A DNA stretch of 64,000 nucleotides from Alloprevotella sp. (GTDB lineage Bacteria; Bacillota; Clostridia; Oscillospirales; Oscillospiraceae): positions 10,038-74,037 of the forward strand of contig CAVEQW010000036.1 of NCBI GenBank assembly GCA_963618155.1, written 5' to 3'. The position numbers were made by a program, and so were the translations under genes. The notes under the pieces were generated by a model. The model was not told the DNA's origin. It saw only the letters and a list, made by a program, of their open reading frames with translations, and did no database searches. This document shows positions 1 through 64,000 of this stretch, one piece after another. Every line of letters starts with the position of its first letter. Within the stretch, counting starts at the first letter, position 1.

Positions 1-1
1 G

Positions 2-1189
2 GTGAGCGGGATGGAGATGAAACGCTTTGCCGTGCTTGGCTATGGGACGGTCGGAAGATCCGTCTGCCGCGTATGGAGTGAATTTGAGCACGCACCGCTC
101 ATGCAGGGACCCATCCTCGTGCGCCGCGCGCATGAGCCGGACGAGTTCTCGGCCTATATGACCGAGCGCTTCGAGGACATCGAAAAAGACCCGAGCATCA
201 CAGTCGTGGCCGAGGTCATGGGCGGCACGGACGCCGCCTGGGAATACTCCCGCCGGGCGCTGCTCGCGGGGAAGAGCGTCGTGTCGTCGAACAAGGCGCT
301 CGCGGCGGAGCGCGGCGCGGAGCTCTGCGCTCTTGCGCACCGCATGGGCGTGAGCTACCGCTTTGAGGCGGCGGTCTGCGGCGGCATCCCGCTGCTCGCG
401 CCGCTGACCGACTCGCTCGGCGCGAACCGGGTGGACGAGCTCTGCGGCATATTCAACGGCACCACGAACTACATCCTCACGGCCATGCGCCGTGACGGGG
501 CGGCCTATGCGGACGCGCTGGCGCAGGCGCAGGCGCTCGGCTATGCCGAGGCCGACCCCACCGCCGACGTGGAGGGGCACGATGCCGGACGCAAAACGGC
601 GCTGCTCGGCTCGCTCGCCTTTGGGCGGCGTATCCGCTTCGACACCATGCACGTCGCCGGTATCCCATCGGTCACGCCGGAGGATATGGAGCTTGCCGAT
701 GCGCTCGGCTATGCCGTCAAGCTCCTCGGCCGGACAGGCCGCACGGCGGAGGGCATATACGCCTATGTCCAGCCGCAGCTCGTGCCGCACGACGCCCTGC
801 TCGCCTCCGTGGACGGCGTGATGAACGCCTGCCTCGTCCATGCCAGCGCCGCCGGTGAGATTCTGTTCTACGGCCCCGGTGCGGGCGGACGCCCCACGGC
901 GAGCGCCGTCTGCGCCGATATACTCGCGGCGGTGCGGCACCCCGGCGACTGCATGGAGCTTTCCGCCGAGCATACGCCGCTTTTGCCGGAGGCGCAGCTC
1001 GTCTCGCGCTGGTACGTCCGCGCGGAGGCAGAGCCGGACGCCCTGCTCGCGGCCTTTCCGACGGCGAAGCCGGTCTATGGCAGCGGCGGCAGCTGCGCCT
1101 TCATCACAGAGCCGTGCAGCCGGACGGCACTGGGCGAGGGTCTGCACGCGATACACGCCGGCCGCGCGTGGCGCGTTTGGGAAGCATGA
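2..1189 (+). CDS. hom: Homoserine dehydrogenase
   Basis: 395-aa ORF. It has an N-terminal Rossmann-type FAVLGYGTVGRSV motif and homoserine-DH-like core motifs (GIFNGTTNYIL, AEADPTADVEGHDAGRK). It lies directly upstream of aspartate kinase. The true start may be ATG at 11 or 17 rather than GTG at 2. Confidence 0.85.
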   Translation: MSGMEMKRFAVLGYGTVGRSVCRVWSEFEHAPLMQGPILVRRAHEPDEFSAYMTERFEDIEKDPSITVVAEVMGGTDAAWEYSRRALLAGKSVVSSNKALAAERGAELCALAHRMGVSYRFEAAVCGGIPLLAPLTDSLGANRVDELCGIFNGTTNYILTAMRRDGAAYADALAQAQALGYAEADPTADVEGHDAGRKTALLGSLAFGRRIRFDTMHVAGIPSVTPEDMELADALGYAVKLLGRTGRTAEGIYAYVQPQLVPHDALLASVDGVMNACLVHASAAGEILFYGPGAGGRPTASAVCADILAAVRHPGDCMELSAEHTPLLPEAQLVSRWYVRAEAEPDALLAAFPTAKPVYGSGGSCAFITEPCSRTALGEGLHAIHAGRAWRVWEA

Positions 1190-1245
1190 ATAGAATGATA
1201 TGGGGCAGCGCCCCGTATATGAGCGAATAAGGGGAATCTATATAT

Positions 1246-2454
1246 ATGCTGATCGTACAGAAATTCGGCGGCTCCTCCGTGGCGGATGCCGCCAGGATCA
1301 AAAATGTCGCCTCCATCATCGCCGAGACCTATCTGGCCGGAAACGAGCTTGTGGTCGTGCTCTCGGCTCAGGGCGACACCACGGACGAGCTTCTGGAAAA
1401 GGCCGCCGAGCTGAACGCTGCGCCCTCCCGACGGGAGCTTGATATGCTCCTCGCCACGGGGGAGCAGCAGTCCATCGCGCTGATGGCCATGTGTCTGGAG
1501 GCCATGGGGCTTCCGGTCATATCCCTGACCGGCTGGCAGGCCGGTATGCACACCGACGCCGCCTATGGCGACGCCCGCATCCGCCGCATCGACACCGAGC
1601 GGCTGCGCCGGGAGCTTGATATGCGGCGCATCGTGCTGGTGGCCGGCTTCCAGGGGCTCACCAAATTCGACGACGTTACCACCCTCGGCCGCGGCGGCTC
1701 GGATGCAACGGCCGTGGCGCTGGCGGCGGCGCTCCACGCCGACCGCTGCCAGATATTCACCGATGTCGAGGGCGTCTTTACCGCCGACCCGCGCAAGGTA
1801 CCGGCGGCGCGTAAGCTCGATGAGATAAGCTGCGACGAGATGATGGAGCTTGCGTCCATGGGGGCGCAGGTGCTCATGAATCGCTCCGTGCAGCTCGCCA
1901 AGCGCTACGGGGTGGAGCTGGAGGTGCTTTCCTCCACCGCCCGCAAGAGCGGAACTATGGTCAAGGAGGTCACAAAAGACATGGAGGAAATGAAGATCAC
2001 CGGCATTGCCAAGGACGAGAAGGTCGCCCGCATCACCGTGGAGGGACTGCCCGACACACCCGGCGCGGCGTTCCGCGTCTTCGGCGCGATCGCCCGCGAG
2101 GGCGTGAACGTGGACGTCATCATCCAGGCCAACGGCCGCGACGGACGCAACGATATGTCCTTCACCGTGGCGGAGGCCGACGCGGACCGGGCGCGGGAGG
2201 CCGCCATGAGCCGCCGCAGCACGCTCGGCTTCGACGACGTGTCCATCGACACGAGCATCGCCAAGGTCAGCGTCGTCGGCGCGGGCATGATGTCGAATTC
2301 TGCGATCGCGGCACTGGTGTTCGAGGCGCTCAACGACGAGAATATCAACATCCAGATGATCTCCACGAGCGAGATCAAGCTCTCCGTCATCATCGAGCAG
2401 GATAAGGCCGACCGCGCCGTCGCCGCCATCCACCGCAAGTTTTTTGAGAGCTGA
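1246..2454 (+). CDS. lysC: Aspartate kinase
   Basis: 402-aa ORF starting MLIVQKFGGSSVADAARIKNVA, the amino-acid kinase signature. It has C-terminal ACT-like repeats (KVSVVGAGM, ISTSEIKLSVII) and follows hom. Confidence 0.9.
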   Translation: MLIVQKFGGSSVADAARIKNVASIIAETYLAGNELVVVLSAQGDTTDELLEKAAELNAAPSRRELDMLLATGEQQSIALMAMCLEAMGLPVISLTGWQAGMHTDAAYGDARIRRIDTERLRRELDMRRIVLVAGFQGLTKFDDVTTLGRGGSDATAVALAAALHADRCQIFTDVEGVFTADPRKVPAARKLDEISCDEMMELASMGAQVLMNRSVQLAKRYGVELEVLSSTARKSGTMVKEVTKDMEEMKITGIAKDEKVARITVEGLPDTPGAAFRVFGAIAREGVNVDVIIQANGRDGRNDMSFTVAEADADRAREAAMSRRSTLGFDDVSIDTSIAKVSVVGAGMMSNSAIAALVFEALNDENINIQMISTSEIKLSVIIEQDKADRAVAAIHRKFFES

Positions 2455-2642
2455 CGATTTTGTAACTTTTTTAATTTCTCGACAAAATACAACATCTTGC
2501 GCAAAGCGTCCCGGCCTGACACAAATGGCTGGGACACTTGTGTTTTCAATGATTTTTTGTTGTTGACAAGAGATGACTCGTGTGTTACTTTGTTTCTATA
2601 TCGTAACTAAATTGTAACTTTTTCATTACGCGAGGTGTTTCC

Positions 2643-5183
2643 ATGAGTCAGTCAACCACTCTCTCGCCCGCGCTGACGGCGGCCCGGCTTGCCGCCATGA
2701 ACGGGGAGCAGATCGTGAAAATGGGGCGTGAGCTGCTCGCCCAGCTTGACCGCGACCCGGACGGCGTCCACGGCAATATATGGCCGGGCAACATCCACAT
2801 CGACGGGGACGGGAAGGCCGTGCTCGGCGAAGGCTCTGTCGCGCCCGTCTCCGCCCGCACGCCGGAGCAGGTCGAGTATATGGCGCCGGAGGCGTTCTGG
2901 GACAACGACTTCAGCCGCGCCGCCGACCTTTACAGCATCGCGCTCGTGATGTACACCGCTTACAACGGCGGCCGCCTCCCCTTCACCGACTCCGCCGAGC
3001 CGGACGATGCGGCGCGGGCGCAGGCGCTGCGCACCCGCATGAAGGGAAACGAGCTCGTTCTGCCGGAGGGCGTCAGCGAGGATGTCGGGGAAATACTGCG
3101 GCGCGAGCTTGCCTACAGTCCGGAGGGGCGCTACCTCACCGGCGAGTCCATGCTCCACGACCTGAGCGAGACGGACGAGGCGCTGCCCTCTGCCGCGCCG
3201 GACGATGAGCCGCCCAGCGATGCCGAGGCTGCCGCCTCTGCCGCCGCCACCGGTCTTGCAGGCGTGTCCGCCGTGGCCGAGCCCTCCGCGATGCCGCGTG
3301 AGGAGGCGCGTCCCATCGAGGCTGCCGCCGGCGTCTCTGCCAGCAGCATACTCATGGAGCAGGAGCTGCGCGCCATGGATGAGCCGAAGAAAAAGAAGAA
3401 AAAGCCCGCCAAGGCGTCTGCGGATACGACGCCGCTGGCCGCTATTTTTGCCGAGCCTGTCGCGGCGCAGAAGCAGGAGCCGAGGGCGGATGCCGCGCCG
3501 GACTTCACCCCCGGAGCCGATGACACGGTGATCCTGACGGCGGAGAAGGAGCCTGACAAGGGCGGTGAAGCGGGCGCTGCGGCGGAGAAAAAGACGCCGG
3601 CTGCCTCGGGTTCGAGCGGAGCGTCCAAGAAAAAGAAAAAGAACACAAACGCCAAAAACGGCGGCGGCAGTGCGCAGAAGCCCGCCGGAAAGCCCGCCGA
3701 TACCTCCAGGCCGGAGGATAAAAAGCCGGGCGACACGGTCGTTCTGACGGCCAAGCCGGAGCCCAAGGCGCAGGACAGGCCGGGGACTGCGGGGAACGCC
3801 GCGGCAAAGACGCCGCCCGCCACGGGCACATCCAAGCCAAAAACGGCCGGCGGCGGGAGCACAGCGGGACAGAAGCATCCCAACGCGCAGAAGCCCGCCG
3901 GGAAAAAGGCGGGCGCCGCGCCGCGCAGGAAAAACAGCGGCACGATCGTCGCCATCGGTGCGGGCGTGCTTGTGATCGCGGGGCTCGTCTGCGTCGCCGC
4001 CTACTCCCTCGGCGCGTTTGAAACAAAGCCAACGCCGCTCACCGCCGCGACCATCCCGCCGCAGGCCGTCCAGTCCACCGAGGAGCCGTCCACGCCGACG
4101 CCTGCTCCGACTGCGGCGGCATACAGCTTCACCGCCCGTGCGACCACCCTTGACTGGGATGAGCTGACGGACGCCGGGCTTGCCGTCCTCGATGGACAGG
4201 ACGCGCTTGACGCGGCCGTGGCCGCCGCCGAAAAGGCGGGGCTTGAGAGCCTCTGGATCGGCGCACGCTATCTCGATGCGGCCGATGCGCCGGACGGCGA
4301 GGCCGGCTGGTACTGGCTCGACGGGACGCAGCTTCCCGAAAACAGCAGCTTCTGGGCGGATGGCGAGCCCTCCGCAAGCACCGGCGGACGCCTGATGCTC
4401 CGCCGCGGTGCGGACGGGAGCTGGCGCTTCTATGCCGTCACGCAAGACCAGTTTGAGGACGGCGGCTTCACCGAGCTCGGCTATATCACGGACGGCAGCG
4501 GCATGATCGTCAAGGCCTCGCCCTCGCCGTCGCCCTCGCCGACCGCGAAGCCGACGCTGACGCCTGCGCCCACCGTCTCGCCGAATTCAAACAATCGCTA
4601 CATCTATGTTCCCACCGCCGCGCCGACCACGGCGCCGACTACGCAGCCGACCACGGCGCCGACCACGCAGCCGACCACGCAGCCGACCACCAAGCCGACG
4701 ACGCAGCCGACCACCCAGCCGGTGACGCCCTCGCCCAAGCCGGACGATAATTATATCGCCATTACCGAAAGCAAGACGTGGACGCAGTTCAAGGAGGAGG
4801 GCAAGACACTTGCCGAAGCCGCGACGCCGGAGAAGCATACGGCCATTGTCAAGTTCCTCGATGACTACAACAGCATGCACAGTGACGCGAAGCTTCTCAA
4901 CGTCTGGCTCGGTGCGCAGTATCTGGCTGCCGATGAGAGCAGCGACCGCTCCGCGGGCTGGTACTGGCTCGACGGTACGGCGCTGGCCACGACCGACGCC
5001 AGCTGGGCGACAGCGGAGGAAAGCGCCAAAACAACGGACTGCAAGCTCATGCTGCGCTATGTCGATAACGCGTGGAAATACTACGCCGTCACGGACAAGG
5101 AATTCACTGACGGGCTTGAAACGACCTATGCCAACAGCGGCGCACTCACCGTGACCGCGACCGAGACGACCACCGGCGAATGA
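2643..5183 (+). CDS. Membrane protein: kinase C-lobe-only pseudokinase, disordered K/P/A-rich linker, one TM helix, two cysteine-free C-type-lectin-like domains
   Basis: 846-aa ORF.
- The N-terminus aligns to the Ser/Thr kinase catalytic loop onward: HGNIWPGNIHIDGDG versus HRDxKPxN, GEG in place of DFG, YMAPE retained.
- No Gly-loop or VAIK lobe is present.
- One TM helix: IVAIGAGVLVIAGLVCVAAY.
- Two modules carry WIGARY...GWYWLDG...W..GEP and WLGAQY...GWYWLDG.
- A PTTQ-repeat linker separates the two modules. Confidence 0.6.
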   Translation: MSQSTTLSPALTAARLAAMNGEQIVKMGRELLAQLDRDPDGVHGNIWPGNIHIDGDGKAVLGEGSVAPVSARTPEQVEYMAPEAFWDNDFSRAADLYSIALVMYTAYNGGRLPFTDSAEPDDAARAQALRTRMKGNELVLPEGVSEDVGEILRRELAYSPEGRYLTGESMLHDLSETDEALPSAAPDDEPPSDAEAAASAAATGLAGVSAVAEPSAMPREEARPIEAAAGVSASSILMEQELRAMDEPKKKKKKPAKASADTTPLAAIFAEPVAAQKQEPRADAAPDFTPGADDTVILTAEKEPDKGGEAGAAAEKKTPAASGSSGASKKKKKNTNAKNGGGSAQKPAGKPADTSRPEDKKPGDTVVLTAKPEPKAQDRPGTAGNAAAKTPPATGTSKPKTAGGGSTAGQKHPNAQKPAGKKAGAAPRRKNSGTIVAIGAGVLVIAGLVCVAAYSLGAFETKPTPLTAATIPPQAVQSTEEPSTPTPAPTAAAYSFTARATTLDWDELTDAGLAVLDGQDALDAAVAAAEKAGLESLWIGARYLDAADAPDGEAGWYWLDGTQLPENSSFWADGEPSASTGGRLMLRRGADGSWRFYAVTQDQFEDGGFTELGYITDGSGMIVKASPSPSPSPTAKPTLTPAPTVSPNSNNRYIYVPTAAPTTAPTTQPTTAPTTQPTTQPTTKPTTQPTTQPVTPSPKPDDNYIAITESKTWTQFKEEGKTLAEAATPEKHTAIVKFLDDYNSMHSDAKLLNVWLGAQYLAADESSDRSAGWYWLDGTALATTDASWATAEESAKTTDCKLMLRYVDNAWKYYAVTDKEFTDGLETTYANSGALTVTATETTTGE
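4623..4721 (+). repeat. In-frame 12-nt tandem repeat (CCGACCACGCAG-like) encoding (PTTA/PTTQ/PTTK)n linker
   Basis: About eight consecutive near-identical 12-nt units are visible in the DNA. They translate to PTTAPTTQPTTAPTTQPTTQPTTKPTTQPTTQP. Confidence 0.85.
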
Positions 5184-5197
5184 TCAACCACAGCAGC

Positions 5198-5239
5198 GGC
5201 GCACGAGGCACTGCTTGACAGGTTTCGTGCGCCGTTTCT
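5198..5239 (+). terminator. Putative intrinsic terminator after the pseudokinase/lectin gene
   Basis: 9-bp stem ggcgcacga/tcgtgcgcc at 5198-5206 and 5225-5233, followed by gtttct. The loop is long, so this is only moderate. Confidence 0.45.
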
Positions 5240-5304
5240 ATGGACAAAATGGGCGCTATCTGGTATGATATAGGACACTTATCTGGGACCGAGGAAAGGG
5301 ACAT

Positions 5305-6567
5305 ATGAAAAAATATCTCGCATTTATCCTTTGCGCCGTGCTGCTGGCATCACTTCTCGCCGGCTGCGGCAAAAGCAAGATCGAGGAATACGACGCCGAG
5401 ACGGTCACCACCGCCGAGGAAACGGCGGAGCAGGCGCGCGAGGCCAGCGACCCCGCCAACTACTACCTCGCCGACGCCGTCGTATGCGCGGTGGACGGGC
5501 TTGAATGCAGCTGGGAGGAATATTACTACTGGCTGAACAACTGCCGTCAGAGCGTGGAGAGCCAGTGCGGCGAGATCAGCGACTGGGACGCGCTCAACAG
5601 CTACTACACCAACATGAGCAACGAGCAGGTCGTGCTCACGCTGGCGCAGAACGATATGTTGTATTACCAGACCGTTCTTGTCCAGACGGACGAGGCCGGG
5701 ATCACCCCCACGGACGAGGAGGCCGAGCAGGAGCTGCTTCTCGAGGCCGACCAGATGTTCGGCGACGGGGACGGCGAGCTCACCGAGGAGGAGCGTGCCT
5801 CGCTCGACGAGTATCTCGCGGAGGCGGGCATCAGCTATGCGCTCCAGCTGCGGCTTGCGAAGTATAAGCTCGCGGAGCAGACGCTGTTTGAGTATACCAC
5901 CGCCGATGTAGATGACGAGCAGGTTGTCGAATGGGCGGCGGAGCAGGGCTATATGGCGGCGAAGCATATCCTGCTGCTGACCGTGGACGCGACGACCCGC
6001 GAGGCGCTGGATGAGGCGACCGTGACGGAAAAGAAGGAGACGGCGGACTATCTGCTCGCCGAGCTGACCGAGGCAAAGGCTGCCGAGGAAAAGGCCATTG
6101 CCGCCGCGCCGCAGACCGAACAGACGACTGCGGAAACGGACGAGGCCTCCGGCGAGCTGCTCGACCCCGCCGCGCAGGCGCGCGCCGATTTTGAGGCGTA
6201 TTTCGACAAGCTCATGAACGAATACTCCGAGGACACCGGCCTTGAAAGCCATCCGAACGGCTATGTCTTCCTGCCCGGGGAGATGGTCGAGGCGTTTGAG
6301 ACGGCCGTCCAGTCGCTGGACGAGGATCTCGGCCTCAGCGGCGTGGTCGAGAGCGAATACGGCTACCACATCATCCTGCGCCGAGAGCTCGACCCGGACG
6401 TGGTGCTGGGGCAGAACCGCTACGGCTATGACGTGACGCTGCGCAGCTATGTCCTCAACAACATCTTCAGCGAGGCGAACAGCGCCGCCGCCGAGGAAGT
6501 GACCGTCGAATGGACGGAGGGCTTCGACACCATCGACCTCGCCCAGCTCTTCGCCACGCTCGGCTGA
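5305..6567 (+). CDS. PrsA-like lipoprotein, parvulin-type peptidyl-prolyl isomerase / foldase
   Basis: Lipobox signal MKKYLAFILCAVLLASLLAGCGK. It has a long acidic chaperone-like region and a C-terminal parvulin-like motif (ESEYGYHIILR). A good RBS (gaggaaaggg) is present. Confidence 0.75.
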   Translation: MKKYLAFILCAVLLASLLAGCGKSKIEEYDAETVTTAEETAEQAREASDPANYYLADAVVCAVDGLECSWEEYYYWLNNCRQSVESQCGEISDWDALNSYYTNMSNEQVVLTLAQNDMLYYQTVLVQTDEAGITPTDEEAEQELLLEADQMFGDGDGELTEEERASLDEYLAEAGISYALQLRLAKYKLAEQTLFEYTTADVDDEQVVEWAAEQGYMAAKHILLLTVDATTREALDEATVTEKKETADYLLAELTEAKAAEEKAIAAAPQTEQTTAETDEASGELLDPAAQARADFEAYFDKLMNEYSEDTGLESHPNGYVFLPGEMVEAFETAVQSLDEDLGLSGVVESEYGYHIILRRELDPDVVLGQNRYGYDVTLRSYVLNNIFSEANSAAAEEVTVEWTEGFDTIDLAQLFATLG

Positions 6568-6576
6568 GAAATAAAA

Positions 6577-6610
6577 ATCGACAGGTCTCAAACGAGACTT
6601 GTCGATTTTC
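6577..6610 (+). terminator. Intrinsic terminator (potentially bidirectional)
   Basis: 13-bp stem atcgacaggtctc/gagacttgtcgat with one G-T pair and a 4-nt loop. An A-run lies upstream and tttt downstream. Confidence 0.75.
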
Positions 6611-6683
6611 TATGTGCGCTGTCATTCACCCTCCGCCGAGTCCGATTTTTCGTACAGCTTTCGTACAGCTTTTGTGAAGAAGT

Positions 6684-6717
6684 AAAAATCGACAAGCGCC
6701 GGATGTCGCTTGCCGAT
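6684..6717 (-). terminator. Intrinsic terminator downstream of the tRNA-Thr/tRNA-Tyr unit
   Basis: On the minus strand: stem atcggcaagcg/cgcttgtcgat with one G-T pair, followed by ttttt. It lies immediately 3' of tRNA-Tyr. Confidence 0.7.
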
Positions 6718-6720
6718 TTT

Positions 6721-6805
6721 TGGTGGGGGAAGGTGGATTCGAACCACCGAAGGCATTGCCAGCAGATTTACAGTCTGTCCCCTTTGGCCACTCGGGAATT
6801 CCCCC
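6721..6805 (-). tRNA. tRNA-Tyr (anticodon GTA), class II with long variable arm, encoded CCA
   Basis: Reverse complement reads GGGGGAATTCCCGAGTGGCCAAAGGGGACAGACTGTAAATCTGCTGGCAATGCCTTCGGTGGTTCGAATCCACCTTCCCCCACCA. The 7-bp acceptor stem is GGGGGAA/TTCCCCC. The anticodon loop is CTGTAAA and the T-arm is GGTGG-TTCGAAT-CCACC. Confidence 0.9.
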
Positions 6806-6824
6806 ATATGGAATTGTCAGGCGG

Positions 6825-6899
6825 TGGAGCTGGTGAAGGGAATCGAACCCCCAACCTACGCATTACAAGTGCGTTGCTCTACCGTTGAGCTACACCAGC
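6825..6899 (-). tRNA. tRNA-Thr (anticodon TGT), encoded CCA
   Basis: Reverse complement reads GCTGGTGTAGCTCAACGGTAGAGCAACGCACTTGTAATGCGTAGGTTGGGGGTTCGATTCCCTTCACCAGCTCCA. The acceptor stem is GCTGGTG/CACCAGC and the D-arm is GCTC/GAGC. The anticodon stem is ACGCA/TGCGT with loop CTTGTAA. Confidence 0.88.
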
Positions 6900-6918
6900 A
6901 CAGGAAGGTAGCCTAAGC

Positions 6919-6947
6919 ATAATAGCAGACCACTCCGCGTTTGTCAA
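6919..6947 (-). promoter_or_regulatory. Sigma-A-type promoter for the tRNA-Thr/Tyr unit
   Basis: The minus strand reads TTGACA (6947-6942), a 17-nt spacer, then TATTAT (6924-6919). This ends about 20 nt upstream of the tRNA-Thr 5' end. Confidence 0.7.
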
Positions 6948-6966
6948 CAAAAATTTCGAGGTTTTT

Positions 6967-7299
6967 ATGAAAAATACCATCACCCTGCCCGCCGGGGATC
7001 CGACGCGGGCGATCTTCACCATGGACGGCGACTATATGCTGCCGTACATCCGCCCCGGCGAGGCCGTCCGCGTGAGCTTTGAGCGCCCGGAGACGGGCGA
7101 GTGCGGCCTCTTCTCCGCCGGGGGCGAGGCGCTCGTCCGCCAGTACTGCGAGGACGGCCTCGGCAACATATATCTCTTCGCGCTCAACCGCGAGCGGCGG
7201 GAGCTTGACCGCTGCTTCCCCGGCGGGCGCGGTCTCGTCTGCCTCGGCCGGCTGCTGCTCGACCGGCGCGCCCCGCTCCCGCTCGATCTCAGGGGCTAG
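6967..7299 (+). CDS. Stand-alone S24 (LexA/UmuD C-terminal)-like domain protein, nucleophile apparently replaced
   Basis: 110-aa ORF. MDGDYMLPYIRPGEAVRV aligns to the GDSM-x-P...GD motif of S24 peptidases, but with Tyr in place of the catalytic Ser. There is no HTH domain. It converges on and overlaps the mutS stop by 4 nt. Confidence 0.45.
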   Translation: MKNTITLPAGDPTRAIFTMDGDYMLPYIRPGEAVRVSFERPETGECGLFSAGGEALVRQYCEDGLGNIYLFALNRERRELDRCFPGGRGLVCLGRLLLDRRAPLPLDLRG

Positions 7300-9866
7300 C
7301 TCGTATATTTCTGCTTGAGGCGGTAGAGCGTGTTGAGCGCCTCGATGGGCGTCATCGTCTCGACGGAAAGCGCTCGCAGCTCGTCGGCCAGCTCCGACCC
7401 CGCCATGTCCATGAGGCTCATCTGACCGTCGTCCTGCGCGGCGGCACGCGGCGCGTCAATGCCAGAGCTTTCAAGCTCCTTCAAATGCTCCGCCGCCTTG
7501 CGTATCACGCTGTCCGGCACACCGGCGAGCTTCGCGACCTCGATGCCGTAGCTATCATCCGCGCTGCCGGGGACGATCTTGCGCAGGAAGACGAGCCGCC
7601 CACTCTGCTTCTTGGCGGTGATGTTATAGTTCTTCACGCCGGGCAGCACGCCCTCCAGCGCGGAGAGCTCGTGGTAGTGCGTGGCGAACATCGTCCGCGC
7701 CCCGAGCGTCCGCTTGTCGGCGCAGTATTCAAGCATGGCGCGGGCGATCGCCATCCCGTCAAAGGTGGAGGTGCCGCGCCCTATCTCGTCGAGTATGAGC
7801 AGGCTCGCGGCGGTGGCGCTGCGCAGGATATTCGCCATCTCCGCCATCTCGACCATGAAGGTGGACTGGCCGCTTGACAGATCGTCCGAGGCGCCGATGC
7901 GCGTGAACACGCGGTCGGTCACGCCGATGCTGGCCGAGCGCGCCGGAACGAAGGAGCCGATCTGCGCCATGAGCACGATGAGCGCCGTCTGGCGCATATA
8001 GGTGGATTTACCGGCCATATTCGGCCCCGTCACGATGGCGACGCGGTCGCTGCTGTCGTTCAAAAACGTGTCGTTCGGCACGAATAAGCTGTCCTTCTGC
8101 GCCGCCTCCACCACCGGATGGCGGCCGTCGCGTATGTCGATGGTGCGGGAGAGGTCGACCTGGGGCATACAGTAGTTGTTGCGGAACGCGACCTCCGCCA
8201 GTGCACAGAGCACGTCCAGCTCCGCGACGCGGGCGGCGCTCGCCTGTACTCGCGAGACCTCCGCTGCGACCGACTCGCGCAGCGCCGAGAAAAGCTGGTA
8301 TTCCAGATCGTTGATGCGCTCACGGGCGTTCAGCAGCGTGCTTTCGAGCTCCTTGAGCTCCGGCGTGAAGTAGCGCTCGGCGTTGGCCGTCGTCTGCTTG
8401 CGTATGTACTCTGCGGGAAGCTCGATCGCCCCGGCGGAGCGCGGTATCTCGATGTAGTAGCCGAACACGCGGTTATAACCGACCTTGAGCTTCTTCACGC
8501 CCATGCGCTCGCGCTCCCGCGCTTCGAGCGCGGCGACCATGTCCGCCCCGTGGTCACGCACGGCGCGGAGGTGATCGAGCTCCTCGTTATAGCCGTCGCG
8601 TATCACGCCGCCCTCACGCACGGAAAACGGCGGCTCGTCGGCGATGGCGGCGGCGATGGCGGTCTGAAGCTCTTCAAGCGTGTCCATCCCGGCCACGTCG
8701 CGCAGCATGGCAGCCGAGGCATTGGCGAGCAGCGTGCGGAGCCGCGGGAGCTGGACAAAATAATTCGCCAGCGCCTGCAGATCGCGGCCGTTCGCCGTGC
8801 CGTAGACGCAGCGGCCGATGAGCCGCTGGATGTCCCCGATCTCGTGGAGCGACAAAATAAGCTCGGCGCGGGTGATGCCGTCGGAGAAAAGCTCGTTGAC
8901 GGCGGCGAGGCGCCGCCCGATGGCGACGGGACTGAGCAGCGGGCGCTCTACCCAGCTTCGGAGCAGACGGCTTCCCATCGGGGTCTGCGTGCGGTCAAGC
9001 ACCCAGAGGAGGCTTCCGCGCTTTTCGCCCGTCCGCAGGTTCTCTGTGAGCTCAAGGCTGCGGCGGCTCGTCCAGTCGAGCTCCATATAGCGCCCCTCGC
9101 CGAAGCGCTCCAGACACCGGATGTGGCCGAGATCGCATTTCTGCGTCTCGATGAGATAGCTCAGAAGCGCCCCGGCGGCAGCCGTCTCGTCGGCGCTCGC
9201 CTCCTCGCCGAAGCGCTCCAGCACGCGCTTGGCGCATTCCTCGGGCTGAAAGCGTCCGGCATCCGGCTCGGCGAGGCAGCCGAGCCGCTTCAGCATGAGG
9301 CCGACGGTCTTGTTGGCGGCGGCCTCACTGCACAAAACGACCTCACGCGGGGAAAAGCGGCCAAGCTCGTTTGCGATGTGCGCGGCGGCATCCTCCGCAA
9401 AATCGGCCACGCAGAACTCGCCCGTGGAGACGTCGCAGAACGCGACCGCGCCGCGCCCGCCGTCCAGCCAGACGGCGGAGAGATAGTTGCTGCGCCCCTC
9501 CTCGAGCATGGAGGCCTCTGTCACCGTGCCGGGCGTGACGACGCGGATGATGCCGCGATCCACCAGCCCCGACGACGCGGCGGGATCCTCAAGCTGCTCG
9601 CAGATGGCGACCTTATAGCCCTTTTCGATAAGGCGGGCGATATACGCCTCGGAGGAGTGGTACGGCACGCCGCACATGGGCGTCTGCTCCCCGGCGGGCT
9701 TGCCCCGGTCGCGGGTCGTCAGCGTGAGGTCAAGCTCGCGGCTCGCGGTCTTGGCATCGTCGTCAAACATTTCGTAAAAGTCCCCCAATCGGAAGAACAG
9801 GAGGCAGTCCGGCACCTGTTCATGGACCTTATAGTACTGCTTTTTCATCGGCGTCGGCTCCGCCAT
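7296..9866 (-). CDS. mutS: DNA mismatch repair protein MutS
   Basis: 856-aa ORF. N-terminus is PMKKQYYKVHEQVPDCLLFFRLGDFYEMFDDDA. Walker A is GPNMAGKSTYMRQ and the signature is STFMVEM. Confidence 0.97.
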   Translation of the reverse strand: MAEPTPMKKQYYKVHEQVPDCLLFFRLGDFYEMFDDDAKTASRELDLTLTTRDRGKPAGEQTPMCGVPYHSSEAYIARLIEKGYKVAICEQLEDPAASSGLVDRGIIRVVTPGTVTEASMLEEGRSNYLSAVWLDGGRGAVAFCDVSTGEFCVADFAEDAAAHIANELGRFSPREVVLCSEAAANKTVGLMLKRLGCLAEPDAGRFQPEECAKRVLERFGEEASADETAAAGALLSYLIETQKCDLGHIRCLERFGEGRYMELDWTSRRSLELTENLRTGEKRGSLLWVLDRTQTPMGSRLLRSWVERPLLSPVAIGRRLAAVNELFSDGITRAELILSLHEIGDIQRLIGRCVYGTANGRDLQALANYFVQLPRLRTLLANASAAMLRDVAGMDTLEELQTAIAAAIADEPPFSVREGGVIRDGYNEELDHLRAVRDHGADMVAALEARERERMGVKKLKVGYNRVFGYYIEIPRSAGAIELPAEYIRKQTTANAERYFTPELKELESTLLNARERINDLEYQLFSALRESVAAEVSRVQASAARVAELDVLCALAEVAFRNNYCMPQVDLSRTIDIRDGRHPVVEAAQKDSLFVPNDTFLNDSSDRVAIVTGPNMAGKSTYMRQTALIVLMAQIGSFVPARSASIGVTDRVFTRIGASDDLSSGQSTFMVEMAEMANILRSATAASLLILDEIGRGTSTFDGMAIARAMLEYCADKRTLGARTMFATHYHELSALEGVLPGVKNYNITAKKQSGRLVFLRKIVPGSADDSYGIEVAKLAGVPDSVIRKAAEHLKELESSGIDAPRAAAQDDGQMSLMDMAGSELADELRALSVETMTPIEALNTLYRLKQKYTS

Positions 9867-9869
9867 GCG

Positions 9870-11312
9870 TCAGCCCTCCCTGCTTTCCAGAAGCTCACCG
9901 AACAGCGCCCAGGTGGACGAGCCGGTGATGCGCACGTCGGCAAAGCGCCCGACCATGCCGCCGTCTCCGGCCAGATGGACGAGCCGTCCGCCGCGTGTGC
10001 GCGAGGAAAGGTTGTGCGCCGCGTCGCCCGTCTCGCCGTCGATGAGGACGCGGAGGGTCTGGCCGACGTATCCGGCGTGCTTTTCGAGCGAGATGCGGTT
10101 GGCCGTCTCAACGAGGCGGTCAAAGCGCGCCTGCTTTTCCTCCCGCGTGGCGGGATCGTCCATCCCCGCGGCGGGCGTTCCCGTGCGCGGCGAGTAGATA
10201 AACGTGAACATCGCGTCATAGCGGACGGCCTCGACAAGCGAGAGCGTGTCGGCAAAATCCGCCTCCGTCTCGCCGGGGAAGCCGACGATGATATCCGTCG
10301 TCAGCACGAGGTCGGGCATATACTCCCGCGCGAGCCGCACCTTTTCGAGATAGGCGGCGCGGTCATAGCGGCGGTTCATCTGCTTCAGAATGCGGTCGGA
10401 GCCGGATTGGAGCGGGAGATGGATGTGGTGGGCGCAGTGCTCCGACCCGGCCAGCGCCGCGAAAAGCGCCTCCGTCGCGTCCTTTGGGTGGCTCGTCATA
10501 AAGCGGATGATGTGGTCGCCCTCCACCGTGTCCAGCCGCCGCAGCAGCGCGGGGAAATCGACGGGGGCATCCAGACCCTTGCCGTAGCTGTTGACGTTCT
10601 GCCCCAGCAGCGTGATGTCCTTATAGCCCTGGGCGGCCAGCGACTCGAATTCCGCGAGTATATCCTCCGGATGGCGTGAGCGCTCACGTCCGCGCACGTA
10701 AGGCACGATGCAGTAGGAGCAGAAGTTGTCGCAGCCGTTCATGATGGAAAGCCACGCCTTGACGCCGCCGTCGCGCACGCGGGGCAGCCCCTCCGCCACC
10801 ACGCCGTCCGACGGCTCCGCCATGAAAAGCCGCCCCTTGTCGCCGCGCAGACCGTGGCGCTCCATCGCCTCATAGAGCAGCTCCGGGAATTTCCATACCT
10901 CATGCGGGCCGAACACCATGTCCACCATGCGGAACGAGCCCTTGAGCCGCTCGCGCATGGATTCCTGCTGCACCATGCAGCCGCCGACGCACACGAGCAG
11001 GCGCGGGTTTTTCGCCTTGCGGTGGACGAGCGAGCCGACGTTGCCGAGCACGCGCATCTCCGCGTGACCGCGCACGGCGCAGGTGTTCACGGCGATGAGA
11101 TCGGCCAGCGCCTCGTCCTGGATCAGGCCGAAGCCGCATTCGCGCAGCCAGCCGCGCAATATCTCCGAGTCCGACTCGTTTTGCTGGCAGCCGTAGGTGT
11201 CCACGAGGGCAAGCCGCCCCTCGCCGTCGATACGCTGACGGATGGCGTCGCAGAAGCCGTGCTGCCGCGCAAGCTCTGCCTGTGATATTTCCCGGCGCTG
11301 ATACATAAGCAA
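9870..11312 (-). CDS. miaB: tRNA-i6A37 methylthiotransferase (radical SAM, MiaB family)
   Basis: 480-aa ORF. It has a UPF0004 N-domain (TYGCQQNESDSE...NTCAVR), the radical-SAM motif GCDNFCSYCIVP and a C-terminal TRAM-like region. It lies directly upstream of mutS on the same strand. Confidence 0.88.
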   Translation of the reverse strand: MLMYQRREISQAELARQHGFCDAIRQRIDGEGRLALVDTYGCQQNESDSEILRGWLRECGFGLIQDEALADLIAVNTCAVRGHAEMRVLGNVGSLVHRKAKNPRLLVCVGGCMVQQESMRERLKGSFRMVDMVFGPHEVWKFPELLYEAMERHGLRGDKGRLFMAEPSDGVVAEGLPRVRDGGVKAWLSIMNGCDNFCSYCIVPYVRGRERSRHPEDILAEFESLAAQGYKDITLLGQNVNSYGKGLDAPVDFPALLRRLDTVEGDHIIRFMTSHPKDATEALFAALAGSEHCAHHIHLPLQSGSDRILKQMNRRYDRAAYLEKVRLAREYMPDLVLTTDIIVGFPGETEADFADTLSLVEAVRYDAMFTFIYSPRTGTPAAGMDDPATREEKQARFDRLVETANRISLEKHAGYVGQTLRVLIDGETGDAAHNLSSRTRGGRLVHLAGDGGMVGRFADVRITGSSTWALFGELLESREG

Positions 11313-11384
11313 TTATTTCCGTTTCTGTCTGTTTTCCCGCCGTAAAGGGCGGATCGTTTTTCACTTTATAATATCATTTTCTTG

Positions 11385-11393
11385 TGTTATAAT
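11385..11393 (+). promoter_or_regulatory. Extended -10 element (TGtTATAAT) upstream of mutL
   Basis: tgttataat at 11385-11393, 35 nt upstream of the mutL start. A second TATAAT lies at 11367-11372. No clear -35. Confidence 0.4.
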
Positions 11394-11427
11394 CAAGAGA
11401 TGATCCCGATGGAAACGGAGCTGTGTT

Positions 11428-13251
11428 ATGTCTGTGATTCAAGTCCTGTCGCCGCTCGTGGCGGACATGATCGCCGCCGGCGAGGTGGTGGAGCGTCCCG
11501 CGAGCGTCGTCAAGGAGCTTCTGGAAAACGCCGTGGATGCCGGCGCGAAAAATATAAGCGTGGAGATACGCGGCGGGGGCTGCGGGCTCATCCGCGTGAC
11601 GGACGACGGCTGCGGCATGACGCCGGACGACGCGGGCAACTGCTTCCTGCGCCACGCCACGAGCAAGCTGCGCGACGCGGAGGGGCTTGCCGCCATCGGC
11701 ACGCTCGGCTTCCGGGGCGAGGCGCTGGCCGCCATCTCCGCCGTGAGCCGGGTCGAGCTGCAGACGCGTCCCAAGGGCGCGGCGGCCGGTACGCTGGTCG
11801 TGGTCGAGGGCGGCGACATCGTCCGCGTGGGCGAGTGCGGCTGCCCGGAGGGGACGAGCTTCACCGTCAGCGACCTGTTCTACAACACGCCCGCCCGCCT
11901 GAAATTCATGAAGTCCGACCGGACGGAGGGCTCCGCCTGCGTCGCACTGGCGCTGCGTGTGGCACTCGGTCACCCGGAGGTGTCCGTCCGCTGTGTGCAC
12001 GACGGCAAGGAGGACTTTCTGACCGCCGGGGACGGCCGCGCCCGAAGCGCGGTCTACACCCTGCTTGGCCGCGATATGGCGGGCTCCATGCTCGCCTGCA
12101 GCGGCGGCAGCGCCGGGGTCGATGTGACGGGCTACGTTTCCTCGCCGCGCAGCGGCCGCGGCAACCGCTCCATGCAGTTTTTCTTTGTGAACGGCCGCTC
12201 CATCCGCTCGCTGACGATGCAGGCCGCGCTGGAGCAGGCGTATAAAAACACGCTGCTGACCGGGCGCTTTCCCGCCTGCGCGCTGTACATCACCCTTTCG
12301 CCGGGGCAGGTCGACGTGAACGTCCATCCGACGAAAAATGAGGTCAAATTCTCCCGCGAGGGCGAGATCTTCGAGGCGGTATACCACAGCGTCAAGGCCG
12401 CGCTGGAGGCCGAGAGCGAGACGGCGCAGATACCGCTCTCGCCCGCGACCGAAAAGCGCCTCGGCGCGGACATACTCCGCCGTCCGTCCACGGCGGACGG
12501 GGCGCGGACATGGGTGCAGCCGGCGGTCGAAAAGCCGCCCGCCGTGCCGCCGCTGTTCAAAACGAGCATAGCGCCGGTCAGGGACGCGCCCTCCTCGTTT
12601 GTGAGCGTGCACGCGCCCAGGCCGGTCTATGCCTCCTCGCGCCCCGCCGCAGGGGCGTCGTCCGAGCCGCCCGTGAAGCCGCAGGCGCCGGAGAAGACCT
12701 GGCGCGTCGTCGGGGAGGTGCTCGACACCTACATCGTCGTGGATATGCCGGAGCAGGTGCTGCTCATCGACAAGCACGCGGCGCATGAGCGCATCAACTT
12801 CGACCGCCTCAAGGCGGCGCAGGGCGCGGTCATGTCGCAGGGGCTGCTCACGCCGCTCACCTGGCACGCCGGGGCGGAGGGGCGGGAGCTTGCGGAGGCG
12901 CACGCCGCGTTGTTGAGCGAGCTTGGCTTCACCTTGGAGCCCTACGGCGAGGAGGATATGGTCATCCGCGCCCTCCCGGCGGATATGGACAGTGCGGACG
13001 GCCCTGCGGCGCTCGACGAGATATGCGAGAGCCTGTCCCGCGGCGGGACGGATCTGGCGCGGGACCGGGTGCTGCAGACCATCGCGTGCAAGGCGGCCAT
13101 CAAGGCCGGGCGGCGCTCCGACCGGCGGGAGCTGGAGGCGCTCGCGGCGCGGGTGCTGTCCGGGGAGATACGCTACTGCCCCCACGGCCGCCCCGTTGCG
13201 ACGGCGTTTACGAAAAACGAGCTGGATAAGAAATTCAAGCGCATTGTGTAA
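11428..13251 (+). CDS. mutL: DNA mismatch repair protein MutL
   Basis: 607-aa ORF. It has GHKL ATPase motifs (IAAGEVVERPASVVKELLENAVDAGA, DDGCGM, GFRGEAL) and C-terminal endonuclease-region motifs (DKHAAHERI, ACKAAIKAG, CPHGRP). Confidence 0.97.
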   Translation: MSVIQVLSPLVADMIAAGEVVERPASVVKELLENAVDAGAKNISVEIRGGGCGLIRVTDDGCGMTPDDAGNCFLRHATSKLRDAEGLAAIGTLGFRGEALAAISAVSRVELQTRPKGAAAGTLVVVEGGDIVRVGECGCPEGTSFTVSDLFYNTPARLKFMKSDRTEGSACVALALRVALGHPEVSVRCVHDGKEDFLTAGDGRARSAVYTLLGRDMAGSMLACSGGSAGVDVTGYVSSPRSGRGNRSMQFFFVNGRSIRSLTMQAALEQAYKNTLLTGRFPACALYITLSPGQVDVNVHPTKNEVKFSREGEIFEAVYHSVKAALEAESETAQIPLSPATEKRLGADILRRPSTADGARTWVQPAVEKPPAVPPLFKTSIAPVRDAPSSFVSVHAPRPVYASSRPAAGASSEPPVKPQAPEKTWRVVGEVLDTYIVVDMPEQVLLIDKHAAHERINFDRLKAAQGAVMSQGLLTPLTWHAGAEGRELAEAHAALLSELGFTLEPYGEEDMVIRALPADMDSADGPAALDEICESLSRGGTDLARDRVLQTIACKAAIKAGRRSDRRELEALAARVLSGEIRYCPHGRPVATAFTKNELDKKFKRIV

Positions 13252-13280
13252 TAGAAACAGCCAAGCAGCACACACCCATG

Positions 13281-13464
13281 GCTCCCCTGAAAGGGGAGCT
13301 CAGCGTGTCAAAAAATGATGCACGGACGCGGGAGCGCCCCGGCTCCCTTGGGTAAAGGGAGCTGTCAGCGAAGCTGACTGAGGGATCGAAAATCCACGAC
13401 AACTGCGAGTCTACAATCCCTCCGTCACGGCTTGCGCCGTGCCGCCGTCCCTTTACACGGGAGC
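13281..13464. repeat. Structured intergenic repeat element (multiple GCTCCC..GGGAGC hairpins plus GTCAGC-GAA-GCTGAC)
   Basis: Hairpins at 13281-13299 (gctcccc/ggggagc), 13342-13362 (gctccctt/aagggagc) and 13364-13378 (gtcagc/gctgac). The tail reads atccctccgtcacggcttgcgccgtgccgccgtccctttacacgggagc. From memory it resembles a repeat family that is often mis-called as tiny ORFs in gut Clostridia. Confidence 0.5.
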
Positions 13465-13506
13465 GGCTTTGGACTGGTGCAAAATCGACAAAAAGGAGCT
13501 ATCAGC

Positions 13507-13743
13507 ATGAAGATCGAGTTTTCCGAGGAGCAGCTTGCGCTGCTCAAGGAGCTTTTGGACGAGGCGGCGGAGGCCAGCTATCAGGATATGTTCGACTGCA
13601 AGAAGATCGCCGTGGACGCCCAGGAGGACTTCGTGAAGAAGGAATACAACGCCCTCGCGGACGCGGAGGAGGAGCGCTTCGGACGTATCAAATCACTGGT
13701 CGAGTATGTGCGGAAGTACGAGGATCTAATGCGCAATGCCTGA
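13507..13743 (+). CDS. Hypothetical small acidic helical protein (78 aa)
   Basis: ATG at 13507 is preceded by aaaaaggagc. The sequence MKIEFSEEQLALLKELLDEAAEASYQ... is coiled and helical in character. Its stop overlaps the miaA start at 13736. The ORF-track start at 13432 lies inside the repeat element and is unlikely. Confidence 0.55.
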   Translation: MKIEFSEEQLALLKELLDEAAEASYQDMFDCKKIAVDAQEDFVKKEYNALADAEEERFGRIKSLVEYVRKYEDLMRNA

Positions 13744-14665
13744 GCTGCTCATCGTCACCGGTCCGACCGCCACGGGGAAAACGGCGCTTGGTGTGGTGCT
13801 GGCCGGCCTGCTGGACGGGGAGGTCGTCGGCGCGGATTCCATGCAGATATACCGCGGCCTGGACATTGGCACGGCCAAGCCCACGGCGGCGGAGATGGGC
13901 GGCATCCCCCATCACATGATCGATGTGGCCGACCCATCGGAGAGCTTCTCGGCGGCGCGCTGGGCGGCGCTGGCGGCGGCCTGTGTGGACGATATTCTGG
14001 CGCGCGGACGCGTGCCCATCGTCGTCGGCGGGACGGGGCTTTATCTCGACGCGCTGCTGCGGCGGACGGCGTTTGCCGACACAGCCGGGGACGGCGCGCT
14101 GCGCGCCCGGTTGGAGGCCGAGTATGACGCGCTGGGCGGTGAGGCGTTTCGCCGCCGTCTCGCCGAGGTCGACCCCGAGCGGGCGGAAAAGCTCGCGCCT
14201 GCGGACAAAAAGCGCCTTGTGCGGGCGATGGAGGTATACCGTCTCACCGGCGAAACCATCACGGCGCACGATGAGCGCAGCCGAGGCCTGCCGCCGCGCT
14301 ACACCAGCATGAAGCTGGCGCTCGATTTCACGTCGCGGGAGCGGCTCTATGAGCGCATCGACCGCCGCGCGGCGCAGATGTTTGAAAACGGGCTCGTGGA
14401 CGAGGTGCGCGGACTTCTCGCGGCGGGGCTTGACGGGCGCTGCACGGCGATGCAGGCCATTGGCTACAAGGAGACCGCCGCCTATCTGCGCGGCGAGACG
14501 ACGCTTGCCGAGGCGATCGAGCGCGTGCAGCGCGAGAGCCGCCGCTATGCCAAGCGCCAGCTCACCTGGCTGCGCCGGGACGAGAGCGTGCGCTGGCTCC
14601 GGTGGGAAAATGCGCCGGATATGAACGCCGCTCGACCGATTGCGACGGAATTTTTATCGCGCTGA
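13736..14665 (+). CDS. miaA: tRNA dimethylallyltransferase
   Basis: 309-aa ORF. P-loop is [14 protein letters not shown], followed by [16 protein letters not shown] and HHMIDV motifs. Confidence 0.95.
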
Positions 14666-14763
14666 CCGTAAAATGGCGATATGGACAGGGGCGTTCCCTC
14701 TGCTCAAATTTACATTTTACGGGTCGGCAGTTGCATGGCCGCACCCGGAAGGGACGGAAACAG

Positions 14764-14997
14764 ATGCAGAAAATACAGAATCTTCAGGACAGCTTTCTCA
14801 ACCAGCTTCGGCGCGAGCGGCTTCTCGCCACGGTCTTTCTGATGAACGGCTTTCAGATGAAGGGCTATGTGCGGGGCTTTGACCCCTTCGTGGTCACGCT
14901 CGACTCCGACGGGAAGCAGATGATGATCTACAAGCACGCCATTTCCACGGTCATTCCCGTGCGGGCGCTCACACTGACGGAGGCGGATACGGATTGA
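14764..14997 (+). CDS. hfq: RNA chaperone Hfq
   Basis: 77 aa from ATG 14764. The sequence [63 protein letters not shown] carries the Sm1/Sm2 motifs. The upstream part of ORF 14602 has no support. Confidence 0.95.
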
Positions 14998-16439
14998 AAA
15001 AAACGGACGGGCTGACGAAGGCGGTCGGGATACTGCTCTTTCTCGCCATGCTGTGCTATGCGGGCTTTGCCGTGGCACGGCGGCTCACGAGCACGCTCCA
15101 GACCGCGCTGGCCGCGGAGACGACGCTCACGCTCAGTGCCGACATGAGCGGTCTTGTCATCCGCAGCGAGCAGCCCGTCCTTTCCGACCGCAGCTATATC
15201 GACGTGACCGCCGCGGACGGTCAGCGTCTCGCCGCCGGGGAGGCCATCGCCACGGTATACGCGACGCCGCAGGCGCTCGATCGCGCCGTCGAGCTGCGCG
15301 AGCTCACGCAGGAGCTTGCCGCCCTGGAGGCCGGGACGCAGGAGAGCGGGCAGACGGAGCCGGGCGCGGCCTATACCGCCATCCACCGGCTTGCCGCCTC
15401 GGTGCAGAGCGGGGATATGGCGGCGGCGCTGCTCGATGCGGAGGCGCTGGAGGAGCTGCTGCTGCCCGCCTCACCGGCGGAGACGGAGGCCGACGGCGAA
15501 TACCTCATCACGCTGACGAACCGCCGCAACCAGCTTTTGGAGGCCGCTGTGCGCGACAGCGAGACAGTGACGGCGGAGGACTCCGGCCTCTTCACCCGAG
15601 TCACGGACGGCTTTGAGACGCTCACGCCGGAGGATGCGCTCGCGCTCACGCCGGACACGCTCCGCGCCTATATGAACGAGACGCGCACGGGCGCGAAAAA
15701 TGCGCTCGGCAAGCTCGTGACCGGCTTTACCTGGTATTACGCCGCGCTGCTCGACGAGTCGGACGCGGCGCGTCTTGCCGAGGGGGACGAGCTTGCGCTG
15801 CGCTTTGCCCGCTACTGCTCCGGCACGCTGCGGGCGCGTGTGGCGCACATCAGCGAGGCGCAGGGCGGCGAGTGTGCGGTGGTGTTCTCGCTTGACGAGG
15901 GCATGGCCGAGCTTTTGACGGCGCGGCGGGTCGCCGCCTCGCTTGAATTTGAAAGCTACACCGGCATCCGCGTCCCGCAGAAGGCGCTCTACCGCTACTG
16001 GGCGGGCGAGATGGCGGAGGCGGACGCGGCGCAGCTTGCCCCCGGCGAGGCGCTGACGCTTATGAAGGGCAGCTGGAGCGCCAAGGTCACCGTGTCGGAG
16101 ATCGGCGCGGCCGACGACAAGGGGCAATGCCAGATCGTCGTATACTGGCCGTGGGCGGAGGACAACGCGCCGCCGGCGCAGGCCAGGGACGCGGCGCTCG
16201 TGTCGGCGGACGCCGGCGCGGGCTATTACGCCGCCGACCTCTATGATGCCGAGAGGCAGAAAAATTGTCTCTGCGTGTTCACCATGACGGGGCTGCAGGC
16301 CGAGCGCAAGAAGGTCGAGCTTGGCTATGTCGGGGAGGACTACGTCCTCGTGCTGTCGCAGGGCAGCGACGGACTGCGGGCCGGCAACGAGCTCATCGTG
16401 CGGGCGGACACGCTCTATGACGGACACGTTTTTGACTGA
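14994..16439 (+). CDS. Membrane-anchored HlyD/barrel-sandwich-like protein (hypothetical)
   Basis: 481-aa ORF with a TTG start overlapping the hfq stop (TTGA). It has an N-terminal TM helix ([18 protein letters not shown]) and an Ala/Glu-rich coiled segment. The family call is tentative. Confidence 0.45.
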
Positions 16440-17131
16440 TGGGAGACAGAGATATGAGCATTTCGGACAACGTAAAGCGCGTGCTTGAGCGCATAGACCG
16501 TGCCTCCGGCGGGCGGCCGGTCACGCTTGTGGCCGTGGCGAAGACCAAGCCCGCCGCCGCCGTGCGCGAGGCCATCGGGGCCGGGGCGCGGGTCATCGGC
16601 GAGAACCATGTGCAGGAGATACGCCAGAAGGGCGCGGAGGGCGCGTATAACGGCGCGTCGGTGCAGCTCATCGGCCACCTGCAGAAGAACAAGGTGCGCT
16701 ATGTGGCGGGGCGCGTCGACCTTATCCAGTCGGTCGATTCGCCGGAGCTGCTGCGCCTCATCGACGCGCGGGCGGCGGCGCTCGGCGCGGTGCAGGACGT
16801 GCTGCTCGAGATCAACATCGCCCGCGAGATATCCAAGACCGGCGCGATGCCGGAGCAGCTGCCGGAGCTTTTGGAAACGGCGGCGGGACTCACCGCCGTG
16901 CGGGTGCGCGGACTCATGGCCATCCCTCCAGCCGGGGCAAGCGCTACATATTTCAATAATATGCAAAAGCTTTTTGTTGACAACGCCGGGGAAAAATACG
17001 ATAATGTCAGCATGGACTTTCTGTCCATGGGTATGTCAGGCGATTTTGAACAGGCCATCGGCGCGGGCTCAAACATGGTTCGCGTCGGCAGCGCGATATT
17101 CGGCGCGCGGGACTATGGCCGCCCCGACTGA
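16439..17131 (+). CDS. yggS: YggS/YlmE-family PLP homeostasis protein
   Basis: 230-aa ORF with LVAVAKTKP (PLP lysine), GENHVQE, IGHLQKNKV and SMGMSGDFEQAI motifs. It sits in the canonical position before sepF. Confidence 0.9.
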   Translation: MGDRDMSISDNVKRVLERIDRASGGRPVTLVAVAKTKPAAAVREAIGAGARVIGENHVQEIRQKGAEGAYNGASVQLIGHLQKNKVRYVAGRVDLIQSVDSPELLRLIDARAAALGAVQDVLLEINIAREISKTGAMPEQLPELLETAAGLTAVRVRGLMAIPPAGASATYFNNMQKLFVDNAGEKYDNVSMDFLSMGMSGDFEQAIGAGSNMVRVGSAIFGARDYGRPD

Positions 17132-17148
17132 AACGAAGGAGGGAGCCA

Positions 17149-17748
17149 ATGAGCTTTTTCGATGAGATACGAAAGCTGACGCAGCCTTACGACGAGAGCG
17201 ACGAGGACTACTTCGACGACGATACGGCCCCGGAGGCCGACGAGGAACCGACCCAGGTGGCACACCGGCGCGACCGCGCCCCCGCAAAGGCGGCGTGGGA
17301 CGACCCGTTTCAGGGCGACGCGAGGGCGCCGTCCCGCAAGGAGGATCGCCGTCCCGCCTATCACGCGGACGGACGTCCCGTGACCCGCGAGGGCAGCGAC
17401 TATGCCCAGGAGGCGCCGTCCGCGCACAGCGCGCCCCCGGACGAGCGCGTCGTCAACATCCATGCGACGACCTCGGTGCAGGTCGTAATGGCGAGACCGG
17501 AGCACTTCAGCGACGCGGCGGCGATCGCCGACCATCTGCGCGCCGGGCGCACGGTCGTCATCAATCTCGAAACGACCAACAAGGAGGAGGCGCGCCGCCT
17601 GATCGACTTTCTGTCCGGCGTGGCCTATGCCAACGACGGGAAGATCAACAAGGCCGCCATCAACACCTACACCATCACGCCCCATAACATGGACATCATG
17701 GGCGACCTGATGGACGAGCTTGAGAACAGCGGAGTCAGCTTCTATTAA
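17149..17748 (+). CDS. sepF: Cell division protein SepF
   Basis: 199-aa ORF. A disordered N-half is followed by the conserved C-terminal SepF core (VVMARPEHFSDAAAIADHLRAGRTVVINLE...FLSGVAYANDGKI). Confidence 0.9.
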   Translation: MSFFDEIRKLTQPYDESDEDYFDDDTAPEADEEPTQVAHRRDRAPAKAAWDDPFQGDARAPSRKEDRRPAYHADGRPVTREGSDYAQEAPSAHSAPPDERVVNIHATTSVQVVMARPEHFSDAAAIADHLRAGRTVVINLETTNKEEARRLIDFLSGVAYANDGKINKAAINTYTITPHNMDIMGDLMDELENSGVSFY

Positions 17749-17829
17749 AAGCGGCGCCGCCCGGTCGGTATATTGCGTAAGAAACAAATAAAAATATAAA
17801 ACTCGAGAGAAAGGGACGGGTAAAAAGAC

Positions 17830-18519
17830 ATGATAACTCCCCAGGATATACGAGAAAAAGCCTTTGACCGCGCGGTTCGCGGCTATGACATGGAAACGGT
17901 GGACGAGTTTCTCGACGAGATCGCCGACGACTACACCACCCTCACCAAGGAAAACACCTCGCTGAAAAGCAAAATGCGCGTGCTGGTGGAAAAGATCGAG
18001 GAATACCGCCAGACCGAGGACTCTATGCGCCTTGCGCTGCTGTCCGCCCAGAAGATGAGTGCCCAGATCGAGGCCGAGGCCAAGGAGCGCGCCGAAAAGC
18101 TCGTCAGCGAGGCGCAGGCCAAGGCCGACAACGCCAAGCGCATGGCCGAGGCCAGCATCGCCAACGAGACGGCCAAGCTCAACGAGGCGAAAAAGGCCAC
18201 CCAGAAATACATCGACCACATGACCGCCGTCTGTCAGAAGCAGATCGAGTTCTATGGACGTCTCGTCGACGCCAAGCTCGTGACGGCGGAGGAGCCGGAG
18301 CCTGCTCCCGCCAAGCCGGAGGCCGACGAGGACACCGTCCGCTCCATCGAAAGCTCCGCCGTCAGGGCGGCGCTCAAGGAGCCGGAGGAATCCATCCGCC
18401 TCGACGAGCTTCTGGGCAGCAGCGACGACGACGAGCCCACGCGGATGTTCAACGCGGACACGACGGCCAAAAAGCGCAAACGCAGCCGCGCGGAGTACCG
18501 CTTCGACGACGAGGACTGA
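17830..18519 (+). CDS. divIVA: DivIVA-domain protein
   Basis: N-terminus MITPQDIREKAFDRAVRGYDMETVDEFLDEIADDY is the DivIVA signature, followed by coiled coil. It follows sepF. Confidence 0.88.
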   Translation: MITPQDIREKAFDRAVRGYDMETVDEFLDEIADDYTTLTKENTSLKSKMRVLVEKIEEYRQTEDSMRLALLSAQKMSAQIEAEAKERAEKLVSEAQAKADNAKRMAEASIANETAKLNEAKKATQKYIDHMTAVCQKQIEFYGRLVDAKLVTAEEPEPAPAKPEADEDTVRSIESSAVRAALKEPEESIRLDELLGSSDDDEPTRMFNADTTAKKRKRSRAEYRFDDED

Positions 18520-18613
18520 CAAGACGCTGCGAGGGAGGGCTTCCGCCCTCCCCGTATGCGCTTATATGCCCTTCGCATAATACGGACAGAATTAACAGAC
18601 GGAGACAAGAAAA

Positions 18614-21421
18614 ATGGATTACAATGCAACGGTAAATCTTCCGCGTACCGACTTCCCCATGCGCGCCGGGCTTCCCAAGCGCGAGCCGGAGATGCTCAAG
18701 GCGTGGGAGGATATGGATCTCTACCACGAAATGGTCAAGCGCAACGAGGGCAAGCCTGCCTTCGTCCTGCACGACGGCCCCCCGTTCTCCAATGGTGCGC
18801 TCCACATGGGACACGCGCTCAACAAGTGCCTCAAGGACTTCATCAACCGCTATCGGAGCATGGCCGGCTACCGCATGACCTATACCCCCGGCTGGGACAA
18901 CCATGGTATGCCCATCGAATCGGCCATCATCAAGGAGCAGAAGCTCAACCGCAAGGCCATGAGCGTGGCGGAGTTCCGCGACGCCTGCCATGCCTATGCC
19001 GACCACTATATCGACGTGCAGCGCGAGGGTTTCAAGCGCCTCGGCGTGCTCGGCGAGTGGGACAAGCCCTATAAGACCATGGATCCGAAGTTCGAGGCCG
19101 AGGAGGTCCGCGTCTTCGGCAGGATGTACGAAAAGGGCTACATCTATAAGGGCAAGAAGCCCGTCTACTGGTGCCCCAAGGACGAGACGGCGCTGGCGGA
19201 GGCCGAGATCGAATATGCGAACGACCGCTGCGAATCCATCTATGTGAAGTTCCGCGTGACGGACGACCACGGCAGGCTCGCGCAGTATGCGCCGCTGGAG
19301 GAGCTCTATTTCGTCATCTGGACGACGACGACCTGGACGATCCCCGGCAACCTTGCCATCTGCCTCAATGCCGACCTCGACTATGTTCTCGCAAAGCAGC
19401 CCAACGGCGAGGTCTACATCGTCGCGGAGGGGCGGCTCGAGGCGCTGCAGAAGGTCACGAACATCGAGAAGTTCGAGATACTGGCGCGGCTGAAGGGCGC
19501 GGAGCTGGAGCTTATGCGGGCGAAGCACCCCCTCTTTGACCGCGAGAGCGTTGTCATCCTCGGCGACCACGTTACGCTGGAGGCCGGTACCGGCTGCGTC
19601 CACACCGCGCCGGGTCACGGCCAGGAGGACTATGAGGTCTGCCGCCGCTATGACCAGTCCGGCAAGACCGACATCGGCATCCTCGTCCCTGTGGACGACC
19701 GCGGCCGCATGAACGAGCTGGCCGGACCCTACGAGGGACTTACGACCGATGAGGCCAACAACAAGATCTTTGCCGATCTGCTCGCCTGCCGCGCCCTGCT
19801 TGCCAGCGAGACGATCGAACACCAATACGCCCACTGCTGGCGCTGCCACAGCCCCATCCTCTACCGCGCCACCGACCAGTGGTTCTGCTCTGTCGACGCC
19901 TTCAAGGAGGACGCCGTCCGCGCCGCCAAAAAGGTGCACTGGAACCCCGAATGGGGCAGCGACCGCATGGAGGCCATGATACGCGAGCGCGCCGACTGGT
20001 GCATCAGCCGCCAGCGCCGCTGGGGGCTTCCCATCCCCGTGTTCTACTGCGGCGACTGCGGCAAGCCCGTATGCACGCCGGAGACCATCGAGTCTGTCTC
20101 CGCCGTCTTCGCCGAAAAGGGCTCCAACGCCTGGTTCGAGCTCGACGCCCCGGCGCTGCTGCCGGAGGGCTTCGTCTGCCCGCACTGCGGCGGCAGGGTC
20201 ACGGAAAAGGAGAGTGACACGCTCGACGGCTGGTTTGACTCCGGCTCGACCCACATCGCTTCCATGGAGCTTGACAGCCCCGGCTGCTGGCCGAGCGACC
20301 TCTATCTCGAGGGCGGCGACCAGTTCCGCGGCTGGTTCCAGTCGAGCCTGCTGACCGGCGTGGCCGTCAAGGGCGACGCGCCCTACCGCAGCGTCCTCTG
20401 CCATGGCTGGACGGTGGACGGCGAGGGTCGCGCCATGCATAAGTCCCTTGGCAACGGCGTTGCGCCCGATGAGCTTATCGCCAAATACGGCGCCGATCTC
20501 GTGCGCCTCTGGGCGGCGAGCGCGGACTTCCGCCTGGATATGCGCGCCTCGGATGCCATCTTCAAGCAGCTTTCCGACAAATACCTCAAGATCCGCAACA
20601 CGGCGCGCTACATCCTCGGCAACCTCGACGGCTTTGACCCGGAGGCGGATGCCGTGGCGCTCGATGAGATGATCGAGCTTGACCGCTGGGCGCTCGACCG
20701 CTGCGCCCAGATGACCGAAAAGTGCCTTGCGGCTTACGAGAAATACGAGTTCTGGTCGGTCACCTACGCCATCCACAACTTCTGCGTGGTCGATATGTCG
20801 AATCTCTATCTCGACGTGATCAAGGATCGACTCTACTGCGAGGGCGCAAAGAGTCTCGCCCGCCGCAGCGCCCAGACCGCCATCTGGTACATCCTCGACA
20901 CGATGGTGCGCCTGCTCGCGCCGCTGCTGTCGTTTACGGCCAACGAGATATGGCTCGCCATGCCCCACCGCGCCGGCGACGATGCGCGCAACGTCATGCT
21001 CAACGATATGCCCAAAAACACCGGCGCATGGCTGCTGGACGAGGAAAAGCGCGCCTATTGGGACGAGTCCATCCGCCTGCGCACGGACGTGAACAAGGCG
21101 CTGGAGCTTGCCCGTGCCGACAAGACCATCGGCAAGCCCCTCGACGCGAAGCTCCGCATCCATGTCGGCGCGGCGGCGGAGGATGCCGTCCGCCGTATCT
21201 CCGGCCAGCATTTCGAGGCCTTCTTCATCGTCTCGGAGGTCGAGTTCACCTCCGGCGAGGGCCCCGGCTGGGCGGGAACGGAGTTCCCCGGCGTGAGCAT
21301 CGAGGTCGAGCCGTCTGCGCTCCCGAAATGCGCCCGCTGCTGGACGCACAGCGCCGGCATCGGACAGGACGCGGAGTATCCCGAGCTCTGCCCGCGCTGC
21401 GCGGCGGCGCTGCGTCAATAA
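18614..21421 (+). CDS. ileS: Isoleucine--tRNA ligase
   Basis: 935-aa ORF with a HIGH-type motif (PFSNGALHMGHALN), KMSKS-type KSLGN and a C-terminal zinc-finger CxxC pair (CARCW...CPRC). Confidence 0.97.
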   Translation: MDYNATVNLPRTDFPMRAGLPKREPEMLKAWEDMDLYHEMVKRNEGKPAFVLHDGPPFSNGALHMGHALNKCLKDFINRYRSMAGYRMTYTPGWDNHGMPIESAIIKEQKLNRKAMSVAEFRDACHAYADHYIDVQREGFKRLGVLGEWDKPYKTMDPKFEAEEVRVFGRMYEKGYIYKGKKPVYWCPKDETALAEAEIEYANDRCESIYVKFRVTDDHGRLAQYAPLEELYFVIWTTTTWTIPGNLAICLNADLDYVLAKQPNGEVYIVAEGRLEALQKVTNIEKFEILARLKGAELELMRAKHPLFDRESVVILGDHVTLEAGTGCVHTAPGHGQEDYEVCRRYDQSGKTDIGILVPVDDRGRMNELAGPYEGLTTDEANNKIFADLLACRALLASETIEHQYAHCWRCHSPILYRATDQWFCSVDAFKEDAVRAAKKVHWNPEWGSDRMEAMIRERADWCISRQRRWGLPIPVFYCGDCGKPVCTPETIESVSAVFAEKGSNAWFELDAPALLPEGFVCPHCGGRVTEKESDTLDGWFDSGSTHIASMELDSPGCWPSDLYLEGGDQFRGWFQSSLLTGVAVKGDAPYRSVLCHGWTVDGEGRAMHKSLGNGVAPDELIAKYGADLVRLWAASADFRLDMRASDAIFKQLSDKYLKIRNTARYILGNLDGFDPEADAVALDEMIELDRWALDRCAQMTEKCLAAYEKYEFWSVTYAIHNFCVVDMSNLYLDVIKDRLYCEGAKSLARRSAQTAIWYILDTMVRLLAPLLSFTANEIWLAMPHRAGDDARNVMLNDMPKNTGAWLLDEEKRAYWDESIRLRTDVNKALELARADKTIGKPLDAKLRIHVGAAAEDAVRRISGQHFEAFFIVSEVEFTSGEGPGWAGTEFPGVSIEVEPSALPKCARCWTHSAGIGQDAEYPELCPRCAAALRQ

Positions 21422-21463
21422 GCTCCCGCGCGGTACGCCGCGCCGGAGAAGGAGGAAAACGAT

Positions 21464-22411
21464 ATGACCTATGCCATAGTGACCGTCATCGTGCTGGTGC
21501 TCGATCAGCTCCTGAAATTCTGGACGACGAAAAACATTCCGCTGGATGCCGTCGGCAGCGACTGCGTGGAGCTTTTGCCGAATGTTCTGCACCTCACGAA
21601 CGTGCACAACTACGGCGCGGCGTTCAGTATCCTGAAAAACGCCCGCTGGCTGCTCGTCGCCGTGACGGTGATATTCGCCGCCGCCGTCATCATCCTCATC
21701 ACGCAGGAGATCATACGCGGCGATCTCGGCCGCTGGTCGGCGGTGCTCGTGATGGCCGGTGCGGTGTCGAATGCACTGGACCGCGCGCTGTACGGCTATG
21801 TGGTGGATATGTTCGAGCTTGAGTTTATGAAATTCGCCGTGTTCAACATTGCCGACATCTTCATCACGGTCTGCGGCATTCTGTTCTGCATCTATATACT
21901 CTTTGAAAAGCCCTCACCGGAGGAGGCGGCAGCCGGTGCAGGCGGCGGCCTGATCACCATGCTGAAAAACGGGTGGAAGAAGAAGACCGCCCCGTCCCGC
22001 GGAGGCTCCCGTGCATCGGTGCGCCGTGAGCGCGAGCCGGAGGCGGAGGACGGAGCCGAGCCGCTGGGCGCGGTCGGGCTTCGCTCGGACGAGGGCGATG
22101 AGCCGCCCCGCCGCAGCCGCAGTGAGCGCCGCCATGCCAGGCAGAGCGCGGCGAAATATGTCCCCGCAAAGCGCGGGGAGCATAAGACGCTGGCCGACGA
22201 GCTTGCGACCATCGACCCGAACGATCCCTTTGCCGAATGGAACCAGGGGAGCGAGAGCGCTGCGCCGGAGAAGGCGGACGAGCCGGAAACCGCGCCGGTG
22301 TCGGCGGAGAAGCCGAAAAAGCCGGAAGCCAAGACCGATGCGCTGTCGTTTGACGACGACCTGGGCTTCGATCTGGACGACATTCTGTCCGAGTTCGGCG
22401 ATGACACATAA
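21464..22411 (+). CDS. lspA: Lipoprotein signal peptidase II with a ~165-aa charged C-terminal extension
   Basis: The core carries NYGAAFSIL, SNALDR and FNIADIFI motifs within the first ~150 aa. The remainder is low-complexity R/E/P/A-rich and ends DDDLGFDLDDILSEFGDDT. Confidence 0.85.
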   Translation: MTYAIVTVIVLVLDQLLKFWTTKNIPLDAVGSDCVELLPNVLHLTNVHNYGAAFSILKNARWLLVAVTVIFAAAVIILITQEIIRGDLGRWSAVLVMAGAVSNALDRALYGYVVDMFELEFMKFAVFNIADIFITVCGILFCIYILFEKPSPEEAAAGAGGGLITMLKNGWKKKTAPSRGGSRASVRREREPEAEDGAEPLGAVGLRSDEGDEPPRRSRSERRHARQSAAKYVPAKRGEHKTLADELATIDPNDPFAEWNQGSESAAPEKADEPETAPVSAEKPKKPEAKTDALSFDDDLGFDLDDILSEFGDDT

Positions 22412-23309
22412 GTTCACCATAGAGGTGCAGGAGGGCGGCGAGCGCATCGACGCCCTTCTTGCGCGTTTGAGTCCCGAGCCGATGAGCCGCAGCGCGGCAC
22501 AGCGCCTGCTGACCGCCGGTGCGGTCACGGTAAACGGCGCGCCCGCCGCGAAGAACTACCGTGCGTCGGCCGGGGATGTCATATGCGCGGAACGGGAGGA
22601 GCCGGCTCCGGCGCGTGCCGCGGCGCAGGAGATACCGCTGGACGTGGTGTATGAGGACGGCGACCTCATCGTGATCAACAAGCCGCGCGGCATGGTCGTC
22701 CACCCCGCCCCCGGTCACGCGGACGGGACGCTCGTCAACGCCCTGCTCGCACACTGCGGCGCAAGTCTGTCCGGCATCGGCGGGGAGCTTCGCCCCGGCA
22801 TCGTCCACCGCCTCGACAAGGACACCTCCGGGCTGCTCATCGCGGCGAAGAATGACCGGGCGCACGAGCGCCTCTCGGCGCAGCTCAAGGATCGCAGTCT
22901 CTCGCGCATCTATGACTGCATCGTGCAGGGCGGCTTCAAGGCGGACGCCGGAACGGTGGATGCGCCCATCGGCCGCGATCCGCGCAACCGCAAGCGCATG
23001 GCGGTGACGGAGAAAAACGCCCGTACGGCGGTGACGCACTGGGAGCTTCTCGAACGCTTTGGCCGCTACAGCTATGTCCGCTGCCGCCTCGAGACGGGAC
23101 GCACCCACCAGATCCGCGTCCATATGGCGCACATCGGCCACCCGCTCCTGGGCGATACGCTGTACGGCGGCCGCGCCGACAAGGGACTTGACACCCAGTG
23201 CCTCCATGCGCGCGGTCTGAAATTCATCCACCCGTCCACCGGTGAGGCCATGGCGTTCTGGACAGAGCTGCCGGACTGGTTTGCGGAGGTTTTCCCGCGT
23301 TTGTCATAG
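22401..23309 (+). CDS. rluD: 23S rRNA pseudouridine synthase, RluD/RluA family
   Basis: ATG at 22401 overlaps the lspA stop. It has an S4 domain (RIDALLARL...SRSAAQRLL), HRLDKDTSGLL with the catalytic Asp, and GRTHQIRVH. The upstream part of ORF 22011 is a shadow of the lspA tail. Confidence 0.9.
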   Translation: MTHKFTIEVQEGGERIDALLARLSPEPMSRSAAQRLLTAGAVTVNGAPAAKNYRASAGDVICAEREEPAPARAAAQEIPLDVVYEDGDLIVINKPRGMVVHPAPGHADGTLVNALLAHCGASLSGIGGELRPGIVHRLDKDTSGLLIAAKNDRAHERLSAQLKDRSLSRIYDCIVQGGFKADAGTVDAPIGRDPRNRKRMAVTEKNARTAVTHWELLERFGRYSYVRCRLETGRTHQIRVHMAHIGHPLLGDTLYGGRADKGLDTQCLHARGLKFIHPSTGEAMAFWTELPDWFAEVFPRLS

Positions 23310-23382
23310 ACAGCGCGGCGAAAAAATGCTATACTATCAAAATCTTAATAGAATCTCAATAAATTGTATGAGGAGAGAGAAC

Positions 23383-23820
23383 ATGAAAAAGACTCTTGTA
23401 TGCCTGCTTGCCCTGCTGCTTCTCGCGGCGCTCTGCGCCTGCGGCCAGACGGAGACACCCGCCGCAGCGGACGATTCCGGCGACCTTGCGCCCGCCGAGG
23501 CCGAAACGTCTGCCGAGGAGACCAAGGCGGATGCCTCCGGCTCGGACACCTTCGTGCTGACGGAGGATATGCTTACATCGGATGCCGGCGGCTCGCTCAA
23601 CGAGGAGAAGTATGAAAAGGCGCTCGCCTGCGTGGGCGAGAGCGTGGATGTGCTCTATGAGACCATCGGCAAGCCGGAGGCGGATCCGCACTATGCGTCG
23701 AGCTGCCTTGAAATGGGTGCGCAGGACGGCCAGCTCTACTATGACACGGACGGCTTCTATGTCACCACACTGAAAAACGACAGCGGCGAGACGGTCATGG
23801 GTGTCGTCACCTACGACTGA
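23383..23820 (+). CDS. Hypothetical lipoprotein (145 aa)
   Basis: ATG 23383 follows aggagagaga. The lipobox signal is MKKTLVCLLALLLLAALCACGQ. No family was recognised. Confidence 0.6.
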   Translation: MKKTLVCLLALLLLAALCACGQTETPAAADDSGDLAPAEAETSAEETKADASGSDTFVLTEDMLTSDAGGSLNEEKYEKALACVGESVDVLYETIGKPEADPHYASSCLEMGAQDGQLYYDTDGFYVTTLKNDSGETVMGVVTYD

Positions 23821-23939
23821 CAAACATCCAGGACGCATGGCGGGAGAGCGAAAAACGTTCTCCCGCCTTGGACTATCAAAAGCTCAATTCTATACACGAG
23901 CCCGACGGTCTGCGGGCGAAAAAAAGGAGGCATCGACCT

Positions 23940-25238
23940 ATGATCTGTGACAACATCCGTGTGGGAGAAAACGGGCATCTTTGCTTTGCTGGGCAGGATA
24001 CGGCGGCGCTTGCCGAGCGCTACGGCACGCCGCTGTATCTGCTGGACGAGGACTATATCCGAAAGCAGTGCCGCGTGTACCGGGATGCCTTCCGAAAGCA
24101 TTTCGGCCCCGCGAGCCGGCCGTTGTATGCCAGCAAGGCCAACGCCTTCAAGCGAATCTATGAGATCATGCGCGAGGAGGACATGGGCATCGACGTCGTG
24201 TCCTCCGGTGAGATATACACCGCGATGCAGGCGGGCTATGACCTCGCAAATGCCTATTTCCACGGCAATAATAAGACCGATGCGGACATCGCCTTTGCGA
24301 TGGAAAATCACGTCGGCTGCTTTGTCGCGGACAACGCCGAGGAGATCCGCGCCATCGAGGCCGAGGCCGCCCGCCGGAATATAAAGCAGGGCGTGCTCCT
24401 GCGGCTCACGCCGGGCATCGATCCGCACACCTATGAGGCCGTGTCCACCGGTAAGGTGGACAGCAAATTCGGCGCCGCCATCGAGACGGGTCAGGCGGAG
24501 GAGCTTGTCCGGTCCACCCTGCGGCAGCCGCACGTGACGCTGCTCGGCTTCCACTGCCACGTCGGCTCGCAGGTGTTCGGCGAGGATGTTTTTGAGCGCG
24601 CCGCCGTCGTCATGCTGGAGTTCATCGCCGCCATGCGGGAAAAGCTCGGCTATACGGCGCGGCAGCTCGATCTCGGCGGCGGCTACGGCGTCCGCTATGT
24701 GGACAGTGACCCGTATCTGGATGTGGACACCAAGGTGGGGCAGGTGGCCGCCGCCATCCAAAGCGCCTGTGCGCGTCTCGGCATCGATATGCCGGAGATC
24801 CACATGGAGCCGGGGCGCAGCATCGTGGGCGCGGCGGGCATGACGCTCTATACCTGCGGCACGGTGAAGAAGATCCCCGGCTATAAGAACTATGTCTCCA
24901 TCGACGGCGGCATGACGGACAACCCGCGCTTCGCGCTCTATGGCGCGCGCTATACCTGCTTCCTCGCCAACAAAATGGACGAGCCCTGCGAGCTGGAGGC
25001 CAGCGTGGTGGGGCGCTGCTGCGAGAGCGGCGACATCATCCAGGAGCACGTCATGCTCCCCGCCTCCGTGGGGCGCGGCGACATCGTGGCGGTATGCACC
25101 ACCGGCGCGTATAACTACTCCATGGCATCCAACTACAACCGCCTGCCCCGTCCCGCCACCGTCATGCTGCGCGGCGGCGAGAGCTATACCGCCGTCCGCC
25201 GTGAGACCCTTGCTGACCTCTGCGTCTGTGACCTGTAA
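23940..25238 (+). CDS. lysA: Diaminopimelate decarboxylase
   Basis: ATG 23940 follows aaaaaggagg. It has a YGTPLYLLDE start, YASKAN (PLP lysine), HCHVGSQ, GGGYGV and a CESGD motif. Confidence 0.92.
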   Translation: MICDNIRVGENGHLCFAGQDTAALAERYGTPLYLLDEDYIRKQCRVYRDAFRKHFGPASRPLYASKANAFKRIYEIMREEDMGIDVVSSGEIYTAMQAGYDLANAYFHGNNKTDADIAFAMENHVGCFVADNAEEIRAIEAEAARRNIKQGVLLRLTPGIDPHTYEAVSTGKVDSKFGAAIETGQAEELVRSTLRQPHVTLLGFHCHVGSQVFGEDVFERAAVVMLEFIAAMREKLGYTARQLDLGGGYGVRYVDSDPYLDVDTKVGQVAAAIQSACARLGIDMPEIHMEPGRSIVGAAGMTLYTCGTVKKIPGYKNYVSIDGGMTDNPRFALYGARYTCFLANKMDEPCELEASVVGRCCESGDIIQEHVMLPASVGRGDIVAVCTTGAYNYSMASNYNRLPRPATVMLRGGESYTAVRRETLADLCVCDL

Positions 25239-25558
25239 GGGCGTATAGGCGCGCGGCCCGCCCCCTGTCCATGCCTTTGATTTATACGGTGCAGTCTATG
25301 GATACCTGTATTATAACACGGGACTTTATTCATTCCTACATTTGAATTGGTCATTTGGGGAGTTTCGTTATACAATCTGCCTAAAGGATGCATGGATGGA
25401 TGGAGCCTTGACAAATCGATAAATGATTTCATCGAACAGCGTTTATAGAACAGCTCCATGCTTCGCTCCGAATGAAAGGGCAAAACGGACGGTCGGGAGT
25501 CCGCGTTTGAAGATCTACCCCGAGCAAGTAACGTCAAAAAGATTAGGAGGAAACAAGC

Positions 25559-27217
25559 ATGAAAACGAAGAAACTCTTGATATGCATTGCACTGCTGACG
25601 ATCCTGTCGATGATGCTCACCGCGTGCGGGTCGAACAGCGCCGCCCCCGAAACGGCGACTGCTCCTGCGGAAAGCGGCACGGCGGCCGAGACCGCCGCCG
25701 AGGTCAAGACGGAAGAGACAGAAGAAAACGGCGAGCACGTTCTGAACGTTCTCTGCGGCGGCCAGCAGGTGTCGCTCGAGGTTCTTGAGGCCTCCACCGG
25801 CTCCTCGAACATCGTCAGCAGAGCGCTCTACGACTGCCTGTGGGATTACTATTCCGACGATCCCACCAACTATCACTTCAACATCGCCACCGGCTATGAG
25901 TACAACGACGATCAGACGGTCATGACCATCAAGCTCCGCGATGACGCCTGCTTCTCCGACGGCACGCCCATCACGGCCGAGGACATTCTCTTCACCCTCA
26001 ACTACTACGTCGGCACCACGCAGTCGATGGCTGTCGAGGTGATCGACTTCGAGAACTCCTATGTCGAGGATGACAAGACGCTCGTTCTGACCTTCACCGC
26101 GGCCAGCCCCGTCATCGCCGACAACTTTGCCGGCCTGAAGATGGTGAGCAAGGCGGCCTATGAAAACAGCGACGCCGACACGCTTGCCTTTGAGCCGGTC
26201 TCCAGCGGCGCCTACATGATCGAGACCTTCGAGACGGGCGAGCCGATCGTCCTTGTCAAGAACCCCTACTACTACGGCGCGGACGAGCTTTACTACGACA
26301 AGGTCGTTCTCACCTGCATCAGCAACGAGAACTCCCGCTACCTCACCTTCCAGAGCGACGACAGCTATGACATCATGACCATCAACTCGAACGAGTATGT
26401 CGCCATGATCCGCGACGGCGATACGGCGGGTGCGCACCTCCAGAGCACGGCGATGCAGTGCCTTGTCTATATGGCCTTCAACACCTATGACTACCCGCAG
26501 TTCGCGGACGTCAACATCCGCGCGGCCATTGCCCACGCGGTCGACTGGGAGACCATGATCTACGGCATCTGCGGCGACGACTACACGATCGCCACCTCCC
26601 CGCTGCTCCCCCATGTGAACTGGGCGTACTACAACACCGGCGTCTATGAATACGATCCCGAGCTCGCGGCCGAGTATCTGGCGGCGGCCGGATATGAGCC
26701 GGGCGAATTCTCCTTCACCTGCCGCATCGCGGACGAGGACTTCAACGCGGACATCTGCGAGGCCATGCAGGCTTACCTCAGCGAGGTCGGCATTACCATG
26801 AACATCAGCCTGTCCGACTCTCCCACCGTCCGTGCCGAGATCCGCAACAACGAGATCGAGTGCGGCATCGCCAAGGCCATGGGCAGCGGCGACCCGACGA
26901 GCGTTGTCCGCTCCAGAGTCAGCACGACCCCCGCAAACATCTACCACATGGTGGCTACCCCCGATCTGGGTGACACCTACCTGCTCGACCTGTTTGACGA
27001 GGCATCCTACTCCAACGAGGGCCGTGAGTACCGCATCGGCCTCTACGAAGAGGTCCAGCAGCTCATGTTCGACTACTACAACTGCTATCCCCTCTATGAG
27101 ACGAATGCATTCCTCGGCGTGCGGGATCAGCTCGGCGACATCGCGGCCGCCTGCGAGACCTCCATGGGCGACCTCTGCCTGAGCCAGCTCACGACGGAGC
27201 TTGTCGAGTCCTGGTGA
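25559..27217 (+). CDS. ABC transporter substrate-binding lipoprotein, family 5 (peptide/nickel/opine type)
   Basis: 552-aa ORF with lipobox MKTKKLLICIALLTILSMMLTACGS. The length and composition are typical of SBP_bac_5. It is followed by DppB/C/D/F-type genes. Confidence 0.8.
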   Translation: MKTKKLLICIALLTILSMMLTACGSNSAAPETATAPAESGTAAETAAEVKTEETEENGEHVLNVLCGGQQVSLEVLEASTGSSNIVSRALYDCLWDYYSDDPTNYHFNIATGYEYNDDQTVMTIKLRDDACFSDGTPITAEDILFTLNYYVGTTQSMAVEVIDFENSYVEDDKTLVLTFTAASPVIADNFAGLKMVSKAAYENSDADTLAFEPVSSGAYMIETFETGEPIVLVKNPYYYGADELYYDKVVLTCISNENSRYLTFQSDDSYDIMTINSNEYVAMIRDGDTAGAHLQSTAMQCLVYMAFNTYDYPQFADVNIRAAIAHAVDWETMIYGICGDDYTIATSPLLPHVNWAYYNTGVYEYDPELAAEYLAAAGYEPGEFSFTCRIADEDFNADICEAMQAYLSEVGITMNISLSDSPTVRAEIRNNEIECGIAKAMGSGDPTSVVRSRVSTTPANIYHMVATPDLGDTYLLDLFDEASYSNEGREYRIGLYEEVQQLMFDYYNCYPLYETNAFLGVRDQLGDIAAACETSMGDLCLSQLTTELVESW

Positions 27218-27318
27218 TTAAGGCAACGGATTTTTCCTGAATGACGCTGTGGCCACAATTCGATGGCTTTGCCCTTGGATTGTGGCCGTTTTTATATCGA
27301 AGCGGAAAGGGTGGAAGG

Positions 27319-28299
27319 ATGTTCAGATATTTTATCAGAAGACTGCTGCTCATCATACCGGTCCTGGTCGGCTGTGTAGTCATAGTCTTTACCATCAATT
27401 ACTTTTCTTCCGTAAGTCCCGCGGAAGTCATACTCTCCTCCAATGCCACCGATGAGGAGATCGCGGCCAAGGAGGAGGAGCTCGGCCTGAACGAGCCCTA
27501 TCTCACGCAGCTGGGAAATTATTTCTGGAATATCATCACGAAGTTTGATTTCGGCAAGTCGTATATCCACGGCGTCTCCGTGCGGGAGCTTATCCTGAAG
27601 AGAATGCCGGTCAGTATACGGATCGGTATCCTCGCCTCCGTGCTGGCCTCCCTGATCGGTATCCCCATGGGGATCCTGTCCGCGGTGCATCAGGGGAAGC
27701 CACTGGATTATACCTCCTCGTTCATCGCCATTCTCCTCGGCGCCTGCCCCGCGTTCGTGCTCTGCCTGTTCCTGCAGCTCTTCTTTACGGTCAAGCTGAC
27801 ATGGTTCCCCGTTACGGGCATCAGCACGTGGAAGGGTTATGTGCTTCCGATCGTGGCCAGCGCCATGATGCCCGTCGGCATGATCATGCGTATGACCCGC
27901 TCGTCCATGCTCGAGACGGTGCGCAAGGACTTTATCCGGACGGCAAGAGCCAAGGGCGTGCCGGAAAAGAGGGTCATCTGGAAGCATTGTCTGAACAACG
28001 CGCTGATCCCCATCGTGACGGTCGTGGGCAACAACTTCGGCGTGTCCATGACGGGCTCGCTGATAACGGAGAACATCTTCAACGTCCCCGGCCTCGGCTA
28101 TCTGATGAATTCGTCCATCGTTTCCAAGGACTATATCACGACGCAGGGCTGCGTCCTCTTTACCGCGTTCCTTGTCACCTTCTGCATCCTGCTCACCGAC
28201 ATGGTGTATGCGCTCGTTGACCCGCGCATCAAGGCGCAGTATCAGGGCATGGGACGGCGGCCGAAAAGAAGCAAGGAAAAGGAGGCGTCTGCGGCATGA
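27319..28299 (+). CDS. ABC transporter permease (DppB/OppB-like)
   Basis: Start MFRYFIRRLLLIIPVLVGCVVIVF is a typical OppB N-terminus. It has an EAA-type loop (RTARAKGVPEKRVIWKHCLNNALIP). Confidence 0.9.
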   Translation: MFRYFIRRLLLIIPVLVGCVVIVFTINYFSSVSPAEVILSSNATDEEIAAKEEELGLNEPYLTQLGNYFWNIITKFDFGKSYIHGVSVRELILKRMPVSIRIGILASVLASLIGIPMGILSAVHQGKPLDYTSSFIAILLGACPAFVLCLFLQLFFTVKLTWFPVTGISTWKGYVLPIVASAMMPVGMIMRMTRSSMLETVRKDFIRTARAKGVPEKRVIWKHCLNNALIPIVTVVGNNFGVSMTGSLITENIFNVPGLGYLMNSSIVSKDYITTQGCVLFTAFLVTFCILLTDMVYALVDPRIKAQYQGMGRRPKRSKEKEASAA

Positions 28300-29180
28300 T
28301 CGGGAAACTGAACAGAAAAGAAGCGATCCTGAATAAAGGTGCAACGCCGGGAAAGCTCTTTGTCAAGCGCTTTGCGAGAAACAAGGTCGCGGTCGCCGCG
28401 CTCGTTGTGATACTCTGCCTTTTCCTGATGGCGTGCTTTGCGCCGCAGATCGCGCCCTATGATTATTCCGCGATCGACATCAAGAACAAGCTGCAGTACC
28501 CGTCCGCCGGGCATCTGCTCGGAACGGACAACCTCGGAAGAGATATGCTCTCCCGCTGCATCTGGGGCGGACGCGTCTCCCTGCTGGTGGCGCTGTTCTC
28601 CGTCAGCATCAGCACCGTGGCCGCCATCGTCATCGGCTCCATCGCGGGCTACTTCGGCGGTCAGATCGACAACATCATCATGCGCATCTGCGACATCTTT
28701 CTGGCGATACCGGGGCTGGTGCTGGCCATGTGCGTATCCGCCGCGCTCGGTACGGGCATCGTGAACACCTGCATCGCCATGGCGATCACGGCGACGCCCG
28801 GCCTTGTCCGACAGATACGCGCCTCCATCATCCTGCTCCGCGACCAGGAATTCATCGAGGCCTCCAAGGCCTTCGGCGGGAGCAACGCCGGCATCATCAT
28901 CAAGCACGTCGTTCCGAACGCCTTTGCCCCCATGATCATCCAGATCGCCATGAGCCTCGGCAGCTGCATCATGCAGATCGCGGGAATGTCCTTCCTCGGC
29001 CTGGGCGTGCAGCCGCCCACACCGGAATGGGGCAACATGGTCTCCGCAGGGCGGGACTATCTGACGAAATTCTATCCGATGTTCCTGTATCCGGCGCTGT
29101 TTGTCGTTGTCACGATGCTGTCGTTCAACATGGTCGGCGATGGACTCCGCGATGCGCTCGACCCGCATATGAAGCGCTGA
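28296..29180 (+). CDS. ABC transporter permease (DppC/OppC-like)
   Basis: Its start overlaps the preceding stop. It carries LGTDNLGRDMLSR and an EAA loop (EASKAFGGSNAGIIIKHVVPN). Confidence 0.9.
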   Translation: MIGKLNRKEAILNKGATPGKLFVKRFARNKVAVAALVVILCLFLMACFAPQIAPYDYSAIDIKNKLQYPSAGHLLGTDNLGRDMLSRCIWGGRVSLLVALFSVSISTVAAIVIGSIAGYFGGQIDNIIMRICDIFLAIPGLVLAMCVSAALGTGIVNTCIAMAITATPGLVRQIRASIILLRDQEFIEASKAFGGSNAGIIIKHVVPNAFAPMIIQIAMSLGSCIMQIAGMSFLGLGVQPPTPEWGNMVSAGRDYLTKFYPMFLYPALFVVVTMLSFNMVGDGLRDALDPHMKR

Positions 29181-29202
29181 TGCAGCTTGGGAGGTCTTCA
29201 CT

Positions 29203-30192
29203 ATGAGTTTGTTGGAAATCCGCGGATTAAAGATCCAGTTCAACACGGACACAGGCGTGGTCAAGGCTGTAAACGGCGTGGATCTGGACATTGAAGAGGG
29301 CGAATCTCTGGGTCTCGTCGGCGAGACGGGCGCAGGGAAGACGACGACGGCGCTCGGCATTATGAACCTGATCGAGACGCCGCCCGGCGAGATATGCGAG
29401 GGCAGCATCCTGTATAATGGGCAGGATCTCCTCAAGATGAAGGAGAACGAGCTGCGTAAGCTGCGCGGCAACGAGATGTCCATGATATTCCAGGATCCGA
29501 TGAGCGCGCTGAACCCCATCATGACCATCGGGGATCAGATCGTCGAGGCGATACGCCTGCATCAGGACTGCTCGGCGCTGGAGGCGGAGCAGACCATGCT
29601 GTCGCTGCTCAACAAGGTCAGGATCGCGCCCGACCGCGCGCATGAGTATCCGCACCAGTTCTCCGGCGGCATGAAGCAGCGCATCGTGATCGCCATGGCG
29701 CTTGCGTGCAACCCGAAGCTGCTGATCGCGGACGAGCCGACGACGGCGCTGGACGTGACGATACAGGCGCAGGTGCTCTCGATGATAAACGACCTGAAAA
29801 AAGAGTTCAACACCTCGATGCTCATGATAACCCACGATCTCGGCATCGTCGCCGAATCCTGCACCAGAGTCGCCATCATGTATGCGGGCGAGATCGTCGA
29901 ATCCGGCGAGACGGCGCAGATATTCGACGAGACGGCGCACCCGTACACGGAGGCTCTGTTCGATTCCATCCCCTCTCTCAGCACCAAAACGGCCCGGCTT
30001 TCGCCGATACCCGGCCTGATGCCGGATCCGACGGAGCTGCCGTGCGGCTGCGTGTTCCACCCGAGGTGTACGCGGCGGATGGAGCAGTGTGATAAGGTCG
30101 TTCCGGAGGCGCATGAGGTGTCGCCGGGACACGTGGTAAAGTGTCACCTATACTGCGACGGAGCGCGTCCGGAGCATCGGGAGAGGATGTGA
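29203..30192 (+). CDS. ABC transporter ATP-binding protein (OppD/DppD-like)
   Basis: Walker A GETGAGKTT, signature FSGGMKQR, Walker B LLIADEPTTALD and a C-terminal oligopeptide-type extension with Cys residues. Confidence 0.92.
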   Translation: MSLLEIRGLKIQFNTDTGVVKAVNGVDLDIEEGESLGLVGETGAGKTTTALGIMNLIETPPGEICEGSILYNGQDLLKMKENELRKLRGNEMSMIFQDPMSALNPIMTIGDQIVEAIRLHQDCSALEAEQTMLSLLNKVRIAPDRAHEYPHQFSGGMKQRIVIAMALACNPKLLIADEPTTALDVTIQAQVLSMINDLKKEFNTSMLMITHDLGIVAESCTRVAIMYAGEIVESGETAQIFDETAHPYTEALFDSIPSLSTKTARLSPIPGLMPDPTELPCGCVFHPRCTRRMEQCDKVVPEAHEVSPGHVVKCHLYCDGARPEHRERM

Positions 30193-30197
30193 GCGGC

Positions 30198-31160
30198 ATG
30201 GCTGATCTGCTTGAAGTAAAGAACCTGAAGAAATATTTTAAAACCAACAGGGGCTATCTCCACGCGGTGGACAACGTATCCTTTTCCATCGCGGAGGGAC
30301 GGACGCTCGGCGTGGTCGGCGAGTCCGGCTGCGGCAAATCCACGCTTGGCCGCGCCATCCTCGGCCTGAACGAGGCGACCGGCGGCAGCATTTTCTTTGA
30401 GGGCAACGACATCACCCATGTGCGCGGCCGCAAACGGAAAGAGGTCAAGCAGAAAATGCAGATCATTTTCCAGGATCCCTATTCCTCGCTGGACGGCCGG
30501 ATGAACATCATGTCCCTCATCGAGGAGCCGCTTCGCATCTCCCGCCAGTACCGCGACAAGGCGTCGCTGGAAAAGCGCGTCTATGAGCTGATGGACACGG
30601 TGGGACTCTCGCGGCGCTATATGTACTCCTATCCGCACGAGCTGGACGGCGGGCGGCGGCAGCGCGTCGGCATTGCGAGAGCGCTGGCGATGAACCCGCG
30701 CTTTATCGTCTGCGACGAGCCGGTCAGCGCGCTCGATGTGTCCATCCAGGCGCAGATACTGAACCTGCTGATGGATCTCCAGGAGGCGTCCGACCTCACC
30801 TATATCTTCATCACGCACAACCTGTCCGTCGTGAAGCACGTTTCCTCGGACATCATGGTCATGTATATGGGCTGCATGGTGGAGAAGGCCGAGACGGAGG
30901 AGCTTTTTGCCCACCATCTCCACCCCTATACCAAGGGACTGTTTTCCGCGATCCCCATTCCCTCCCTCCATGTCCAGCGGAACCAGATATTGCTGGACGG
31001 CGAGGTCACCTCTCCCATCGACCCGAAGCCGGGCTGCCGCTTCTGCTCGCGCTGCGTGTATGCCAAGGACATCTGCCGCACGGAGGATCCGCAGATAGAA
31101 GAGGTGCTGCCGGGTCATTATGTGGCCTGCCACTGCGTGCGGGAGATCAACGATCTGTAA
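30198..31160 (+). CDS. ABC transporter ATP-binding protein (OppF/DppF-like)
   Basis: ATG 30198. Walker A GESGCGKST, signature LDGGRRQR, Walker B FIVCDEPVSALD. The upstream part of ORF 30141 overlaps the previous gene. Confidence 0.92.
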   Translation: MADLLEVKNLKKYFKTNRGYLHAVDNVSFSIAEGRTLGVVGESGCGKSTLGRAILGLNEATGGSIFFEGNDITHVRGRKRKEVKQKMQIIFQDPYSSLDGRMNIMSLIEEPLRISRQYRDKASLEKRVYELMDTVGLSRRYMYSYPHELDGGRRQRVGIARALAMNPRFIVCDEPVSALDVSIQAQILNLLMDLQEASDLTYIFITHNLSVVKHVSSDIMVMYMGCMVEKAETEELFAHHLHPYTKGLFSAIPIPSLHVQRNQILLDGEVTSPIDPKPGCRFCSRCVYAKDICRTEDPQIEEVLPGHYVACHCVREINDL

Positions 31161-31175
31161 CGGAGGGACGGCGGA

Positions 31176-31721
31176 ATGGCACGTCTGCATCGGGATTGGT
31201 ATCTGGAGGGCTGGCACCGGGAATACTGCGAGGTAAACGGGAGGCGGCGCACGGTGTGGAAATACACCGGCGAATACTTCCGCTTCGCGCTGTCCCCGAG
31301 GGGGCTTGCACGCCTGAAGGCGGCGTATCCGCTGCTCACACTCCTGATGCTGGGGCTCTGGTTTTATCTCTCCATGCTGCGCGTTGCAGGACGCGAGATG
31401 TTCTTTGTCGGAGCCGAGTGGTTTCTCTGCATACTCCCGTTCATGCCGCTGCTTTTGGGGGCGGCGAGCTTTCTGACCGTGCCGGAGCGAATGACCTATC
31501 GCGCCATGTACGGCTCCTATAAGCGCTGCAGATACGCTGGCCTTGTCCTGCTGGCGCTGCTCGGGCTGACGGCCGTCGGGGAGATCGTTTTCCTCTGCCT
31601 GTACGGCGCGCAGGTCGCGCTGCTGCGCGAAATTCTGTGGCTTGCGGGCGTTCTTGCCTGCCTTGCCTGCGATGTGGCCATCGTGCTGCTGCTGCGCAGA
31701 TACCCGCCGATGCTTGATTAA
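31176..31721 (+). CDS. Hypothetical ~4-TM membrane protein
   Basis: 181-aa ORF, 15 nt after oppF. It has about four hydrophobic helices after a basic, Trp/Tyr-rich N-terminus. No family was recognised. Confidence 0.55.
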   Translation: MARLHRDWYLEGWHREYCEVNGRRRTVWKYTGEYFRFALSPRGLARLKAAYPLLTLLMLGLWFYLSMLRVAGREMFFVGAEWFLCILPFMPLLLGAASFLTVPERMTYRAMYGSYKRCRYAGLVLLALLGLTAVGEIVFLCLYGAQVALLREILWLAGVLACLACDVAIVLLLRRYPPMLD

Positions 31722-31786
31722 GCAACGGATGCGGCGCTGCTCCGCGCCCGTCCGCGATGAACCCATACCAAAGGAGGCGCTTACAT

Positions 31787-33607
31787 ATGGATAAGAAGAT
31801 CTCACTGGAGCAGCTTCTGGAGCTGACCTACAGCAAGGGCAACCGGGGCGAGAACCCGGAGGCCAAGGCTCCGAGCACACCGGAGGAATACATCATCCAG
31901 AAGGGCGACGGCTTTGCCCTCGCGTCCATGCGGATCGGGAAGGTTCCCGGACTGGGGCTCACGCCCGACCAGACCATGAAAAACGTTCCGCTCTGGCTGG
32001 GCGAGACACCGGAGATACCGGAGCTTGCCTATGAGGAGGACTGCGAGCTGCTTGTCATCGGCGCGGGTCAGTCCGGCTCGGCGGCCACGCTTCGCGCGGC
32101 GGAGCTCGGCGCCAAGGTGCTGTGCCTCGAAAGCCAGACCTGGGAGGAATATGACGACTACGCCTGCGATATGGCGACCTACAACTCCCGTTATTTTCTG
32201 GAGCGCGGCGTTCCGGAATATGACCTCATGGAGATTTTTAACGAATATATGCGCAAGTCGCTGGGGCACGCTCACCCGAAGCTGGTGCGCGACTATGTGA
32301 CCCGGTCCGGCGAGATGCTCGACTGGCTCCTGGAGCATATTCCCGAGGAATACATCCGGCGCTATGCGCGGATCCACAACCGGAACGGGAACCCGCACTT
32401 TGACGGCTCCTCCTGCGGCTCCGGCAGCTTCATCGGCCTGCTTCAATGGCGCGACGAGGAGACGAATATCAATATGTGGCCGTTTGTCATGCGCTCGGTA
32501 CACGAGTCGGCAAGGCAGCACGGCGCAAAATTCAAATACGGCGCCCAGGCGATACGCCTGCTTCAGGACGAGAGCGGCCGCGTGACCGGCTGCATCGCCA
32601 GGGACATCGAAAACCGCTTTTTCAAGGTGAACAGCCGCGTCACGCTGCTTGCGGCGGGCGACTTCGGCGGGAACCCGGATATGCTTCTCGACCTGAGCGA
32701 CCGGATGCGGAACATCGCGTGGTCGTTCGGCCATGACCGAAGCTCCGTTGACAGCATTGTCTGCGGCGGACGCGACGGCTCCGGCATACGGATGGCGCTG
32801 TGGGCCGGCGCCACCATGGAGGTCGGCCCCCGCGCGCCGATGGGCGCCAACATGAACAAGCGCCCCGAGTTCCCCTTTGGCGGCATATGGCCGTGCTTCG
32901 GGCCGGACGGCAGGCGCTTCACCAACGAGTCCATCATCCATCACGGCGAGGATGGCGCCTCGGATATGCTCCCGCTGGGCGGCATCATGGCCGTGGTCAC
33001 GGATGCCAACTGGGACAGCTACTGCGAATATCAGGGCTACGGCCACGAGGTGATGGATCGCAGCAACCCCCATATGCTGGAGACTGTTCGCGCCGAAATG
33101 GCGAATTACAAGACCGGACGCGACGGCTTCCTGGTGCAGGAGTTTGCGCGCTACGGCAAGGAATACACGCGGATATTCGCCGCCGATACGCTCGAGGAGC
33201 TCGGCACGATACTCGGCTATGAGGGCGAGGCGCTGCAGGGCTTCCTGGACGAGGTGGCGCACTGGAACGAGATGTGCCACGCCGGAAAGGACACCGACTG
33301 GGGTATCGACCCCAAGTGCCTGTTCCCCATCGAGAAGGCGCCGTTCTTCGGCCGCTCGTCCGCGCTCCAGAACGGCAAGGTCTTCGGCGGCCTCTGCCAG
33401 CACGCCGGCATATGCACGGATGGAAGCTACCGCGTGCTGAACAAGGACAAGCACCCGCTGGGCGGGCTTTACGCGGTCGGCAACAACTGCGGCCAGCGCT
33501 ACGGCGTTCAGTACAGCACGCCGACCGGCGGCAACTGCTGCGGCTTCGCGCTGACGAACGGCTATGTCTCGGCGGAGTATATCTGCGGCGAGCTCCAAAA
33601 CGGATAA
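31787..33607 (+). CDS. FAD-dependent oxidoreductase, fumarate reductase / 3-ketosteroid-dehydrogenase flavoprotein family
   Basis: ATG 31787 follows aaaggagg. The dinucleotide fold LLVIGAGQSGSAATLRAAELGAKVLCLE sits about 95 aa into the protein. The C-terminal FAD motif is GGLYAVGNNCG...TNGYVSAEY. There is no signal peptide. Confidence 0.72.
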   Translation: MDKKISLEQLLELTYSKGNRGENPEAKAPSTPEEYIIQKGDGFALASMRIGKVPGLGLTPDQTMKNVPLWLGETPEIPELAYEEDCELLVIGAGQSGSAATLRAAELGAKVLCLESQTWEEYDDYACDMATYNSRYFLERGVPEYDLMEIFNEYMRKSLGHAHPKLVRDYVTRSGEMLDWLLEHIPEEYIRRYARIHNRNGNPHFDGSSCGSGSFIGLLQWRDEETNINMWPFVMRSVHESARQHGAKFKYGAQAIRLLQDESGRVTGCIARDIENRFFKVNSRVTLLAAGDFGGNPDMLLDLSDRMRNIAWSFGHDRSSVDSIVCGGRDGSGIRMALWAGATMEVGPRAPMGANMNKRPEFPFGGIWPCFGPDGRRFTNESIIHHGEDGASDMLPLGGIMAVVTDANWDSYCEYQGYGHEVMDRSNPHMLETVRAEMANYKTGRDGFLVQEFARYGKEYTRIFAADTLEELGTILGYEGEALQGFLDEVAHWNEMCHAGKDTDWGIDPKCLFPIEKAPFFGRSSALQNGKVFGGLCQHAGICTDGSYRVLNKDKHPLGGLYAVGNNCGQRYGVQYSTPTGGNCCGFALTNGYVSAEYICGELQNG

Positions 33608-33710
33608 GGCCGCGCCATGAACCGAAAGGGAGGGCGAAAAATCTGGCGGTACGCGCCCTCCTTCTCACGCACACTTACATACGCCGGCACCGCACGGCAG
33701 AGGTTTTCTC

Positions 33711-35720
33711 ATGAACGAACGTGTTTCCGCGCTCCTTTCCCCATTGAAAATAGGCAATGTCGTCCTGAAAAGCCGCTTGTGCTATCCCAACGCGTCCCCG
33801 CACTTTCTGCAGGGACCCGAGACATGGCCGTCCGATGAATTCCGTAATTTCTATGCGAACCTGGCCAAGAGCGGCGCGGCCTATATCGACCTCTGGGAGT
33901 GGAACAACCCGAAACAGCGCGTCGAGGGCGAGCAGGACAGCATCCGTATGCAGTGCTTTGACACGAGCGACCCCAGCACGACCAACTATCTCTCCGCGCT
34001 GGCGGACGAGGTGCATTTCTACGGCTCCAAGCTCTGCGTGGTCAAGAAGTTCACCTGGCCGGAGGGCTATAGCTTCGGCGGCGGCTTCCCCATCTATGCC
34101 CGTCCCGGCCTCCGGAGAGTCGAGACGAAGGCCGTGACCGAGGAAATGATACAGGAGGCTGTGGAGGATATCGTCCGGAGCCTCGAGATGTATAAGACCT
34201 GCGGCTATGACATGGTCTGCTTCATGATGGACTGGTTCCTGAATCCCAACGCCAACCACCGCACGGACAAATACGGCGCGCAGACGCCGGAGAATGCGGC
34301 GAACTTCATGAAGCTGCTTGCGACCCGGATCAAGGAGCGGCTGGGAAAGGATTTCCTGATCGAGGGGCAGATCCACGGCGAAGAGCACCGCGCGTTCTCC
34401 GTGGACGACATGGTGCGCTTCCTCAAGGCGCTGGAGGGCTATATCGACATCGTGTCCCTGCGCGAAAAGGATGCGCCGCTCAACCACCCGAGCGGATATA
34501 ACTTCAAGGAAAACGTATACCCCTGCGTGGAGTATGCCCGCGCGATCAAGGCCAGCGGCAACACGATGAAGGTGGCGCTGAACGGCGGCTTCCAGAACCC
34601 GGAGGTCAGCAACCGGTACATCGCGGACGGGAGCGCTGACCTCATCAGCCAGTCCCGCGGCTTCATCGCCGACTGCGATTATTTCCAGAAGATCAAGGAG
34701 GATCGCGTGGAGGACATCATCCCCTGCGTGCTCTGCAATAAATGCCACGGGCTCCTGCGCGGGCCGTGGATCAGCGTCTGCACCGTCAACCCGAAGTTCG
34801 GTATGCAGGCGAAAATGAAGCGGATGATCGACGCGCCCACCGGCGTGCGGAGGGTCGCGGTCATCGGCGGCGGCCCCACCGGCCTGCACGCGGCGATGTA
34901 TGCCGCTGACCGCGGCCATCAGGTGACGCTCTACGAAAAGACCGATAAGCTGGGCGGCCAGCTCTTCCACAGCGACTATGTTTCCTTTAAGTGGCCGCTG
35001 AAGCGCTTCAAGGAGTGGATGATCGCCCAGTGCGAGAAGCGGGACAACATTCAGATCGTCCTCAACTGCGCGCCCACGCGGGAGGAGCTGCTGGCGCAGG
35101 GCTATGACGCGGTCATCGCGGCGACGGGCGCTGTCCCCAATGTCCCGAACGTGGAGGGCATGAGAGACGCGGACGGGAAGCTTGCGCCCGGTCTTATGAC
35201 CTGCCTCGATGTTTACGGCCACGAGGACGAGCTCGGCAGGAACGTCGTCGTGATCGGCGGCTCCGAGACGGGCATCGAAACGGCGATGCACCTGACGGAA
35301 AAGGGTCACACCGTCCATGTTCTCAGCCGCCAGAAGGAGCTTGCGCCCGATGCGGGCAAGCTGCACGGCATCACGATGGCCTATGCGGAAAACCGTCCCG
35401 ACGGGACGGAGGATATGTTCGCCGCGTGGGAGATGTACGGCGCGCGGCGCGACCTCTGGGGCAGCGGGCTCAGCTGGACGCTCGAGGCGACCACGACGAG
35501 GGTGGAGCCGAAGCGCGTCACCTTTGTGACAAAGGACGGCGTGGAGCACGTTATGGACTGCGACACGGTCGTGATATCCGGCGGCATGAAGCCGTGCACG
35601 GACGAGGCGCTCGCCTATGCGGGAACGGCCAACCAGTTCATGGCCGTCGGTGACTGCGAGAAGCCGACCAACCTGCAGATAAACCTGCGCCGCGCGCTGG
35701 GAGCGGCCTCCCAGATCTGA
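33711..35720 (+). CDS. NADH:flavin oxidoreductase with Fe-S and FAD/NAD(P) domains (2-enoate reductase / 2,4-dienoyl-CoA reductase / BaiH family), copy 1
   Basis: 669 aa. It has an N-terminal TIM-barrel-like region, the 4Fe-4S motif CVLCNKCHG..(x)..C, and VAVIGGGPTGLHAAMYAADRGHQVTLYEK plus a second Rossmann motif VVVIGGSETGIE. Confidence 0.8.
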   Translation: MNERVSALLSPLKIGNVVLKSRLCYPNASPHFLQGPETWPSDEFRNFYANLAKSGAAYIDLWEWNNPKQRVEGEQDSIRMQCFDTSDPSTTNYLSALADEVHFYGSKLCVVKKFTWPEGYSFGGGFPIYARPGLRRVETKAVTEEMIQEAVEDIVRSLEMYKTCGYDMVCFMMDWFLNPNANHRTDKYGAQTPENAANFMKLLATRIKERLGKDFLIEGQIHGEEHRAFSVDDMVRFLKALEGYIDIVSLREKDAPLNHPSGYNFKENVYPCVEYARAIKASGNTMKVALNGGFQNPEVSNRYIADGSADLISQSRGFIADCDYFQKIKEDRVEDIIPCVLCNKCHGLLRGPWISVCTVNPKFGMQAKMKRMIDAPTGVRRVAVIGGGPTGLHAAMYAADRGHQVTLYEKTDKLGGQLFHSDYVSFKWPLKRFKEWMIAQCEKRDNIQIVLNCAPTREELLAQGYDAVIAATGAVPNVPNVEGMRDADGKLAPGLMTCLDVYGHEDELGRNVVVIGGSETGIETAMHLTEKGHTVHVLSRQKELAPDAGKLHGITMAYAENRPDGTEDMFAAWEMYGARRDLWGSGLSWTLEATTTRVEPKRVTFVTKDGVEHVMDCDTVVISGGMKPCTDEALAYAGTANQFMAVGDCEKPTNLQINLRRALGAASQI

Positions 35721-35791
35721 GCGCCGGTCACGCGGAGGCGGCCTCCGCAGAAGTAAGCTGTTGTATTTGTTGTATTTGAAGGAGAGCAAGC

Positions 35792-37816
35792 ATGAATCAC
35801 AGATATCAGACTCTTATATCCCCGTTCGTTCTGCCGAACGGCGTTGTCCTGCGTACGCGCATGGTGCATCCGAAATGCGCCCCCGACCAGAATCAGGGGC
35901 CGGAGGACTTTCCCACCGAGATGTTCATCCACTTCCACCGCGAGATGGCGCGGCGGGGCAATGCGCTGGTGATCGCGGATATCCGCGACACGCCCGCCGT
36001 GCGCCAGATGCCGGACTCCCACGACTTCGCGCATTCCTATACCTTCGATATCAAAAATCCGGCCGTGCAGAATTACGTCTGCCAGCTCGCGGACGACGTT
36101 CACTTCTATGGCTCCAAGGTGCTTGCCATGTGTATGCCCATGCTCCCCAGGGGGAAGACGCTCGGCGGAAAATCGCCCCGCTTCCGCCAGGAGGCCAGAG
36201 GCTTTGTCCCCATGCCGCCGATGGAGATGGCGACAAAGGAGGAGATAAAGGCCGCCATCGACGATGCGGTCGCCCGTGCGCTGAAGTTCAAGAGCTGGGG
36301 CTATGACGGCATCGCGGTACACATCTACAATGACCTGAACGCGGACATGAACATCCGCACCGACGAATATGGCGGGAGCACGGAAAACCGCTGCCGCATG
36401 ATGATGGAGCTGTTTGACGCGGTCAAGAGGGCGTGCGGAAAAAAATTCATCGTCCACGCGATGCTCAACGGCGTTCCCGTGGAGGCGGACCGCCGCCCGG
36501 AGGACGTCAGCCCGGGATACACGCTGGACGACGTGGTCACGTTCTGCAAGCTGGCCGAGGGGCGCTGCGATGTGATCACGGTGCGTGAGCTGAACATCAC
36601 CGAAAGCCACCCCACGGGCTATACCTTCGATAAGGAGCAGCATCGCTGCATCAATATGATCGCCTATCTGAAGGCGGCCGGGGTCAGGATCCCGCTTGCC
36701 GCCGCCGGTGCATTCCAGGATCCGGGGGAGATGGAACGGCTGCTGCGCGCCGGCGCCTGCGACCTTATCAGCATCGGCCGCGGCCAGTTCACCGACAAGG
36801 ACTATTTTGAAAAAATACTCGCGGAAAAGGGCGAGGAGATACGCCCGTGCATCCGCTGCAACCGCTGTCACGGACGCCGCCGCGCGCCGTGGACCTCCGT
36901 CTGCACGGTCAACCCGGAGTTCGGCTGCGAGCTGAAGGACCGGCATATGATACAGCCTGCGGCGGGCGGCAAGAAGGTCGCAGTCATCGGCGGCGGCCCC
37001 GCCGGTATGCAGGCGGCGATCACAGCGGCGGAGCGCGGTCACCGGGTCACGCTGTTTGAAAAGACCGGCTATCTCGGCGGGCAGCTTTTCCATGCGGATC
37101 ACTTCTCCTTCAAGTGGCCGTTCCGCGACTACCGCCTCTGGCTTATCGACGAGCTGGGGCGCAAGGGCGTCGAGGTGCGGCTCCACTGCGAGCCGACCCC
37201 AGAGGAGCTTTCCGCGGCCGCCTATGACGCGGTGCTTGCCGCGACCGGATCGGTGGCCGTCCTGCCCGAGGTCGAGGGGATGCACAAGCCGGACGGAAGT
37301 CCCGCACTGAAGACCTGTCACGACGTCATCGGCCACGAGGACGCGCTCGGCAAGAACGTCATCATGGTCGGCTGCTCGGAGACGGGCATCGAGACGGCCT
37401 GCTATCTCGCGCAGCACGGCCATAACGTGACCTGCCTCACCCGGCAGGATATGCTCGCCAAGGATGCCTCGCCGCTGCACAGCATCACGATCGCCTATGT
37501 GAAGCCCTGCCACCCGATGACCGGCGAGACCTATCTGGCGCACTACTGGGAGCGCTTCGACAGCATCCGCGGCATCACCAACGCGAACACCGTGAGGGTC
37601 AGCGAAAAGACCGTCACCTATGTGGATGCAGAGGGCACGGAGCACACGCTGGAGGGCGACGACGTCATCGTCTGCGGCGGTGTCCGCCCCTATCTGGAGG
37701 GCGCGCTGAAATACGCGTCTGCTGCGCCCTACTTCCGCCTGATCGGCGACGTGGACGGCGCCGGCGATATGCAGAGATCCATCCGCGGCGCCTTCGGCGC
37801 AGCCAGCCAGATCTGA
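35792..37816 (+). CDS. NADH:flavin oxidoreductase with Fe-S and FAD/NAD(P) domains (same family), copy 2, tandem paralog
   Basis: 674 aa and collinear with copy 1. Motifs are CIRCNRCHG..C, VAVIGGGPAGMQAAITAAERGHRVTLFEK and IMVGCSETGIE. It ends in the same GAASQI tail. RBS is gaaggagag. Confidence 0.8.
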   Translation: MNHRYQTLISPFVLPNGVVLRTRMVHPKCAPDQNQGPEDFPTEMFIHFHREMARRGNALVIADIRDTPAVRQMPDSHDFAHSYTFDIKNPAVQNYVCQLADDVHFYGSKVLAMCMPMLPRGKTLGGKSPRFRQEARGFVPMPPMEMATKEEIKAAIDDAVARALKFKSWGYDGIAVHIYNDLNADMNIRTDEYGGSTENRCRMMMELFDAVKRACGKKFIVHAMLNGVPVEADRRPEDVSPGYTLDDVVTFCKLAEGRCDVITVRELNITESHPTGYTFDKEQHRCINMIAYLKAAGVRIPLAAAGAFQDPGEMERLLRAGACDLISIGRGQFTDKDYFEKILAEKGEEIRPCIRCNRCHGRRRAPWTSVCTVNPEFGCELKDRHMIQPAAGGKKVAVIGGGPAGMQAAITAAERGHRVTLFEKTGYLGGQLFHADHFSFKWPFRDYRLWLIDELGRKGVEVRLHCEPTPEELSAAAYDAVLAATGSVAVLPEVEGMHKPDGSPALKTCHDVIGHEDALGKNVIMVGCSETGIETACYLAQHGHNVTCLTRQDMLAKDASPLHSITIAYVKPCHPMTGETYLAHYWERFDSIRGITNANTVRVSEKTVTYVDAEGTEHTLEGDDVIVCGGVRPYLEGALKYASAAPYFRLIGDVDGAGDMQRSIRGAFGAASQI

Positions 37817-37830
37817 GCCGGCACGTCAGG

Positions 37831-37925
37831 AACGAGCTTTGACAAGCTCAATTTGACCCGCTCGGCCGGTGTGAATCCGTCCGGCATAATGCAGAGGGGC
37901 TGTCTCATTGGAGACAGCCCGGAAA
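37831..37925 (+). repeat. Intergenic repeat element, copy A (core TTTGACAAGCTC..TTTGA..CGGCCG..GTGAAT.CGTCCGGCATAAT followed by a hairpin)
   Basis: About 65 nt align with 41245-41309 at roughly 80 percent identity by eye. It is followed by a 10-bp hairpin gggctgtctc/gagacagccc. Confidence 0.75.
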
Positions 37926-37937
37926 TACGCAGAATAA

Positions 37938-37970
37938 CGGCAGCCGGCTCTCGAGAAGAGTCGGCTGCCG
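37938..37970. terminator. Strong GC hairpin between the convergent flavoenzyme operon and spoIVB (probable bidirectional terminator)
   Basis: 13-bp stem cggcagccggctc/gagtcggctgccg with one G-T pair and a 7-nt loop. On the minus strand ttattct follows. On the plus strand the T-run is displaced about 15 nt. Confidence 0.55.
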
Positions 37971-38042
37971 GCCGGGAAAACGTTATTTTTCACTGTCCTC
38001 CTGACGGGGCGCGGTTCAAAAAATCGCCACAGTCGCTTTTTC

Positions 38043-39071
38043 TTATGCCGCGCAGGCTGTTGGCTGCATGGCGTCGGCGGCGAGCATACTCTCGATGGAG
38101 ATGCCGTAGCCGCGGCTGGCGTCGGAGACGAGAACGTGCGTCACCGCGCCGACGAGCTTGCCGTCCTGTATGATGGGCGAGCCGGACATTCCCTGCACGA
38201 TGCCGCCCGTGAGCGCGAGCAGCGCCTCATCCGTCACACGGAGATCGAGCATCTGCCCCTGCGCCCCGCTCATGCCGCGGCTGATCTCCACGCTGTAGCG
38301 CTCCACACCGCTGTCCGTCACGCTCGAGAGGATATAGGCCGGGCCCGCGTATATCTCGCTGTCGCTGGCCACGGGCAGCGCCTCGCCCTCCGCGGCGGCG
38401 TCCAGCGTGCCGAACACGCCGCAGAGTGTGTTGCTTTCGATGACCCCGATGGCCGCGCCCATGTCGAACACGCCTGCCAGCGCGCCGGGGCTGCCTGCCG
38501 CGCCCGGCTGTATATCCACGATGCGCGCCGGGCTGACGCTGCCGCTGCCGAGAGGCAGCACGGCGGCCGTCTGGCTGTCCGTGACCGCGTGGCCGAGAGC
38601 GCCGAAGCGTCCCGTGCCGGGGTCGTAATAGGTCAGCGTGCCCACACCGGCGACGCCGTCGCGCAGCCACAGGCCGAGCTTCGTTCCCTCGTCGCTTTGC
38701 GCCGGGGTCAGCTCGAGCCGCAGCGTTTCACCGCCGCGCTCGACCGTGATATCGACCGGCTCACCCGTCAGCCCCGCCGCCGCCTCTGCGAGACTGGCCG
38801 CCGTGTCCGTGGCCTGGCCGGAGAGCTCCGTGATGATGTCGCCGGGCAGTATGCCTGCGTCCTTGGCGGGCGATACGCTGCCGCCGCTGGTTGGCACCTC
38901 GGTCGTGTCCACAACGAGCACGCCGTCCGTATTCATCTGTATGCCCACTGCCGTCCCCAGCGGCACGAGCGCGTCCGCCGCCCACGCCCGTCCCGTCAGC
39001 GCCGCGCCGAGCAGCACCAGCATGACCGCCATGCGCGGCGGTGCTCTTTTTATTTTTGCCATAAAGCACAT
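38043..39071 (-). CDS. spoIVB: Stage IV sporulation protein B (S55 signalling peptidase)
   Basis: 342-aa ORF. It has an N-terminal anchor and a PDZ-like segment (GILPGDIITELSG). Peptidase motifs are GTLTYYDPGTGRFGALGH and GMSGSPIIQDGKLVGAVTHV. The start may be at 39071 or at the ATG at 39062. Confidence 0.9.
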   Translation of the reverse strand: MCFMAKIKRAPPRMAVMLVLLGAALTGRAWAADALVPLGTAVGIQMNTDGVLVVDTTEVPTSGGSVSPAKDAGILPGDIITELSGQATDTAASLAEAAAGLTGEPVDITVERGGETLRLELTPAQSDEGTKLGLWLRDGVAGVGTLTYYDPGTGRFGALGHAVTDSQTAAVLPLGSGSVSPARIVDIQPGAAGSPGALAGVFDMGAAIGVIESNTLCGVFGTLDAAAEGEALPVASDSEIYAGPAYILSSVTDSGVERYSVEISRGMSGAQGQMLDLRVTDEALLALTGGIVQGMSGSPIIQDGKLVGAVTHVLVSDASRGYGISIESMLAADAMQPTACAA

Positions 39072-39284
39072 CCCTTCCTTTCATCGGCTCTGTCATTATG
39101 CGGCGGCGGGCACCCGCTCACACGCGCAAAAATTTTGCCGGATTTCCAAGCGTCCCGCCGCGCGCGCCGCATCGGGCTTTGGCGCGGACGGTAAATTCTG
39201 CGCGTTTAAAATTCTTGTTTATATTTTGTCCGCTGCGGGAGAAAATAGTCGAGGACGCGTCAAAATTTATTCTTGACGGGCATG

Positions 39285-39317
39285 AAAAGTCCCCCGTTCC
39301 AACGAATGAAACGGGGG
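39285..39317 (-). terminator. Intrinsic terminator after the SDR gene
   Basis: The minus strand has stem cccccgtt/aacggggg with an 11-nt loop, followed by acttttc. Confidence 0.55.
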
Positions 39318-39345
39318 GGATGGCTTTGTCGTATTTGCTTTGGAC

Positions 39346-40125
39346 TCAATAGCCGACGATGGATGCGCCGCCGTCGATGATCATGGTCTGGCCGGTGGTG
39401 TTGCCGGAGAGGTCGGAGCAGAGGAAGAGCGCCGCCGCCGCGATCTCATACGGCGTGTTCATGACACGGCCGGTGGGGACATAGTTGGTGATGGGGGACG
39501 GATTGCCTCCGGGACCCTCATGCTGGGAGACGACGCCGGTGTCGAAGCTTGCCGTGCCGCCCGGAGCGATCGCGTTGACGCGCACGCCCATATGACCCCA
39601 TTCGGACGCCGCCTGCATCGTCAGGGCGACGACTGCGCCCTTGGAGGCGCTGTAGGAGGCGGAGCACATCGGCGGGGTCATGCCGCGGATGCCGGCCATG
39701 GACGCGATGTTCAGGATCGCGCCGCCGTGCGCCTTCATCGACTGGCGGACGACCTGCTGCATCATGAAGAAGCAGCCGCGGGCGTTCGTCGCATACACGC
39801 GGTCAAATTCCGCAGGCGTGAGCTCCAGCGCGTCGCCGCCGGTCATCACGCCGGCCGCCTGCACCAGAACAGATATCTCGCCCAGCTCGGCGCGGATGCG
39901 CTCGACCACCGGGGCGATGGCCTCCGGCGCGGACACGTCGAGGGCGTAGGCGTGCACCTCGCCCTTATCGGCGAGCATGGCCGCCGCCTGTTCGATCTTG
40001 GCGGCGCTGCGGCCGATCATGGCGACGATCGCGCCGGACTGCGCCAGCATATCCGCACAGGCAAAGCCGATGCCGCTGCCCGCACCGGTCACAACGGCGA
40101 CCTTGCCGGTAAAATCAATGTTCAT
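39346..40125 (-). CDS. Short-chain dehydrogenase/reductase (classical SDR)
   Basis: 259 aa. It has TGAGSGIG cofactor motif, NIAS, and the catalytic YSASK. RBS is caggaggaaac. The substrate cannot be inferred. Confidence 0.88.
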   Translation of the reverse strand: MNIDFTGKVAVVTGAGSGIGFACADMLAQSGAIVAMIGRSAAKIEQAAAMLADKGEVHAYALDVSAPEAIAPVVERIRAELGEISVLVQAAGVMTGGDALELTPAEFDRVYATNARGCFFMMQQVVRQSMKAHGGAILNIASMAGIRGMTPPMCSASYSASKGAVVALTMQAASEWGHMGVRVNAIAPGGTASFDTGVVSQHEGPGGNPSPITNYVPTGRVMNTPYEIAAAALFLCSDLSGNTTGQTMIIDGGASIVGY

Positions 40126-40207
40126 TGCGTTTCCTCCTGTTTTTTGTTCGTCCTATTGTACCGCAAATCCCGCTCCCGTGCAAGCGCTTATGCTCCCGCC
40201 GCGGCAC

Positions 40208-40236
40208 TTTACATACGAGCGGGGAAAGATTATAAT
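40208..40236 (+). promoter_or_regulatory. Sigma-A-type promoter for the aldose epimerase gene
   Basis: TTTACA (40208-40213), a 17-nt spacer, then TATAAT (40231-40236), 26 nt before the ATG. Confidence 0.65.
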
Positions 40237-40262
40237 AGGCGGGTGAACAGGAGGCATAGATC

Positions 40263-41180
40263 ATGATAGAGCATTCGGATTTTTTCGGCTATGAGAAATA
40301 TACGATACGCGCCGGACGCCTGGCCGTTTCCGTCCTCACGCTGGGGGCGGCGGTCTGCTCCATCGAGTTGGACGGACACCCCGTTGCGCTCGGCTACGGC
40401 ACGGCGCAGGAATATCTCGACGGCAGGGATTATGTCGGCGCGGTCATCGGCCGCGTCGCCGGCCGTGTCGCGGGGGCGCGCTTTGTCCTTGACGGCAGGG
40501 AGTATCCGCTGACCGCCAACGAGGGCGAGAACCAGCTCCACGGCGGCGCGGACAGCTTTGACAAGCGCCGCTGGACGGCGGAGATACAGGGCGCGAACCG
40601 CATCCGCTTCGCGCTGCTGTCCCACGAGGGCGACAACGGCTATCCCGGGATGCTGGCCGCCGCCGTGAGTTATTCGGTGAACAACGATACCCTGCGCATC
40701 GACTTTGAGGCCGAGGCCAGCGCGGATACGCCCTATGCCCCGACCAGCCACATCTACTTCAATCTTGCGGGGACGCCGGATATCCTCGGCACGCGCGTCG
40801 CTGTCAACGCGGCGCAGTACCAGCCGCTGGACGCCGCCGGGCTGCCCTGCGGCGAGCCGAAGCCCACGGAGGGCGACTATGACTTTGCCGAGCTGCGGGA
40901 GCTGGGGCGCGACTATGACGGCTGCTTCCTGCTTGCCGGAAAGCAGGCGGCCATGGCCGAGGACGGCGGCATGGGCGTCGCCGTGCGGACGGATTTCCCG
41001 GCGCTCGTGCTCTATACCGGCGGCGGGCTTGCCGCACCGCTGCATAAGAGCCAGGGCTTCTGCCTTGAGCCGTCGTTCGGTGCGGACTCTCCAAACCGCC
41101 CCGATGCGCCCATCGTCCACCGCGGCGAGCGCTTCCACCGCTTCGCGGAGTACCGCTTCTACCGCCGCAGCGAGGAATAA
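40263..41180 (+). CDS. Aldose 1-epimerase family protein
   Basis: 305 aa. It has NQLHGG, a GYPG motif and FCLEP near the C-terminus, typical of the galactose mutarotase fold. Confidence 0.82.
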   Translation: MIEHSDFFGYEKYTIRAGRLAVSVLTLGAAVCSIELDGHPVALGYGTAQEYLDGRDYVGAVIGRVAGRVAGARFVLDGREYPLTANEGENQLHGGADSFDKRRWTAEIQGANRIRFALLSHEGDNGYPGMLAAAVSYSVNNDTLRIDFEAEASADTPYAPTSHIYFNLAGTPDILGTRVAVNAAQYQPLDAAGLPCGEPKPTEGDYDFAELRELGRDYDGCFLLAGKQAAMAEDGGMGVAVRTDFPALVLYTGGGLAAPLHKSQGFCLEPSFGADSPNRPDAPIVHRGERFHRFAEYRFYRRSEE

Positions 41181-41197
41181 TTGGACAGGATACAAAA

Positions 41198-41230
41198 ATC
41201 CGGCCTGTGGACGTGTGCCACAGGCCGGAG
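41198..41230. repeat. 33-bp hairpin-forming direct repeat, copy 1 (ATCCGGCCTGTGGACGTGTGCCACAGGCCGGAG)
   Basis: Identical to 41409-41441. It contains a 12-bp stem tccggcctgtgg/ccacaggccgga. Confidence 0.95.
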
Positions 41231-41242
41231 GAGCTTGTCAAA

Positions 41243-41334
41243 AAACGAGTTTTGACAAGCTCGCTTTGATCTGCCCGGCCGAAGTGAATTCGTCCGGCAT
41301 AATTCAAAAAGCCTTGCCGTGGCAAGACCTTTTG
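41243..41334 (+). repeat. Intergenic repeat element, copy B (same family as 37831-37925)
   Basis: The shared core is cgagttttgacaagctcgctttgatctgcccggccgaagtgaattcgtccggcataat. It is preceded by the 13-bp inverted partner gagcttgtcaaaa and followed by the imperfect hairpin ttcaaaaagccttgcc/ggcaagaccttttgaa. Confidence 0.75.
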
Positions 41335-41408
41335 AATTTACGCCCGTCCCCGGCGGGCGACTCTGACTCGCTGTATTTCCATATAGAATAGAGTTCTTTG
41401 ACAGTCTG

Positions 41409-41441
41409 ATCCGGCCTGTGGACGTGTGCCACAGGCCGGAG
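41409..41441. repeat. 33-bp hairpin-forming direct repeat, copy 2
   Basis: Perfect copy of 41198-41230. It lies just downstream of the minus-strand lipoprotein gene stop. Confidence 0.95.
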
Positions 41442-41459
41442 ATCTTTATGCGTTTTTTA

Positions 41460-42296
41460 TCACTCGGCTTCGACGACCGTCACGCTGGTGATATGGGGGT
41501 TCACGCCCTCGTACCAGTAGAGGAAGCCCTCCATGTCCACGGTGTCGCCGATCTTGAGCGACTTGACGGCCTCATAGACCTCGGTGCCCGCGCCGCAGAG
41601 GTAGGACTCGACGGTGAAGGTGTAGACCTCGTCGTTGAGGGAGACGTTGAAATAGAGGTCGTTGCCGTCCTCGCCGGAGCCGTCCCAGTTGTAGAGAAAG
41701 GCTGCATCGCTGCCGTCGGCAGCCTCGGAGGCCACGACGGTCAGCCCGGTGAAGCTCACGAACTCGTTCTGGTGGTCGATGAGCTTATCGCTGCCGAGCA
41801 GCGCGGTCACATCCTCCGGCTCGGCGATGAAGCCGTCGCCGTCGATGATCTCAAAGCTCGCGTCCGCGATCTCGATCTCACCCGACCACTCGGCCTTATA
41901 GCCGCTGACGCGGATATGGGTGCCGGGGACGAGCTTGTCCGCGTCGGCCTCCGGGCAGGCCATGTTGTAGATGAAGTAGGCGCCGTCCTCGCTCTGGGCA
42001 TAGACCGTGATCTGATCCTCCCACCAGGACTGCGTGGCCTGGACATAGGTCTCGATGGTGACGGGGCTGTCGATGTCGGCGGCCATGTATTCCTCGTGGG
42101 TCATGACGGCGGCAGCCTCTTCCTCGGCGGCGGCCTTTGCTGCCTCCAGCGCAGCAGCCTTTTCCTCGGCAGCCTCTACACGGGCGGCCATATCGTCGAT
42201 GCGGGCGAGCGTTTCCTCATCGGGGCTCGCCGAGCAGCCGGCCAGCAGGCCAAGCAGCGCACAGGCGGCCAGAAGCAGTGCAAGGGTCTTTTTCAT
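41460..42296 (-). CDS. Hypothetical lipoprotein (278 aa), last gene of the sugar ABC operon
   Basis: The start at 42296 (MKKTLALLLAACALLGLLAGCSAS) follows aaaaggagac. An Ala/Glu coiled segment precedes two beta-rich repeats. No family was recognised. Confidence 0.6.
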   Translation of the reverse strand: MKKTLALLLAACALLGLLAGCSASPDEETLARIDDMAARVEAAEEKAAALEAAKAAAEEEAAAVMTHEEYMAADIDSPVTIETYVQATQSWWEDQITVYAQSEDGAYFIYNMACPEADADKLVPGTHIRVSGYKAEWSGEIEIADASFEIIDGDGFIAEPEDVTALLGSDKLIDHQNEFVSFTGLTVVASEAADGSDAAFLYNWDGSGEDGNDLYFNVSLNDEVYTFTVESYLCGAGTEVYEAVKSLKIGDTVDMEGFLYWYEGVNPHITSVTVVEAE

Positions 42297-42385
42297 GGTG
42301 TGTCTCCTTTTCAATTTTCCGCGTCCACAGACGTTATTTTGCGTGGTGTTGCCACTATTATAATCAAGCGCTCCGATAAATCAAG

Positions 42386-43996
42386 CTAAATCTGCCTTTT
42401 AACGGTATGACGGCGCCGGATGACGCGCACGAGCGCGTATATGCCCATACACAGCCAGGCGCAGCCGAGCCCCGCAAGCAGCGCCACGGCCTCCGCCGGG
42501 AGCGGGCCGAGCGAGGCTGCGCCGTCCGTCCGTGCGGCGGCGGTCTGGTCAAGGCGGTAGAGCGCCGCCGTTTCCTCGTACAGCGTCGCGATATAGTCCG
42601 CGTCCACGGTCTGACTGCGGCGGACGGATTTGGTGACGCTCTCGATGAGCTGTCCCGCCGCGTCGCGCAGGGAGGCGGAGCCGTTGAATACGGGGGTCGT
42701 GAAGGTGTTGTCCGTATTGTCGAGCAAAAGCTGCGCCGCCGCGAGCTTGACGGCATAGTGCGTGTCGTTGTCCTCCCCGGCGCGGGCAAGATAGTCCGTG
42801 TATTCCGGCGCGGTCTGCGCCGCCGTCGTCACGGGGACATAGCCCTCCGTTTCGGCGTAGGCGATCTGCACCTCGTTCGTCAGAAGAAATTGCGCAAACA
42901 GCCACGAGGCGAGCACCTCCTGCGCGTCGTCCTTGTTGAACACGCACACGCTCGGCCCCTGGGATATCATCTGCGGCTCATCCGGGTCAAGCTGCGGCAC
43001 GGGCCGCACGGCGATCTCAAAGTCCACGAGCTTGTCCTCGCTGATGTCCGAGAGCGGCGCGTCCGCGCCCATCCAGCTCGCGCCCGCCGTGGAATCGACG
43101 GCGAAGACGCACTGTCCCGCGTTGAGGAAGTTGGCGGGATAGCCGGAGATCTTGAAGGTGGAGAAGGCGCCCCGCTCCGTGTGCTCCGCCACGGTGTAGA
43201 GGACGGAGGCCGTGTCATCGCTGAACAGACCGATATTCCCGTTTTCGTCGGAGTAGTCCGCGCCCATCTGGCGCAGGAGCTGTATCATCATATTGTCGCT
43301 GGATTTATAGATGAACGGGAGCATGACGCTCTGGCCGTTGACGGCGTAAAGCCCGTCCGCGTTTTTTTCGGCGGCAGCATCCGCCACCTCCCACACGAAG
43401 TCCCAGGTCAGTACGTCCGGCAGCTCATAGCCCAGCGCCTCCACGAAGCTTTTGTTGACATAACACGCCTCTGTGGAGCGCATGAACGGGAGCGCGTAGT
43501 GCAGCGAGCCGATGACGCACTCCTCCAGAAACGCCGGTACGAGCTCATCCTCCGACGGCGCGTCATAGCGCAGCTCGCTCCCGCCGAGGCCGAAGCGCCC
43601 GTCCTCCATCAGTCCGTCGAGCGGCACGACGACGCCCTCGCCGGAGAGGTAGGTCGCGATGTGGTCGGGGTAGCTGATGCAGACGTTCGGCGTGGTGTTC
43701 GTGGCGATGTTCGTGATGACGTCGTTATAGATCTTCCCGTAGTCCGTATAGAGGCGAAGCTCGACCGTGATGTTGGGGTAGAGCGCCTCAAAGTCGGCGA
43801 TGGTCTGCTCATAGACCGCGACCTGATTCTTATTCGTGTCGTTCTTCGCCCAGAAGCGGATCGTATACGCGCGGCTGTCGTCAAAGCTCTCCGGCACGGC
43901 AAAGCCCGCCCGCTCGCGGGCGCCGTGGCAGCCGCCGAGCAGCCCGGTGAGCAGCAGCGCCGCCAGCAGCAGAGATATGCATTTTTTCGTGCTCAT
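42386..43996 (-). CDS. ABC sugar transporter substrate-binding lipoprotein (family 1) with an extra C-terminal TM helix
   Basis: 536 aa. The lipobox is MSTKKCISLLLAALLLTGLLGGCHG. SBP_bac_1-like features are present (IRFWAKND..., WDFVWEVA). The C-terminal end is AVALLAGLGCAWLCMGIYALVRVIRRRH. Confidence 0.8.
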   Translation of the reverse strand: MSTKKCISLLLAALLLTGLLGGCHGARERAGFAVPESFDDSRAYTIRFWAKNDTNKNQVAVYEQTIADFEALYPNITVELRLYTDYGKIYNDVITNIATNTTPNVCISYPDHIATYLSGEGVVVPLDGLMEDGRFGLGGSELRYDAPSEDELVPAFLEECVIGSLHYALPFMRSTEACYVNKSFVEALGYELPDVLTWDFVWEVADAAAEKNADGLYAVNGQSVMLPFIYKSSDNMMIQLLRQMGADYSDENGNIGLFSDDTASVLYTVAEHTERGAFSTFKISGYPANFLNAGQCVFAVDSTAGASWMGADAPLSDISEDKLVDFEIAVRPVPQLDPDEPQMISQGPSVCVFNKDDAQEVLASWLFAQFLLTNEVQIAYAETEGYVPVTTAAQTAPEYTDYLARAGEDNDTHYAVKLAAAQLLLDNTDNTFTTPVFNGSASLRDAAGQLIESVTKSVRRSQTVDADYIATLYEETAALYRLDQTAAARTDGAASLGPLPAEAVALLAGLGCAWLCMGIYALVRVIRRRHTVKRQI

Positions 43997-44868
43997 CCCT
44001 TGGTGCCTCCTCTCGAAACGCCGTCCATGATCTTTTTTCGGAAGACAAGGAAGAGGACGATCAGCGGCACGGATATGACCACGACCGCCGCCATCATGGC
44101 GGGGATATTCTCGCGGCCGAAGCCGTTTTCACGTATCTCCTGTATGCCGTTCGAGACAAGATAAAAGGCGGGATCGTCCGTGATGAGGCGCGGCCAGACA
44201 TAGCTGTTCCAGCACTCGATGATCTTCAGGATCGTGATGGTGACGACCGTGGGGCGGCAGATGGGGAGCATGACCCGCCAGAGATAGCGCCAGTCCGTGC
44301 AGCCGTCCACCCGCGCGGCGCGGTAGAGCTCGTCCGGTATCTGCTCGAAATTCTCCTTGAGCAGATAGATATAGAACACCGAGCTGACCGACGGCAGGAT
44401 GAGGCCGAGGAAGTGGTTGCGAAGGCCGAGGTCGGTGACGGTGACGAAGTTCGTGATGACGACAAGCTCATTCGGTATCATCATGAGCGAGAGGAAGAGC
44501 GTGAACACGAGCGATTTTCCGCGGAATTCAAGCCGCGCAAAGGCAAACGCCGCCGGGATCGTGACCACGAGCATGAGCGCCGTGGTCGCCAGCGTGAAGA
44601 GGAGCGTGTTGGCGAAGTAGCGGGCGAGCGGGACGGCCGTGAACGCCTCGGCATAATTCTCAAGCGTCGGCGCGAGGGTGAAGAAGCGGGGGATAAATTC
44701 GCTGTTGTAGGCGCCGTAGCCCTTGACGGAGGTCAGGAGCATCCAGTAAAACGGGAACAGCACCAGCAGCGCCCACAGCGTGAGCAGCAGATAGCAGGCC
44801 GTCTGCCGGAGCGCTCTGCGCGAGCGCTCGCGGCGTTCGAGCACCGCCGGGTCTATCGTGTTATTCAT
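43993..44868 (-). CDS. ABC sugar transporter permease (MalG/UgpE-like)
   Basis: 291 aa, 6 TM, with EAA loop ELYRAARVDGCTDWRYLWRVMLPICRP. It overlaps the downstream SBP start. Confidence 0.9.
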   Translation of the reverse strand: MNNTIDPAVLERRERSRRALRQTACYLLLTLWALLVLFPFYWMLLTSVKGYGAYNSEFIPRFFTLAPTLENYAEAFTAVPLARYFANTLLFTLATTALMLVVTIPAAFAFARLEFRGKSLVFTLFLSLMMIPNELVVITNFVTVTDLGLRNHFLGLILPSVSSVFYIYLLKENFEQIPDELYRAARVDGCTDWRYLWRVMLPICRPTVVTITILKIIECWNSYVWPRLITDDPAFYLVSNGIQEIRENGFGRENIPAMMAAVVVISVPLIVLFLVFRKKIMDGVSRGGTKG

Positions 44869-44882
44869 AGCGCGTCACCCCC

Positions 44883-45773
44883 TCACAGCCTTGCGTTTTT
44901 ATGGCTGGCCAAAAGATTGATGCAGGTGATGGTCAGCACGATGGCGAACAGGATGAGCGCCGCCGCCGAGGCATAGGACGGCCAGCCGCCGCTGTCGCCG
45001 TAGAGCATATCGTAGACATAGCCGACGATGGTGTTCATGCCGGCGGCATTGAGATCCGTCCCGAACAGCGCCACCGCGTCGCTGTAGGCCTTGAACGCGC
45101 CGATGAAGCCCGTGATGACGAGGTAGATGAGCATGGGCGCGATCATGGGCAGCGTGATGCGGACAAATACGCGCCCCCGCGGCGTGCCGTCGATCTGCGC
45201 GGCGCGGTAGTACACGGGATCGACCGAGGCGAGGGCGCTCGTGAGTACCAGCACCTTGAACGGCAGTACGACCCAGATCGTATAAAAGCAGAGCACGAAC
45301 AGCTTTGCCCAGTAGGGGCCGTCGATGAAATCCACGGTCTCGCCGCCGAATGCGGCGATGAGCAGGTTCACAAGCCCGTCGGAATACGGCGTTTTCTTAA
45401 AAAGTATCATGAACACCAGCCCCACGGCGAGCGTGTTGGTGACGTAGGGCAGGAAGAAGATAGTCTGATACAGCTCGCGCAGCCGCCGTATAGATGTGAG
45501 CGCCAGCGAAATGAGCAGCGCCAGCCCTGTGGAGAGCGGGACGGTGATGACGACGAGCAGGAAGGTGTTTTTGACCGCCTGGAGGAAATAGGGGTCATGC
45601 AGAACGTAGGAGTAGTTGTAAAGCCCCGTGCCGAAATAGCTCTGCGAGGCGAAGTTATAGCCCTCCTCCAGCGAGTAGATGAGCACGTCGATGAGCGGGT
45701 AGACCATGAACGCGCCCAGAAAGGCGATGGCCGGAAGCAGATAGAGCCATGCCTTGCCGCTTTTTCCGCTCAT
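44883..45773 (-). CDS. ABC sugar transporter permease (MalF/UgpA-like)
   Basis: 296 aa, 6 TM, with EAA loop VYYRAAQIDGTPRGRVFVRITLPMIAP. Confidence 0.9.
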   Translation of the reverse strand: MSGKSGKAWLYLLPAIAFLGAFMVYPLIDVLIYSLEEGYNFASQSYFGTGLYNYSYVLHDPYFLQAVKNTFLLVVITVPLSTGLALLISLALTSIRRLRELYQTIFFLPYVTNTLAVGLVFMILFKKTPYSDGLVNLLIAAFGGETVDFIDGPYWAKLFVLCFYTIWVVLPFKVLVLTSALASVDPVYYRAAQIDGTPRGRVFVRITLPMIAPMLIYLVITGFIGAFKAYSDAVALFGTDLNAAGMNTIVGYVYDMLYGDSGGWPSYASAAALILFAIVLTITCINLLASHKNARL

Positions 45774-45776
45774 GTC

Positions 45777-46865
45777 TCAGCCCTCCGCCCGGCGGCCGTC
45801 AAGCTCGAAGATATGCAGCTTGTCGGGACGCAGGGTGAAGCGCACTTCCTGTGCGCCGGCGCTTGGCTGCTTATCCGCCGGGACGATGGCGCGGAGCGTC
45901 CCGCCCTGTGCCGCCGGGTGCGCCGCGACGACGCTGGTGTCGCGCCCCATGACCTCCACGGCGCGCAGCGCGGTGTGCAGCGGCCCGTTTTCATCCGGCG
46001 TAAGCCCCTCCGGCCGGATCCCGACGATAACGGCCCTGTCACGCCGTCCGGGGACATCCAGCACCGTGTCGCCGCCGAGCAGCAGCTGCCCGCTGCGGAT
46101 CTCGCCGTCCAGAACGTTGATGGGCGGCGTGCCGAGGAATCTGGCGACAAAGAGGTTCTCCGGCGCGTCGTATACCTCCTGCGGGCGGCCGAGCTGCTGC
46201 ACCGTGCCCTCGTTCATCACGACGATATGGTCGGAGATGCTCATGGCCTCCTCTTGGTCGTGGGTGACGAACACCGTGGTGATGCCCGTCTCGCGCTGGA
46301 GGCGGCGCAGCTCCTCGCGGGTCTGCAGGCGCAGCCGTGCGTCCAGATTGGAGAGCGGCTCGTCGAGCAGCAGCACGCGGGGACGCTTGACGAGCGCCCG
46401 TGCAATGGCAACGCGCTGCTGCTGGCCGCCGGAGAGCTCCGCCGGACGGCGCTCCATGAGCGCGTCGATCTGGACAAGCCTTGCGGCCTCGAGCACGCGG
46501 CGTTCCATCTCCGCCTTGTCGAGCCGCGCCGCGCCGCGCAGGTTCTGGAGCGGGAAGAGGATGTTCTGGCGCACCGTCATGTGCGGATACAGCGCGTAGC
46601 TCTGGAACACGAGCCCCACCCCCCGCACATCCGGCGGCAGCTCCGTCACATCGTCGTCCCCGAAGAGCACGCGCCCCGCCGTGGGCTTTTCCAGCCCGCA
46701 GATAAGGTTGAGCGTGGTGCTCTTGCCGCAGCCGGACGGCCCCAGCAGCCCGACCATCTCGCCGTCCGGTATCTCAAAATCGAGCGCCTGCACGGCGACG
46801 ACCTCCTCGCCGCGCTTTCCCCGTGCGGGAAATTTTTTCGTCAGACCCCGCAGCACGACCTTCAT
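45777..46865 (-). CDS. ABC sugar transporter ATP-binding protein (MsmX/MalK/UgpC-like)
   Basis: Start MKVVLRGLTKKF at 46865 follows gaggtgg. Walker A GPSGCGKST, signature LSGGQQQR, Walker B LLLDEPLSNLD, and a C-terminal TOBE-like domain. Confidence 0.9.
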   Translation of the reverse strand: MKVVLRGLTKKFPARGKRGEEVVAVQALDFEIPDGEMVGLLGPSGCGKSTTLNLICGLEKPTAGRVLFGDDDVTELPPDVRGVGLVFQSYALYPHMTVRQNILFPLQNLRGAARLDKAEMERRVLEAARLVQIDALMERRPAELSGGQQQRVAIARALVKRPRVLLLDEPLSNLDARLRLQTREELRRLQRETGITTVFVTHDQEEAMSISDHIVVMNEGTVQQLGRPQEVYDAPENLFVARFLGTPPINVLDGEIRSGQLLLGGDTVLDVPGRRDRAVIVGIRPEGLTPDENGPLHTALRAVEVMGRDTSVVAAHPAAQGGTLRAIVPADKQPSAGAQEVRFTLRPDKLHIFELDGRRAEG

Positions 46866-46925
46866 ATCCGTCCACCTCGCATCCGCCGTGCAGGACACGG
46901 CGTTTTTTGCCAACTATTTTATCAT

Positions 46926-46954
46926 TTTATGCCCCCGCTTTCAAGCGCTTCGAG
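46926..46954 (-). promoter_or_regulatory. Sigma-A-type promoter with extended -10 for the sugar ABC operon
   Basis: The minus strand reads TTGAAA (46954-46949), a 17-nt spacer, then TGaTAAAAT (-10 at 46931-46926). Confidence 0.55.
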
Positions 46955-46983
46955 CCGCATCTCCGGTAAAAAAGATGCGCCCC

Positions 46984-47036
46984 TTGACAAAGTGCGGCGC
47001 AGGGCGTATCATGCGAGTGGTTAGACTTGTCTAACC
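46984..47036 (+). promoter_or_regulatory. Promoter plus perfect palindromic operator upstream of the CopZ-like gene
   Basis: TTGACA (46984-46989), a 17-nt spacer, then TATCAT (47007-47012). The palindrome GGTTAGAC-tt-GTCTAACC at 47019-47036 overlaps the expected transcription start. Confidence 0.6.
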
Positions 47037-47055
47037 GAAAACCGACAAGGAGGCC

Positions 47056-47316
47056 GTGAGCATGACAGAGACGGTTTTGAAAATCGAAGGCATGGCCTGC
47101 GGGATGTGCGAGAGCCACGTCAACGACGCGGTGCGCCGCGAGTTCTCCGTGCGCAAGGTGTCGTCCTCACACAGCAAGGGCGAGACGCGCATCGAGTCCG
47201 ACGAGCCGCTGGACGAGGCGGCGCTGCGCCGCGTGATCGACGCGACGGGCTATCAGGTCCTCAGCGTGGAGAGCCATCCCTTTGAGAAAAAGGGGCTGTT
47301 CGGCCGCCGAAAATAA
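47056..47316 (+). CDS. Heavy-metal-associated (HMA) domain protein, CopZ-like metallochaperone
   Basis: 86 aa. LKIEGMACGMCESHV carries the GMxCxxC metal-binding motif. RBS is aaggagg. Confidence 0.85.
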   Translation: MSMTETVLKIEGMACGMCESHVNDAVRREFSVRKVSSSHSKGETRIESDEPLDEAALRRVIDATGYQVLSVESHPFEKKGLFGRRK

Positions 47317-47335
47317 GGCCGGACGCCGGTGTATG

Positions 47336-47375
47336 AAAAACGACCCGCTTCCCTTGTGTGTGGGGGAGGCGGGTC
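47336..47375 (-). terminator. Intrinsic terminator after coaX
   Basis: The minus strand has gacccgcctcccc...gggaagcgggtc as an imperfect GC stem, followed by gttttt. Confidence 0.6.
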
Positions 47376-47387
47376 AAAATTATCGGC

Positions 47388-48152
47388 TTACTTCGTGTTT
47401 TTCTCCGCGAGGAGCGCCATGCCGCGGAAGACGAGGTGCTCGTCGTATACGACGCTGCGGCGGCAATAGGGCGCGATATAGCGGCCGAGGCCGCCGGTGG
47501 CGACGGCGGTGCAGGGGCGGTCAAGCTCGGCCTCGATGCGCTCGATGATGCCGTCGGTCATGGCGGCGGCGCCGTATACCGCACCGGCGCAGAGCGCGTC
47601 CGCCGTCTCGGTGGCGAGGACGCTGCCGGGGGCGGTCAGGTCGATGGCGGGAAGCTGAGCCGTGCCGCTGGCCAGCGCGCGCAGCGAGAGCTTGATGCCG
47701 GCCATGAACACGCCGCCGCGGTAGATATGCTGCTCGTCCACGACCGTCACGGTGGTGGCGCTGCCGTAGTCGAGCACGATGACGGGCAGCGGGTAGAGCG
47801 CCGCAGCCGCCGCGTCGGCGGCGATGATGTCCGCGCCGAGCGTCTCCGGCTGGCCGATGGCGAGGGTGAGCCCGGAATCGAGGGCGGCGCTGACGGTGAG
47901 CGCGTCAAGTCCTGTGGCCTCCCGGATGGCATCGTGCAGCGTCCCGGTCAGCGCGGGCACGACGGAGCAGAGCACGGCGGTCTTTGGCGCGGACATATCC
48001 GTCCGCTTGAGAAAGGCGGCAAGATCCGCCGCGTATTGCGGGGCGCTGCGCTCGCGGTCGGAGAGGATGCGCAGGGCTTCGCCCACGGGCTCGCCGTTCC
48101 GCAGGACGGCGACGACGATGTTGGTATTGCCTATATCAACGGCGAGAAGCAT
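47388..48152 (-). CDS. coaX: Type III pantothenate kinase
   Basis: 254 aa. N-terminus MLLAVDIGNTNIVVAV is followed by DYGSATT and ATGGL motifs. Confidence 0.92.
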   Translation of the reverse strand: MLLAVDIGNTNIVVAVLRNGEPVGEALRILSDRERSAPQYAADLAAFLKRTDMSAPKTAVLCSVVPALTGTLHDAIREATGLDALTVSAALDSGLTLAIGQPETLGADIIAADAAAAALYPLPVIVLDYGSATTVTVVDEQHIYRGGVFMAGIKLSLRALASGTAQLPAIDLTAPGSVLATETADALCAGAVYGAAAMTDGIIERIEAELDRPCTAVATGGLGRYIAPYCRRSVVYDEHLVFRGMALLAEKNTK

Positions 48153-48168
48153 ACAAAGGCCCCTCCTA

Positions 48169-48744
48169 TTACTGCTTTTGACGGAAGCGGATCAGACGCT
48201 CCGCCGCCGGTGCAAGGATCATATCGACCGCAAGCTCCAGCAGGAAATTCACGCCGACCATGCCGACGATCATATACGCGCCCGCATGGGCGAAGCCGGC
48301 GGCAGCCGCCCAGTCGCAGATGGTCTCCCAGAAGAAGAGACGGCAGCCGATGAGAAAAACGCCCGTATTCACGACGGGTGCGGCGACGGCGGCGAGCAGT
48401 ATGCCCCAGAACGGGTGCGTTTTCGCCAGCGCCCTGTAGCAAAGCCCGGCGGCGAGGCCGCAGCCGATGCCCTTGAGCAGGACGGTGAGGATGGTGCCCG
48501 CAGGGCTGATGGCGAGAAAGAGACTCGCATCGCCGGTCAGCAGCACGGTCAGGCCGAACACGAGGCCAAGCCAGCAGCCGATCTGCCAGCCGTACAGAGC
48601 CGCGCCGACAACGATGGGGAGCAGCACCAGCGAGATGGAAAAGGGTCCGAAGTGGATCGCCCCGCCGATGAACTGCAGCACCACGACGATGGCGGCAAAC
48701 AGGCCGCCGCCCACGATGGTACGGGTCGAACGATTCATATTCAA
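48169..48744 (-). CDS. ECF transporter S component (possibly pantothenate-specific, PanT-like)
   Basis: 191 aa with about 6 TM and an ECF S-component-like N-terminus (TRTIVGGGLFAAIVVVLQFI). It lies immediately upstream of coaX. The substrate is inferred from context only. Confidence 0.6.
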   Translation of the reverse strand: MNMNRSTRTIVGGGLFAAIVVVLQFIGGAIHFGPFSISLVLLPIVVGAALYGWQIGCWLGLVFGLTVLLTGDASLFLAISPAGTILTVLLKGIGCGLAAGLCYRALAKTHPFWGILLAAVAAPVVNTGVFLIGCRLFFWETICDWAAAAGFAHAGAYMIVGMVGVNFLLELAVDMILAPAAERLIRFRQKQ

Positions 48745-48904
48745 TTACCTCCACTGCCGCTTCGCCCTCATGACGAATGCAGCGTGTTATTTTTCCCGGC
48801 CCTAGCCGGTTTCAATAAAATATCACAGAACGCAAAAAAGTTAAAGAGGAAATTTCACAATTTCCGCAGGAAAAGCCCGTTTTTCTGCGCTGCGGGCGCA
48901 CAAA

Positions 48905-48932
48905 GCCGCCGACCGTTGCGCCGGACGGCGGC
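48905..48932 (-). terminator. Possible terminator after the GHMP kinase gene
   Basis: The minus strand has an 11-bp stem with one mismatch (gccgccgtccg/cggtcggcggc), followed by only ttt. Confidence 0.35.
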
Positions 48933-48954
48933 CTGGGATGCGGAAAATGTGTTT

Positions 48955-50070
48955 TCAGGCGTTGGCTGTATCGTCTATGCGGCCGGCGCCTTTTTTGCGT
49001 ATGTGTACCGGCTGGCAGCTTCCCGCGCCGAAAAAGGCGTCCATCGCCGCCGTATACGGCTCCAGAAGCTCCTCCGGCATGAGCGCCTGTACGCAGCCGA
49101 CAAAGCCGCCGCCGTGGACGCGCCATGCGCCGCGTCCGTCCAGCAGCCGCGCCGAGAGCGCAAGCCCTGTGGCCAGCCCCTCGCCGCAGGCGGGATCGAT
49201 AATGTTTTTGAGAAGCTGCTCCGAGCTGCGCCCGGACTCGTTCATGAGCTCCATATAGCGCTCGCCGTCGTGCAGACCGAGCGCGTCGGCCATGGACGCG
49301 GCGCGGCGGCATTCGTCGAAGAAGTGGCGGGCGCGCATCCAGGGAAGCTCGCCCTTGTGGGCGAGCCACTGCTCGTCGAAGTCTGCGGGCCGCACCTTGG
49401 CGAGCCAGCGCTGGCCGAATGTCCGCGCCACGGCGCTCATATCCTCCGTGATCTGGGCATAGGCCGCCTGGGCGCCGGTCTGGCTCCCGCCGGTGTCCGT
49501 CAGGCACATCGCAAGCCCCATGCCGGCGAAATCGCAGTCCATGCGGATGATCTTGGAGTTGAGGAAGTCGACATAGATCGCGCCGCCCATGGCGCAGGCG
49601 AGCTGGTCAAGCAGGCCGCTCGGCTTGCCGAACCAGCGGTTCTCCGCCTTGCGCGCGGCCTTGGCAAGCTCCTCCGGCGCGAAGAACGCGCCCTCGGCGA
49701 ATTCGGATATCATGCAGCCGATCAGCACCGAGAACGCCGCCGAGGCGCTCAGACCGCGGCCGCTGGGCAGATGGCTGACGACATAGGCGTCGAAGCCGCG
49801 AAGCTCCTCCGCACCCTCCGTCAGACTCGCCGCCACGCCGCGCACCAGCGCCGCCGGCGTACCGGCCTCCGCCTCGTCCGGCCAGAGCTTGTCCAGATCG
49901 ACGACGACCGGGTCATAGCCCTCGGAGGAGATGCGCAGAAGGCGGGTGCCGTTCGGCTCGGCCTCGGCATACATGCCCTGCTCTGCGGCGGCGGCCATGG
50001 CGCGGCCCTTCTGGTGGTCGGTATGGTTTCCGGCCAGCTCGACCCGGCCGGGACTGAAGAATCGGATCAT
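48955..50070 (-). CDS. GHMP-family sugar kinase (galactokinase-like)
   Basis: The start at 50070 is MIRFFSPGRVELAGNHTDHQKG, a galactokinase-signature variant. The GHMP motif is PSGRGLSASAAF and HGGGFVG lies near the C-terminus. The upstream 86 aa of ORF 50328 overlap the transketolase gene. Confidence 0.78.
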   Translation of the reverse strand: MIRFFSPGRVELAGNHTDHQKGRAMAAAAEQGMYAEAEPNGTRLLRISSEGYDPVVVDLDKLWPDEAEAGTPAALVRGVAASLTEGAEELRGFDAYVVSHLPSGRGLSASAAFSVLIGCMISEFAEGAFFAPEELAKAARKAENRWFGKPSGLLDQLACAMGGAIYVDFLNSKIIRMDCDFAGMGLAMCLTDTGGSQTGAQAAYAQITEDMSAVARTFGQRWLAKVRPADFDEQWLAHKGELPWMRARHFFDECRRAASMADALGLHDGERYMELMNESGRSSEQLLKNIIDPACGEGLATGLALSARLLDGRGAWRVHGGGFVGCVQALMPEELLEPYTAAMDAFFGAGSCQPVHIRKKGAGRIDDTANA

Positions 50071-50074
50071 TGCA

Positions 50075-51010
50075 TCATTTGCGGCCGGCCGCTTTCCGGA
50101 TTGCCGCCGCCACGGCCGCCGCGTCCAGCCCGTAGCGCGCGAGCAGTGCGTCATACTTGCCGGACTGGGTGAAGCAGTCGTGTATGCCGACGAACTCCGT
50201 CGGCGCGCCGGCGCCGGCGCCCGCCAGAACCTCGGCCACGGCGCTGCCCGCGCCGCCGTAGATCTGGTGCTCCTCGGCGACCACGCAGCAGCCCGTCTCG
50301 CGGGCGCAGCGGATGATCGTCTCCGCATCGATGGGCTTCACGGAGAGCAGGTCGACGACTCGGACGCTGATGCCCTCGGCGGCGAGCGTCTCCGCCGCCT
50401 CCAGTGCCTTATGCACGAGAATGCCGATGGCGAAGACGGTGCAGTCCGTGCCCTCGCGGACGAGCTTGGCCTTTCCAAGCTCAAAACGCTCCCCGGCGGG
50501 GTAGAGGTCGGGGTATTCCGTGCGGCTGAGGCGCAGATAGACGGGACCCGGGTTTTCCGCCGCCCAGCGCGTCGCCCAGCGCGTGGACTCCGCGTCCGAG
50601 GGGACGAGGATGCGCATATTCGGCAGCGAACGCATGGCCGCAATGTCCTCGGTCGCGTGGTGGGTCGCGCCGTCCAGCGCGTCGGACATACCGCAGTACG
50701 CCCCGGCGAGCTTGACGTTCAGGTTCGCATAGCAGACCTGCGCCCGCGCGGCGATGAGGCCGATGGTCGTGAGGAAGACGGTGAAGGTGTTGACGAAGGG
50801 GATCTTGCCGACGCTGGCGAGTCCTGCCGCGCAGGAGACCATATCGCTCTCGGCGATGCCCATGTTGAAGAAGCGCTCGGGGAATTTCTGCCCAAAGACC
50901 TTGGACTTTGTCGAGCCGGACAGATCGGCGTCCAGCGCCACGATGTCGGGGTATTCCGCGCCGAGCTCCGCGAGCGTCTGGCCGTATATGTCACGAATGG
51001 AGCTTCCCAT
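50075..51010 (-). CDS. Transketolase, C-terminal (pyrimidine-binding) subunit
   Basis: The start at 51010 (MGSSIRDIYGQTL...) overlaps the N-subunit stop as ATGA. Motif FFNMGIAESDMVSCAAGLA is present. Confidence 0.9.
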   Translation of the reverse strand: MGSSIRDIYGQTLAELGAEYPDIVALDADLSGSTKSKVFGQKFPERFFNMGIAESDMVSCAAGLASVGKIPFVNTFTVFLTTIGLIAARAQVCYANLNVKLAGAYCGMSDALDGATHHATEDIAAMRSLPNMRILVPSDAESTRWATRWAAENPGPVYLRLSRTEYPDLYPAGERFELGKAKLVREGTDCTVFAIGILVHKALEAAETLAAEGISVRVVDLLSVKPIDAETIIRCARETGCCVVAEEHQIYGGAGSAVAEVLAGAGAGAPTEFVGIHDCFTQSGKYDALLARYGLDAAAVAAAIRKAAGRK

Positions 51011-51834
51011 CAGATCGCACCTCCCAGTTCCTGCATTGCCTTGGCAAAGCTGGCGTCGTCGATGGCCTTGCCGTGCCATCCGGCCTGTCCCTCCATGAAG
51101 GATACGCCCTTGCCCTTGATCGTGTCCGCGATGAGGACGGTGGGGCCGGCGGTATACGCCTCGGCCGCGTCCAGCGCCTTGTTGAGGCTGCGCAGATCGT
51201 GGCCGTCGCAGCGGATGACGTGCCAGCCGAAGGCTGCCCACTTGGCCTCGAGATCGCGCAGCGGCATGATCTCGTCCGTCGTGCCGTCGAGCTGGACCTT
51301 ATTGTAGTCCACGATGGCGCAGAGGTTGGAAAGCGCAAATTTTGCGGCGGAGGCGGCGGCCTCCCAGACCGCGCCCTCGTCCAGCTCGCCGTCGCCGAGC
51401 AGGGCATAGACCCGCGCCCCGGAGCCGTTGAGCCGCAGACCGAGCGCCATGCCCTGCGCTGCGGCAAGGCCGATGCCGAGCGGGCCGGAGGGCATATCCA
51501 CGCCCGGCGTATGCGGGCTGGGGTGTCCCTGCGCCGGACTGTCGATGGCGCGCAGCGCCGCAAGCCCCTCGGCGGGCATGAAGCCCTTTTCCACGAGGTT
51601 GCGGTAGAGCATGGGCGCGGCGTGTCCCTTGCAGAGCACAAAGCGGTCGCGGCCGGGGTCGTCCGGGGCGGGGACGTGCATACGGTGCTGATACAGCAGC
51701 GTCATGATCTCACAGGCCGAGAGGCTCCCGCCGGGGTGGCCGGACTGGGCGGCGTGGATGGCCGTGAGCACATCTATGCGGAAGCGGCGGCAAAGCGCCT
51801 CCAGCTCCCGCTGCCTTTCCATGGTCAGTTCCAT
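51010..51834 (-). CDS. Transketolase, N-terminal (TPP-binding) subunit
   Basis: SGHPGGSLS, GHAAPMLY and the GDGELDEG TPP motif are present. The start is taken at MELTMERQ (51834). Confidence 0.9.
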   Translation of the reverse strand: MELTMERQRELEALCRRFRIDVLTAIHAAQSGHPGGSLSACEIMTLLYQHRMHVPAPDDPGRDRFVLCKGHAAPMLYRNLVEKGFMPAEGLAALRAIDSPAQGHPSPHTPGVDMPSGPLGIGLAAAQGMALGLRLNGSGARVYALLGDGELDEGAVWEAAASAAKFALSNLCAIVDYNKVQLDGTTDEIMPLRDLEAKWAAFGWHVIRCDGHDLRSLNKALDAAEAYTAGPTVLIADTIKGKGVSFMEGQAGWHGKAIDDASFAKAMQELGGAI

Positions 51835-51898
51835 AAAAACGATGTCTCCTTTGGCGGCATATACAAAATGCCATGATAACACAGCCTGTATTATATAA

Positions 51899-51927
51899 TT
51901 GCTTTATTTGCAAATCAACGCTATAAT
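51899..51927 (+). promoter_or_regulatory. Sigma-A-type promoter for pncB
   Basis: TTGCTT (51899-51904), a 17-nt spacer, then TATAAT (51922-51927). The dyad TGTAA-N6-TTACA follows at 51929-51944. Confidence 0.6.
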
Positions 51928-51980
51928 ATGTAACCGAGATTACAAATGAGAAACGAATCCGATCCGGGAGGCGGTTTTAT

Positions 51981-53432
51981 ATGATGGAATTTGACCAGGC
52001 GCTGAACATGACGATGATGTGCGATTTCTATGAGCTCACGATGGGCAACGGCTATCTGCAGAACGGGATGGAGGATCAGATATGCTATTTCGACCTCTTT
52101 TTCCGCCAGGTGCCGGATGGCGGCGGCTTTGCCATCGTCGCGGGGCTGCAGCAGGTCATCCGCTATATACAGCATCTCCATTTTTCCCCCGGGGACATTG
52201 ACTATCTCCGCTCGCGCGGTCTGTTCTCGGAGGAATTTTTGTCCTATCTCGCCGGTTTCCGCTTCACGGGCGACATCTGGGCGGTGCCGGAGGGCACGCC
52301 GGTGTTCCCGCATGAGCCGCTGCTGACCGTCCGCGCTCCGGCGATACAGGCGCAGCTTCTGGAGACCTATCTGCTCTGCACCGTCAACCACCAGAGCCTC
52401 ATCGCGACCAAGGCGAGCCGCGTCAACCGCGCCGCCGGCGGGCGGACGGTGCTGGAATTCGGCTCCCGCCGCGCACAGGGGGCGGACGGCGCCATTCTGG
52501 GCGCGAGGGCGGCCTATATCGGCGGCTGCGCCGGGACGGCCTGTACCATCTCCGACGAGCTCTTCGGCGTGCCCGCGGGCGGCACGATGGCGCACTCCTG
52601 GGTGCAGATGTTCGACTCGGAGCTCGACGCCTTCCGCGCCTACTGCCGCAGCTATCCCCATGCGGCGACTCTGCTCGTCGACACCTACAACGCGCTGGAG
52701 TCCGGCGTGCCGAACGCCATCCGCGCCTTTGACGAGATATTGAAGCCGCTTGGCATCCGCTCCTGCGGCATACGCATCGACTCCGGTGACCTCGCCTATC
52801 TCACGCGCAAGGCGCGGAAGATGCTCGACGATGCCGGGTGGACGGAGTGTAAGATCACCGTGTCGAACGCGCTGGATGAGTATCTCATCCGTGATATCAT
52901 CAGCCAGGGCGCGTGCATCGACTGCTTCGGCGTGGGCGAGCGGCTCATCACGGCGCGCTCCGAGCCCGTATTCGGCGGCGTCTACAAGCTGGCCGCCGTG
53001 GAGAAAAACGGCGTGGTCGAGCCGCGCATCAAGATCAGCGAGACGCTGGCGAAGCTCACGCTGCCGCACGTCAAGAAGGTCTACCGCCTGTACAGCCGCG
53101 AGAGCGGCAAGGCGATGGCGGACTATATCTGCCTGCATGACGAGACGGTGGACGACACGAAGCCGCTCGAGATATTCGACCCGGACGCGACATGGAAGCG
53201 CAAGACGCTGCAGTCCTTTACGGCGCGGGAGCTGCTCGTGCCGGTGTTCATGGACGGCGAGCTCGTCTACGACCAGCCGGAGCTGCCCGCCATCCGCGAC
53301 TACTGCGCCGCGCAGCTCGACACCCTCTGGGACGAGGTCAAACGCTTTGAAAATCCCCACCACTACTACGTCGACCTCTCGGAAAAGCTCTGGAGCATAC
53401 GCGACCGGCTCCTCCGCACCGGCGGACGCTGA
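51981..53432 (+). CDS. pncB: Nicotinate phosphoribosyltransferase
   Basis: 483 aa. It has DFYELTMGNGY at the start, GSRRAQG, GTMAHSW and IRIDSGDLAYL motifs. Confidence 0.92.
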   Translation: MMEFDQALNMTMMCDFYELTMGNGYLQNGMEDQICYFDLFFRQVPDGGGFAIVAGLQQVIRYIQHLHFSPGDIDYLRSRGLFSEEFLSYLAGFRFTGDIWAVPEGTPVFPHEPLLTVRAPAIQAQLLETYLLCTVNHQSLIATKASRVNRAAGGRTVLEFGSRRAQGADGAILGARAAYIGGCAGTACTISDELFGVPAGGTMAHSWVQMFDSELDAFRAYCRSYPHAATLLVDTYNALESGVPNAIRAFDEILKPLGIRSCGIRIDSGDLAYLTRKARKMLDDAGWTECKITVSNALDEYLIRDIISQGACIDCFGVGERLITARSEPVFGGVYKLAAVEKNGVVEPRIKISETLAKLTLPHVKKVYRLYSRESGKAMADYICLHDETVDDTKPLEIFDPDATWKRKTLQSFTARELLVPVFMDGELVYDQPELPAIRDYCAAQLDTLWDEVKRFENPHHYYVDLSEKLWSIRDRLLRTGGR

Positions 53433-53440
53433 AAATTTTC

Positions 53441-53468
53441 CGACGAATTTCGACGAATCCCGACGAAT
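53441..53468 (+). promoter_or_regulatory. Three exact CGACGAAT direct repeats at 10-bp phasing, upstream of the CoA-transferase promoter
   Basis: CGACGAAT occurs at 53441, 53451 and 53461. A degenerate fourth copy (CCGAAT) lies at 53473. The array ends about 30 nt upstream of the -35. Confidence 0.6.
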
Positions 53469-53499
53469 GTCTCCGAATCGGCCGGATACCCGAAAAAGC

Positions 53500-53528
53500 T
53501 TGCAAACACTAGGTTTTTTGGTTATACT
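53500..53528 (+). promoter_or_regulatory. Sigma-A-type promoter for the CoA-transferase gene
   Basis: TTGCAA (53500-53505), a 17-nt spacer, then TATACT (53523-53528). Confidence 0.6.
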
Positions 53529-53557
53529 GAACCCGAAATAACGACTGGGAGGCCGCT

Positions 53558-54853
53558 ATGACGATTCAGGAAATGTACGAAAAAAAGCGCACGACGCTGG
53601 AGGGCGCGCTCGCCCTCATCCGCTCGGACGACAACATCTGCTTTGCCAAGGACTGCAACGAGCCGAAGCTGTTCTGCCAAAGCCTGCACACCATCGCCGA
53701 CCGCGTGGAGAACGTCACCATCCTCAAGGGACGCAGCTCCGATTTCGGCTTTCTGCAGAACGACGGCATGAGAGGTCACTTCCTGACCCAGTCCGCGTTC
53801 TATTCCAAGGGCTGGGTGCCCGCCATCGAAAAGGGTCACTGCACCTTTGTCCCCTGCGATCTGCCCGACCAGCCCATCTGGTACAATGCGGCCTATCCCC
53901 GCAACGTCTATATCTCCGCCGTCACGCCGATGGACGAAAACGGTAACTTCCAGGTCAACCTCTCGCAGATGTGGGAGCGCGACATCGATCCATTGAGCTG
54001 CGGCCGCATCATTCTGGAGGTCAACCGCCAGCTTCAGACCGTGCGCGGAGGCGTCGAGATCAACATCCGCGACGTCACGGCCTTTTATGAGGCGGACTAT
54101 GACATCTACACCATTCCCGACGCGCCCTTTTCCGAGACGGACGATGTGATCGGCCAGTATGTCGCGGAGCTCGTGAACGACGGCGACTGCATCCAGCTCG
54201 GCATCGGCTCGCTGCCCAACGCCTGCGCCCGCCGCCTCATGGACAAGCGGGAGCTCGGCATCCACTCCGAGATGTTCACGAACTCTATGATGACCATGAT
54301 ACAGAAGGGTGTCGTGACCGGCGGACGCAAGAACATCAACCGCGGGGAGCATACCTTCTGCTTCGCGGGCGGGAGCCACGAGCTCTTCCGCTTCCTGCAC
54401 GACGATCCCGACTGCCACATCCGCCCGTCCAGCTATGTCACCGACCCCTTTGTCATCCGCTCGAACGACAACATGGTCTCCATCAACTCCATCATGGAGA
54501 TCGACCTGACGGGACAGGTCAACTCCGAGACCATCGGCACGCGCCAGTATTCCGGCCCGGGCGGCGCGTTCGACTTTGCCTACGGCGCGGCGCATTCCAA
54601 GGGCGGGCGCAGCATCCTTATCATGCACGCCGCCACGAACAAGGGCGCGAGCAAGGTCAAGTCCGTGCTGCCCTCCGGCGCCGCCGTCACCATTCCGCGC
54701 ACCTACACGGATTATGTCGTGACGGAGTACGGCGTGGCGCATCTGCGCGGCCGCAGCGTCGCGGACAGGGCGCGCTCGCTCATCGCCATCGCCGATCCCG
54801 CCGTGCGTGACGAGCTGACGTTTGAGGCGAAAAAGCTTCTGTACATCGTCTGA
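53558..54853 (+). CDS. Acetyl-CoA hydrolase/transferase family protein (4-hydroxybutyrate / butyryl-CoA:acetate CoA-transferase-like)
   Basis: 431 aa. Motifs include LQLGIGSLPNA, EMF(T)N, INSIMEIDLTGQV and TEYGVAHLRG. Confidence 0.82.
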   Translation: MTIQEMYEKKRTTLEGALALIRSDDNICFAKDCNEPKLFCQSLHTIADRVENVTILKGRSSDFGFLQNDGMRGHFLTQSAFYSKGWVPAIEKGHCTFVPCDLPDQPIWYNAAYPRNVYISAVTPMDENGNFQVNLSQMWERDIDPLSCGRIILEVNRQLQTVRGGVEINIRDVTAFYEADYDIYTIPDAPFSETDDVIGQYVAELVNDGDCIQLGIGSLPNACARRLMDKRELGIHSEMFTNSMMTMIQKGVVTGGRKNINRGEHTFCFAGGSHELFRFLHDDPDCHIRPSSYVTDPFVIRSNDNMVSINSIMEIDLTGQVNSETIGTRQYSGPGGAFDFAYGAAHSKGGRSILIMHAATNKGASKVKSVLPSGAAVTIPRTYTDYVVTEYGVAHLRGRSVADRARSLIAIADPAVRDELTFEAKKLLYIV

Positions 54854-54868
54854 TAAAGCATAAAGCAA

Positions 54869-54910
54869 GGGACACCGTATTCAAGCGCTGACGAATACGG
54901 TGTCCCTTTT
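54869..54910. terminator. Bidirectional intrinsic terminator between convergent genes
   Basis: Perfect 14-bp stem gggacaccgtattc/gaatacggtgtccc with a 10-nt loop, followed by tttt. An A-rich stretch lies upstream. Confidence 0.85.
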
Positions 54911-54921
54911 GCTGTTCGTCC

Positions 54922-56892
54922 TTACAGGCGCAGCACGGCCCAGTAGCCCTCGAGCATGGCCTCGCGGGTTTTTTTGGCCTTGACGCCGCGGAGGCAGTCG
55001 CCGACGGGAATGACGACGGGCGCGGAATAGATGAGGCTGTCATAGGCCGCCGTGTTCGAGCGCAGGCCGAGTGCGTAGATCACAGAGTCGGCCTCGATGC
55101 TGTGCTCGCCGCCGGCGGCGTCCGCCGCGTGAACGGTCCTGCCGTCGTCGATGCCGGTGACGCGAAGGCCGGTGCGGACGTGGAGCGAGGGCGTCTCCGC
55201 AAAGGCCTGCAGCATACCCTCCTTGTGCATCCAGTTGGCCTCCGGCGCGATCTCGTCAAGCATCTCAACGATGGTGACCTCGTGCCCGGCCTTGGCGAGA
55301 AACAGCGCCGTCTCGCAGCCGATGAGGCCGCCGCCGAGGACGGCGACATGGCGGCCGAGCTTGTCAAGCCGGGTGTACGCGGCCGTCGCGTGCTGCACAC
55401 GGGGGTCGTCCAGCCCCGGAATGGGGGGCTTCGCCGCGAGTGAACCGGCGGCGAGTATCACGGCGTCAAAGCCGTTTTCCCTGACATACTCCGGCGTGAC
55501 CTCGGTGTTGAGGCAGATTTTTGCGCCGGACTTTTCGGCCATATAGACAAGGTGCTCCTTGAGCCGCCACAGGTCTATCTTCAGATCGTCATAGTCGGTG
55601 AAGCTGAGGAAGCCGCCGAGCCTGCCGGAGCGCTCGCAGAGCGTCACGTCATGCCCGCGCTTCGCCGCCGTGGCCGCCGCCTTCAGACCGGCAGGGCCGC
55701 CGCCCACGATGAGTACCTTTTTCTTTGCGCCCACGGGCGGGACATAGTTGCGGTAGCGATCCTCGCGTCCGGCGGAGGGGTTGACCGAGCATTGGAAATG
55801 CTCGCCGCTGTGCATCCCGGCGAGGCAGTCGAGGCAGCGGAGGCATGGGGTGATCTCCATGGTTCTGCCCTGCGCGGCCTTTTCGGGGAAATGCGGGTCG
55901 GCGATGAGGGCGCGCGTCATGGCGATGATGTCTGCCTTGCCGTCTGCCAGTATCTGCTCCGCAAGCTCCGGCGTGTTGATGCCGCCGATGGTGACGACCG
56001 GGGTTCTGATGCCCGCCCTTTTCACGGCCTCCGCGTATTTCACGTTGACGCCGTGGGGCAGAAACATGGTGGGGTGGGTGCGGACGGCCTGCGCCCGCTC
56101 CGGGTCAAGACCGGCGGAGACGTGGATGAAATCGACCCTGCCGTCGATGAGCCTTGCAAACTCCACGGCCTCGTCGATCTGGAGGCCGCCGTCGATCTCC
56201 TCGCAGCCGCTCATGCGGTACTCAATGAGGAAGCTGTCGCCCACGCGCTCACGCACGCGGTCGATGACCATGAGCGGGAACCTGGCGCGGTTTTCAAGGC
56301 TGCCGCCGTAGCCGTCTGTGCGCCGGTTGTAGTGGGGGGAGAGGAACTGGTCAAGAAGCCAGCCGTGGCCGCCGTGGATCAGGCACATATCATATCCGGC
56401 GTCCTTGAGCAGCGCCGCGCAGGCGGCAAAATGCTCTGCCACGTCGTCCATGTCCCCCTCCGTCATGGCGCGCACCCGCACGCCGTCCGGGCGCAGGAGC
56501 TCCACGGGGCCGATGGGCTCGCCGCCGCCGTTTGCGGCGGGAGAGGCGTATATACCGGCGTGGTTCAGCTCGTGCGAGGCGAGGGCGCCGCCCTCATGGA
56601 TGGCCATGGCGAGCTCGGAGATATAGGGGAGGACGGCATTGCGGTTTTTGCAGTCGAGGTTGAAGCTCCGGGGATTGGAGGCGGCGTGCTCGCGGTCAAC
56701 GGGCGTGTCGCCCAGCGTGACGACCGCCGCGCCGCCGCGTGCCTTTTCGGCGTAGTAGGCGATCATGGAGGGCATGGGGAAGCCGTCCTTATCCATCATG
56801 CACATCATATTCGGCGCGGAGAACAGGCGGCTGCGGAAGGTCAGGCCTTTGACCGAGAAGCTCTCGAACAGATGCGGATAATATGCGTTCAT
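54922..56892 (-). CDS. NADH:flavin oxidoreductase with Fe-S and FAD/NAD(P) domains (2-enoate reductase / BaiH family), copy 3
   Basis: The start at 56892 is MNAYYPHLFESFSVKGLTFRSRLFSAPN. It has the OYE-like barrel, CLRCLDC..C and VLIVGGGPAGLKAAATAAKRGHDVTLCER. The 91 aa upstream in ORF 57165 overlap the LysR gene. Confidence 0.85.
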   Translation of the reverse strand: MNAYYPHLFESFSVKGLTFRSRLFSAPNMMCMMDKDGFPMPSMIAYYAEKARGGAAVVTLGDTPVDREHAASNPRSFNLDCKNRNAVLPYISELAMAIHEGGALASHELNHAGIYASPAANGGGEPIGPVELLRPDGVRVRAMTEGDMDDVAEHFAACAALLKDAGYDMCLIHGGHGWLLDQFLSPHYNRRTDGYGGSLENRARFPLMVIDRVRERVGDSFLIEYRMSGCEEIDGGLQIDEAVEFARLIDGRVDFIHVSAGLDPERAQAVRTHPTMFLPHGVNVKYAEAVKRAGIRTPVVTIGGINTPELAEQILADGKADIIAMTRALIADPHFPEKAAQGRTMEITPCLRCLDCLAGMHSGEHFQCSVNPSAGREDRYRNYVPPVGAKKKVLIVGGGPAGLKAAATAAKRGHDVTLCERSGRLGGFLSFTDYDDLKIDLWRLKEHLVYMAEKSGAKICLNTEVTPEYVRENGFDAVILAAGSLAAKPPIPGLDDPRVQHATAAYTRLDKLGRHVAVLGGGLIGCETALFLAKAGHEVTIVEMLDEIAPEANWMHKEGMLQAFAETPSLHVRTGLRVTGIDDGRTVHAADAAGGEHSIEADSVIYALGLRSNTAAYDSLIYSAPVVIPVGDCLRGVKAKKTREAMLEGYWAVLRL

Positions 56893-56926
56893 GGTTATCG
56901 TCTCCTTGCTGTATCGTTCTTGTGCT

Positions 56927-57832
56927 TTATGCAGGTGCCTCGCCGTCCGGCGAAACGCAGCCGCGGAGCACGTCGAGGAAGAGACGGACGCTGGGGTTGT
57001 GCCCGTCGGCGCGCCACGCGGCGATATAGCGGCGGCTGGTGTCCATGTCGGTGATGGGAACGACATCCACAGAGCTTGCGAACAGCACCGAGGGCAGCGC
57101 CGCCGGCATGATGGACACGCCGAGCCCCGCGCTGACGGCGAGCAGCACGGATTCGAGCTTGTCATAGCGGTTCATGATGCTCGGCACGAAGCCGTGTGCG
57201 GCGCAGATGGACATGATCTTGCGGTAGAGGTCGGTGTTGCACGGCTCCTGCGACAGGATGAAGCGCTCGTGCTCCAGCGCCCGGAAGTCGAGCGGCTTAT
57301 CCGCGAGCGGGTGTCCCTTCGGCACGACGAGCGCCAGCGAGTCCTTGTGCGTCACCATCGAGTCCCAGCCGTCGCCCGGCGGAAGCATATCCTGCTGGAG
57401 CAGGTGCACGTCATAGCGGCTTTCGCGCATGGCGGCGGTCTGGCCGGCGGCGGTCTGGAACGCCACGTCGACGATGACGTCCGGGTGGCGGGTGAAGAAG
57501 GCGTCGAGCGCCCGCGTGAGCATGGTGGAGCAGGTCGTGAGCGCCGAGATGTAGAGGTGGCCGCCCGCGCCCTCGCGGACATGGCCGACGAGAAGCTGTG
57601 CCGACTGCGCCGTGTTGAGGATGTCGAGCGCATAGGGGAGCAGCGCCGCCCCCGCCTCCGTCAGAACGACCCGGCGGCTGCTGCGGGAGAAGAGGGTCAC
57701 GCCGAGGCTCTGCTCAAGCTGGCCGATCTCACGGCTGACGGAGGATTGCGAGATGCCGAGCTGCTGCGCTGTCTGGCGGAAATTGAGGATGTTGGCCAGC
57801 GCGACAAAGCAGCTGAGCTGGGATATTTCCAT
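56927..57832 (-). CDS. LysR-family transcriptional regulator
   Basis: 301 aa. The N-terminal wHTH is MEISQLSCFVALANILNFRQTAQQLGISQSSVSREIGQLEQSLGVTLF, followed by a LysR substrate-binding domain. Confidence 0.92.
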   Translation of the reverse strand: MEISQLSCFVALANILNFRQTAQQLGISQSSVSREIGQLEQSLGVTLFSRSSRRVVLTEAGAALLPYALDILNTAQSAQLLVGHVREGAGGHLYISALTTCSTMLTRALDAFFTRHPDVIVDVAFQTAAGQTAAMRESRYDVHLLQQDMLPPGDGWDSMVTHKDSLALVVPKGHPLADKPLDFRALEHERFILSQEPCNTDLYRKIMSICAAHGFVPSIMNRYDKLESVLLAVSAGLGVSIMPAALPSVLFASSVDVVPITDMDTSRRYIAAWRADGHNPSVRLFLDVLRGCVSPDGEAPA

Positions 57833-57847
57833 GGCGTTCGCCTCCTT

Positions 57848-57873
57848 ATACTGTGTTATGATACTGTGCTATG
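57848..57873. promoter_or_regulatory. 13-bp tandem direct repeat (ATACTGTGTTATG / ATACTGTGCTATG) in the divergent control region
   Basis: Two adjacent units with one mismatch lie immediately upstream of the LysR RBS, in the AT-rich 197-nt intergenic region. Confidence 0.5.
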
Positions 57874-57969
57874 ACGCTATTTTAGGGGCTTGTGATGAAA
57901 AAGTCAATTCGTTTTACGCCGATCAATTTATATTATGAATCACTGTAATCGAAAAAATGAATTTGAGTA

Positions 57970-57999
57970 TTGACAAGCGGCGAGCGGCAATGCCATAAT
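57970..57999 (+). promoter_or_regulatory. Sigma-A-type promoter with TG-extended -10 for the small-ORF / molybdoenzyme operon
   Basis: TTGACA (57970-57975), an 18-nt spacer, then CATAAT (57994-57999) with TG at 57991-57992. It ends 30 nt before the ATG at 58030. Confidence 0.6.
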
Positions 58000-58029
58000 G
58001 AGCATACACATTAGAATTAGGAGGGGCGC

Positions 58030-58446
58030 ATGATGGAGCCGAAGAGGCCGGAGAACGCGGTGGAGCTTGCGCCGCTGGACAAGGACGGCGCGAAGCTGCT
58101 CGAATGTGTGGACGGCGGCGACATGGGCGCGGTGCTGTCCGGGGACGAGCTCATGTATGTGCTTTTGTTCCGGGGACAGTATCACTGCTTCATCCACAAG
58201 CTCGACGCGCCGGAGGGGCGGCATAAGTGCTTTGCGCCCGATGAGCGCAACCGCGCGATGCTGAAGAATCTTGATTCCGCGGCGGATGCGCTTTTCCGGA
58301 TACGCTTTGAGAAGGACATGGATCGCATGGGCGTGATGGAGGCGGCGGAGCGCGGCATATGCCGCTATCTGGACAGCATCGGAAGGCTGCCGGTGGAGGA
58401 TGTGGACTTCATGGCGGCCTATGAACAGGAGGGAGATAAGACATGA
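58030..58446 (+). CDS. Hypothetical protein (138 aa), cassette ORF 1
   Basis: RBS is aggagg. Codon usage resembles that of neighbouring genes. It contains YHCFIHKLDAPEGRHKCF, a Cys/His-rich patch. No family was recognised. Confidence 0.6.
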   Translation: MMEPKRPENAVELAPLDKDGAKLLECVDGGDMGAVLSGDELMYVLLFRGQYHCFIHKLDAPEGRHKCFAPDERNRAMLKNLDSAADALFRIRFEKDMDRMGVMEAAERGICRYLDSIGRLPVEDVDFMAAYEQEGDKT

Positions 58447-58640
58447 AAACCTATCGTTTTCTGGTGAGGAGCACCAGACGCGGCTTCACGGAATGGGTCA
58501 GCGTGCGGGAAGACGGCGTTGAGCTGCGGCGCATCGACCGCGACGTGTGGCAGGAGACGGTGCGCGAGTTCCGCGAACGCGTGGCGGCGGAGCTCGAGGC
58601 CGAGGGCTATGTACCGGAAGAGCACCAGTACACATTGTAA
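58443..58640 (+). CDS. Hypothetical protein (65 aa), cassette ORF 2
   Basis: It has an ATGA overlap with ORF 1. It is basic at the N-terminus and acidic at the C-terminus. No family was recognised. Confidence 0.5.
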   Translation: MKTYRFLVRSTRRGFTEWVSVREDGVELRRIDRDVWQETVREFRERVAAELEAEGYVPEEHQYTL

Positions 58641-58652
58641 GGAGGGGAGAGC

Positions 58653-59132
58653 ATGGAATATTTATCTGTTCTGATACAGCACCACGCGGGCCCCACCGGC
58701 GATGTGCTGGTCGCCAAGAACGAGCGGGGTGTCTGGGAGCTTCCCAACGGTGCCGTCCGCGTGAACGAGAGCGACGGGGATGCGGTGAAGCGCGTGTGCT
58801 GGGAGACGCTCGGCATGACCGTCACGCCCGGCCGCCTCGAAATGCTGGGGCACCACTATTGCCTTGACGGCACGGTCGAGCATATCGTCTGCGGCAACAT
58901 CACGCACAACACCCACACGAAATGCGACTATCATAAATATTATACCGCCGTGGACACCTGGCAGACCGAGCCGCAGAGCGGGAAATACAGCGAGTTTATG
59001 TGGGTACACCCGTCCGAGCTCGGCCGGCTTGACTTTGGCGGAGACGACGCGGATTTCATGGCGAAATTCGACCCGTGGATCAACGGCCGTCCCGTTCCCG
59101 ACCGCCGGATGTACGGCAGGGAGGCGCAATGA
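58653..59132 (+). CDS. Nudix-fold protein with degenerate Nudix box (159 aa), cassette ORF 3
   Basis: GAVRVNESDGDAVKRVCWETLGM fits the Gx5Ex7REUxEExGU spacing exactly, but REUxEE is RVCWET. The preceding GVWELPNG resembles the G-WxxPGG of MutT-like proteins. Confidence 0.6.
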   Translation: MEYLSVLIQHHAGPTGDVLVAKNERGVWELPNGAVRVNESDGDAVKRVCWETLGMTVTPGRLEMLGHHYCLDGTVEHIVCGNITHNTHTKCDYHKYYTAVDTWQTEPQSGKYSEFMWVHPSELGRLDFGGDDADFMAKFDPWINGRPVPDRRMYGREAQ

Positions 59133-59410
59133 AGAAATACGTTTTTGAAGCGGCGCGGCGGCAGCTTGAAAAGCCGACCGAGCCGAAATATGTCTTCTGC
59201 ACGGCGGCGCGCACCGTCGTCCTCGCGGAGACGGAGGAGGAGGCGCGGCTGCTGGCGCAGCGCGATCTCGATAAGATGTACCACGGCTCCGGCACGGCGC
59301 TCGGCGCGCTGCGTTGCGTGTCGGTGGAGGAGCTTCCCGTGGACTGGAGCTACGGCTACGGCGAGCGCACGGATAGAGACGGGCTCATCGCCCGCTATGT
59401 GATACGATAA
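59129..59410 (+). CDS. Hypothetical protein (93 aa), cassette ORF 4
   Basis: ATG 59129 overlaps the ORF 3 stop (ATGA). No family was recognised. Confidence 0.5.
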   Translation: MKKYVFEAARRQLEKPTEPKYVFCTAARTVVLAETEEEARLLAQRDLDKMYHGSGTALGALRCVSVEELPVDWSYGYGERTDRDGLIARYVIR

Positions 59411-59423
59411 GGGGGCGGCGATA

Positions 59424-59945
59424 ATGGAGCTTGAGAAAAAATATCTGCTGCATCTGCCGGAGGGCAATGTGTTCCTGCGGCGGGAGGAGCTTTATGAGCG
59501 CGTGAAGGGCTTTCTGAAGGATCACCCCAGCGAGCATATCAACGCCTTCCGCATCTGGTACGAGGACTTTGAGGGCTGCGGTATGCCCGGGTCGGACGTA
59601 TACGACTGCATCGTGGACTGCATCCGCTCCATGCCGGAGGACTGGCAGGACATCGGCCCCATGCGCTCCGAGCGCTACGGCGTGATCGACCCCACGTTTC
59701 TGAACCTGCACTATGCCGAGCGCCGCAAGAGCGCCGAGGCAGCCGGCGGGCCGGTCGATATGCTGCAGCACCAGTTCCACCTCGGACGGCATTATCAGGG
59801 GCCGGACGGGCGTGTGTTCTGGCTGCCCGTGATCGAGGATTTCGATATGCGCGGCTTTGAGCGCGTGGACGGGAAATACGTCGGCACGATGGTCGAGATC
59901 GACCCGCGCTCGGACTATGCCCGCCAGATGGTCGAAGTGAAGTAA
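59424..59945 (+). CDS. Hypothetical protein (173 aa), cassette ORF 5
   Basis: RBS is aaggggg. No family was recognised. It ends 14 nt before the molybdoenzyme gene. Confidence 0.55.
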   Translation: MELEKKYLLHLPEGNVFLRREELYERVKGFLKDHPSEHINAFRIWYEDFEGCGMPGSDVYDCIVDCIRSMPEDWQDIGPMRSERYGVIDPTFLNLHYAERRKSAEAAGGPVDMLQHQFHLGRHYQGPDGRVFWLPVIEDFDMRGFERVDGKYVGTMVEIDPRSDYARQMVEVK

Positions 59946-59959
59946 GGGGGAGGACGAGA

Positions 59960-62713
59960 ATGAACGAAACTAACGCCATGCGCTCCGTGTCCAAGGACGA
60001 GCGCATCACACACAGCGTATGCGTCGGCGGGCCGATGACGCTGCACACCTACAACGGCGTGATCCGCCGCGTGCGCCCCATCGTGCTGACGGACGACGAC
60101 CCCGCCGCGTGGGTCATCAAGGCGCGCGGCAAGCAGTTCACGCCCCAGCGCAAGACGACGATGAGCCTGCTCGGCTACTGCGAGCGGGATAAGACCTATG
60201 CCTATGACCGGCTGAAGTACCCCATGATACGCGAGGACTTCGTGGAGACGCCGGACGGCAAGAACCGCAACACCGAAAACCGCGGCAAGTCCGGCTATCG
60301 CCGCGCCTCCTGGGATGAGGCGCTCAGCCTTGTCGCCCGCGAGATCAAGCGCCTGCAGAAGACCTATGGCAAGGAGACCATCACGGCCTGCACCTCCTCC
60401 CACCACTCATGGGGGCTTGTCGGCTATAAGATCTCCCTGTTCAAGCGCTTCTTCTCCATGATGGGTTATACCCGCATCGCGGACAACCCCGACTCATGGG
60501 AGGGCTTCCACTGGGGCACGCCGCACTCCTACGGCTACTACTGGCGGCTTGGCGGCCCCGAGCCCTACGATATGCTGGAGATGGCCATGCAGAACGCGGA
60601 GACCATTATCTGCTGGTCGACCGACCCCGACACGAGCCGCGGCGGCTACTCGGCGCAGGAGTCCGCCCTCTGGCGCTGGTGGATGAAGGAGTCCGGCATC
60701 CAGTTCATCTATATCGACCCGTTCAACAACTACACCTCCGTCAAGCAGGCGGACAAGTGGATCGGCCCGCGTATGGGCACGGACTCCGCCATTCTGGAGG
60801 CCATCGCCTATGTCTGGATAACGGAAGATTTGTACGACAAGGAATACGTCGCGCAGCACGGCCATCGCTTCGAGGAATTCAAGGCGCACATCCTTGGCCT
60901 CGGCCCCGACGGGACGGCCAAGACCCCGCACTGGGCGTCGGAGCTCTCGCTCGTGCCCGCCATGGACATCAAGGCCATTGCCCGCCGCTGGGCAAACTCC
61001 GTCACGACGGGCGGCTCCGGTATGCGCGGCGGCTTCGGCGGCGCCTGCCGCCACTCAAACGGTACGGAATATGCCCGCCTCATGACGCTGCTCTTCGCCA
61101 TGCAGGGCATGGGCAAGCCCGGCCGTGCCTTCTGGTCGCCGGCCTGCGGCGGTCCGATGAACTATAACTTCTGGTTCGGCGGCTACTCCGACCCGCTCTC
61201 CTCCATCGCCAACCCGCCGGTGTGCGACAACCCGCCGGTCAACAGCGTGGAGCAGGTGCTGTACCGTCCGAATCTGCCCGACGCGATTCTCGACGGGCAT
61301 TATGAATGGTACGGCGAGGGCTTCTGCGGCGGCGGCGTCGACCTCGAGTTCACGCGCCACGTCTACCCCATGCCGGGCTATAATAAGGTACACTGCTTCT
61401 GGCGCTACGGCGGCTCGTTCTTCGGCACTATGCTCGACACGAACAAGTGGGCGAAGATGTACAAGAGTCCGGAGCTGGAGTTCGTCATCAATCAGGACAT
61501 CTATATGACCCCCGAAACGCGCCATGCGGACGTGATCCTGCCCGCCTGCTCCAATCTGGAGCGCGTGGACATCGGCGAGGTCGGCAACTCCGGCAACGGC
61601 GGCTACTGCTCCCACTCCCAGACCGGCAACTCGTGGCAGGTCATCGTCTATCAGGACAAGGCCATCGAGCCGATGTGGGACTCCCGCTCCGACTTCTGGA
61701 TCTTCTCGCAGGTCGCGGCGCGCCTCGGCTGGGGCGAGGCATTCACCGAGGGACGCGACGAGGAGCAGTGGGCCAAGCGCTTCTGGCAGTTCTCCGACCT
61801 GCCCAAGCACATCAGCTGGGAGGATTTTAAGAAAAAGGGCTACTATATCCCGCCGGTCTCCTATCACGAGGAGGACAAGGACCCGGAGACGGGACTCTAT
61901 GAAAACTGGGATCGCTACCCCGGCTTCCAGTGGTTTGCGGAGAACCGCCCCTGCGACACGATGAACCATAAGATATTCCAGGAGGAGGGCAAGCTCGGTA
62001 CCTTCTCCGGTAAGTTCGAGTTTGTGTCCGAGTCGCTGGCCTACTGGGCGCCGGACGACGAGGCGCGCCGCCCCATCCCGAAGTATCAGGATTCGTGGGA
62101 GGGCTTCAAGTCCCTGTCGGCGGACAAATTCCCGTTCGGCCTCATCTCGCCGCACCCGCGCTTTGACTACCACACCCACTACCAGCAGCACGCAAAATGG
62201 CTCTGGGAAATACCGAAAAACCGCGTCATCATCAACGGCAACCCCTATCTCGTCTGCCATATCAATGTGAAGCTGGCGGAGCAGAAGGGCATCAAGGACG
62301 GCGATGTCGTCCGCCTCTTCAACGACCGCGGCAGCTGCCTCATGGTCGCCCGCGTGACCCGCCGCATCAACTATGAGACGATCCACGCCTATACCTCGTC
62401 CGGCATCTATAACCCCATCGACTACGGCACGGTCATGAGCACCGACAAGGGCGGCAGCATCAACGTCCTCGTCCCCGGCCGCCTGATCGGCGATTACGTC
62501 CCGGCGATGGCACCGTACAGCTGCAACATCGACATCGAAAAGAGCGAGCCTGACCCCAACTTCGGACAGGGCTTTGAGCACATCCTCGACGCGGTGGACA
62601 AGCAGCAGCTCGAGACGGAGCGCCCCATCCGCACCTCCATGCAGGCCGACAGGCTGTTCGGTGAGCGGGAGCAGTGGCTGCGTGAGCAGCTTGAACAAAA
62701 GGAGGCTGACTGA
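59960..62713 (+). CDS. Molybdopterin (bis-MGD) oxidoreductase, pyrogallol hydroxytransferase large-subunit-like
   Basis: 917 aa.
- It has no twin-arginine signal and no N-terminal CxxCxxxC Fe-S motif.
- Motifs recalled from the Pelobacter transhydroxylase alpha subunit: SSHHSWG, NPDSWEGFHWG, DKWIGPRMGTDSA, YDKEYVAQHGHRFEEF, MQGMGKPG.
- It has a C-terminal barrel domain (GDVVRLFNDRGS). Confidence 0.8.
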   Translation: MNETNAMRSVSKDERITHSVCVGGPMTLHTYNGVIRRVRPIVLTDDDPAAWVIKARGKQFTPQRKTTMSLLGYCERDKTYAYDRLKYPMIREDFVETPDGKNRNTENRGKSGYRRASWDEALSLVAREIKRLQKTYGKETITACTSSHHSWGLVGYKISLFKRFFSMMGYTRIADNPDSWEGFHWGTPHSYGYYWRLGGPEPYDMLEMAMQNAETIICWSTDPDTSRGGYSAQESALWRWWMKESGIQFIYIDPFNNYTSVKQADKWIGPRMGTDSAILEAIAYVWITEDLYDKEYVAQHGHRFEEFKAHILGLGPDGTAKTPHWASELSLVPAMDIKAIARRWANSVTTGGSGMRGGFGGACRHSNGTEYARLMTLLFAMQGMGKPGRAFWSPACGGPMNYNFWFGGYSDPLSSIANPPVCDNPPVNSVEQVLYRPNLPDAILDGHYEWYGEGFCGGGVDLEFTRHVYPMPGYNKVHCFWRYGGSFFGTMLDTNKWAKMYKSPELEFVINQDIYMTPETRHADVILPACSNLERVDIGEVGNSGNGGYCSHSQTGNSWQVIVYQDKAIEPMWDSRSDFWIFSQVAARLGWGEAFTEGRDEEQWAKRFWQFSDLPKHISWEDFKKKGYYIPPVSYHEEDKDPETGLYENWDRYPGFQWFAENRPCDTMNHKIFQEEGKLGTFSGKFEFVSESLAYWAPDDEARRPIPKYQDSWEGFKSLSADKFPFGLISPHPRFDYHTHYQQHAKWLWEIPKNRVIINGNPYLVCHINVKLAEQKGIKDGDVVRLFNDRGSCLMVARVTRRINYETIHAYTSSGIYNPIDYGTVMSTDKGGSINVLVPGRLIGDYVPAMAPYSCNIDIEKSEPDPNFGQGFEHILDAVDKQQLETERPIRTSMQADRLFGEREQWLREQLEQKEAD

Positions 62714-62714
62714 T

Positions 62715-63584
62715 ATGTGGAAAAAGCCGATGAAAAAACCGGGCATCGCCATCAACTCCGCCCGCTGCATGGCGTGCTACGCCTGCTTCATGGCCTGTAA
62801 GGACGAGCACTGCGGCTGGGACACGGCGCTGTCCAGGTCCGAGCCGGAGCTTGGCCAATACTGGATGAACATCGTTGAATGGGAGCGCGGCGACAACGAG
62901 CGCCGCATCAAGACGGCCACCGTGCCGACGCCCTGCTCCCACTGCGACAAGCCCGCCTGCCTCGCGGCGGCCAAGAACGGCGCGGTCTATAAGCGCCCGG
63001 ACGGCATTGTCATCATCGACCCGGAGAAGGCAAAGGGACAGAAGCAGATCGTGGATGCCTGCCCCGTGGGCGCGGTCTACTGGAACGAGCAGGAGCAGCT
63101 TCCGCAGAAGTGCACGATGTGCGCGGAGCTGCTGGACGACCCGGATTATCCCGGCTTTGAGCCGCGCTGCGTCGAGGCCTGCCCCAATCAGGCGCTGGTG
63201 TTCGGCGATCTCGCCGACCCCGACTCTGAGATAAGCCGTCTCATCGCGGCCAACAAGGTCACGCAGCTTGAATGCCTGGGCGACATGGGCTCCAGCGTGG
63301 TGCACCTCAACATCCCAAACGCCTTTCTGGCCGGAACGGTCGCCTATCCCAGGGAGCTGGAGGAGGTCTGCATCGGCGCGCACGTCGTCATAAGCTGCGC
63401 CGAGACGGGCGAGCGCCATGAGATGGACACGAACTGGGCGGGCGATTACGAGTTTGAGGATCTGCCCAAGGGCAAGAGCTGGACGGTCGAGATAAGCTAC
63501 CCCGGCTTCAAGCCGGTCGTCTACAACGATGAGCGCACCGACCACGACCACTATGTCGGCATAACCTATCTGGAAAAGGAATAA
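62715..63584 (+). CDS. 4Fe-4S ferredoxin-type beta subunit, pyrogallol hydroxytransferase small-subunit-like, with C-terminal beta-sandwich domain
   Basis: ATG 62715 lies 2 nt after the alpha stop. Cys clusters are CMACYACFMAC, CSHCDKPAC, CPVG, CTMC and CVEACP. DGIVIIDPEKAKGQK and YWNEQEQLPQKCTMCAELLDD match the recalled BthL subunit. The tail resembles a carboxypeptidase-regulatory-like fold. Confidence 0.8.
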   Translation: MWKKPMKKPGIAINSARCMACYACFMACKDEHCGWDTALSRSEPELGQYWMNIVEWERGDNERRIKTATVPTPCSHCDKPACLAAAKNGAVYKRPDGIVIIDPEKAKGQKQIVDACPVGAVYWNEQEQLPQKCTMCAELLDDPDYPGFEPRCVEACPNQALVFGDLADPDSEISRLIAANKVTQLECLGDMGSSVVHLNIPNAFLAGTVAYPRELEEVCIGAHVVISCAETGERHEMDTNWAGDYEFEDLPKGKSWTVEISYPGFKPVVYNDERTDHDHYVGITYLEKE

Positions 63585-63602
63585 ACACTGTGTTACAATA
63601 AA

Positions 63603-63630
63603 CAGGTATGCTCCTCTGCGGGCATACCTG
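63603..63630 (+). terminator. Possible terminator after the molybdoenzyme operon
   Basis: 9-bp stem caggtatgc/gcatacctg with a 10-nt loop, followed by cttatt (weak T-run). Confidence 0.45.
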
Positions 63631-63660
63631 CTTATTATACTATACTTTGGGAGCATACAA

Positions 63661-64000
63661 ATGAAGGATTCGACAAGGAAGCTATTGAGCCTGTGGGCGC
63701 GGCGGCTGCTGGTGTACTTCACGGGACTGTTTATTATGGCCATCGGCGTGGTGTTCTCCGTGCGCTCGGCGCTGGGCGTGAGCCCCGTGACCTGCCTCGC
63801 CAACGTGATGTGCCAGATCACGGCAGCCGACCTCGGCCTCTGCACAACGCTCAGCTACTGCTTCTACATACTGGTGGAGGCGCTGCTCCTGCGACGCGAT
63901 TTTCAGCCGAAAATGCTGCTGCAGATACTGGCCTCGACCTTTTTCGGCGTGCTCGTGTCGCTGGCGACACGGCTTTTCTCGTTCCTGCCCGCACCGACAA
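63661..64000 (+). CDS. Membrane protein (YczE/DUF6198-like), 5' part only; runs off the window
   Basis: It is not in the ORF track because no stop is reached. My translation is MKDSTRKLLSLWARRLLVYFTGLFIMAIGVVFSVRSALGVSPVTCLANVM..., with multiple TM helices. RBS is ttgggag. Confidence 0.55.
   Translation, partial: MKDSTRKLLSLWARRLLVYFTGLFIMAIGVVFSVRSALGVSPVTCLANVMCQITAADLGLCTTLSYCFYILVEALLLRRDFQPKMLLQILASTFFGVLVSLATRLFSFLPAPT

Follow-up and report, generated by a model that had tools for sequence, protein, structure and literature searches.

A membrane-tethered kinase C-lobe with C-type-lectin-like ectodomains, a candidate docking receptor of gut Oscillospiraceae

The lectin receptor kinases of plants join a lectin ectodomain to a cytoplasmic kinase domain through a single transmembrane (TM) helix, and they are complete kinases. 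In metazoans the KIND module (2003, summarised in PMC3415841) is a stand-alone kinase C-lobe, without N-lobe and without catalysis, that is used as a protein-interaction module. It is cytosolic and occurs in Spir, PTPN13/PTP-BL and very-KIND. Its own alpha-G helix is lost, and the partner binds in that position. PASTA receptor kinases (PrkC, PknB, StkP, Stk1; NF033483) are built from a cytoplasmic kinase fold, a juxtamembrane linker, one TM helix and repeated extracellular modules of a glycan-binding type. Catalytically dead relatives of Hanks kinases have been catalogued in bacteria only recently, and comprise the families ActPs1-3 (including MviN), GLW, CP1, DYD and DLHK, described in two 2025 surveys of bilobal families only (PMC12599244; bioRxiv 10.1101/2025.01.12.632604), and EssB/YukC of type VIIb secretion (PMC3526858). 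Several of them are membrane-anchored. Every described bacterial pseudokinase family keeps both lobes, and a lectin ectodomain has been reported in none of those listed.

Here we analyse an 846-residue protein encoded in a window of 64,000 nucleotides, the whole stretch of DNA under study, which carries half a kinase inside the membrane and two C-type-lectin-like modules outside it. Its topology is that of the PASTA kinases, among which PknB is the best match in both sequence and structure. However, it has neither the N-lobe nor the catalytic residues, its ectodomain is C-type-lectin-like and not PASTA, and it scores 36 bits against NF033483, for which the cut-off is 450; a genuine PrkC is encoded elsewhere in the genome. 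Like GLW, it has a Gly/Trp motif in place of the HRD region and a TM helix on the C-terminal side of the kinase fold. The likeness to plant lectin receptor kinases is one of domain combination, an analogy and not whole-protein homology. The protein shares with KIND a bare, inactive C-lobe, but it is bacterial and membrane-tethered, its alpha-G helix is highly conserved, and its ancestry among clostridial Hanks kinases points to an independent origin. No Pfam KIND match was found, even at E ≤ 1, and the protein is not a member of that family, although by analogy it may work like a KIND module. The HGGIWPGN loop also occurs in full-length proteins of Myxococcota, but these match the family profile only weakly (25 bits), so that the likeness looks convergent or very distant. 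We found no published description of a family combining a half-kinase with lectin domains, in keeping with an earlier sequence-only reading of the window, which knew of no such architecture.

The gene and its half-kinase domain

The gene (Table 1) lies in a stop-to-stop frame of 858 codons, with an in-frame stop 12 codons upstream of the ATG and the end of lysC at 2454, 188 nt before it. The earlier reading had called the 188-nt gap unable to supply an N-lobe, and had named an upstream frameshift as a possible source of a full kinase; the stop, and lysC beyond it, support the first point. The intergenic region is kept almost base for base in a relative (locus L020). A promoter scan did not call the putative TTGACA/TGtTACTTT promoter at its threshold. 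Orthologs are 733-925 residues long and have an identical layout. The positive-inside rule places the N-terminus inside the cell, so that the C-terminus would lie outside.

Table 1. Features of the half-kinase gene and its upstream region (positions in the window)
Feature	Position	Strand	Basis
AT-rich intergenic region, lysC to the 846-aa gene, 188 nt	2455..2642	+	read from sequence
Putative own promoter: TTGACA; extended -10 TGtTACTTT	2563-2568; 2583-2591	+	read from sequence
Ribosome-binding site GAGGTG	2632-2637	+	5 nt 5' of ATG, read from sequence
Whole gene, 846-aa single-pass membrane protein	2643..5183	+	ORF list, translation
Kinase C-lobe-only domain, aa 1-175	2643..3167	+	AlphaFold2, Foldseek, Pfam, NCBIfam, solved structures
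Catalytic-loop remnant HGNIWPGN (for HRDxKPxN), H43-G44-N45-I-W47-P-G-N50	2769..2792	+	motif positions
GEG at DFG position, G62-E63-G64; metal-binding Asp absent	2826..2834	+	motif positions, family alignment
Activation segment end and P+1 loop, T73-P-E-Q-V-E78-Y-M-A-P-E83	2859..2891	+	family conservation
Family-specific F85-W86 right after APE, alpha-EF helix	2895..2900	+	family conservation
Alpha-G helix motif R125-x-x-A-L-R-x-R-M-K-G135	3015..3047	+	family conservation, model
SETDEALPS motif right behind C-lobe	3165..3191	+	alignment
Ala/Lys/Pro-rich low-complexity cytoplasmic linker, aa 184-433, net basic	3192..3941	+	composition, alignment
Conserved linker island RPIEAAAGVSASSILMEQEL	3309-3368	+	ortholog alignment
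Single TM helix, aa 434-459, basic PRRKNSG stretch before	3942..4019	+	hydropathy scan, motif positions
C-type-lectin-like module 1, aa 494-621; WIGA, GWYWLDG, WADGEPS, WRF; no Cys	4122..4505	+	model, Foldseek, profiles
Pro/Thr/Ser-rich inter-module linker, aa 622-702	4506..4748	+	Tandem Repeats Finder, model
12-nt tandem array encoding PTTQ/PTTA repeats	4614-4721	+	Tandem Repeats Finder: period 12, 8.3 copies, 82% matches
C-type-lectin-like module 2, aa 703-838; WLGA, GWYWLDG, WATAEES, C800, WKY	4749..5156	+	model, Pfam, profile-profile

The N-terminal domain begins at the hinge and alpha-D. After alpha-E come the dead catalytic loop and an activation segment that is short, then APE and the helices alpha-F to alpha-I. 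AlphaFold2 models it confidently (pLDDT 91.3, pTM 0.89), and Foldseek matches the model to protein kinases only, PknB among the best, with TM-scores of ~0.7 over the query and ~0.5 over the target and with about half of each target spanned. Pfam matches it to Pkinase/PK_Tyr_Ser-Thr (E 2e-6) at profile positions 161-260 of 263 only. The scores, 24.3-27.9 bits for Pkinase (under the cut-off of 31.7) and 24.2-27.8 bits for PK_Tyr_Ser-Thr (over the cut-off of 23.1), lie near the family cut-offs, as is expected for half a domain. The Pfam E-value and a match to M. tuberculosis PknB among solved structures (E 1e-7) put the kinase similarity well above chance.

The ATP-binding N-lobe, with its Gly-rich loop, VAIK Lys and alpha-C Glu, is absent, as both the Pfam positions and the start of the model at the hinge show. 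In the catalytic loop only the His and the Asn of HRDxKxxN are left, and the catalytic Asp and Lys are gone. Of 120 family domains, 96% have Gly where HRD has Arg; the catalytic Asp, present in 100% of 42 active relatives, has given way to a consensus of Gly or Asn; and the catalytic-loop Lys, invariant in those relatives, is most often Trp (51%), with Arg in the second-commonest family motif. The DFG position, where D and F occur in 90% and 81% of active relatives, is not conserved in the family. Lacking the ATP-binding half, the catalytic Asp and Lys and the metal-binding Asp, the protein is not an enzyme and cannot transfer phosphate. The earlier description of a dead kinase without an N-lobe, with HGN for HRD, Trp for the Lys, GEG for DFG and APE kept, was thus accurate.

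It can hardly be, then, one half of a split kinase whose N-lobe is supplied in trans by a separate gene to reconstitute an active enzyme, an idea that would account for the N-lobe missing from this gene and for nothing else. A Pkinase profile search of the genome, which is 97.7% complete, returned only the full-length PrkC and the half-kinase gene, and no separate N-lobe gene. Furthermore, the C-lobe itself has lost three residues that the chemistry needs, the catalytic Asp, the Lys of the catalytic loop and the Asp of DFG, and a supplied N-lobe could not bring them back. This reading is effectively refuted: even if the 2% of the genome that is unassembled contained an N-lobe-only gene, catalysis would still be impossible. 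Partial matches in NCBIfam and PADLOC (E 1e-8 to 3e-12) could suggest a component of a kinase-type anti-phage defence system (PD-T4-6, MADS Mad6, BREX PglW-like). However, they cover only the generic kinase C-lobe and fall far under the curated cut-offs (e.g. 33 versus 460 bits), and the gene, which has housekeeping neighbours in hom-lysC synteny, belongs to the core of the genus, where it is inherited vertically in single copy; a defence role is extremely improbable.

The core of the C-lobe is kept: A81-P82-E83 (100% in the family), the alpha-F Asp D95 and the alpha-H/I Arg R163 are invariant or nearly so. Other positions distinguish the family from active kinases. E78 is conserved in 96% of the family against 19% of active kinases, and F85 (98%) and W86 (97%) are conserved in the family but not in active relatives. 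In alpha-G, which the model places as a helix at 122-133, R125 is conserved in 92%, R132 in 100% and M133 in 93%. Kinases are known to use alpha-G as a surface for docking. The active parent kinases already had part of this motif, so that its conservation may reflect folding and not docking. Position 73 is Ser or Thr in only 68% of family members; T73 might accept a phosphate. No other part of the protein is as well conserved as the C-lobe (74-79% identity in loci L020 and L022, against 44-46% for the linker); its identity with the C-lobe of the genome's own PrkC is only 26%.

Linker, membrane helix and lectin-like modules

Across 14 subfamily members the SETDEALPS motif does not vary at T177, E179, L181 and P182; the wider family lacks it. 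The linker behind it (22% Ala, 13% Lys and 11% Pro over aa 186-430) has Lys patches at 249-254 (K6) and 329-333 (K5) and, from its composition, is probably disordered. Except for the island RPIEAAAGVSASSILMEQEL, its length and sequence vary among the aligned orthologs, and its dN/dS is 0.36-0.48. Composition, Lys patches and hydropathy agree with the sequence-only reading of a Lys/Pro/Ala-rich segment of ~250 residues followed by one TM helix.

Both ectodomain modules are modelled as C-type-lectin-like folds, module 1 with pLDDT ~80-87 and module 2 with pLDDT 88-96, and the sequence joining them, with pLDDT below 50, differs in length among orthologs. C-type lectin domains account for every one of the 50 best Foldseek matches of the lectin-like model. 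When solved structures were searched with a profile of 19 modules, in which four Trp and one Gly are invariant, all matches were to C-type lectin proteins (CLEC4D at 7.8e-7, multi-CTLD receptors down to 5.6e-13), a similarity well above chance. Module 2 falls just under the cut-off for Pfam Lectin_C (E 3.6e-4) and matches the canonical lectin modules of its own family at 99.3% (E 1.4e-20) in an hhalign profile-profile comparison. The modules share their fold with the C-type lectin-like superfamily (PF00059; CLEC4D/MCL, Mincle, mannose-receptor CRD4; Foldseek TM-score to target 0.53-0.63) and keep its landmarks WIGL, WxWxDG and W..GEP, the last as WADGEPS in module 1 and, with a departure from GEP, as AEES in module 2.

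The binding site has fared otherwise than the fold. Where the superfamily has EPN and WND, module 1 has EPS and WRF, with the Glu-Asn pair absent, and module 2 has EES and WKY, so the Ca2+ and sugar site is degenerate in both; 33 of 41 distant family members retain the triad of EPS, E-N/D and WxYND. The only cysteines of the protein are C450, in the TM helix, and C800, in module 2, so no canonical ectodomain disulfide is possible, and the two disulfides of the superfamily (four Cys) are absent. With the triad and the disulfide cysteines lost in both modules, Ca2+-dependent sugar binding through the canonical site is unlikely in this protein. The earlier reading was therefore right about the C-type-lectin fold, the GWYWLDG motif in both modules and the PTTQ repeat that joins them. 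It was right only in part in calling the ectodomains cysteine-free, which is true of module 1 and overlooks C800, and in ending both modules in W..GEP. Its proposal of carbohydrate- or cell-wall-binding lectin sensors is not supported as it was worded, given the loss of the sugar-site residues.

Conservation across a large family

Of the 24 species of the genus whose genomes were searched, 22 have exactly one copy of the gene (E ≤ 1e-68). Upstream of the HG.IWP motif, ~45 loci from Oscillospiraceae have a stop at a distance of 42-97 codons; the exception is locus L020, where the upstream frame runs out of frame through lysC. The truncation point is common to these ~45 loci and to 113 proteins, and a single clade of 118 (support 0.86) takes in 115 of the 117 domains that lack an N-lobe. 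In the three members that have extra N-terminal residues, these form acidic low-complexity tails and no N-lobes. The folded parts evolve at dN/dS 0.17-0.47; values of 0.2-0.45 indicate moderate, not strong, constraint.

The absence of the N-lobe and of all catalytic residues could in principle mean that the gene is decaying, a pseudogene left when a transmembrane kinase was truncated at its 5' end. However, the frame of 846 codons is intact, the copy number, shared truncation point and monophyly are those given above, dN/dS is below 0.5 and the fold is predicted with high confidence. The conservation data refute this reading, which we consider next to impossible. The earlier reading had asked whether the architecture was decaying or stable; these sequence comparisons confirm that it is stable and under purifying selection.

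As judged from sequence clustering, the protein is no one-off oddity: it is one member of a large family, which divides into over 100 clusters at 50% identity. The usual architecture is a C-lobe, a TM helix, an optional SH3b domain and a C-type lectin domain: 43 of 71 family representatives match Lectin_C and 24 match SH3_3, and nearly all members of at least 400 residues have one TM helix. The ectodomain varies, from one to three lectin modules and with SH3b repeats in up to many copies. The C-lobe-only domain descends from a clade of clostridial Hanks kinases other than that of the genome's PrkC. Five sister proteins (P0018, P0034, P0053, P0084 and P0089) have an active kinase with one to three C-lobe-only modules behind it in cis, which suggests that these modules work together with an active kinase.

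Proposed function and alternatives

We propose, with a probability of roughly 0.55, that the half-kinase protein is a non-catalytic, single-pass membrane docking receptor or scaffold, a bacterial analogue of the metazoan KIND. Inside the cell, the stand-alone C-lobe would serve as a protein-docking module, since the surface formed by the P+1 loop, alpha-EF and alpha-G, which in kinases holds substrates or partners, is kept, and more tightly than in active kinases. The likeliest partners would be PrkC, which is the one Hanks kinase that the genome encodes, the PP2C phosphatase that goes with it, or substrates of either. PrkC, which carries PASTA repeats, is encoded in an fmt-rsmB-rlmN-PP2C-prkC-rsgA operon; the half-kinase protein has no PASTA match in Pfam. 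Phosphorylation of the protein in trans may occur, with T73 and the long basic linker as possible sites. The two lectin-fold modules on their Pro/Thr-rich stalks would bind an envelope or environmental ligand outside the cell, presumably through another surface because the canonical Ca2+/sugar site and the disulfides are lost. As that site is gone, the term receptor may overstate what could be a purely structural surface protein.

One alternative is a surface adhesin or wall-associated binding protein, whose lectin-like modules would do the work by attaching to host, dietary or microbial surfaces and whose C-lobe would be a stable, inert anchor without signalling. The long Pro/Thr stalks with their slippage-prone repeat array, the variable number and type of ectodomains and a moderate evolutionary rate, as is typical of surface proteins, are consistent with it. 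So is the gene neighbourhood, in which no conserved signalling gene was found (hom and lysC lie upstream; htrA, prsA-like or unrelated genes lie downstream). We nevertheless think it unlikely: the C-lobe is the best-conserved part, it carries near-invariant, family-specific surface residues, and it is retained across more than 100 clusters, whereas an inert anchor would not need a folded domain of 175 residues with a constrained docking face.

The docking reading has a more specific form, in which two proteins would make up the receptor and this one would be the half that binds the ligand and has no catalysis. Its C-lobe and the kinase domain of PrkC would pair in trans, meeting front to front via alpha-G, and its ectodomain would gate or localise PrkC signalling. 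We regard this as possible but doubtful; if true, it would be the first prokaryotic KIND-type half-domain in transmembrane signalling, evolved independently of metazoan KIND. The C-lobe might instead act as a decoy or pseudosubstrate, mimicking a trans-autophosphorylation partner and titrating PrkC or the phosphatase, so that signalling would be damped or localised with no relay of an outside signal. The retained remnant of the activation segment with its frequent Ser/Thr at position 73, a juxtamembrane motif of the KQYTVQKDFE type in most orthologs and family members read, the single PrkC/PP2C pair of the genome and the cis arrangement in the sister proteins would all fit a decoy. However, the C-lobe has only 26% identity with that of PrkC and comes from a different clostridial kinase clade, and the juxtamembrane motif is degenerate in the 846-residue protein itself; we hold a decoy to be distinctly improbable.

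Docking by the C-lobe, if correct, would parallel KIND and support the kinase C-lobe as an autonomous interaction unit. In gut Oscillospiraceae a bare kinase C-lobe has been kept as a membrane-tethered module, which nearly always comes with C-type lectin or SH3b domains for binding at the cell surface. The single PASTA kinase/phosphatase pair of this genome makes it a tractable system for studying non-catalytic remnants in the Ser/Thr signalling of the Gram-positive envelope. Furthermore, as the family spans both canonical-looking, Ca2+-type and degenerate C-type lectins, it provides a natural series for the ligands of the little-studied bacterial lectin domains in the gut.

The cytoplasmic domain and its reading frame

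The half-kinase gene of the window encodes a protein (P0001) in which a kinase C-lobe (aa 1-175) is followed by a linker, one hydrophobic helix and two C-type-lectin-like modules (module 1, aa 494-621; module 2, aa 703-838). The open reading frame is intact. The combination of half-kinase and lectin-like modules noticed in the sequence-only reading is confirmed, and all the motifs listed there were present. The HRDxKxxN position reads H43-G44-N45-I-W47-P-G-N50, with Trp for the catalytic-loop Lys, the DFG position is G62-E63-G64, and APE is kept as A81-P82-E83. Alignment to full-length relatives places the start of the protein exactly at the hinge/alpha-D boundary.

Matches to the Pfam models Pkinase and PK_Tyr_Ser-Thr were confined to profile positions ~161-260 (E 2e-6 with the isolated N-terminal piece), and the NCBIfam PASTA-kinase model matched in part, with E 3.8e-9 and a score of 36 bits where the cut-off is 450. 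Among solved structures, sequence similarity was highest to M. tuberculosis PknB (E 1e-7), whose chain residues 161-288 aligned with query residues 55-186. With 13 aligned family sequences as input, AlphaFold2 modelled residues 1-185 confidently (mean pLDDT 91.3, pTM 0.89), and a Foldseek comparison of this model with the PDB returned protein kinases only, with PknB among the top matches. The kinase fold proposed earlier was recovered by both profile and model. TM scores of ~0.7 when normalised to the query and ~0.5 when normalised to the target indicate half a kinase. The cytoplasmic domain consists solely of a kinase C-lobe, and phosphotransfer is excluded because the protein has no N-lobe, no catalytic Asp, no Lys and no metal-binding Asp; the interpretation as a pseudokinase scaffold holds.

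A frameshift or a missed N-lobe was ruled out. The stop-to-stop frame is 858 codons, of which just 12 are open above the ATG, itself preceded at 5 nt by the ribosome-binding site GAGGTG, and the earlier statement that the 188-nt gap after lysC has no N-lobe stands. A full kinase would need ~130 or more codons upstream of the catalytic-loop motif. A stop lies 42-97 codons upstream of HG.IWP, the family form of this motif, in all loci where it was found except that of the relative L020; the one longer upstream frame, that of L020, is lysC read out of frame, and so an N-lobe was discarded there too.

The gap is AT-rich and has TTGACA and a possible extended -10 element, a site at which the consensus promoter scan made no call. 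Its sequence carries repeated TTGTAAC(T/C) words along with TTGACA, and is nearly base-for-base identical to L020:5780-6000, although the protein domains are only 79% identical; this conservation suggests a conserved promoter or operator.

Features of the window around the half-kinase gene
Feature	Position	Strand	Remarks
Homoserine dehydrogenase (hom)	2..1189		upstream of half-kinase gene
Aspartate kinase (lysC)	1246..2454		upstream of half-kinase gene
Spacer	2455-2642		between lysC and half-kinase gene
Half-kinase ORF	2643..5183	+	846 aa, intact
12-nt tandem array	4614-4721		~8.3 copies, 82% matches (alternative reading 36 nt x 3); encodes PTTQ/PTTA
PrsA-like lipoprotein (foldase), PpiC-type PPIase domain	5305-6567	+	downstream of half-kinase gene
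tRNA-Tyr (GTA) and tRNA-Thr (TGT)	6721-6899	-	between foldase gene and 110-aa ORF
ORF, 110 aa	6967-7299	+	converging on mutS; no Pfam match at E <= 1e-4

Extent, origin and conserved surface of the family

Relatives numbering 15, with lengths of 733-925 aa, were obtained by a word-indexed search and all begin at the same point, and a C-lobe profile run against 1.84 billion cluster representatives retrieved 119 clusters at E <= 1e-30. The domain is N-terminal, with no room for an N-lobe, in 113 of the 160 proteins in hand, and a single TM helix follows it in nearly all of these 113 that reach at least 400 aa. A maximum-likelihood tree built from 188 C-lobe segments placed 115 of the 117 N-lobe-less domains in one clade of 118 (support 0.86), and the N-terminal extensions of the three seeming exceptions are acidic low-complexity tails, not N-lobes. 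This tree points to a single origin of the N-lobe-less family, followed by diversification.

Within the genus, 22 of 24 species representatives carried exactly one copy (E <= 1e-68), as did none of 10 further genera from its GTDB family; in an order-wide sample of 200 genomes, only three gave even a weak match. Scanning contigs yielded 47 loci from metagenome-assembled genomes of Oscillospiraceae or Clostridia, the gut or rumen samples being those of human, rabbit, deer, buffalo and other hosts. Pairwise dN/dS of the folded parts against four orthologs was 0.17-0.47; in L020 and L022, the closest two of the four, conservation is highest in the C-lobe. To the question whether orthologs would reveal decay, the answer is that this is a stable architecture; pseudogene decay is ruled out by conservation, monophyly and dN/dS.

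Comparison of 120 family domains with 42 active relatives showed which residues are constrained. The HRD-Arg position is Gly in 96% of the family; at the catalytic-Asp position Gly or Asn predominates, and Asp, the residue found in 42/42 active relatives, never occurs; the catalytic-loop Lys position is most often Trp (51%), with Arg in the next commonest motif; and no constraint is seen on the DFG position. Residues of the structural core persist: APE and the alpha-F Asp (each 100%), R163 and the PF motif. Furthermore, the P+1-loop residue E78 is present in 96% of the family against 19% of active relatives, F85 and W86 directly after APE in 98% and 97%, and R125, A128, L129, R132 and M133 of the alpha-G helix in 88-100%. 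The P+1 loop, post-APE segment and alpha-G lie on the surface where kinases engage substrates and partners. Position 73 (Thr in P0001), no more than one residue away from the canonical phosphosite of the activation loop, is Ser or Thr in 68% of members.

The closest sequences outside the family are clostridial kinases in which an active Hanks domain is followed in cis by one to three dead, C-lobe-only modules (P0018, P0034, P0053, P0084 and P0089), a tandem architecture that we have not seen described. Taken together, the family-specific surface constraints, position 73 and these relatives make protein docking the best-supported, though inferred, function of the C-lobe.

The linkers and the lectin-like ectodomain

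The linker (aa 186-430) is 22% Ala, 13% Lys and 11% Pro, with K6 and K5 patches, and leads to the single hydrophobic helix at ~aa 434-459. Just before this helix, the family alignment contains a motif, (K/R)(Q/K)YTV(Q/E)KDFE, in most members, distant ones included; it is degenerate in P0001 (~aa 415-430, QKHPNAQKPAGKK) and could be a phosphosite or binding motif. Outside the membrane, a Pro/Thr repeat joins the two W[IL]GA...GWYWLDG...W modules. Inter-module linker length varies between orthologs, and module spacing therefore probably varies by slippage.

AlphaFold2 folded residues 481-846 as two separate modules (pLDDT ~80-96) with an unstructured linker between them (pLDDT <50). The top 50 Foldseek matches were all C-type lectin domains, among them MCL/CLEC4D, Mincle and mannose-receptor CRD4 (best E = 2e-4, TM to target 0.53-0.63), and a profile of 19 lectin-like modules matched only C-type lectin proteins among solved structures. 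Among 71 family representatives, 43 had a Pfam Lectin_C match (best 2e-12) and 24 bacterial SH3_3. These results show that the assignment to the C-type lectin fold is right.

In the more distant members, of the HGG[VI][WR]P[GD]N subgroup, the C-terminal lectin domain looks canonical: 33 of 41 combine EPS and WxYND with a downstream E-N/D, and cysteines number 0-6. P0058 and P0072 are examples of canonical EPS/WxYND members. The modules of P0001 are homologous to these canonical ones (hhalign 99.3%, E 1.4e-20). Judged by its residues, the canonical Ca2+/sugar site is degenerate in the subfamily of P0001, because Glu-Asn and Asn-Asp are replaced, giving WRF and WKY, and EPS is kept by module 1 only. 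Consequently, of the proposed lectin-type sensors the fold stands but canonical lectin activity is doubtful. Two details of the sequence-only reading applied to module 1 alone: it lacks cysteine and has GEPS, whereas module 2 has one cysteine (C800) and AEES. Elsewhere in its own genome, lectin-like modules were not found.

Genomic setting and relation to known systems

A split kinase, with its N-lobe encoded by another gene, was ruled out by a Pkinase search of the whole genome (1.8 Mb, 97.7% complete). There were two matches, the complete PASTA kinase and the half-kinase C-lobe; therefore no N-lobe gene is available in trans, and PrkC/PP2C is the single obvious kinase/phosphatase pair with which the protein might interact. 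The half-kinase protein may be coupled to PrkC and PP2C (L070:5472-6221), whose genes lie in a standard fmt-rsmB-rlmN-PP2C-prkC-rsgA operon. PrkC (L070:6193-7986, contig C49), the only complete Hanks kinase of the genome, has HMD for HRD in the loop HMDIKPQN, with the catalytic Asp kept.

Clustering of neighbours at ~45 loci recovered upstream hom-lysC only, with no conserved signalling gene, although antisense frames in DNA of such high GC content misled the greedy ORF calls, so that weak associations could have escaped. The hom-lysC pair precedes the half-kinase gene in 15-17 loci, down to ~50% domain identity. The downstream gene is an HtrA-type protease (htrA) in at least nine related loci; this protease and the PrsA-like foldase of the window are both extracytoplasmic protein-quality-control factors. 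Other neighbours are amylase, cysS, a MATE pump, cysE and flavoproteins. A defence-system kinase was also ruled out: the context is housekeeping, and PADLOC and NCBIfam matches, including those to models of the defence kinases PD-T4-6 and Mad6, are generic C-lobe matches far below cut-offs.

The protein shares its topology with PASTA receptor kinases but has none of the features that define them: N-lobe, catalytic residues and PASTA repeats. The bacterial pseudokinase families ActPs1-3, GLW, CP1, DYD, DLHK and EssB/YukC are bilobal, and none is reported with lectin domains (PMC12599244; bioRxiv 10.1101/2025.01.12.632604). Two loci from Myxococcota (L066) and Deltaproteobacteria (L067) metagenome-assembled genomes encode bilobal membrane proteins of full length that share the HGGIWPGN loop and keep DFG but not APE. 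Membership of the published GLW family is one possibility and convergence of the motif another; their 21-25 bits against our family profile, over half the domain, are too weak for tree placement, and the likeness is treated as a possible convergence.

The nearest functional analogue is the metazoan KIND module, characterised in PMC3415841 as a kinase C-lobe that stands alone and engages its partners at the position of alpha-G. The likeness would lie in how the module works; by sequence the half-kinase C-lobe falls outside that family, and it had a separate origin among clostridial kinases. In the literature searched, neither a bacterial kinase module lacking the N-lobe nor this architecture was described, and the family is nameless in the source databases, with no dedicated Pfam or NCBIfam model. 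The protein combines known kinds, a pseudokinase, a KIND-type module and a C-type lectin-like domain, and is a conserved, non-catalytic half-kinase receptor of a large family.

What the first reader, a model, noticed from the sequence alone, without database searches (positions are those of the whole stretch)
25559..37816. 12-kb single-strand block joins a peptide/opine-type ABC importer to three large cytoplasmic flavoenzymes
Nine plus-strand genes have short gaps, from overlaps up to ~100 nt:
- A family-5 SBP, two permeases and two ATPases.
- An orphan ~4-TM protein.
- A fumarate-reductase/KstD-family FAD protein.
- Two tandem 2-enoate-reductase/BaiH-type Fe-S flavoproteins.

The block ends at a repeat element and a strong hairpin. 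No regulator gene is present in the block.

Established knowledge: these flavoenzyme families reduce or desaturate C=C bonds in enoates, steroids and bile acids, urocanate-type acids and cardiac glycosides.

Inference: pairing them with an Opp/Dpp-type importer, rather than a carboxylate or steroid transporter, suggests uptake and reductive processing of an unidentified unsaturated, possibly peptide-like or amino-acid-derived, metabolite.
Basis: partly seen in the sequence, partly recalled or inferred. Interest (0 to 1): 0.62.

Follow-up and report, generated by a model that had tools for sequence, protein, structure and literature searches.

The report
Importer plus three cytoplasmic ene-reductases
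A 12.5-kb gene module of a gut Clostridia-type bacterium encodes a peptide-family ABC importer, a previously undescribed small membrane partner and three cytoplasmic flavoenzymes; the module recurs in related genomes, so it most likely takes up an unknown unsaturated compound and reduces it inside the cell.

Summary
Nine plus-strand genes lie at 25559-37816 with gaps of -4 to 103 nt. They encode a family-5 SBP lipoprotein, two permeases, two ATPases, a 181-aa 4-TM protein, a 606-aa FAD_binding_2 protein and two ~670-aa Fe-S flavoenzymes. All are under purifying selection.

The block is a discrete module. Window 25273-37816 is 86% identical in DNA to an Oscillospiraceae MAG whose flanks are unrelated. 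A third lineage (SBP only 67% identical) keeps all nine genes.

- The 4-TM protein is not an orphan. Its uncharacterised family (274 representative clusters, no Pfam or PDB match) follows this ABC subfamily in six lineages.
- A conserved hairpin plus U-run follows the SBP gene.
- In both sister lineages the module adjoins a caprolactamase-like HyuA/B pair, an M24 hydrolase, an unknown protein and a beta-propeller lactonase-like protein. These are absent from this window.
- Most FAD-protein homologues carry Tat signals; this one does not, which fits dependence on an importer.

More distant members of the SBP clade also adjoin Fe-S flavoenzymes (two lineages) or a nitroreductase (one lineage). 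Functional coupling is therefore supported. The substrate remains unknown, and BilR, BilV, BaiCD and KstD membership tests fail. No transcript data were found.

The parts
25279..25415 (+). Conserved upstream control region. It holds an 18-nt palindrome, CCTGTATTATAACACGGG (25305-25322), and a promoter-like site, TGGTCA-17-TACAAT (25348-25376).
   Evidence: About 90% identical to L001 although the left flanks are unrelated. Promoter-like hit; palindrome. No Rfam match. Not shared with L014.
25559..27217 (+). Family-5 solute-binding lipoprotein (552 aa). It has an LTAC lipobox and a low-complexity linker.
   Evidence: PF00496, E = 1.4e-63. All NCBIfam equivalogs score far below cut-off. Best PDB relatives reach only about 85 bits. 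The clade is rare: about 14 clusters at 34% identity or more.
27251..27297 (+). Hairpin (stem GGCCACAAUU / AAUUGUGGCC) followed by GUUUUUAUAU, directly after the SBP gene. Probably a partial terminator or mRNA stabiliser.
   Evidence: Fold. The stem and U-run are conserved in L001 and L014 although the loop differs and dS exceeds 1.
27319..28299 (+). OppB/NikB-type permease. The ORF opens at 27241; the likely start is ATG 27319.
   Evidence: PF00528 + PF19300. Shine-Dalgarno site and start. Orthologue gene calls give 328 aa.
28296..29180 (+). OppC/NikC-type permease. Its start overlaps the previous stop by 4 nt.
   Evidence: PF00528 + PF12911.
29203..30192 (+). OppD-type ATPase.
   Evidence: PF00005 + PF08352.
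30198..31160 (+). OppF-type ATPase (likely start ATG 30198).
   Evidence: PF00005 + PF08352. Start. Orthologues are 320-321 aa.
31176..31721 (+). 181-aa membrane protein with an N-terminal three-stranded sheet and four TM helices. It is a conserved accessory of this ABC subfamily and belongs to an uncharacterised family.
   Evidence: - No Pfam or NCBIfam hit.
- 274 representative clusters at E <= 1e-3.
- AF2 model with pLDDT 95 and no PDB fold match.
- Homologues directly follow the OppF-like gene in L015/16, L019, L021 and L023, and follow the ER gene in L017.
- dN/dS is 0.11-0.26.
31787..33607 (+). Cytoplasmic FAD_binding_2 flavoprotein (606 aa) of the fumarate-reductase/KstD superfamily.
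   Evidence: PF00890. GAGQSG motif at residue 92. Homologues of 632 aa or more have RRxFLK Tat signals; this protein has none. Identical protein P0001.
33711..35720 (+). Fe-S flavoenzyme ER1 (669 aa) of the 2-enoate reductase / FadH / BaiCD architecture.
   Evidence: PF00724 + PF07992. 4Fe-4S motif C339-x2-C-x2-C-x11-C357, GGGPTG at 386 and GGSETG at 516. Best PDB matches are NCR and FadH. The active-site loop CFMMDW is conserved in orthologues.
35792..37816 (+). Fe-S flavoenzyme ER2 (674 aa), a paralogue about 41% identical to ER1.
   Evidence: PF00724 + PF07992. 4Fe-4S motif C353-C371, GGGPAG at 400 and GCSETG at 527. PDB matches NCR and FadH. ER1/ER2 identity.
37831..37890 (.). 60-nt intergenic repeat, lying outside the shared module. 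The second copy is at 41244-41303.
   Evidence: 85% identity over 60 nt. Homology to L001 stops at 37816.
37897..37970 (.). Two hairpins (37897-37920 and 37938-37970) between the convergent ER2 and spoIVB genes. They probably serve as terminators for both.
   Evidence: On the minus strand the second hairpin is followed by UUAUUCU.

Best explanation
The block is one uptake-and-reduction module, probably transcribed from a single promoter near 25350-25376.

- Capture and import (inferred from family). A surface-anchored family-5 binding lipoprotein captures a specific, non-standard ligand. An OppBCDF-type ABC translocator imports it, together with a conserved 181-aa 4-TM partner.
- Reduction (inferred). 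In the cytoplasm the compound is reduced at up to three C=C (or equivalent) positions. The two paralogous Fe-S flavoenzymes would carry electrons NAD(P)H -> FAD -> 4Fe-4S -> FMN -> substrate. The third reductase is a signal-less FAD_binding_2 protein.
- Downstream steps in sister genomes (shown as gene linkage). The same nine genes adjoin a caprolactamase-like ATP-dependent lactam hydrolase (HyuA/B type), an M24 amidohydrolase, a beta-propeller lactonase-like protein, an unknown protein and, in L014, a LysR regulator.
- Substrate class (inferred, weakly). The preferred substrate is therefore an unsaturated heterocycle, lactam- or lactone-bearing, from host or diet. It would first be saturated and then, where those extra genes exist, ring-opened.
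- What this window carries. It carries only the import-plus-reduction half. That half may serve as a cytoplasmic electron sink or as the first stage of catabolism.

Shown: gene content, module boundaries, conservation and linkage. Inferred: transcription as one unit, direction of catalysis, electron donors, and substrate class.
For: Gene families and cofactor motifs.

Discrete module:
- Window 25273-37816 is 86.5% identical to L001, and the flanks are unrelated.
- L001-type contigs place the module after polA-tsaBDE-AraC.
- L014 keeps all nine genes in order, with SBP 67%, TM4 65%, FAD 86%, ER1 84% and ER2 79% identity.
- The L018 fragment shows ATPase-TM4-FAD.

Selection and transcription signals:
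- Purifying selection acts on all genes.
- Internal terminator-like and promoter-like sites are no more frequent than in shuffled sequence. The hairpins in the intergenic gaps are not significant.

Deeper linkage of the SBP clade with reductases:
- L017: LysR and ABC genes, with a divergent ER + TM4 pair.
- L024: LysR, an NTF2-like gene, an ER and the SBP.
- L023: nitroreductase and SBP.

Localisation and extra enzymes:
- The FAD protein is a signal-less member of a mostly Tat-exported family. Background on exported versus cytosolic flavin reductases: bioRxiv 10.1101/2022.12.26.521950.
- The HyuA/B-M24-unknown-lactonase set is linked to the module in two different arrangements: upstream on the same strand in L014, and downstream and convergent in L001. 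Its best NCBIfam matches are caprolactamase CapA and CapB.

Precedents for paired Fe-S flavoenzymes acting on one scaffold: BilR/BilV and OsrA/OsrB.
Against: - No transcript data exist for this locus.
- A conserved hairpin plus U-run after the SBP gene could end many transcripts there.
- The full nine-gene block is seen only in lineages whose enzymes are 79-92% identical, which is a shallow depth.
- FAD homologues at 55-66% identity are not next to this importer or to ER genes.
- Four of the seven other lineages of the transporter subfamily (L015/16, L019, L021, L022) show no flavoenzyme in the DNA held; some carry SnoaL-like and unknown proteins instead.
- The FadH proton donor Tyr166 is not conserved in ER1 or ER2, and the ER2 loop varies between orthologues. 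The catalytic details are therefore unclear.
- The window lacks the lactamase set, so the substrate-class inference is borrowed from relatives.
Confidence: 0.6

Rival explanations
1. Coincidental neighbours. The ABC system would be an ordinary peptide, nickel or opine importer. The three flavoenzymes would be unrelated redox enzymes that sit beside it only because the genomes compared share recent ancestry or a common transferred island.
For: - The complete block is found only in closely related lineages.
- FAD homologues at 55-66% identity are not beside this importer or ER genes.
- Some members of the SBP clade have no flavoenzyme nearby.
- The permeases and ATPases score best against Opp, Nik and Dpp models.
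Against: - The module lies in three different genomic contexts with identical internal order.
- Two further deep lineages (SBP 34-39% identical) independently adjoin ER-type genes, and one adjoins a nitroreductase.
- In L017 the TM4 partner is co-oriented with the ER gene.
- The SBP fails every peptide, nickel and opine equivalog cut-off by a wide margin.
- There is no separate promoter or terminator signal at the junction.
Confidence: 0.12
2. A steroid or bile-acid-type redox pathway, similar to bai or Osr. The FAD_binding_2 protein would act as a KstD-like desaturase or delta-1 reductase. ER1 and ER2 would act as BaiCD/BaiH- or OsrA/OsrB-like delta-4, delta-6 or delta-1 reductases on an imported conjugated steroid or bile acid. 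The amide or other conjugate would explain the peptide-family importer.
For: - Weak similarity of the FAD protein to KstD and to 3-ketosteroid delta-4(5-alpha)-dehydrogenase.
- Weak similarity of ER1 and ER2 to BaiCD.
- OsrA and OsrB are paired Fe-S flavoenzymes acting on one steroid.
- NTF2/SnoaL-like proteins, the fold of ketosteroid isomerase (my own knowledge), recur next to this transporter subfamily.
- M24 and lactamase-type amidohydrolases occur in sister loci.
Against: - All steroid-related model scores are far below cut-off: KstD 61-66 bits against 788-789, BaiCD 188 and 233 bits against 825.
- No hydroxysteroid dehydrogenase, CoA ligase or CoA transferase gene lies in the block.
- No known steroid importer belongs to the family-5 SBP type (my own knowledge).
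- A caprolactamase-like enzyme has no obvious role on steroids.
Confidence: 0.13
3. The FAD_binding_2 protein is not a substrate reductase. Instead it would be an oxidase or dehydrogenase, or a redox partner. The module would then perform net isomerisation or dismutation rather than sequential reduction.
For: - The protein has no NAD(P)H-binding, FMN_bind or haem domain that could supply electrons.
- In a low-confidence phmmer alignment, the Fcc3 substrate-binding residues His504 and Arg545 align to Leu and Pro.
Against: Exported homologues with a Tat signal, some also with an FMN_bind domain, have the architecture of respiratory reductases, and the catalytic core is 55-60% identical to theirs.
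Confidence: 0.1

Closest known systems
BilR / BilV bilirubin reductase pair of gut Firmicutes (PMC10769871; PMC13252198; bioRxiv 10.64898/2026.06.10.731317)
   Same: Two neighbouring paralogous Fe-S flavoenzymes share one architecture (TIM-barrel FMN domain, 4Fe-4S, FAD/NAD(P)H domains). They differ in one active-site loop and reduce different C=C bonds of one scaffold. BilR-long is the best NCBIfam hit for both ER1 and ER2.
   Different: - Scores of 221 and 255 bits fall far below the 750-bit cut-off.
- Neither the HGDR (BilR) nor the AHAH (BilV) motif is present. The loops read CFMMDW (ER1) and AVHIYN (ER2).
- The passages read did not mention a dedicated ABC importer or a FAD_binding_2 partner for BilR/BilV.
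OsrA / OsrB steroid reductases of Clostridium steroidoreducens (PMC11482826), and BaiCD / BaiH of the bai operon
   Same: Paired cytoplasmic Fe-S flavoenzymes of the FadH family with complementary regiospecificity on one substrate. They are substrate-inducible and belong to gut Clostridia.
   Different: - The BaiCD equivalog scores only 188 and 233 bits against a cut-off of 825.
- There is no HSDH/SDR partner in the block.
- From my own knowledge, bai uses the BaiG MFS transporter, not an SBP-dependent ABC system.
Extracytosolic flavin reductases of Eggerthellaceae and Erysipelotrichaceae, such as UrdA, cinnamate reductases and Cgr2 (bioRxiv 10.1101/2022.12.26.521950)
   Same: The FAD_binding_2 catalytic core is 54-58% identical to Tat-signal proteins of Adlercreutzia, Eggerthella and Enteroscipio.
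   Different: - The window protein has no Tat signal, lipobox or FMN_bind domain, so it must work in the cytoplasm.
- It sits in an operon with an importer.
- None of the close homologues has a published substrate that I could find.
PepT-family (Opp/Dpp/Nik/opine, TC 3.A.1.5) ABC importers
   Same: Five canonical components with the family's diagnostic domains: SBP_bac_5, OppC_N and oligo_HPY.
   Different: - The SBP belongs to a rare clade with no equivalog match.
- A sixth conserved 4-TM protein accompanies the system in six lineages. To my knowledge this has not been described for the family.
Caprolactamase CapAB / 5-oxoprolinase-type ATP-dependent lactam hydrolases (in sister loci only)
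   Same: The L014 and L001 HyuA/B proteins match CapA (574 bits) and CapB (292 bits) best.
   Different: Both scores are below the 1000-bit cut-offs. The genes are not present in this window.

Membership tests
PepT-family ABC importer (Opp/Dpp/Nik type) | Family-5 extracellular solute-binding protein with an export or lipoprotein signal | tested here: met
   PF00496, 215.7 bits. Signal peptide with LTAC lipobox.
PepT-family ABC importer (Opp/Dpp/Nik type) | Two BPD_transp_1 permeases (OppB and OppC types), and two ATPases carrying the oligo_HPY C-terminal domain | tested here: met
   PF00528 + PF19300; PF00528 + PF12911; PF00005 + PF08352 twice.
OppA / DppA / NikA / GsiB / CntA binding-protein equivalogs | Score at or above the NCBIfam curated cut-off | tested here: not met
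   The best hit is TIGR04028 at 91 bits against 468.5. Others: Opp4A 89 against 650, NikA 77 against 393, DppA 44 against 1005, CntA 27.5 against 800.
Fe-S flavoenzymes of the 2-enoate reductase / FadH family | N-terminal Oxidored_FMN TIM barrel, a C-x2-C-x2-C-x11-C 4Fe-4S motif, and C-terminal FAD and NAD(P)H dinucleotide-binding folds | tested here: met
   PF00724 + PF07992 in both proteins. Motif positions. PDB matches NCR (6QKG) and FadH (1PS9).
Fe-S flavoenzymes of the 2-enoate reductase / FadH family | FadH-type proton donor (Tyr166 of E. coli FadH) | tested here: not met
   In the phmmer alignment the position is Phe in ER1. Both ERs have a loop 6 residues shorter than FadH. Residue numbering is from my own knowledge of 1PS9.
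Bilirubin reductase BilR | Conserved HGDR active-site motif, and the NCBIfam bili_reduct_long cut-off of 750 bits | tested here: not met
   Scores are 221 bits (ER1) and 255 bits (ER2). The loops are CFMMDW and AVHIYN, with no HGDR.
Bilinoid vinyl reductase BilV | Conserved AHAH motif in the expanded active-site loop | tested here: not met
   AHAH is absent from ER1, ER2 and their orthologues.
BaiCD bile-acid Fe-S flavoenzyme (NF041087) | Equivalog cut-off of 825 bits | tested here: not met
   188 and 233 bits.
Fumarate / urocanate-type flavin reductases (FAD_binding_2) | FAD_binding_2 domain with an N-terminal GxGxxG motif | tested here: met
   PF00890, 87.7 bits. GAGQSG at residue 92.
Fumarate / urocanate-type flavin reductases (FAD_binding_2) | Substrate-carboxylate-binding His and Arg (Fcc3 His504 and Arg545) | tested here: inconclusive
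   They align to Leu and Pro in a weak phmmer alignment of 20.7 bits. The catalytic Arg402 region did not align.
Respiratory (extracytosolic) flavin reductases | Sec or Tat signal peptide, often with an FMN_bind or cytochrome domain | tested here: not met
   No signal and no extra domain are present. Homologues of 632 aa or more have RRxFLK signals.
3-ketosteroid delta-1-dehydrogenase KstD, and vinyl phenol reductase VprA | NCBIfam equivalog cut-offs (788-789 bits for KstD, 600 bits for VprA) | tested here: not met
   KstD models score 61-66 bits; VprA scores 110 bits.
Single operon | One transcript spanning all nine genes | not testable with these tools
   No RNA run holds the locus. Sequence signals are compatible with one unit, but there is a conserved hairpin plus U-run after the SBP gene.

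The most novel reading that the evidence does not exclude
The 181-aa 4-TM protein defines a so-far undescribed six-component subfamily of peptide-type ABC importers. This subfamily would have been recruited repeatedly in gut Clostridia to feed non-peptide, host- or diet-derived heterocycles to cytoplasmic reductases.

In the Oscillospiraceae version, three ene-reductases combine with an ATP-dependent lactamase. That combination would form a pathway that saturates unsaturated lactam rings and then opens them. One possible substrate class is bilin-type pigments. The enzyme that converts urobilinogen to stercobilinogen is still unidentified (bioRxiv 10.64898/2026.06.10.731317).

The probability of 0.12 applies to the whole reading. 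The subfamily claim alone is roughly 0.35 and the bilin substrate roughly 0.04.
Probability: 0.12. Interest if true: 0.8.

Novelty: new variant of a known kind. Interest (0 to 1): 0.5.

Why it matters
Gut Clostridia transform many host and dietary compounds using Fe-S flavoenzymes. Recent examples are BilR/BilV, OsrA/OsrB and Bai. How substrates reach these cytoplasmic enzymes is rarely known.

This locus offers three things:
- It ties a specific high-affinity importer to three reductases, and the binding protein can be used as bait to identify the substrate.
- It exposes a conserved, uncharacterised membrane partner of a peptide-family ABC transporter.
- Through sister genomes, it points to a larger 14-15-gene pathway with a lactam-hydrolase step.

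If the ligand is found, three orphan reductases and an orphan transporter subfamily would be assigned at once.

Tried and rejected
- RNA evidence. Two run searches found only small metagenome-type runs holding fragments, and no RNA run. The transcription unit remains unverified.
- Riboswitch or leader. Rfam at a permissive threshold over 25200-38100 gave nothing.
- Mobile-element signatures. There are no direct or inverted repeats of 8 nt or more at the two module boundaries. GC differs only modestly (61.1% against 64.0%) and GC3 is like that of housekeeping genes. No integrase or transposase gene lies in the flanks.
- BilR, BilV, BaiCD, KstD and VprA membership. All were rejected on score and motif.
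- Fold search of the 4-TM model against the PDB. It returned only generic helical bundles, E >= 0.2.
- Word-indexed homologue search for the 4-TM protein. It found only close relatives. The exhaustive profile search was needed.
- Literature searches for a hydantoinase + enoate reductase cluster, and for cytoplasmic versions of the Eggerthella reductases, found nothing relevant.
- An error of mine. In one search I scanned plus-strand ORFs downstream of the module in L001 and found nothing. The real genes are on the minus strand and were recognised only.
- The upstream promoter and palindrome of the window and L001 are not shared with L014, so they cannot be used as a family-wide operator.

Full report
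**1. What is there**

The region 25559-37816 carries nine plus-strand ORFs. Pfam and NCBIfam assign them as follows:
- A family-5 solute-binding protein.
- An OppB/NikB-type permease and an OppC/NikC-type permease.
- Two ATPases with the oligo_HPY tail that marks the peptide/nickel/opine (PepT) ABC family.
- A 181-aa protein with no family.
- A FAD_binding_2 protein.
- Two Oxidored_FMN + Pyr_redox_2 proteins.

The SBP has a lipoprotein signal (LTAC).

Three start codons need correcting, based on Shine-Dalgarno sites and orthologue gene calls:
- Permease B: 27319.
- ATPase F: 30198.
- FAD protein: 31787. This gives 606 aa, identical to database protein P0001.

Both large flavoenzymes carry the full cofactor signature of the FadH / 2-enoate-reductase family. 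This comprises C-x2-C-x2-C-x11-C, GGGPxG and a second dinucleotide fold. Their nearest solved relatives are 2-naphthoyl-CoA reductase and FadH.

None of the three enzymes has an N-terminal hydrophobic or Tat segment.

The flanks are housekeeping genes: ileS, lspA, rluD and lysA upstream, and spoIVB downstream on the opposite strand.

**2. It is a discrete, conserved module**

- An Oscillospiraceae MAG (L001) matches window 25273-37816 at 86.5% DNA identity. The match starts 35 nt after the lysA stop and ends exactly at the ER2 stop codon. The flanks are unrelated.
- In that species the module lies after polA-tsaBDE, an AraC regulator and an ABC-2 exporter. It is found on 23 contigs read from the collection.
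- A third lineage (L014) keeps all nine genes in the same order. Its SBP is only 67% identical and its 4-TM protein 65% identical.
- A short metagenome contig (L018) shows the ATPase-4TM-FAD junction again.
- All genes evolve under purifying selection: dN/dS is 0.05-0.26 against L001 and 0.055-0.23 against L014, where dS exceeds 1.
- The boundaries carry no flanking repeats or mobility genes, and composition differs only slightly from the flanks.

**3. Transcription signals**

- About 137 nt upstream (25279-25415) is roughly 90% conserved with L001. It contains an 18-nt palindrome and a promoter-like TGGTCA-17-TACAAT site. No Rfam family matches.
- Inside the block, promoter-like and terminator-like hits are no more frequent than in shuffled sequence.
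- The hairpins in the 65-, 103- and 71-nt gaps around the flavoenzyme genes are not significant: z-scores are -0.5, -1.3 and +0.8, and none has a U-run.
Its stem and U-run are conserved in L001 and L014 although the loop differs. This looks like the partial terminator or stabiliser that often gives binding-protein mRNA an excess in ABC operons. That interpretation is inference from general knowledge.
- The block ends at a 60-nt repeat with a second copy at 41244-41303, and at two strong hairpins shared with the convergent spoIVB gene. These lie outside the shared module.
- No public RNA run holds the locus, so the single-transcript model is unproven.

**4. The 4-TM protein is not an orphan**

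- An exhaustive profile search finds 274 representative clusters, nearly all 175-215 aa. None matches Pfam consistently.
- AlphaFold gives a confident model (pLDDT 95) with a small N-terminal sheet and four TM helices. It has no PDB counterpart.
- In every divergent context recovered, a homologue accompanies an Opp-like system of the same SBP clade:
  - It lies directly after the second ATPase gene in L015/L016, L019, L021 and L023.
  - It lies after the ER gene, divergent from the ABC genes, in L017.
- It is therefore best read as a sixth, conserved component of this transporter subfamily.

**5. How deep is the importer-flavoenzyme linkage?**

For the FAD protein the linkage is shallow:
- Homologues at 59-66% identity (L011-L013) and at 54-58% identity (Lachnospiraceae, Eggerthellaceae; L002-L010) are not beside this importer or ER genes.
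- Two of them do have other transporters next to them: an SBP_bac_3 ABC system in L012 and an MFS transporter in L013.

For the SBP clade the picture is different. The clade is rare, with about 14 clusters at 34% identity or more:

| Locus | SBP identity | Neighbours |
|---|---|---|
| L017 | 39% | LysR gene; divergent ER + 4-TM pair |
| L024 | 34% | LysR; NTF2/PhzAB-like gene and an ER immediately upstream on the same strand |
| L023 | 44% | Nitroreductase directly upstream |
| L015/16, L022, L021 | 44%, 43%, 28% | L015/16 and L022: a LysR gene and a ~314-aa unknown protein; L015/16 and L021: SnoaL-like proteins and a shared 640-673-aa unknown protein |
| L019 | 39% | 3-hydroxyacyl-CoA-dehydrogenase-type gene, radical-SAM gene and Zn-dependent alcohol dehydrogenase |

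The L024 ER is 46% identical to the L017 ER.

Flavin reductases thus recur next to this importer subfamily in four of eight distinct lineages, and three of those four have Fe-S flavoenzymes. This supports functional coupling rather than chance adjacency.

**6. Cytoplasmic location fits the need for an importer**

- Homologues of the FAD protein that are 632 aa or longer start with RRxFLK twin-arginine signals. Many also have a lipobox, and some carry an FMN_bind domain. This is the architecture of extracytosolic respiratory flavin reductases (bioRxiv 10.1101/2022.12.26.521950).
- The window protein begins directly at the conserved core.
- An exported reductase needs no importer, whereas a cytoplasmic one does.

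**7. A larger system in sister genomes**

- In L014 the nine genes are preceded on the same strand by HyuA- and HyuB-type proteins, an M24 hydrolase, an unknown 386-aa protein and a seven-bladed lactonase-like protein. A divergent LysR gene lies beside them.
- In L001 the same five genes (62-91% identical) lie immediately downstream of ER2 on the opposite strand.
- Two different arrangements of the same partners argue for a functional association.
- The best NCBIfam matches of the HyuA/B pair are the caprolactamase subunits CapA and CapB, both below cut-off.
- None of these genes is in the 64-kb window.
- This is the basis for my tentative substrate class: an unsaturated lactam- or lactone-bearing heterocycle that is first saturated and then ring-opened. 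It is inference, and it is borrowed from relatives.

**8. Comparison with known systems**

- The closest functional analogies are pairs of Fe-S flavoenzymes that attack different double bonds of one scaffold: BilR/BilV, OsrA/OsrB and BaiCD/BaiH.
- Membership of these families fails:
  - bili_reduct_long scores 221 and 255 bits against a cut-off of 750.
  - BaiCD scores 188 and 233 bits against 825.
  - Neither HGDR nor AHAH is present. The corresponding loops are CFMMDW in ER1, conserved in its orthologues, and AVHIYN in ER2, which reads AIWISS in L014.
- The FAD protein fails the KstD and VprA cut-offs. In a weak alignment it lacks the Fcc3 carboxylate-binding His and Arg.
- The SBP fails every peptide, nickel and opine equivalog. 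Its nearest solved relatives score only about 85 bits.

**9. Verdict**

It has not been tested biochemically or transcriptionally.
- 'Peptide-like' is unsupported.
- The locus is a new variant of a familiar kind of catabolic or reductive gene cluster. Its two new elements are the conserved 4-TM transporter partner and the link to a lactamase-type set in relatives.
- Interest is moderate. It is a good, tractable lead for assigning orphan gut flavoenzymes and a transporter subfamily, but nothing here contradicts current understanding.

Noticed in passing
window 37831-37890 and 41244-41303: A 60-nt intergenic repeat (85% identical), each copy lying just after the end of a plus-strand gene. It contains TTGACAAGCTC and ends in GGCATAAT. 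Its function is unknown, and only two copies occur in the window.
   Followed up: partly
window 27251-27297; L001 about 4990-5035; L014 about 10828-10873: A conserved stem (GGCCACAAUU / AAUUGUGGCC) plus U-run between the SBP and permease genes. The loop sequence differs in L014 while the stem is kept, which suggests selection on the structure.
   Followed up: partly
L001 15756-21413 (minus strand); L014 472-8951: A set comprising a caprolactamase-like HyuA/HyuB pair, an M24 hydrolase, an unknown 386-aa protein and a beta-propeller lactonase-like protein. It is linked to the nine-gene module in two different arrangements and is absent from the window.
   Followed up: partly
L015 3503-7583 and L021 464-2392, 10535-11984: A second enzyme set recurs next to the same ABC + 4-TM transporter subfamily. 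It comprises a 640-673-aa protein with no Pfam family (30% identical between the two loci) and several SnoaL_4 / NTF2-like proteins. L024 has a PhzA/B-like 315-aa protein next to its ER gene.
   Followed up: partly
L011 and L012 (FAD homologues at 63-66% identity): The stand-alone cytoplasmic FAD homologues share a conserved neighbourhood (QueT, WYL regulator, holB, PSP1) and a divergent 237-241-aa gene with no family. In L012 an SBP_bac_3 amino-acid-type ABC importer follows directly; in L013 an MFS transporter follows.
   Followed up: no
window 25184-26947, 30144-31880, 33675-35789, 35615-37645 (minus strand): Long antisense ORFs (578-704 aa) overlap the real genes. They have no independent support and are the usual by-product of 61-63% GC coding sequence.
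   Followed up: no
window 6721-6899 (minus strand): A tRNA-Tyr(GTA) and tRNA-Thr(TGT) pair. These are the only Rfam or ARAGORN hits in the 64-kb window.
   Followed up: no
window 39340-40266 and 41418-42389: Two plus-strand ORFs of 308 and 323 aa with no Pfam family flank an aldose 1-epimerase gene, downstream of spoIVB.
   Followed up: no

Follow-up and report, generated by a model that had tools for sequence, protein, structure and literature searches.

A seven-gene operon with a transhydroxylase-like molybdenum enzyme and two small proteins conserved beside it

The pyrogallol hydroxytransferase of Pelobacter acidigallici is active as an alpha-beta dimer. To our knowledge its FeS clusters have no established role in the redox-neutral reaction, and we know of no described cellular source of 1,2,3,5-tetrahydroxybenzene. 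This compound is required as a co-substrate by the characterised transhydroxylase (PMC13039779), and the transhydroxylase family is Ser-ligated and cytoplasmic (PMC10100899). In the window, the whole 64,000-nt stretch of DNA of a gut Oscillospiraceae bacterium that was analysed, clear homologues of both Pelobacter subunits are encoded by the last two of seven tightly spaced plus-strand genes, which are divergent from a LysR gene and followed by a terminator-like hairpin. The five preceding genes, here called O1 to O5, encode small proteins.

Catalytic pair and operon structure

The alpha gene (59960–62713, plus strand) encodes a Mo-bisPGD pyrogallol-hydroxytransferase-like catalytic subunit of 917 aa with the Pfam domains AhtL-like_1st, Molybdopterin and Molydop_binding, of which residues 15–865 match 4v4c_A (E 4.4e-203, 44% identity). 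The beta gene (62715–63584, plus strand) encodes a multi-[4Fe-4S] protein of 289 aa with a C-terminal Ig-like domain (Pfam Fer4_11 1e-24, CarboxypepD_reg 5.3e-8) that matches 4v4c_B (E 1.5e-44), and the two genes are thus rightly called transhydroxylase subunits in the original prediction. At the active site of alpha the equivalents of H144, D174, S175, Y404 and Y560 are kept, the Mo ligand Ser175 and the catalytic His, Asp and Tyr among them, and R153 is replaced by K and W354 by F. Neither a twin-arginine motif nor an FeS motif is visible in the N-terminal sequence of alpha. The operon enzyme is a cytoplasmic two-subunit Mo enzyme of the pyrogallol-phloroglucinol transhydroxylase family, with Mo-bisPGD on alpha and [4Fe-4S] clusters on beta. 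Its most likely reaction is a hydroxyl transfer on a trihydroxybenzene in anaerobic polyphenol breakdown, with the conversion of pyrogallol to phloroglucinol as the presumed example.

The LysR-family regulator (56927–57832, minus strand, 301 aa, Pfam HTH_1 2.4e-20 and LysR_substrate 4.2e-31) occupies the same divergent position in the related loci L001–L004, L009, L010, L014, L052, L062, L063, L067 and L075 (38–93% identity), and many other relatives have no LysR gene there. A promoter-like site for this gene, TTGACT-N17-TAAAAT (57879–57907, minus strand, 10/12 consensus positions), lies within the block TTGTGATGAAAAAGTCAATTCGTTTT, which is kept in the alignment of L001–L004 and L062. When the LysR-O1 intergenic regions are aligned, a second block (57921–57966) is conserved between the window, L001–L003 and L062; it contains the imperfect inverted repeat GATCAAT...ATGAATCA and may represent a LysR box. 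The operon promoter-like site, TTGACA-N18-(TG)CATAAT (57970–57999, plus strand), agrees with the consensus at 11/12 positions, with a TG preceding the -10 hexamer. As the region contains 4 promoter-like sites versus 1.8 ± 1.4 in shuffles, the consensus scan alone is weak promoter evidence. The alignment is better evidence for a real operon promoter facing away from LysR, as had been proposed, since both hexamers are kept in L001–L004 and L062 with a variable spacer sequence between them.

The gene coordinates, overlaps, gaps and ribosome-binding sites were all rechecked and agree with those first given. O1/O2 and O3/O4 both overlap as ATGA, the remaining intergenic gaps measure 12, 13, 14 and 1 nt, and every ORF of the operon is preceded by a GGAGG-like ribosome-binding site. 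In the consensus scan no plus-strand terminator-like site was found inside the operon; the first one is a hairpin with an 11-bp stem just after beta (63603–63640, plus strand), of which the T-run is weak (CTTATTATAC). The 14-nt gap between O5 and alpha (59945/59960), which had been named as the junction to check, contains neither a promoter nor a terminator by the same scan. On the basis of the kept promoter hexamers, the overlaps or gaps of at most 14 nt, the individual ribosome-binding sites and the lack of an internal terminator, the seven genes form a real operon with one transcription unit, which is probably under LysR control. The word "fuses" in the title of the original prediction holds for this operon linkage, but not in the sense of a gene fusion.

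Small genes and their distribution

The five small ORFs have a GC3 of about 0.8 and a coding pattern with GC1 > GC2, and each has 45 to 61 intact, length-conserved orthologues with dN/dS values between 0.08 and 0.30 overall. O1–O5 are therefore real genes under purifying selection. They represent five unrelated families, and Pfam and NCBIfam hold models for none of them but O3, in agreement with the claim that they are nameless apart from a decayed Nudix fold.

O1 (58030–58446, plus strand, 138 aa) belongs to an uncharacterised alpha/beta family of 108 clusters, none of which is named or contains a Pfam domain. Its gene has a GC3 of 0.80 and dN/dS values of 0.14–0.23 (58 orthologues), and the invariant residues include H56 and E107. 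Distant relatives of O1 (27–39% identity) stand alone with no neighbouring transhydroxylase-type Mo enzyme, which indicates a more general function of the O1 fold. O5 (59424–59945, plus strand, 173 aa) is found only beside tailed transhydroxylase-like alphas. Its family of 185 clusters likewise has no name and no Pfam domain; dN/dS is 0.09–0.18 (61 orthologues) and 23 residues are invariant, with many charged or aromatic ones (E47, R81, E83, H116, D128, E138, R143, E146), a pattern also compatible with a role as a small enzyme or ligand binder. All four distant O5 homologues examined (27–41% identity) have an O1-like gene on one side and an AhtL-like alpha on the other. The AF2 models of O1 (pLDDT 88) and of O5 (pLDDT 91, two domains) are confident and have no match among PDB structures at E ≤ 1e-3, so the structure-prediction check proposed for the small proteins assigned these two to no known fold. 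The C-terminal ~60 residues of O5 have a weak likeness to KOW/SH3-like barrels (local probabilities 0.8–0.98, E > 0.2), including NdhS (6a7k, 3c4s), the ferredoxin-binding subunit of cyanobacterial NDH-1.

O2 (58443–58640, plus strand, 65 aa) is a lineage-specific small protein with 45 orthologues of 62–66 aa, 17 invariant residues and dN/dS values of 0.08–0.14. O4 (59129–59410, plus strand, 93 aa), also lineage-specific, has 45 orthologues of 93–107 aa in which the motifs EKPTEPK and DW(S/N)YGYG are kept (dN/dS 0.20–0.30). No match to either protein was found in Pfam, NCBIfam or PDB. O3 (58653–59132, plus strand, 159 aa) has a degenerate Nudix fold that contains a His-rich insertion; it matches Pfam NUDIX at 4.9e-7 (30.3 bits, cut-off 21.1) and its family profile matches the Nudix hydrolase 3ees at E 1.5e-9. 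Its Nudix box reads G-x5-E-x7-R-[VI]-x-W-E-[QT]-x-G-[MIL], and only one of the three REUXEE glutamates is retained across the family. The Cys/His-rich patches reported for O1, O3 and O5 do occur in the window, but the majority of their Cys vary across the families. Only His56 is invariant in the O1 patch; the FEGCG motif of O5 has invariant glycines and a Cys that distant members replace, and DCIVDC is variable. The His-rich insertion of O3, EHIxCGNITHNTHTK..YH, is well conserved, but missing in L027, L031, P0043 and P0014.

A neighbourhood survey of the Mo enzyme had been proposed, and its relatives do carry the small ORFs. Among 59 related loci that extend at least 2.1 kb upstream of alpha, O1 and O5 lie directly upstream of alpha in 56, all five small ORFs are present in 44 and O2 in 45. 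The O1-O5-alpha-beta core is still present at 66% alpha identity and 27–41% O5 identity, and O2–O4 are restricted to loci with an alpha at least 82% identical. The conserved core thus consists of O1 and O5 only. The loci with conserved synteny come from metagenome-assembled genomes (MAGs) of human, ruminant and bird gut. In relatives a thiolase and BKACE follow immediately downstream of the operon, and a cyclase (PF04199), 3HCDH and a CoA-transferase, all phloroglucinol-pathway families (PMC10470551), are found near it, as are a Moco-riboswitch-controlled moeA-moaA-moaC-mog-MOSC unit and modA/modC-like molybdate-transport genes. Phloroglucinol and Moco genes do not adjoin the operon in the window's own clade (L001–L003). 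A second AhtL-like pair, only distantly related, adjoins the locus in many relatives.

The C-terminal tail of alpha

Residues ~866–917 of alpha (62555–62710, plus strand) extend beyond the end of the characterised enzyme. Every alpha with O1/O5 upstream carries such a C-terminal tail of 35–50 residues, and every alpha without O1/O5 (L047, L048, L059 and the first pairs of L092 and L093) is also without a tail. The tail distinguishes the window alpha from Pelobacter acidigallici AthL and the proteobacterial plasmid homologues, which have none. Tail-less transhydroxylase-like pairs are accompanied by none of the five small ORFs. As related Clostridia have pairs without O1/O5, even within the same locus (L092, L093), and the Pelobacter dimer is active, O1/O5 are dispensable for the basic fold, cofactor loading and chemistry.

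In a simple NJ tree with a key node support of 73%, tail-less alphas of the L047 type are nested within the clade of tailed alphas (clade support 100/100 bootstraps), and monophyly of the tailed alphas alone is found in only 16/100 bootstraps. This suggests that tail and O1/O5 were lost jointly. The tail sequences of the two tailed groups differ (window type ...PIRTS..AD.LFGE, L092/L095 type ...DDAETC.EIIEG.GF..IQ), so the tails may be non-homologous and their correlation with O1/O5 rests on few independent events. The tail may serve as a docking site.

Possible roles of the small proteins

The original prediction named an accessory module and an unrelated cassette as options, and the former is favoured by the linkage in 56/59 loci, the lack of a mobile context and the lack of a known fold for O1/O5. 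That O1–O5 are a captured mobile, defence or toxin-antitoxin cassette, or that some of them are not genes, is close to refuted. Distant O1 relatives alone in unrelated contexts would agree with capture, as would the weak match of O3 to the PADLOC candidate family PDC-S07 (3.9e-8) and to phage Nudix PHROGs; however, both reflect generic Nudix similarity, and neither PADLOC nor PHROGs gave any other kind of match. Against capture stand the purifying selection on all five ORFs and the synteny kept across gut MAGs. The window is chromosomal (mutL, ileS, sepF, divIVA and spoIVB are present), the operon is flanked by housekeeping genes with no integrase or transposase nearby, and neither IMG/VR nor plasmids yielded relatives of the small ORFs. 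In these collections, PHROGs and PADLOC, no phage, plasmid or defence link of the operon was found, and the homologues do not lie in the phage, plasmid or ICE settings considered at the outset.

A role in the chemistry of aromatics is unlikely, yet clearly less so than capture: O1/O5, and perhaps O2–O4, could be small enzymes or ligand-binding proteins that make, sequester or recycle 1,2,3,5-tetrahydroxybenzene, or convert an upstream polyphenol to the true substrate of the paralogue. The dependence of the characterised enzyme on this compound (PMC13039779) speaks for such a role, as do the acidic, basic and His residues among the O5 invariants and the invariant His and Glu of O1. Pathway enzymes are expected to show this kind of operon linkage and pathway context, and the second AhtL-like pair next to it in many relatives implies that several hydroxylation steps are served by the locus. 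However, a perfect correlation with the alpha tail is unexpected for proteins that act on small molecules only, none of O1, O2, O4 and O5 could be placed in a catalytic family or fold, and the tail-less enzymes of related bacteria manage without O1–O5, presumably with the same co-substrate need. Quite improbable is that O5 and/or O1 act as docking or regulatory adaptors, which couple ferredoxin, for example, or another redox partner to the otherwise idle FeS chain of beta, or sense the substrate and modulate activity. Through a redox-partner link the enzyme would become a net hydroxylase or dehydroxylase instead of a redox-neutral transhydroxylase. Such a link would agree with the NdhS-like barrel resemblance of O5 and with the lack of an established role for the Pelobacter FeS clusters, but the structural matches of O5 are not significant, no gene for ferredoxin, flavodoxin or another redox partner is conserved in the operon, and the active-site residues are those of a transhydroxylase.

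We are moderately confident that this seven-gene operon with its transhydroxylase encodes, in O1 and O5, dedicated partners of the tailed subclass, and in O2–O4 a lineage-specific addition. O1 and O5 would bind alpha, plausibly via the C-terminal tail, and might be either enzyme-specific assembly and cofactor-insertion factors or additional stoichiometric subunits. O2, O3 and O4 would have joined the O1/O5 module later, and O3 may have a nucleoside-diphosphate-X ligand, for instance the molybdenum cofactor in its guanine dinucleotide form, that it binds without hydrolysis. Since O1/O5 accompany the long-tailed enzyme in many gut and rumen bacteria, they are probably undescribed dedicated helpers or extra subunits. 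For other enzymes of the superfamily, the assembly and cofactor-insertion job considered here for O1/O5 is carried out by TorD/NarJ-type chaperones; these are all-helical, whereas O1 and O5 are alpha/beta proteins.

Operon layout and identity of the enzyme

A promoter-like site, TTGACA-N18-CATAAT, is located on the plus strand at 57970-57999 of the window and is faced by a LysR-family gene on the minus strand (56927-57832). It agrees at 11 of 12 positions and carries a TG before the -10 element. Seven plus-strand ORFs follow, comprising the five small ORFs O1 (58030-58446), O2 (58443-58640), O3 (58653-59132), O4 (59129-59410) and O5 (59424-59945) and the genes for the two enzyme subunits, alpha (59960-62713) and beta (62715-63584). 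Two of the junctions are ATGA overlaps, the remaining gaps measure 12, 13, 14 and 1 nt, and every gene of the operon is preceded by a GGAGG-like ribosome-binding site. No plus-strand terminator-like site was identified within the seven-gene block, the first one being an 11-bp hairpin at 63603-63630 (+). The LysR gene, the promoter, the packed ORFs with their overlaps and gaps, and the ribosome-binding sites were all found as described in the original prediction. The promoter scan by itself is weak (4 sites versus 1.8 expected); in the five closest LysR-linked loci of relatives (L001-L004, L062) both hexamers are kept and the spacer is variable. The leader of the window operon is only about 30 nt long, and the window contains no Moco riboswitch.

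The last two genes had been proposed to encode homologues of the subunits of pyrogallol-phloroglucinol transhydroxylase, which was borne out by comparison with the Pelobacter acidigallici structure. Alpha matches the large subunit (4v4c_A) over residues 15-865 with an E-value of 4.4e-203 and 44% identity, and contains the AhtL-like first domain PF21423 (1.4e-13) together with PF00384 (9.4e-30) and PF01568 (4.3e-12). Beta matches the small subunit (4v4c_B) over residues 11-265 (1.5e-44); its Fer4_11 (1e-24) and CarboxypepD_reg (5.3e-8) matches correspond to an FeS domain and a C-terminal Ig-like domain, and the three [4Fe-4S]-type Cys motifs of the small subunit are present. The equivalents of Ser175, His144, Asp174 and Tyr404 are kept in the window alpha and in all aligned relatives, and the Tyr560 equivalent is conserved as well. 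In 2004, Messerschmidt et al. reportedly described Ser175 as the Mo ligand and active-site roles for His144, Asp174 and Tyr404. Ligation of Mo by Ser is documented for this family (PMC10100899), and the enzyme is described as cytoplasmic and as using 1,2,3,5-tetrahydroxybenzene as co-substrate (PMC10100899, PMC13039779). Judged by eye, the alpha N-terminus MNETNAMRSVSKDERITH contains no twin-arginine motif. On these sequence grounds the window enzyme is a member of the pyrogallol-phloroglucinol transhydroxylase family with an intact active site.

Five small protein families

All five small ORFs are real genes. Their codon positions show a clear coding signature (GC1 0.62-0.67, GC2 0.34-0.44, GC3 0.79-0.83, at a genomic G+C content of 63%), each has 45-61 intact orthologues of near-constant length in a set of 80 loci, and dN/dS against the window copies ranges from 0.08 to 0.30. 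The five are mutually unrelated, with hhalign probabilities all below 3%, which rules out duplicated domains. Apart from chance-level matches far under the family cut-offs, O1, O2, O4 and O5 gave no match to Pfam or NCBIfam at E ≤ 1, nor any to PHROGs or PADLOC at E ≤ 0.1, and their family profiles found nothing significant among PDB sequences, where only O3 matched (Nudix). The earlier statement that none of the small ORFs except O3 can be named was upheld by these Pfam, NCBIfam and PDB profile searches. When 1.84 billion representative proteins were searched exhaustively with HMMER, just 89 representatives were recovered for all five families together, every one of them a short stand-alone protein, and profile searches per family yielded 108 clusters for O1 and 185 for O5. 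A joined query of the five against a 5.8-billion-cluster index came back empty, a false negative caused by the word prefilter.

AlphaFold models built from the family alignments reached a pLDDT of 91 for O5 and 88 for O1, both with a mixed alpha/beta fold. The fold search suggested with the original prediction was carried out on these two models, and Foldseek returned no solved structure from the PDB at E ≤ 1e-3. The best matches of O1 (herpesvirus M48 protease and beta-clamp domains) were discarded at TM <0.4 and high rmsd. O5 is modelled as two domains, of which the C-terminal one of about 60 residues appears faintly KOW/SH3-barrel-like; its KOW/SH3/NdhS-like matches are local and non-significant and were kept merely as a lead. 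An identity of the small ORFs as MoaD, MoaE, MobA or TorD found no support in Pfam, NCBIfam or Foldseek. The Cys/His patches noted previously are indeed present in the sequence, but most of the Cys residues vary across the families, and metal-binding motifs were dismissed as a key to function.

O3 had been described as a decayed Nudix protein, correctly so, because the Nudix fold is matched while two of the three REUXEE glutamates are lost. Like Nudix hydrolases of the MutT/RppH type, O3 scores above the cut-off of Pfam NUDIX PF00293 (30.3 bits versus 21.1) and retains the G-x5-E-x7-R spacing, and its family profile matches the Nudix structure 3ees at 1.5e-9. Unlike them, it has these two glutamates replaced family-wide, the family box reading G-x5-E-x7-R-[VI]-x-W-E-[QT]-x-G-[MIL] in place of the intact GX5EX7REUXEEXGU with its three catalytic, metal-binding Glu, and carries a conserved His-rich insertion of about 20 residues. 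The family is tiny and confined to the transhydroxylase operon. A possible ligand of O3 is a nucleoside-diphosphate-X compound, for instance molybdopterin guanine dinucleotide.

Distant relatives of O1 (27-39% identity) stand alone, with no adjoining Mo enzyme of the transhydroxylase type. In three loci the gene follows a DUF4349 gene (L081 9001-9501, L083 9001-9492, L089 9001-9507), in one set of loci it precedes rimP-nusA-infB, and in two sets it lies beside an OKR_DC-type aminotransferase; L084-L086 and L087, L088 and L091 are the other stand-alone loci. From these stand-alone relatives we conclude that the O1 fold has a wider role, not specific to the Mo enzyme, and that the O1 of the operon is a specialised paralogue.

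Linkage to tailed alpha subunits and genomic neighbourhood

Scanning for alpha subunits with one genome per species gave 80 loci, nearly all in MAGs of Oscillospiraceae and other Clostridia from the guts of humans, ruminants, rodents and birds. Co-occurrence was counted in the 59 loci with at least 2.1 kb of sequence upstream of an intact alpha start. O1 and O5 are present directly upstream of alpha in 56 of these 59 loci and all five small ORFs in 44; the remaining sets are O1 and O5 only (n=11), O1, O2 and O5 (n=1) and none (n=3). The neighbourhood survey proposed with the original prediction therefore finds the small ORFs together with the enzyme. O2, O3 and O4 are limited to loci with an alpha of 82% identity or more to that of the window. 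In all four cases examined, distant O5 homologues (27-41% identity) are flanked by an O1-like gene on one side and an AhtL-like alpha-beta pair on the other. From the upstream counts and this placement we conclude that the conserved core is O1-O5-alpha-beta. Four loci with the operon at 82-93% alpha identity (L006, L027, L042, L073) are binned as Barnesiella, Bacteroidaceae or Flexilinea, labels that are probably MAG binning errors rather than gene transfer.

The alpha subunits preceded by O1 and O5 are all long (894-920 aa), with a tail of 35-50 residues past the Pelobacter end, corresponding to about residues 866-917 in the window. Those without O1 and O5 are all short, with 855-857 aa (L047, L048, L059 and the first pairs of L092 and L093). 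The Pelobacter enzyme (875 aa) is tail-less, and the alignment with homologues from proteobacterial plasmids stops at residue 861. O1 and O5 are thereby partner families strictly linked to the tailed alpha subclass. In a neighbor-joining tree the short L047-type alphas nest in the clade that the two long groups form (100 of 100 bootstraps), and long alphas alone are monophyletic in just 16 of 100. This nesting suggests a joint loss of the tail and O1/O5, with the caveats that the tree is simple and that the two long groups differ in tail sequence.

Downstream of beta, most relatives carry a thiolase gene and a BKACE-family gene, and next come moeA, a MoCF-domain gene, moaA, moaC, a gene of mog/moaB type and a MOSC gene. 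The surroundings of the operon further include a PF04199 cyclase and a 3-hydroxyacyl-CoA dehydrogenase together with a MerR regulator, genes for CoA-transferase subunits, an MFS transporter and transporter genes resembling modA/modC. The phloroglucinol pathway described in Clostridium scatologenes involves the cyclase, dehydrogenase and BKACE families (PMC10470551). Moco riboswitches (RF01055) were identified in L016 (15973-16109, +, 81.9 bits) and L006 (16277-16425, +, 61.2 bits); since they lie between BKACE and moeA, the Moco-biosynthesis genes of the relatives are predicted to be a separate, cofactor-sensing unit. A second, distant AhtL-like alpha-beta pair with no small ORFs upstream lies next to the operon in L016 (alpha at 3580-6318, +) and at the equivalent spot in about 20 other loci (e.g. 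L013, L018-L020, L022, L027, L030, L033, L035, L044, L047, L048, L056, L057, L059, L061, L063, L064, L074). Its alpha has about 911 aa, is 30% identical to that of the window and matches 4v4c_A at 1.9e-135; the pair is missing from the window and may serve in a further hydroxylation or transhydroxylation. In the low-identity relatives L092 (1465-4976) and L093 (1-2956) a glycyl-radical enzyme and a radical-SAM activase are located directly upstream of two tandem transhydroxylase-like pairs, with thiolase, cyclase and CoA-transferase downstream.

The clade of the window (L001-L003) is without the pathway, Moco and transporter neighbours described above, and has a DUF6198 membrane protein after beta instead (window 63661-64000, +; L001 13683-15071). 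Members of this family are found near the operon in 11 loci and may be transporters of the substrate. Within the window no BKACE, PF04199 cyclase, 3-hydroxyacyl-CoA dehydrogenase, thiolase or CoA-transferase was identified. The window is otherwise ordinary chromosome (mutL, ileS, sepF, divIVA, spoIVB), with two tRNA genes at 6724-6899 on the minus strand (Rfam RF00005, 74 and 51.6 bits). It carries an FAD_binding_2 protein (31757-33607, +) and three paralogous flavoenzymes of the OYE/2,4-dienoyl-CoA-reductase type (Oxidored_FMN and Pyr_redox_2; 33711-35720, +, 35792-37816, + and 54922-56871, -), which may be enoate or flavonoid reductases. The third is arranged tail-to-tail with the LysR gene and has a homologue near the operon in L002. 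Mechanical ORF calling extends it to 747 aa (54922-57165, -), overrunning the 3' end of the LysR gene; its true start is probably near 56871, because the Pfam match begins at an internal Met (MNAYYPHLFES...).

Possible roles and comparison with known systems

The five co-transcribed proteins and the alpha tail suggest that alpha and beta pair with additional partners. We consider it rather probable that O1 and O5 are dedicated physical partners of the enzyme. They would bind alpha, perhaps through the tail, and would serve either as factors for maturation or cofactor insertion dedicated to this enzyme or as extra subunits, and O2 to O4 would extend this module in one lineage. The main rival is that O1 and O5, perhaps with O2 to O4, deal with the aromatic substrate or with tetrahydroxybenzene, the co-substrate; supply or retention of the latter would, if true, account for the priming of transhydroxylation in the cell and would offer a lead on the unexplained origin of this compound, and we rate this reading as unlikely. 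For a docking or regulatory role of O1 and O5, the probability appears low. The original prediction had weighed an accessory module against an unrelated cassette captured in the operon. The stand-alone O1 genes are found apart from the enzyme, but relatives of O1 or O5 were not found in IMG/VR or PLSDB, and the PHROGs and PADLOC matches among the five are generic Nudix only; the absence of virus and plasmid relatives favours the accessory module, and an unrelated cassette is highly improbable.

Going beyond dedicated partnership, O1 and O5, with O2 to O4 in some lineages, could constitute a new partner system for Mo-bisPGD enzymes. Proteins with folds lacking a solved counterpart would dock on the tail, followed either by delivery or locking of the cofactor, with the catalytically dead O3 as carrier of the guanine-dinucleotide cofactor, or by supply or retention of tetrahydroxybenzene. 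We regard this full scheme as speculative and rather doubtful.

The enzyme type is already known, and the five small-protein families are without a curated model. Through the transhydroxylase step, pyrogallol derived from gallate and tannins enters the phloroglucinol pathway, and to our knowledge all biochemical data on the enzyme come from one alpha-beta dimer, that of Pelobacter. Our literature search found no paper on a tailed subclass or on accessory proteins of the transhydroxylase. Since this operon type is widespread in Oscillospiraceae MAGs from human, ruminant and bird guts, and given the role of the transhydroxylase step, it is likely a main route of anaerobic trihydroxybenzene breakdown in guts and rumens. 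If a tailed subclass with two to five dedicated partners is real, the gut enzymes would be assembled, regulated or primed differently, and their heterologous expression may fail without these partners. The analysis also offers a starting point for assigning functions to five protein families without a Pfam or NCBIfam model, and the finding would be of relevance chiefly to the fields of gut polyphenol metabolism and Mo-enzyme assembly.

TorD, DmsD and NarJ are small proteins whose genes lie in the same operon as the Mo-bisPGD enzyme that each of them serves. Their binding site on the apo-catalytic subunit is a terminal peptide or the core, and their sequences evolve more rapidly than that of the enzyme. 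By analogy, a chaperone-like function of O1 and O5 is possible. O1 and O5 gave no match to Nitrate_red_del or other Pfam and NCBIfam models at E ≤ 1, and no TorD, DmsD or NarJ structure was among their Foldseek matches. In contrast to these all-helical chaperones, O1 and O5 are mixed alpha/beta in the AF2 models, and the putative docking element lies at the C-terminus of the window alpha, theirs being N-terminal. Resorcinol hydroxylase RhLS and the AhtL-like paralogues belong to the same Ser-ligated, phenol-acting RhL/PgtL branch of MopB (PMC10100899). The closest comparison is with Pelobacter acidigallici AthL/AthS (PgtL; EC 1.97.1.2; 4v4c), whose two subunits show full-length homology to those of the window. 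Shared features are the AhtL-like first domain, the Ser ligand of Mo, the His, Asp and Tyr site residues, the lack of a Tat signal, the domain composition of beta and, in relatives of the window, linkage to phloroglucinol-pathway genes. Unlike the Pelobacter protein, the window alpha has an extra C-terminal tail of about 50 residues, and Arg153 and Trp354 are substituted by Lys and Phe. The Pelobacter enzyme is an alpha-beta dimer from a marine member of the Desulfuromonadales, whereas that of the window belongs to a gut Firmicute (Oscillospiraceae) and is co-transcribed with five conserved small proteins.
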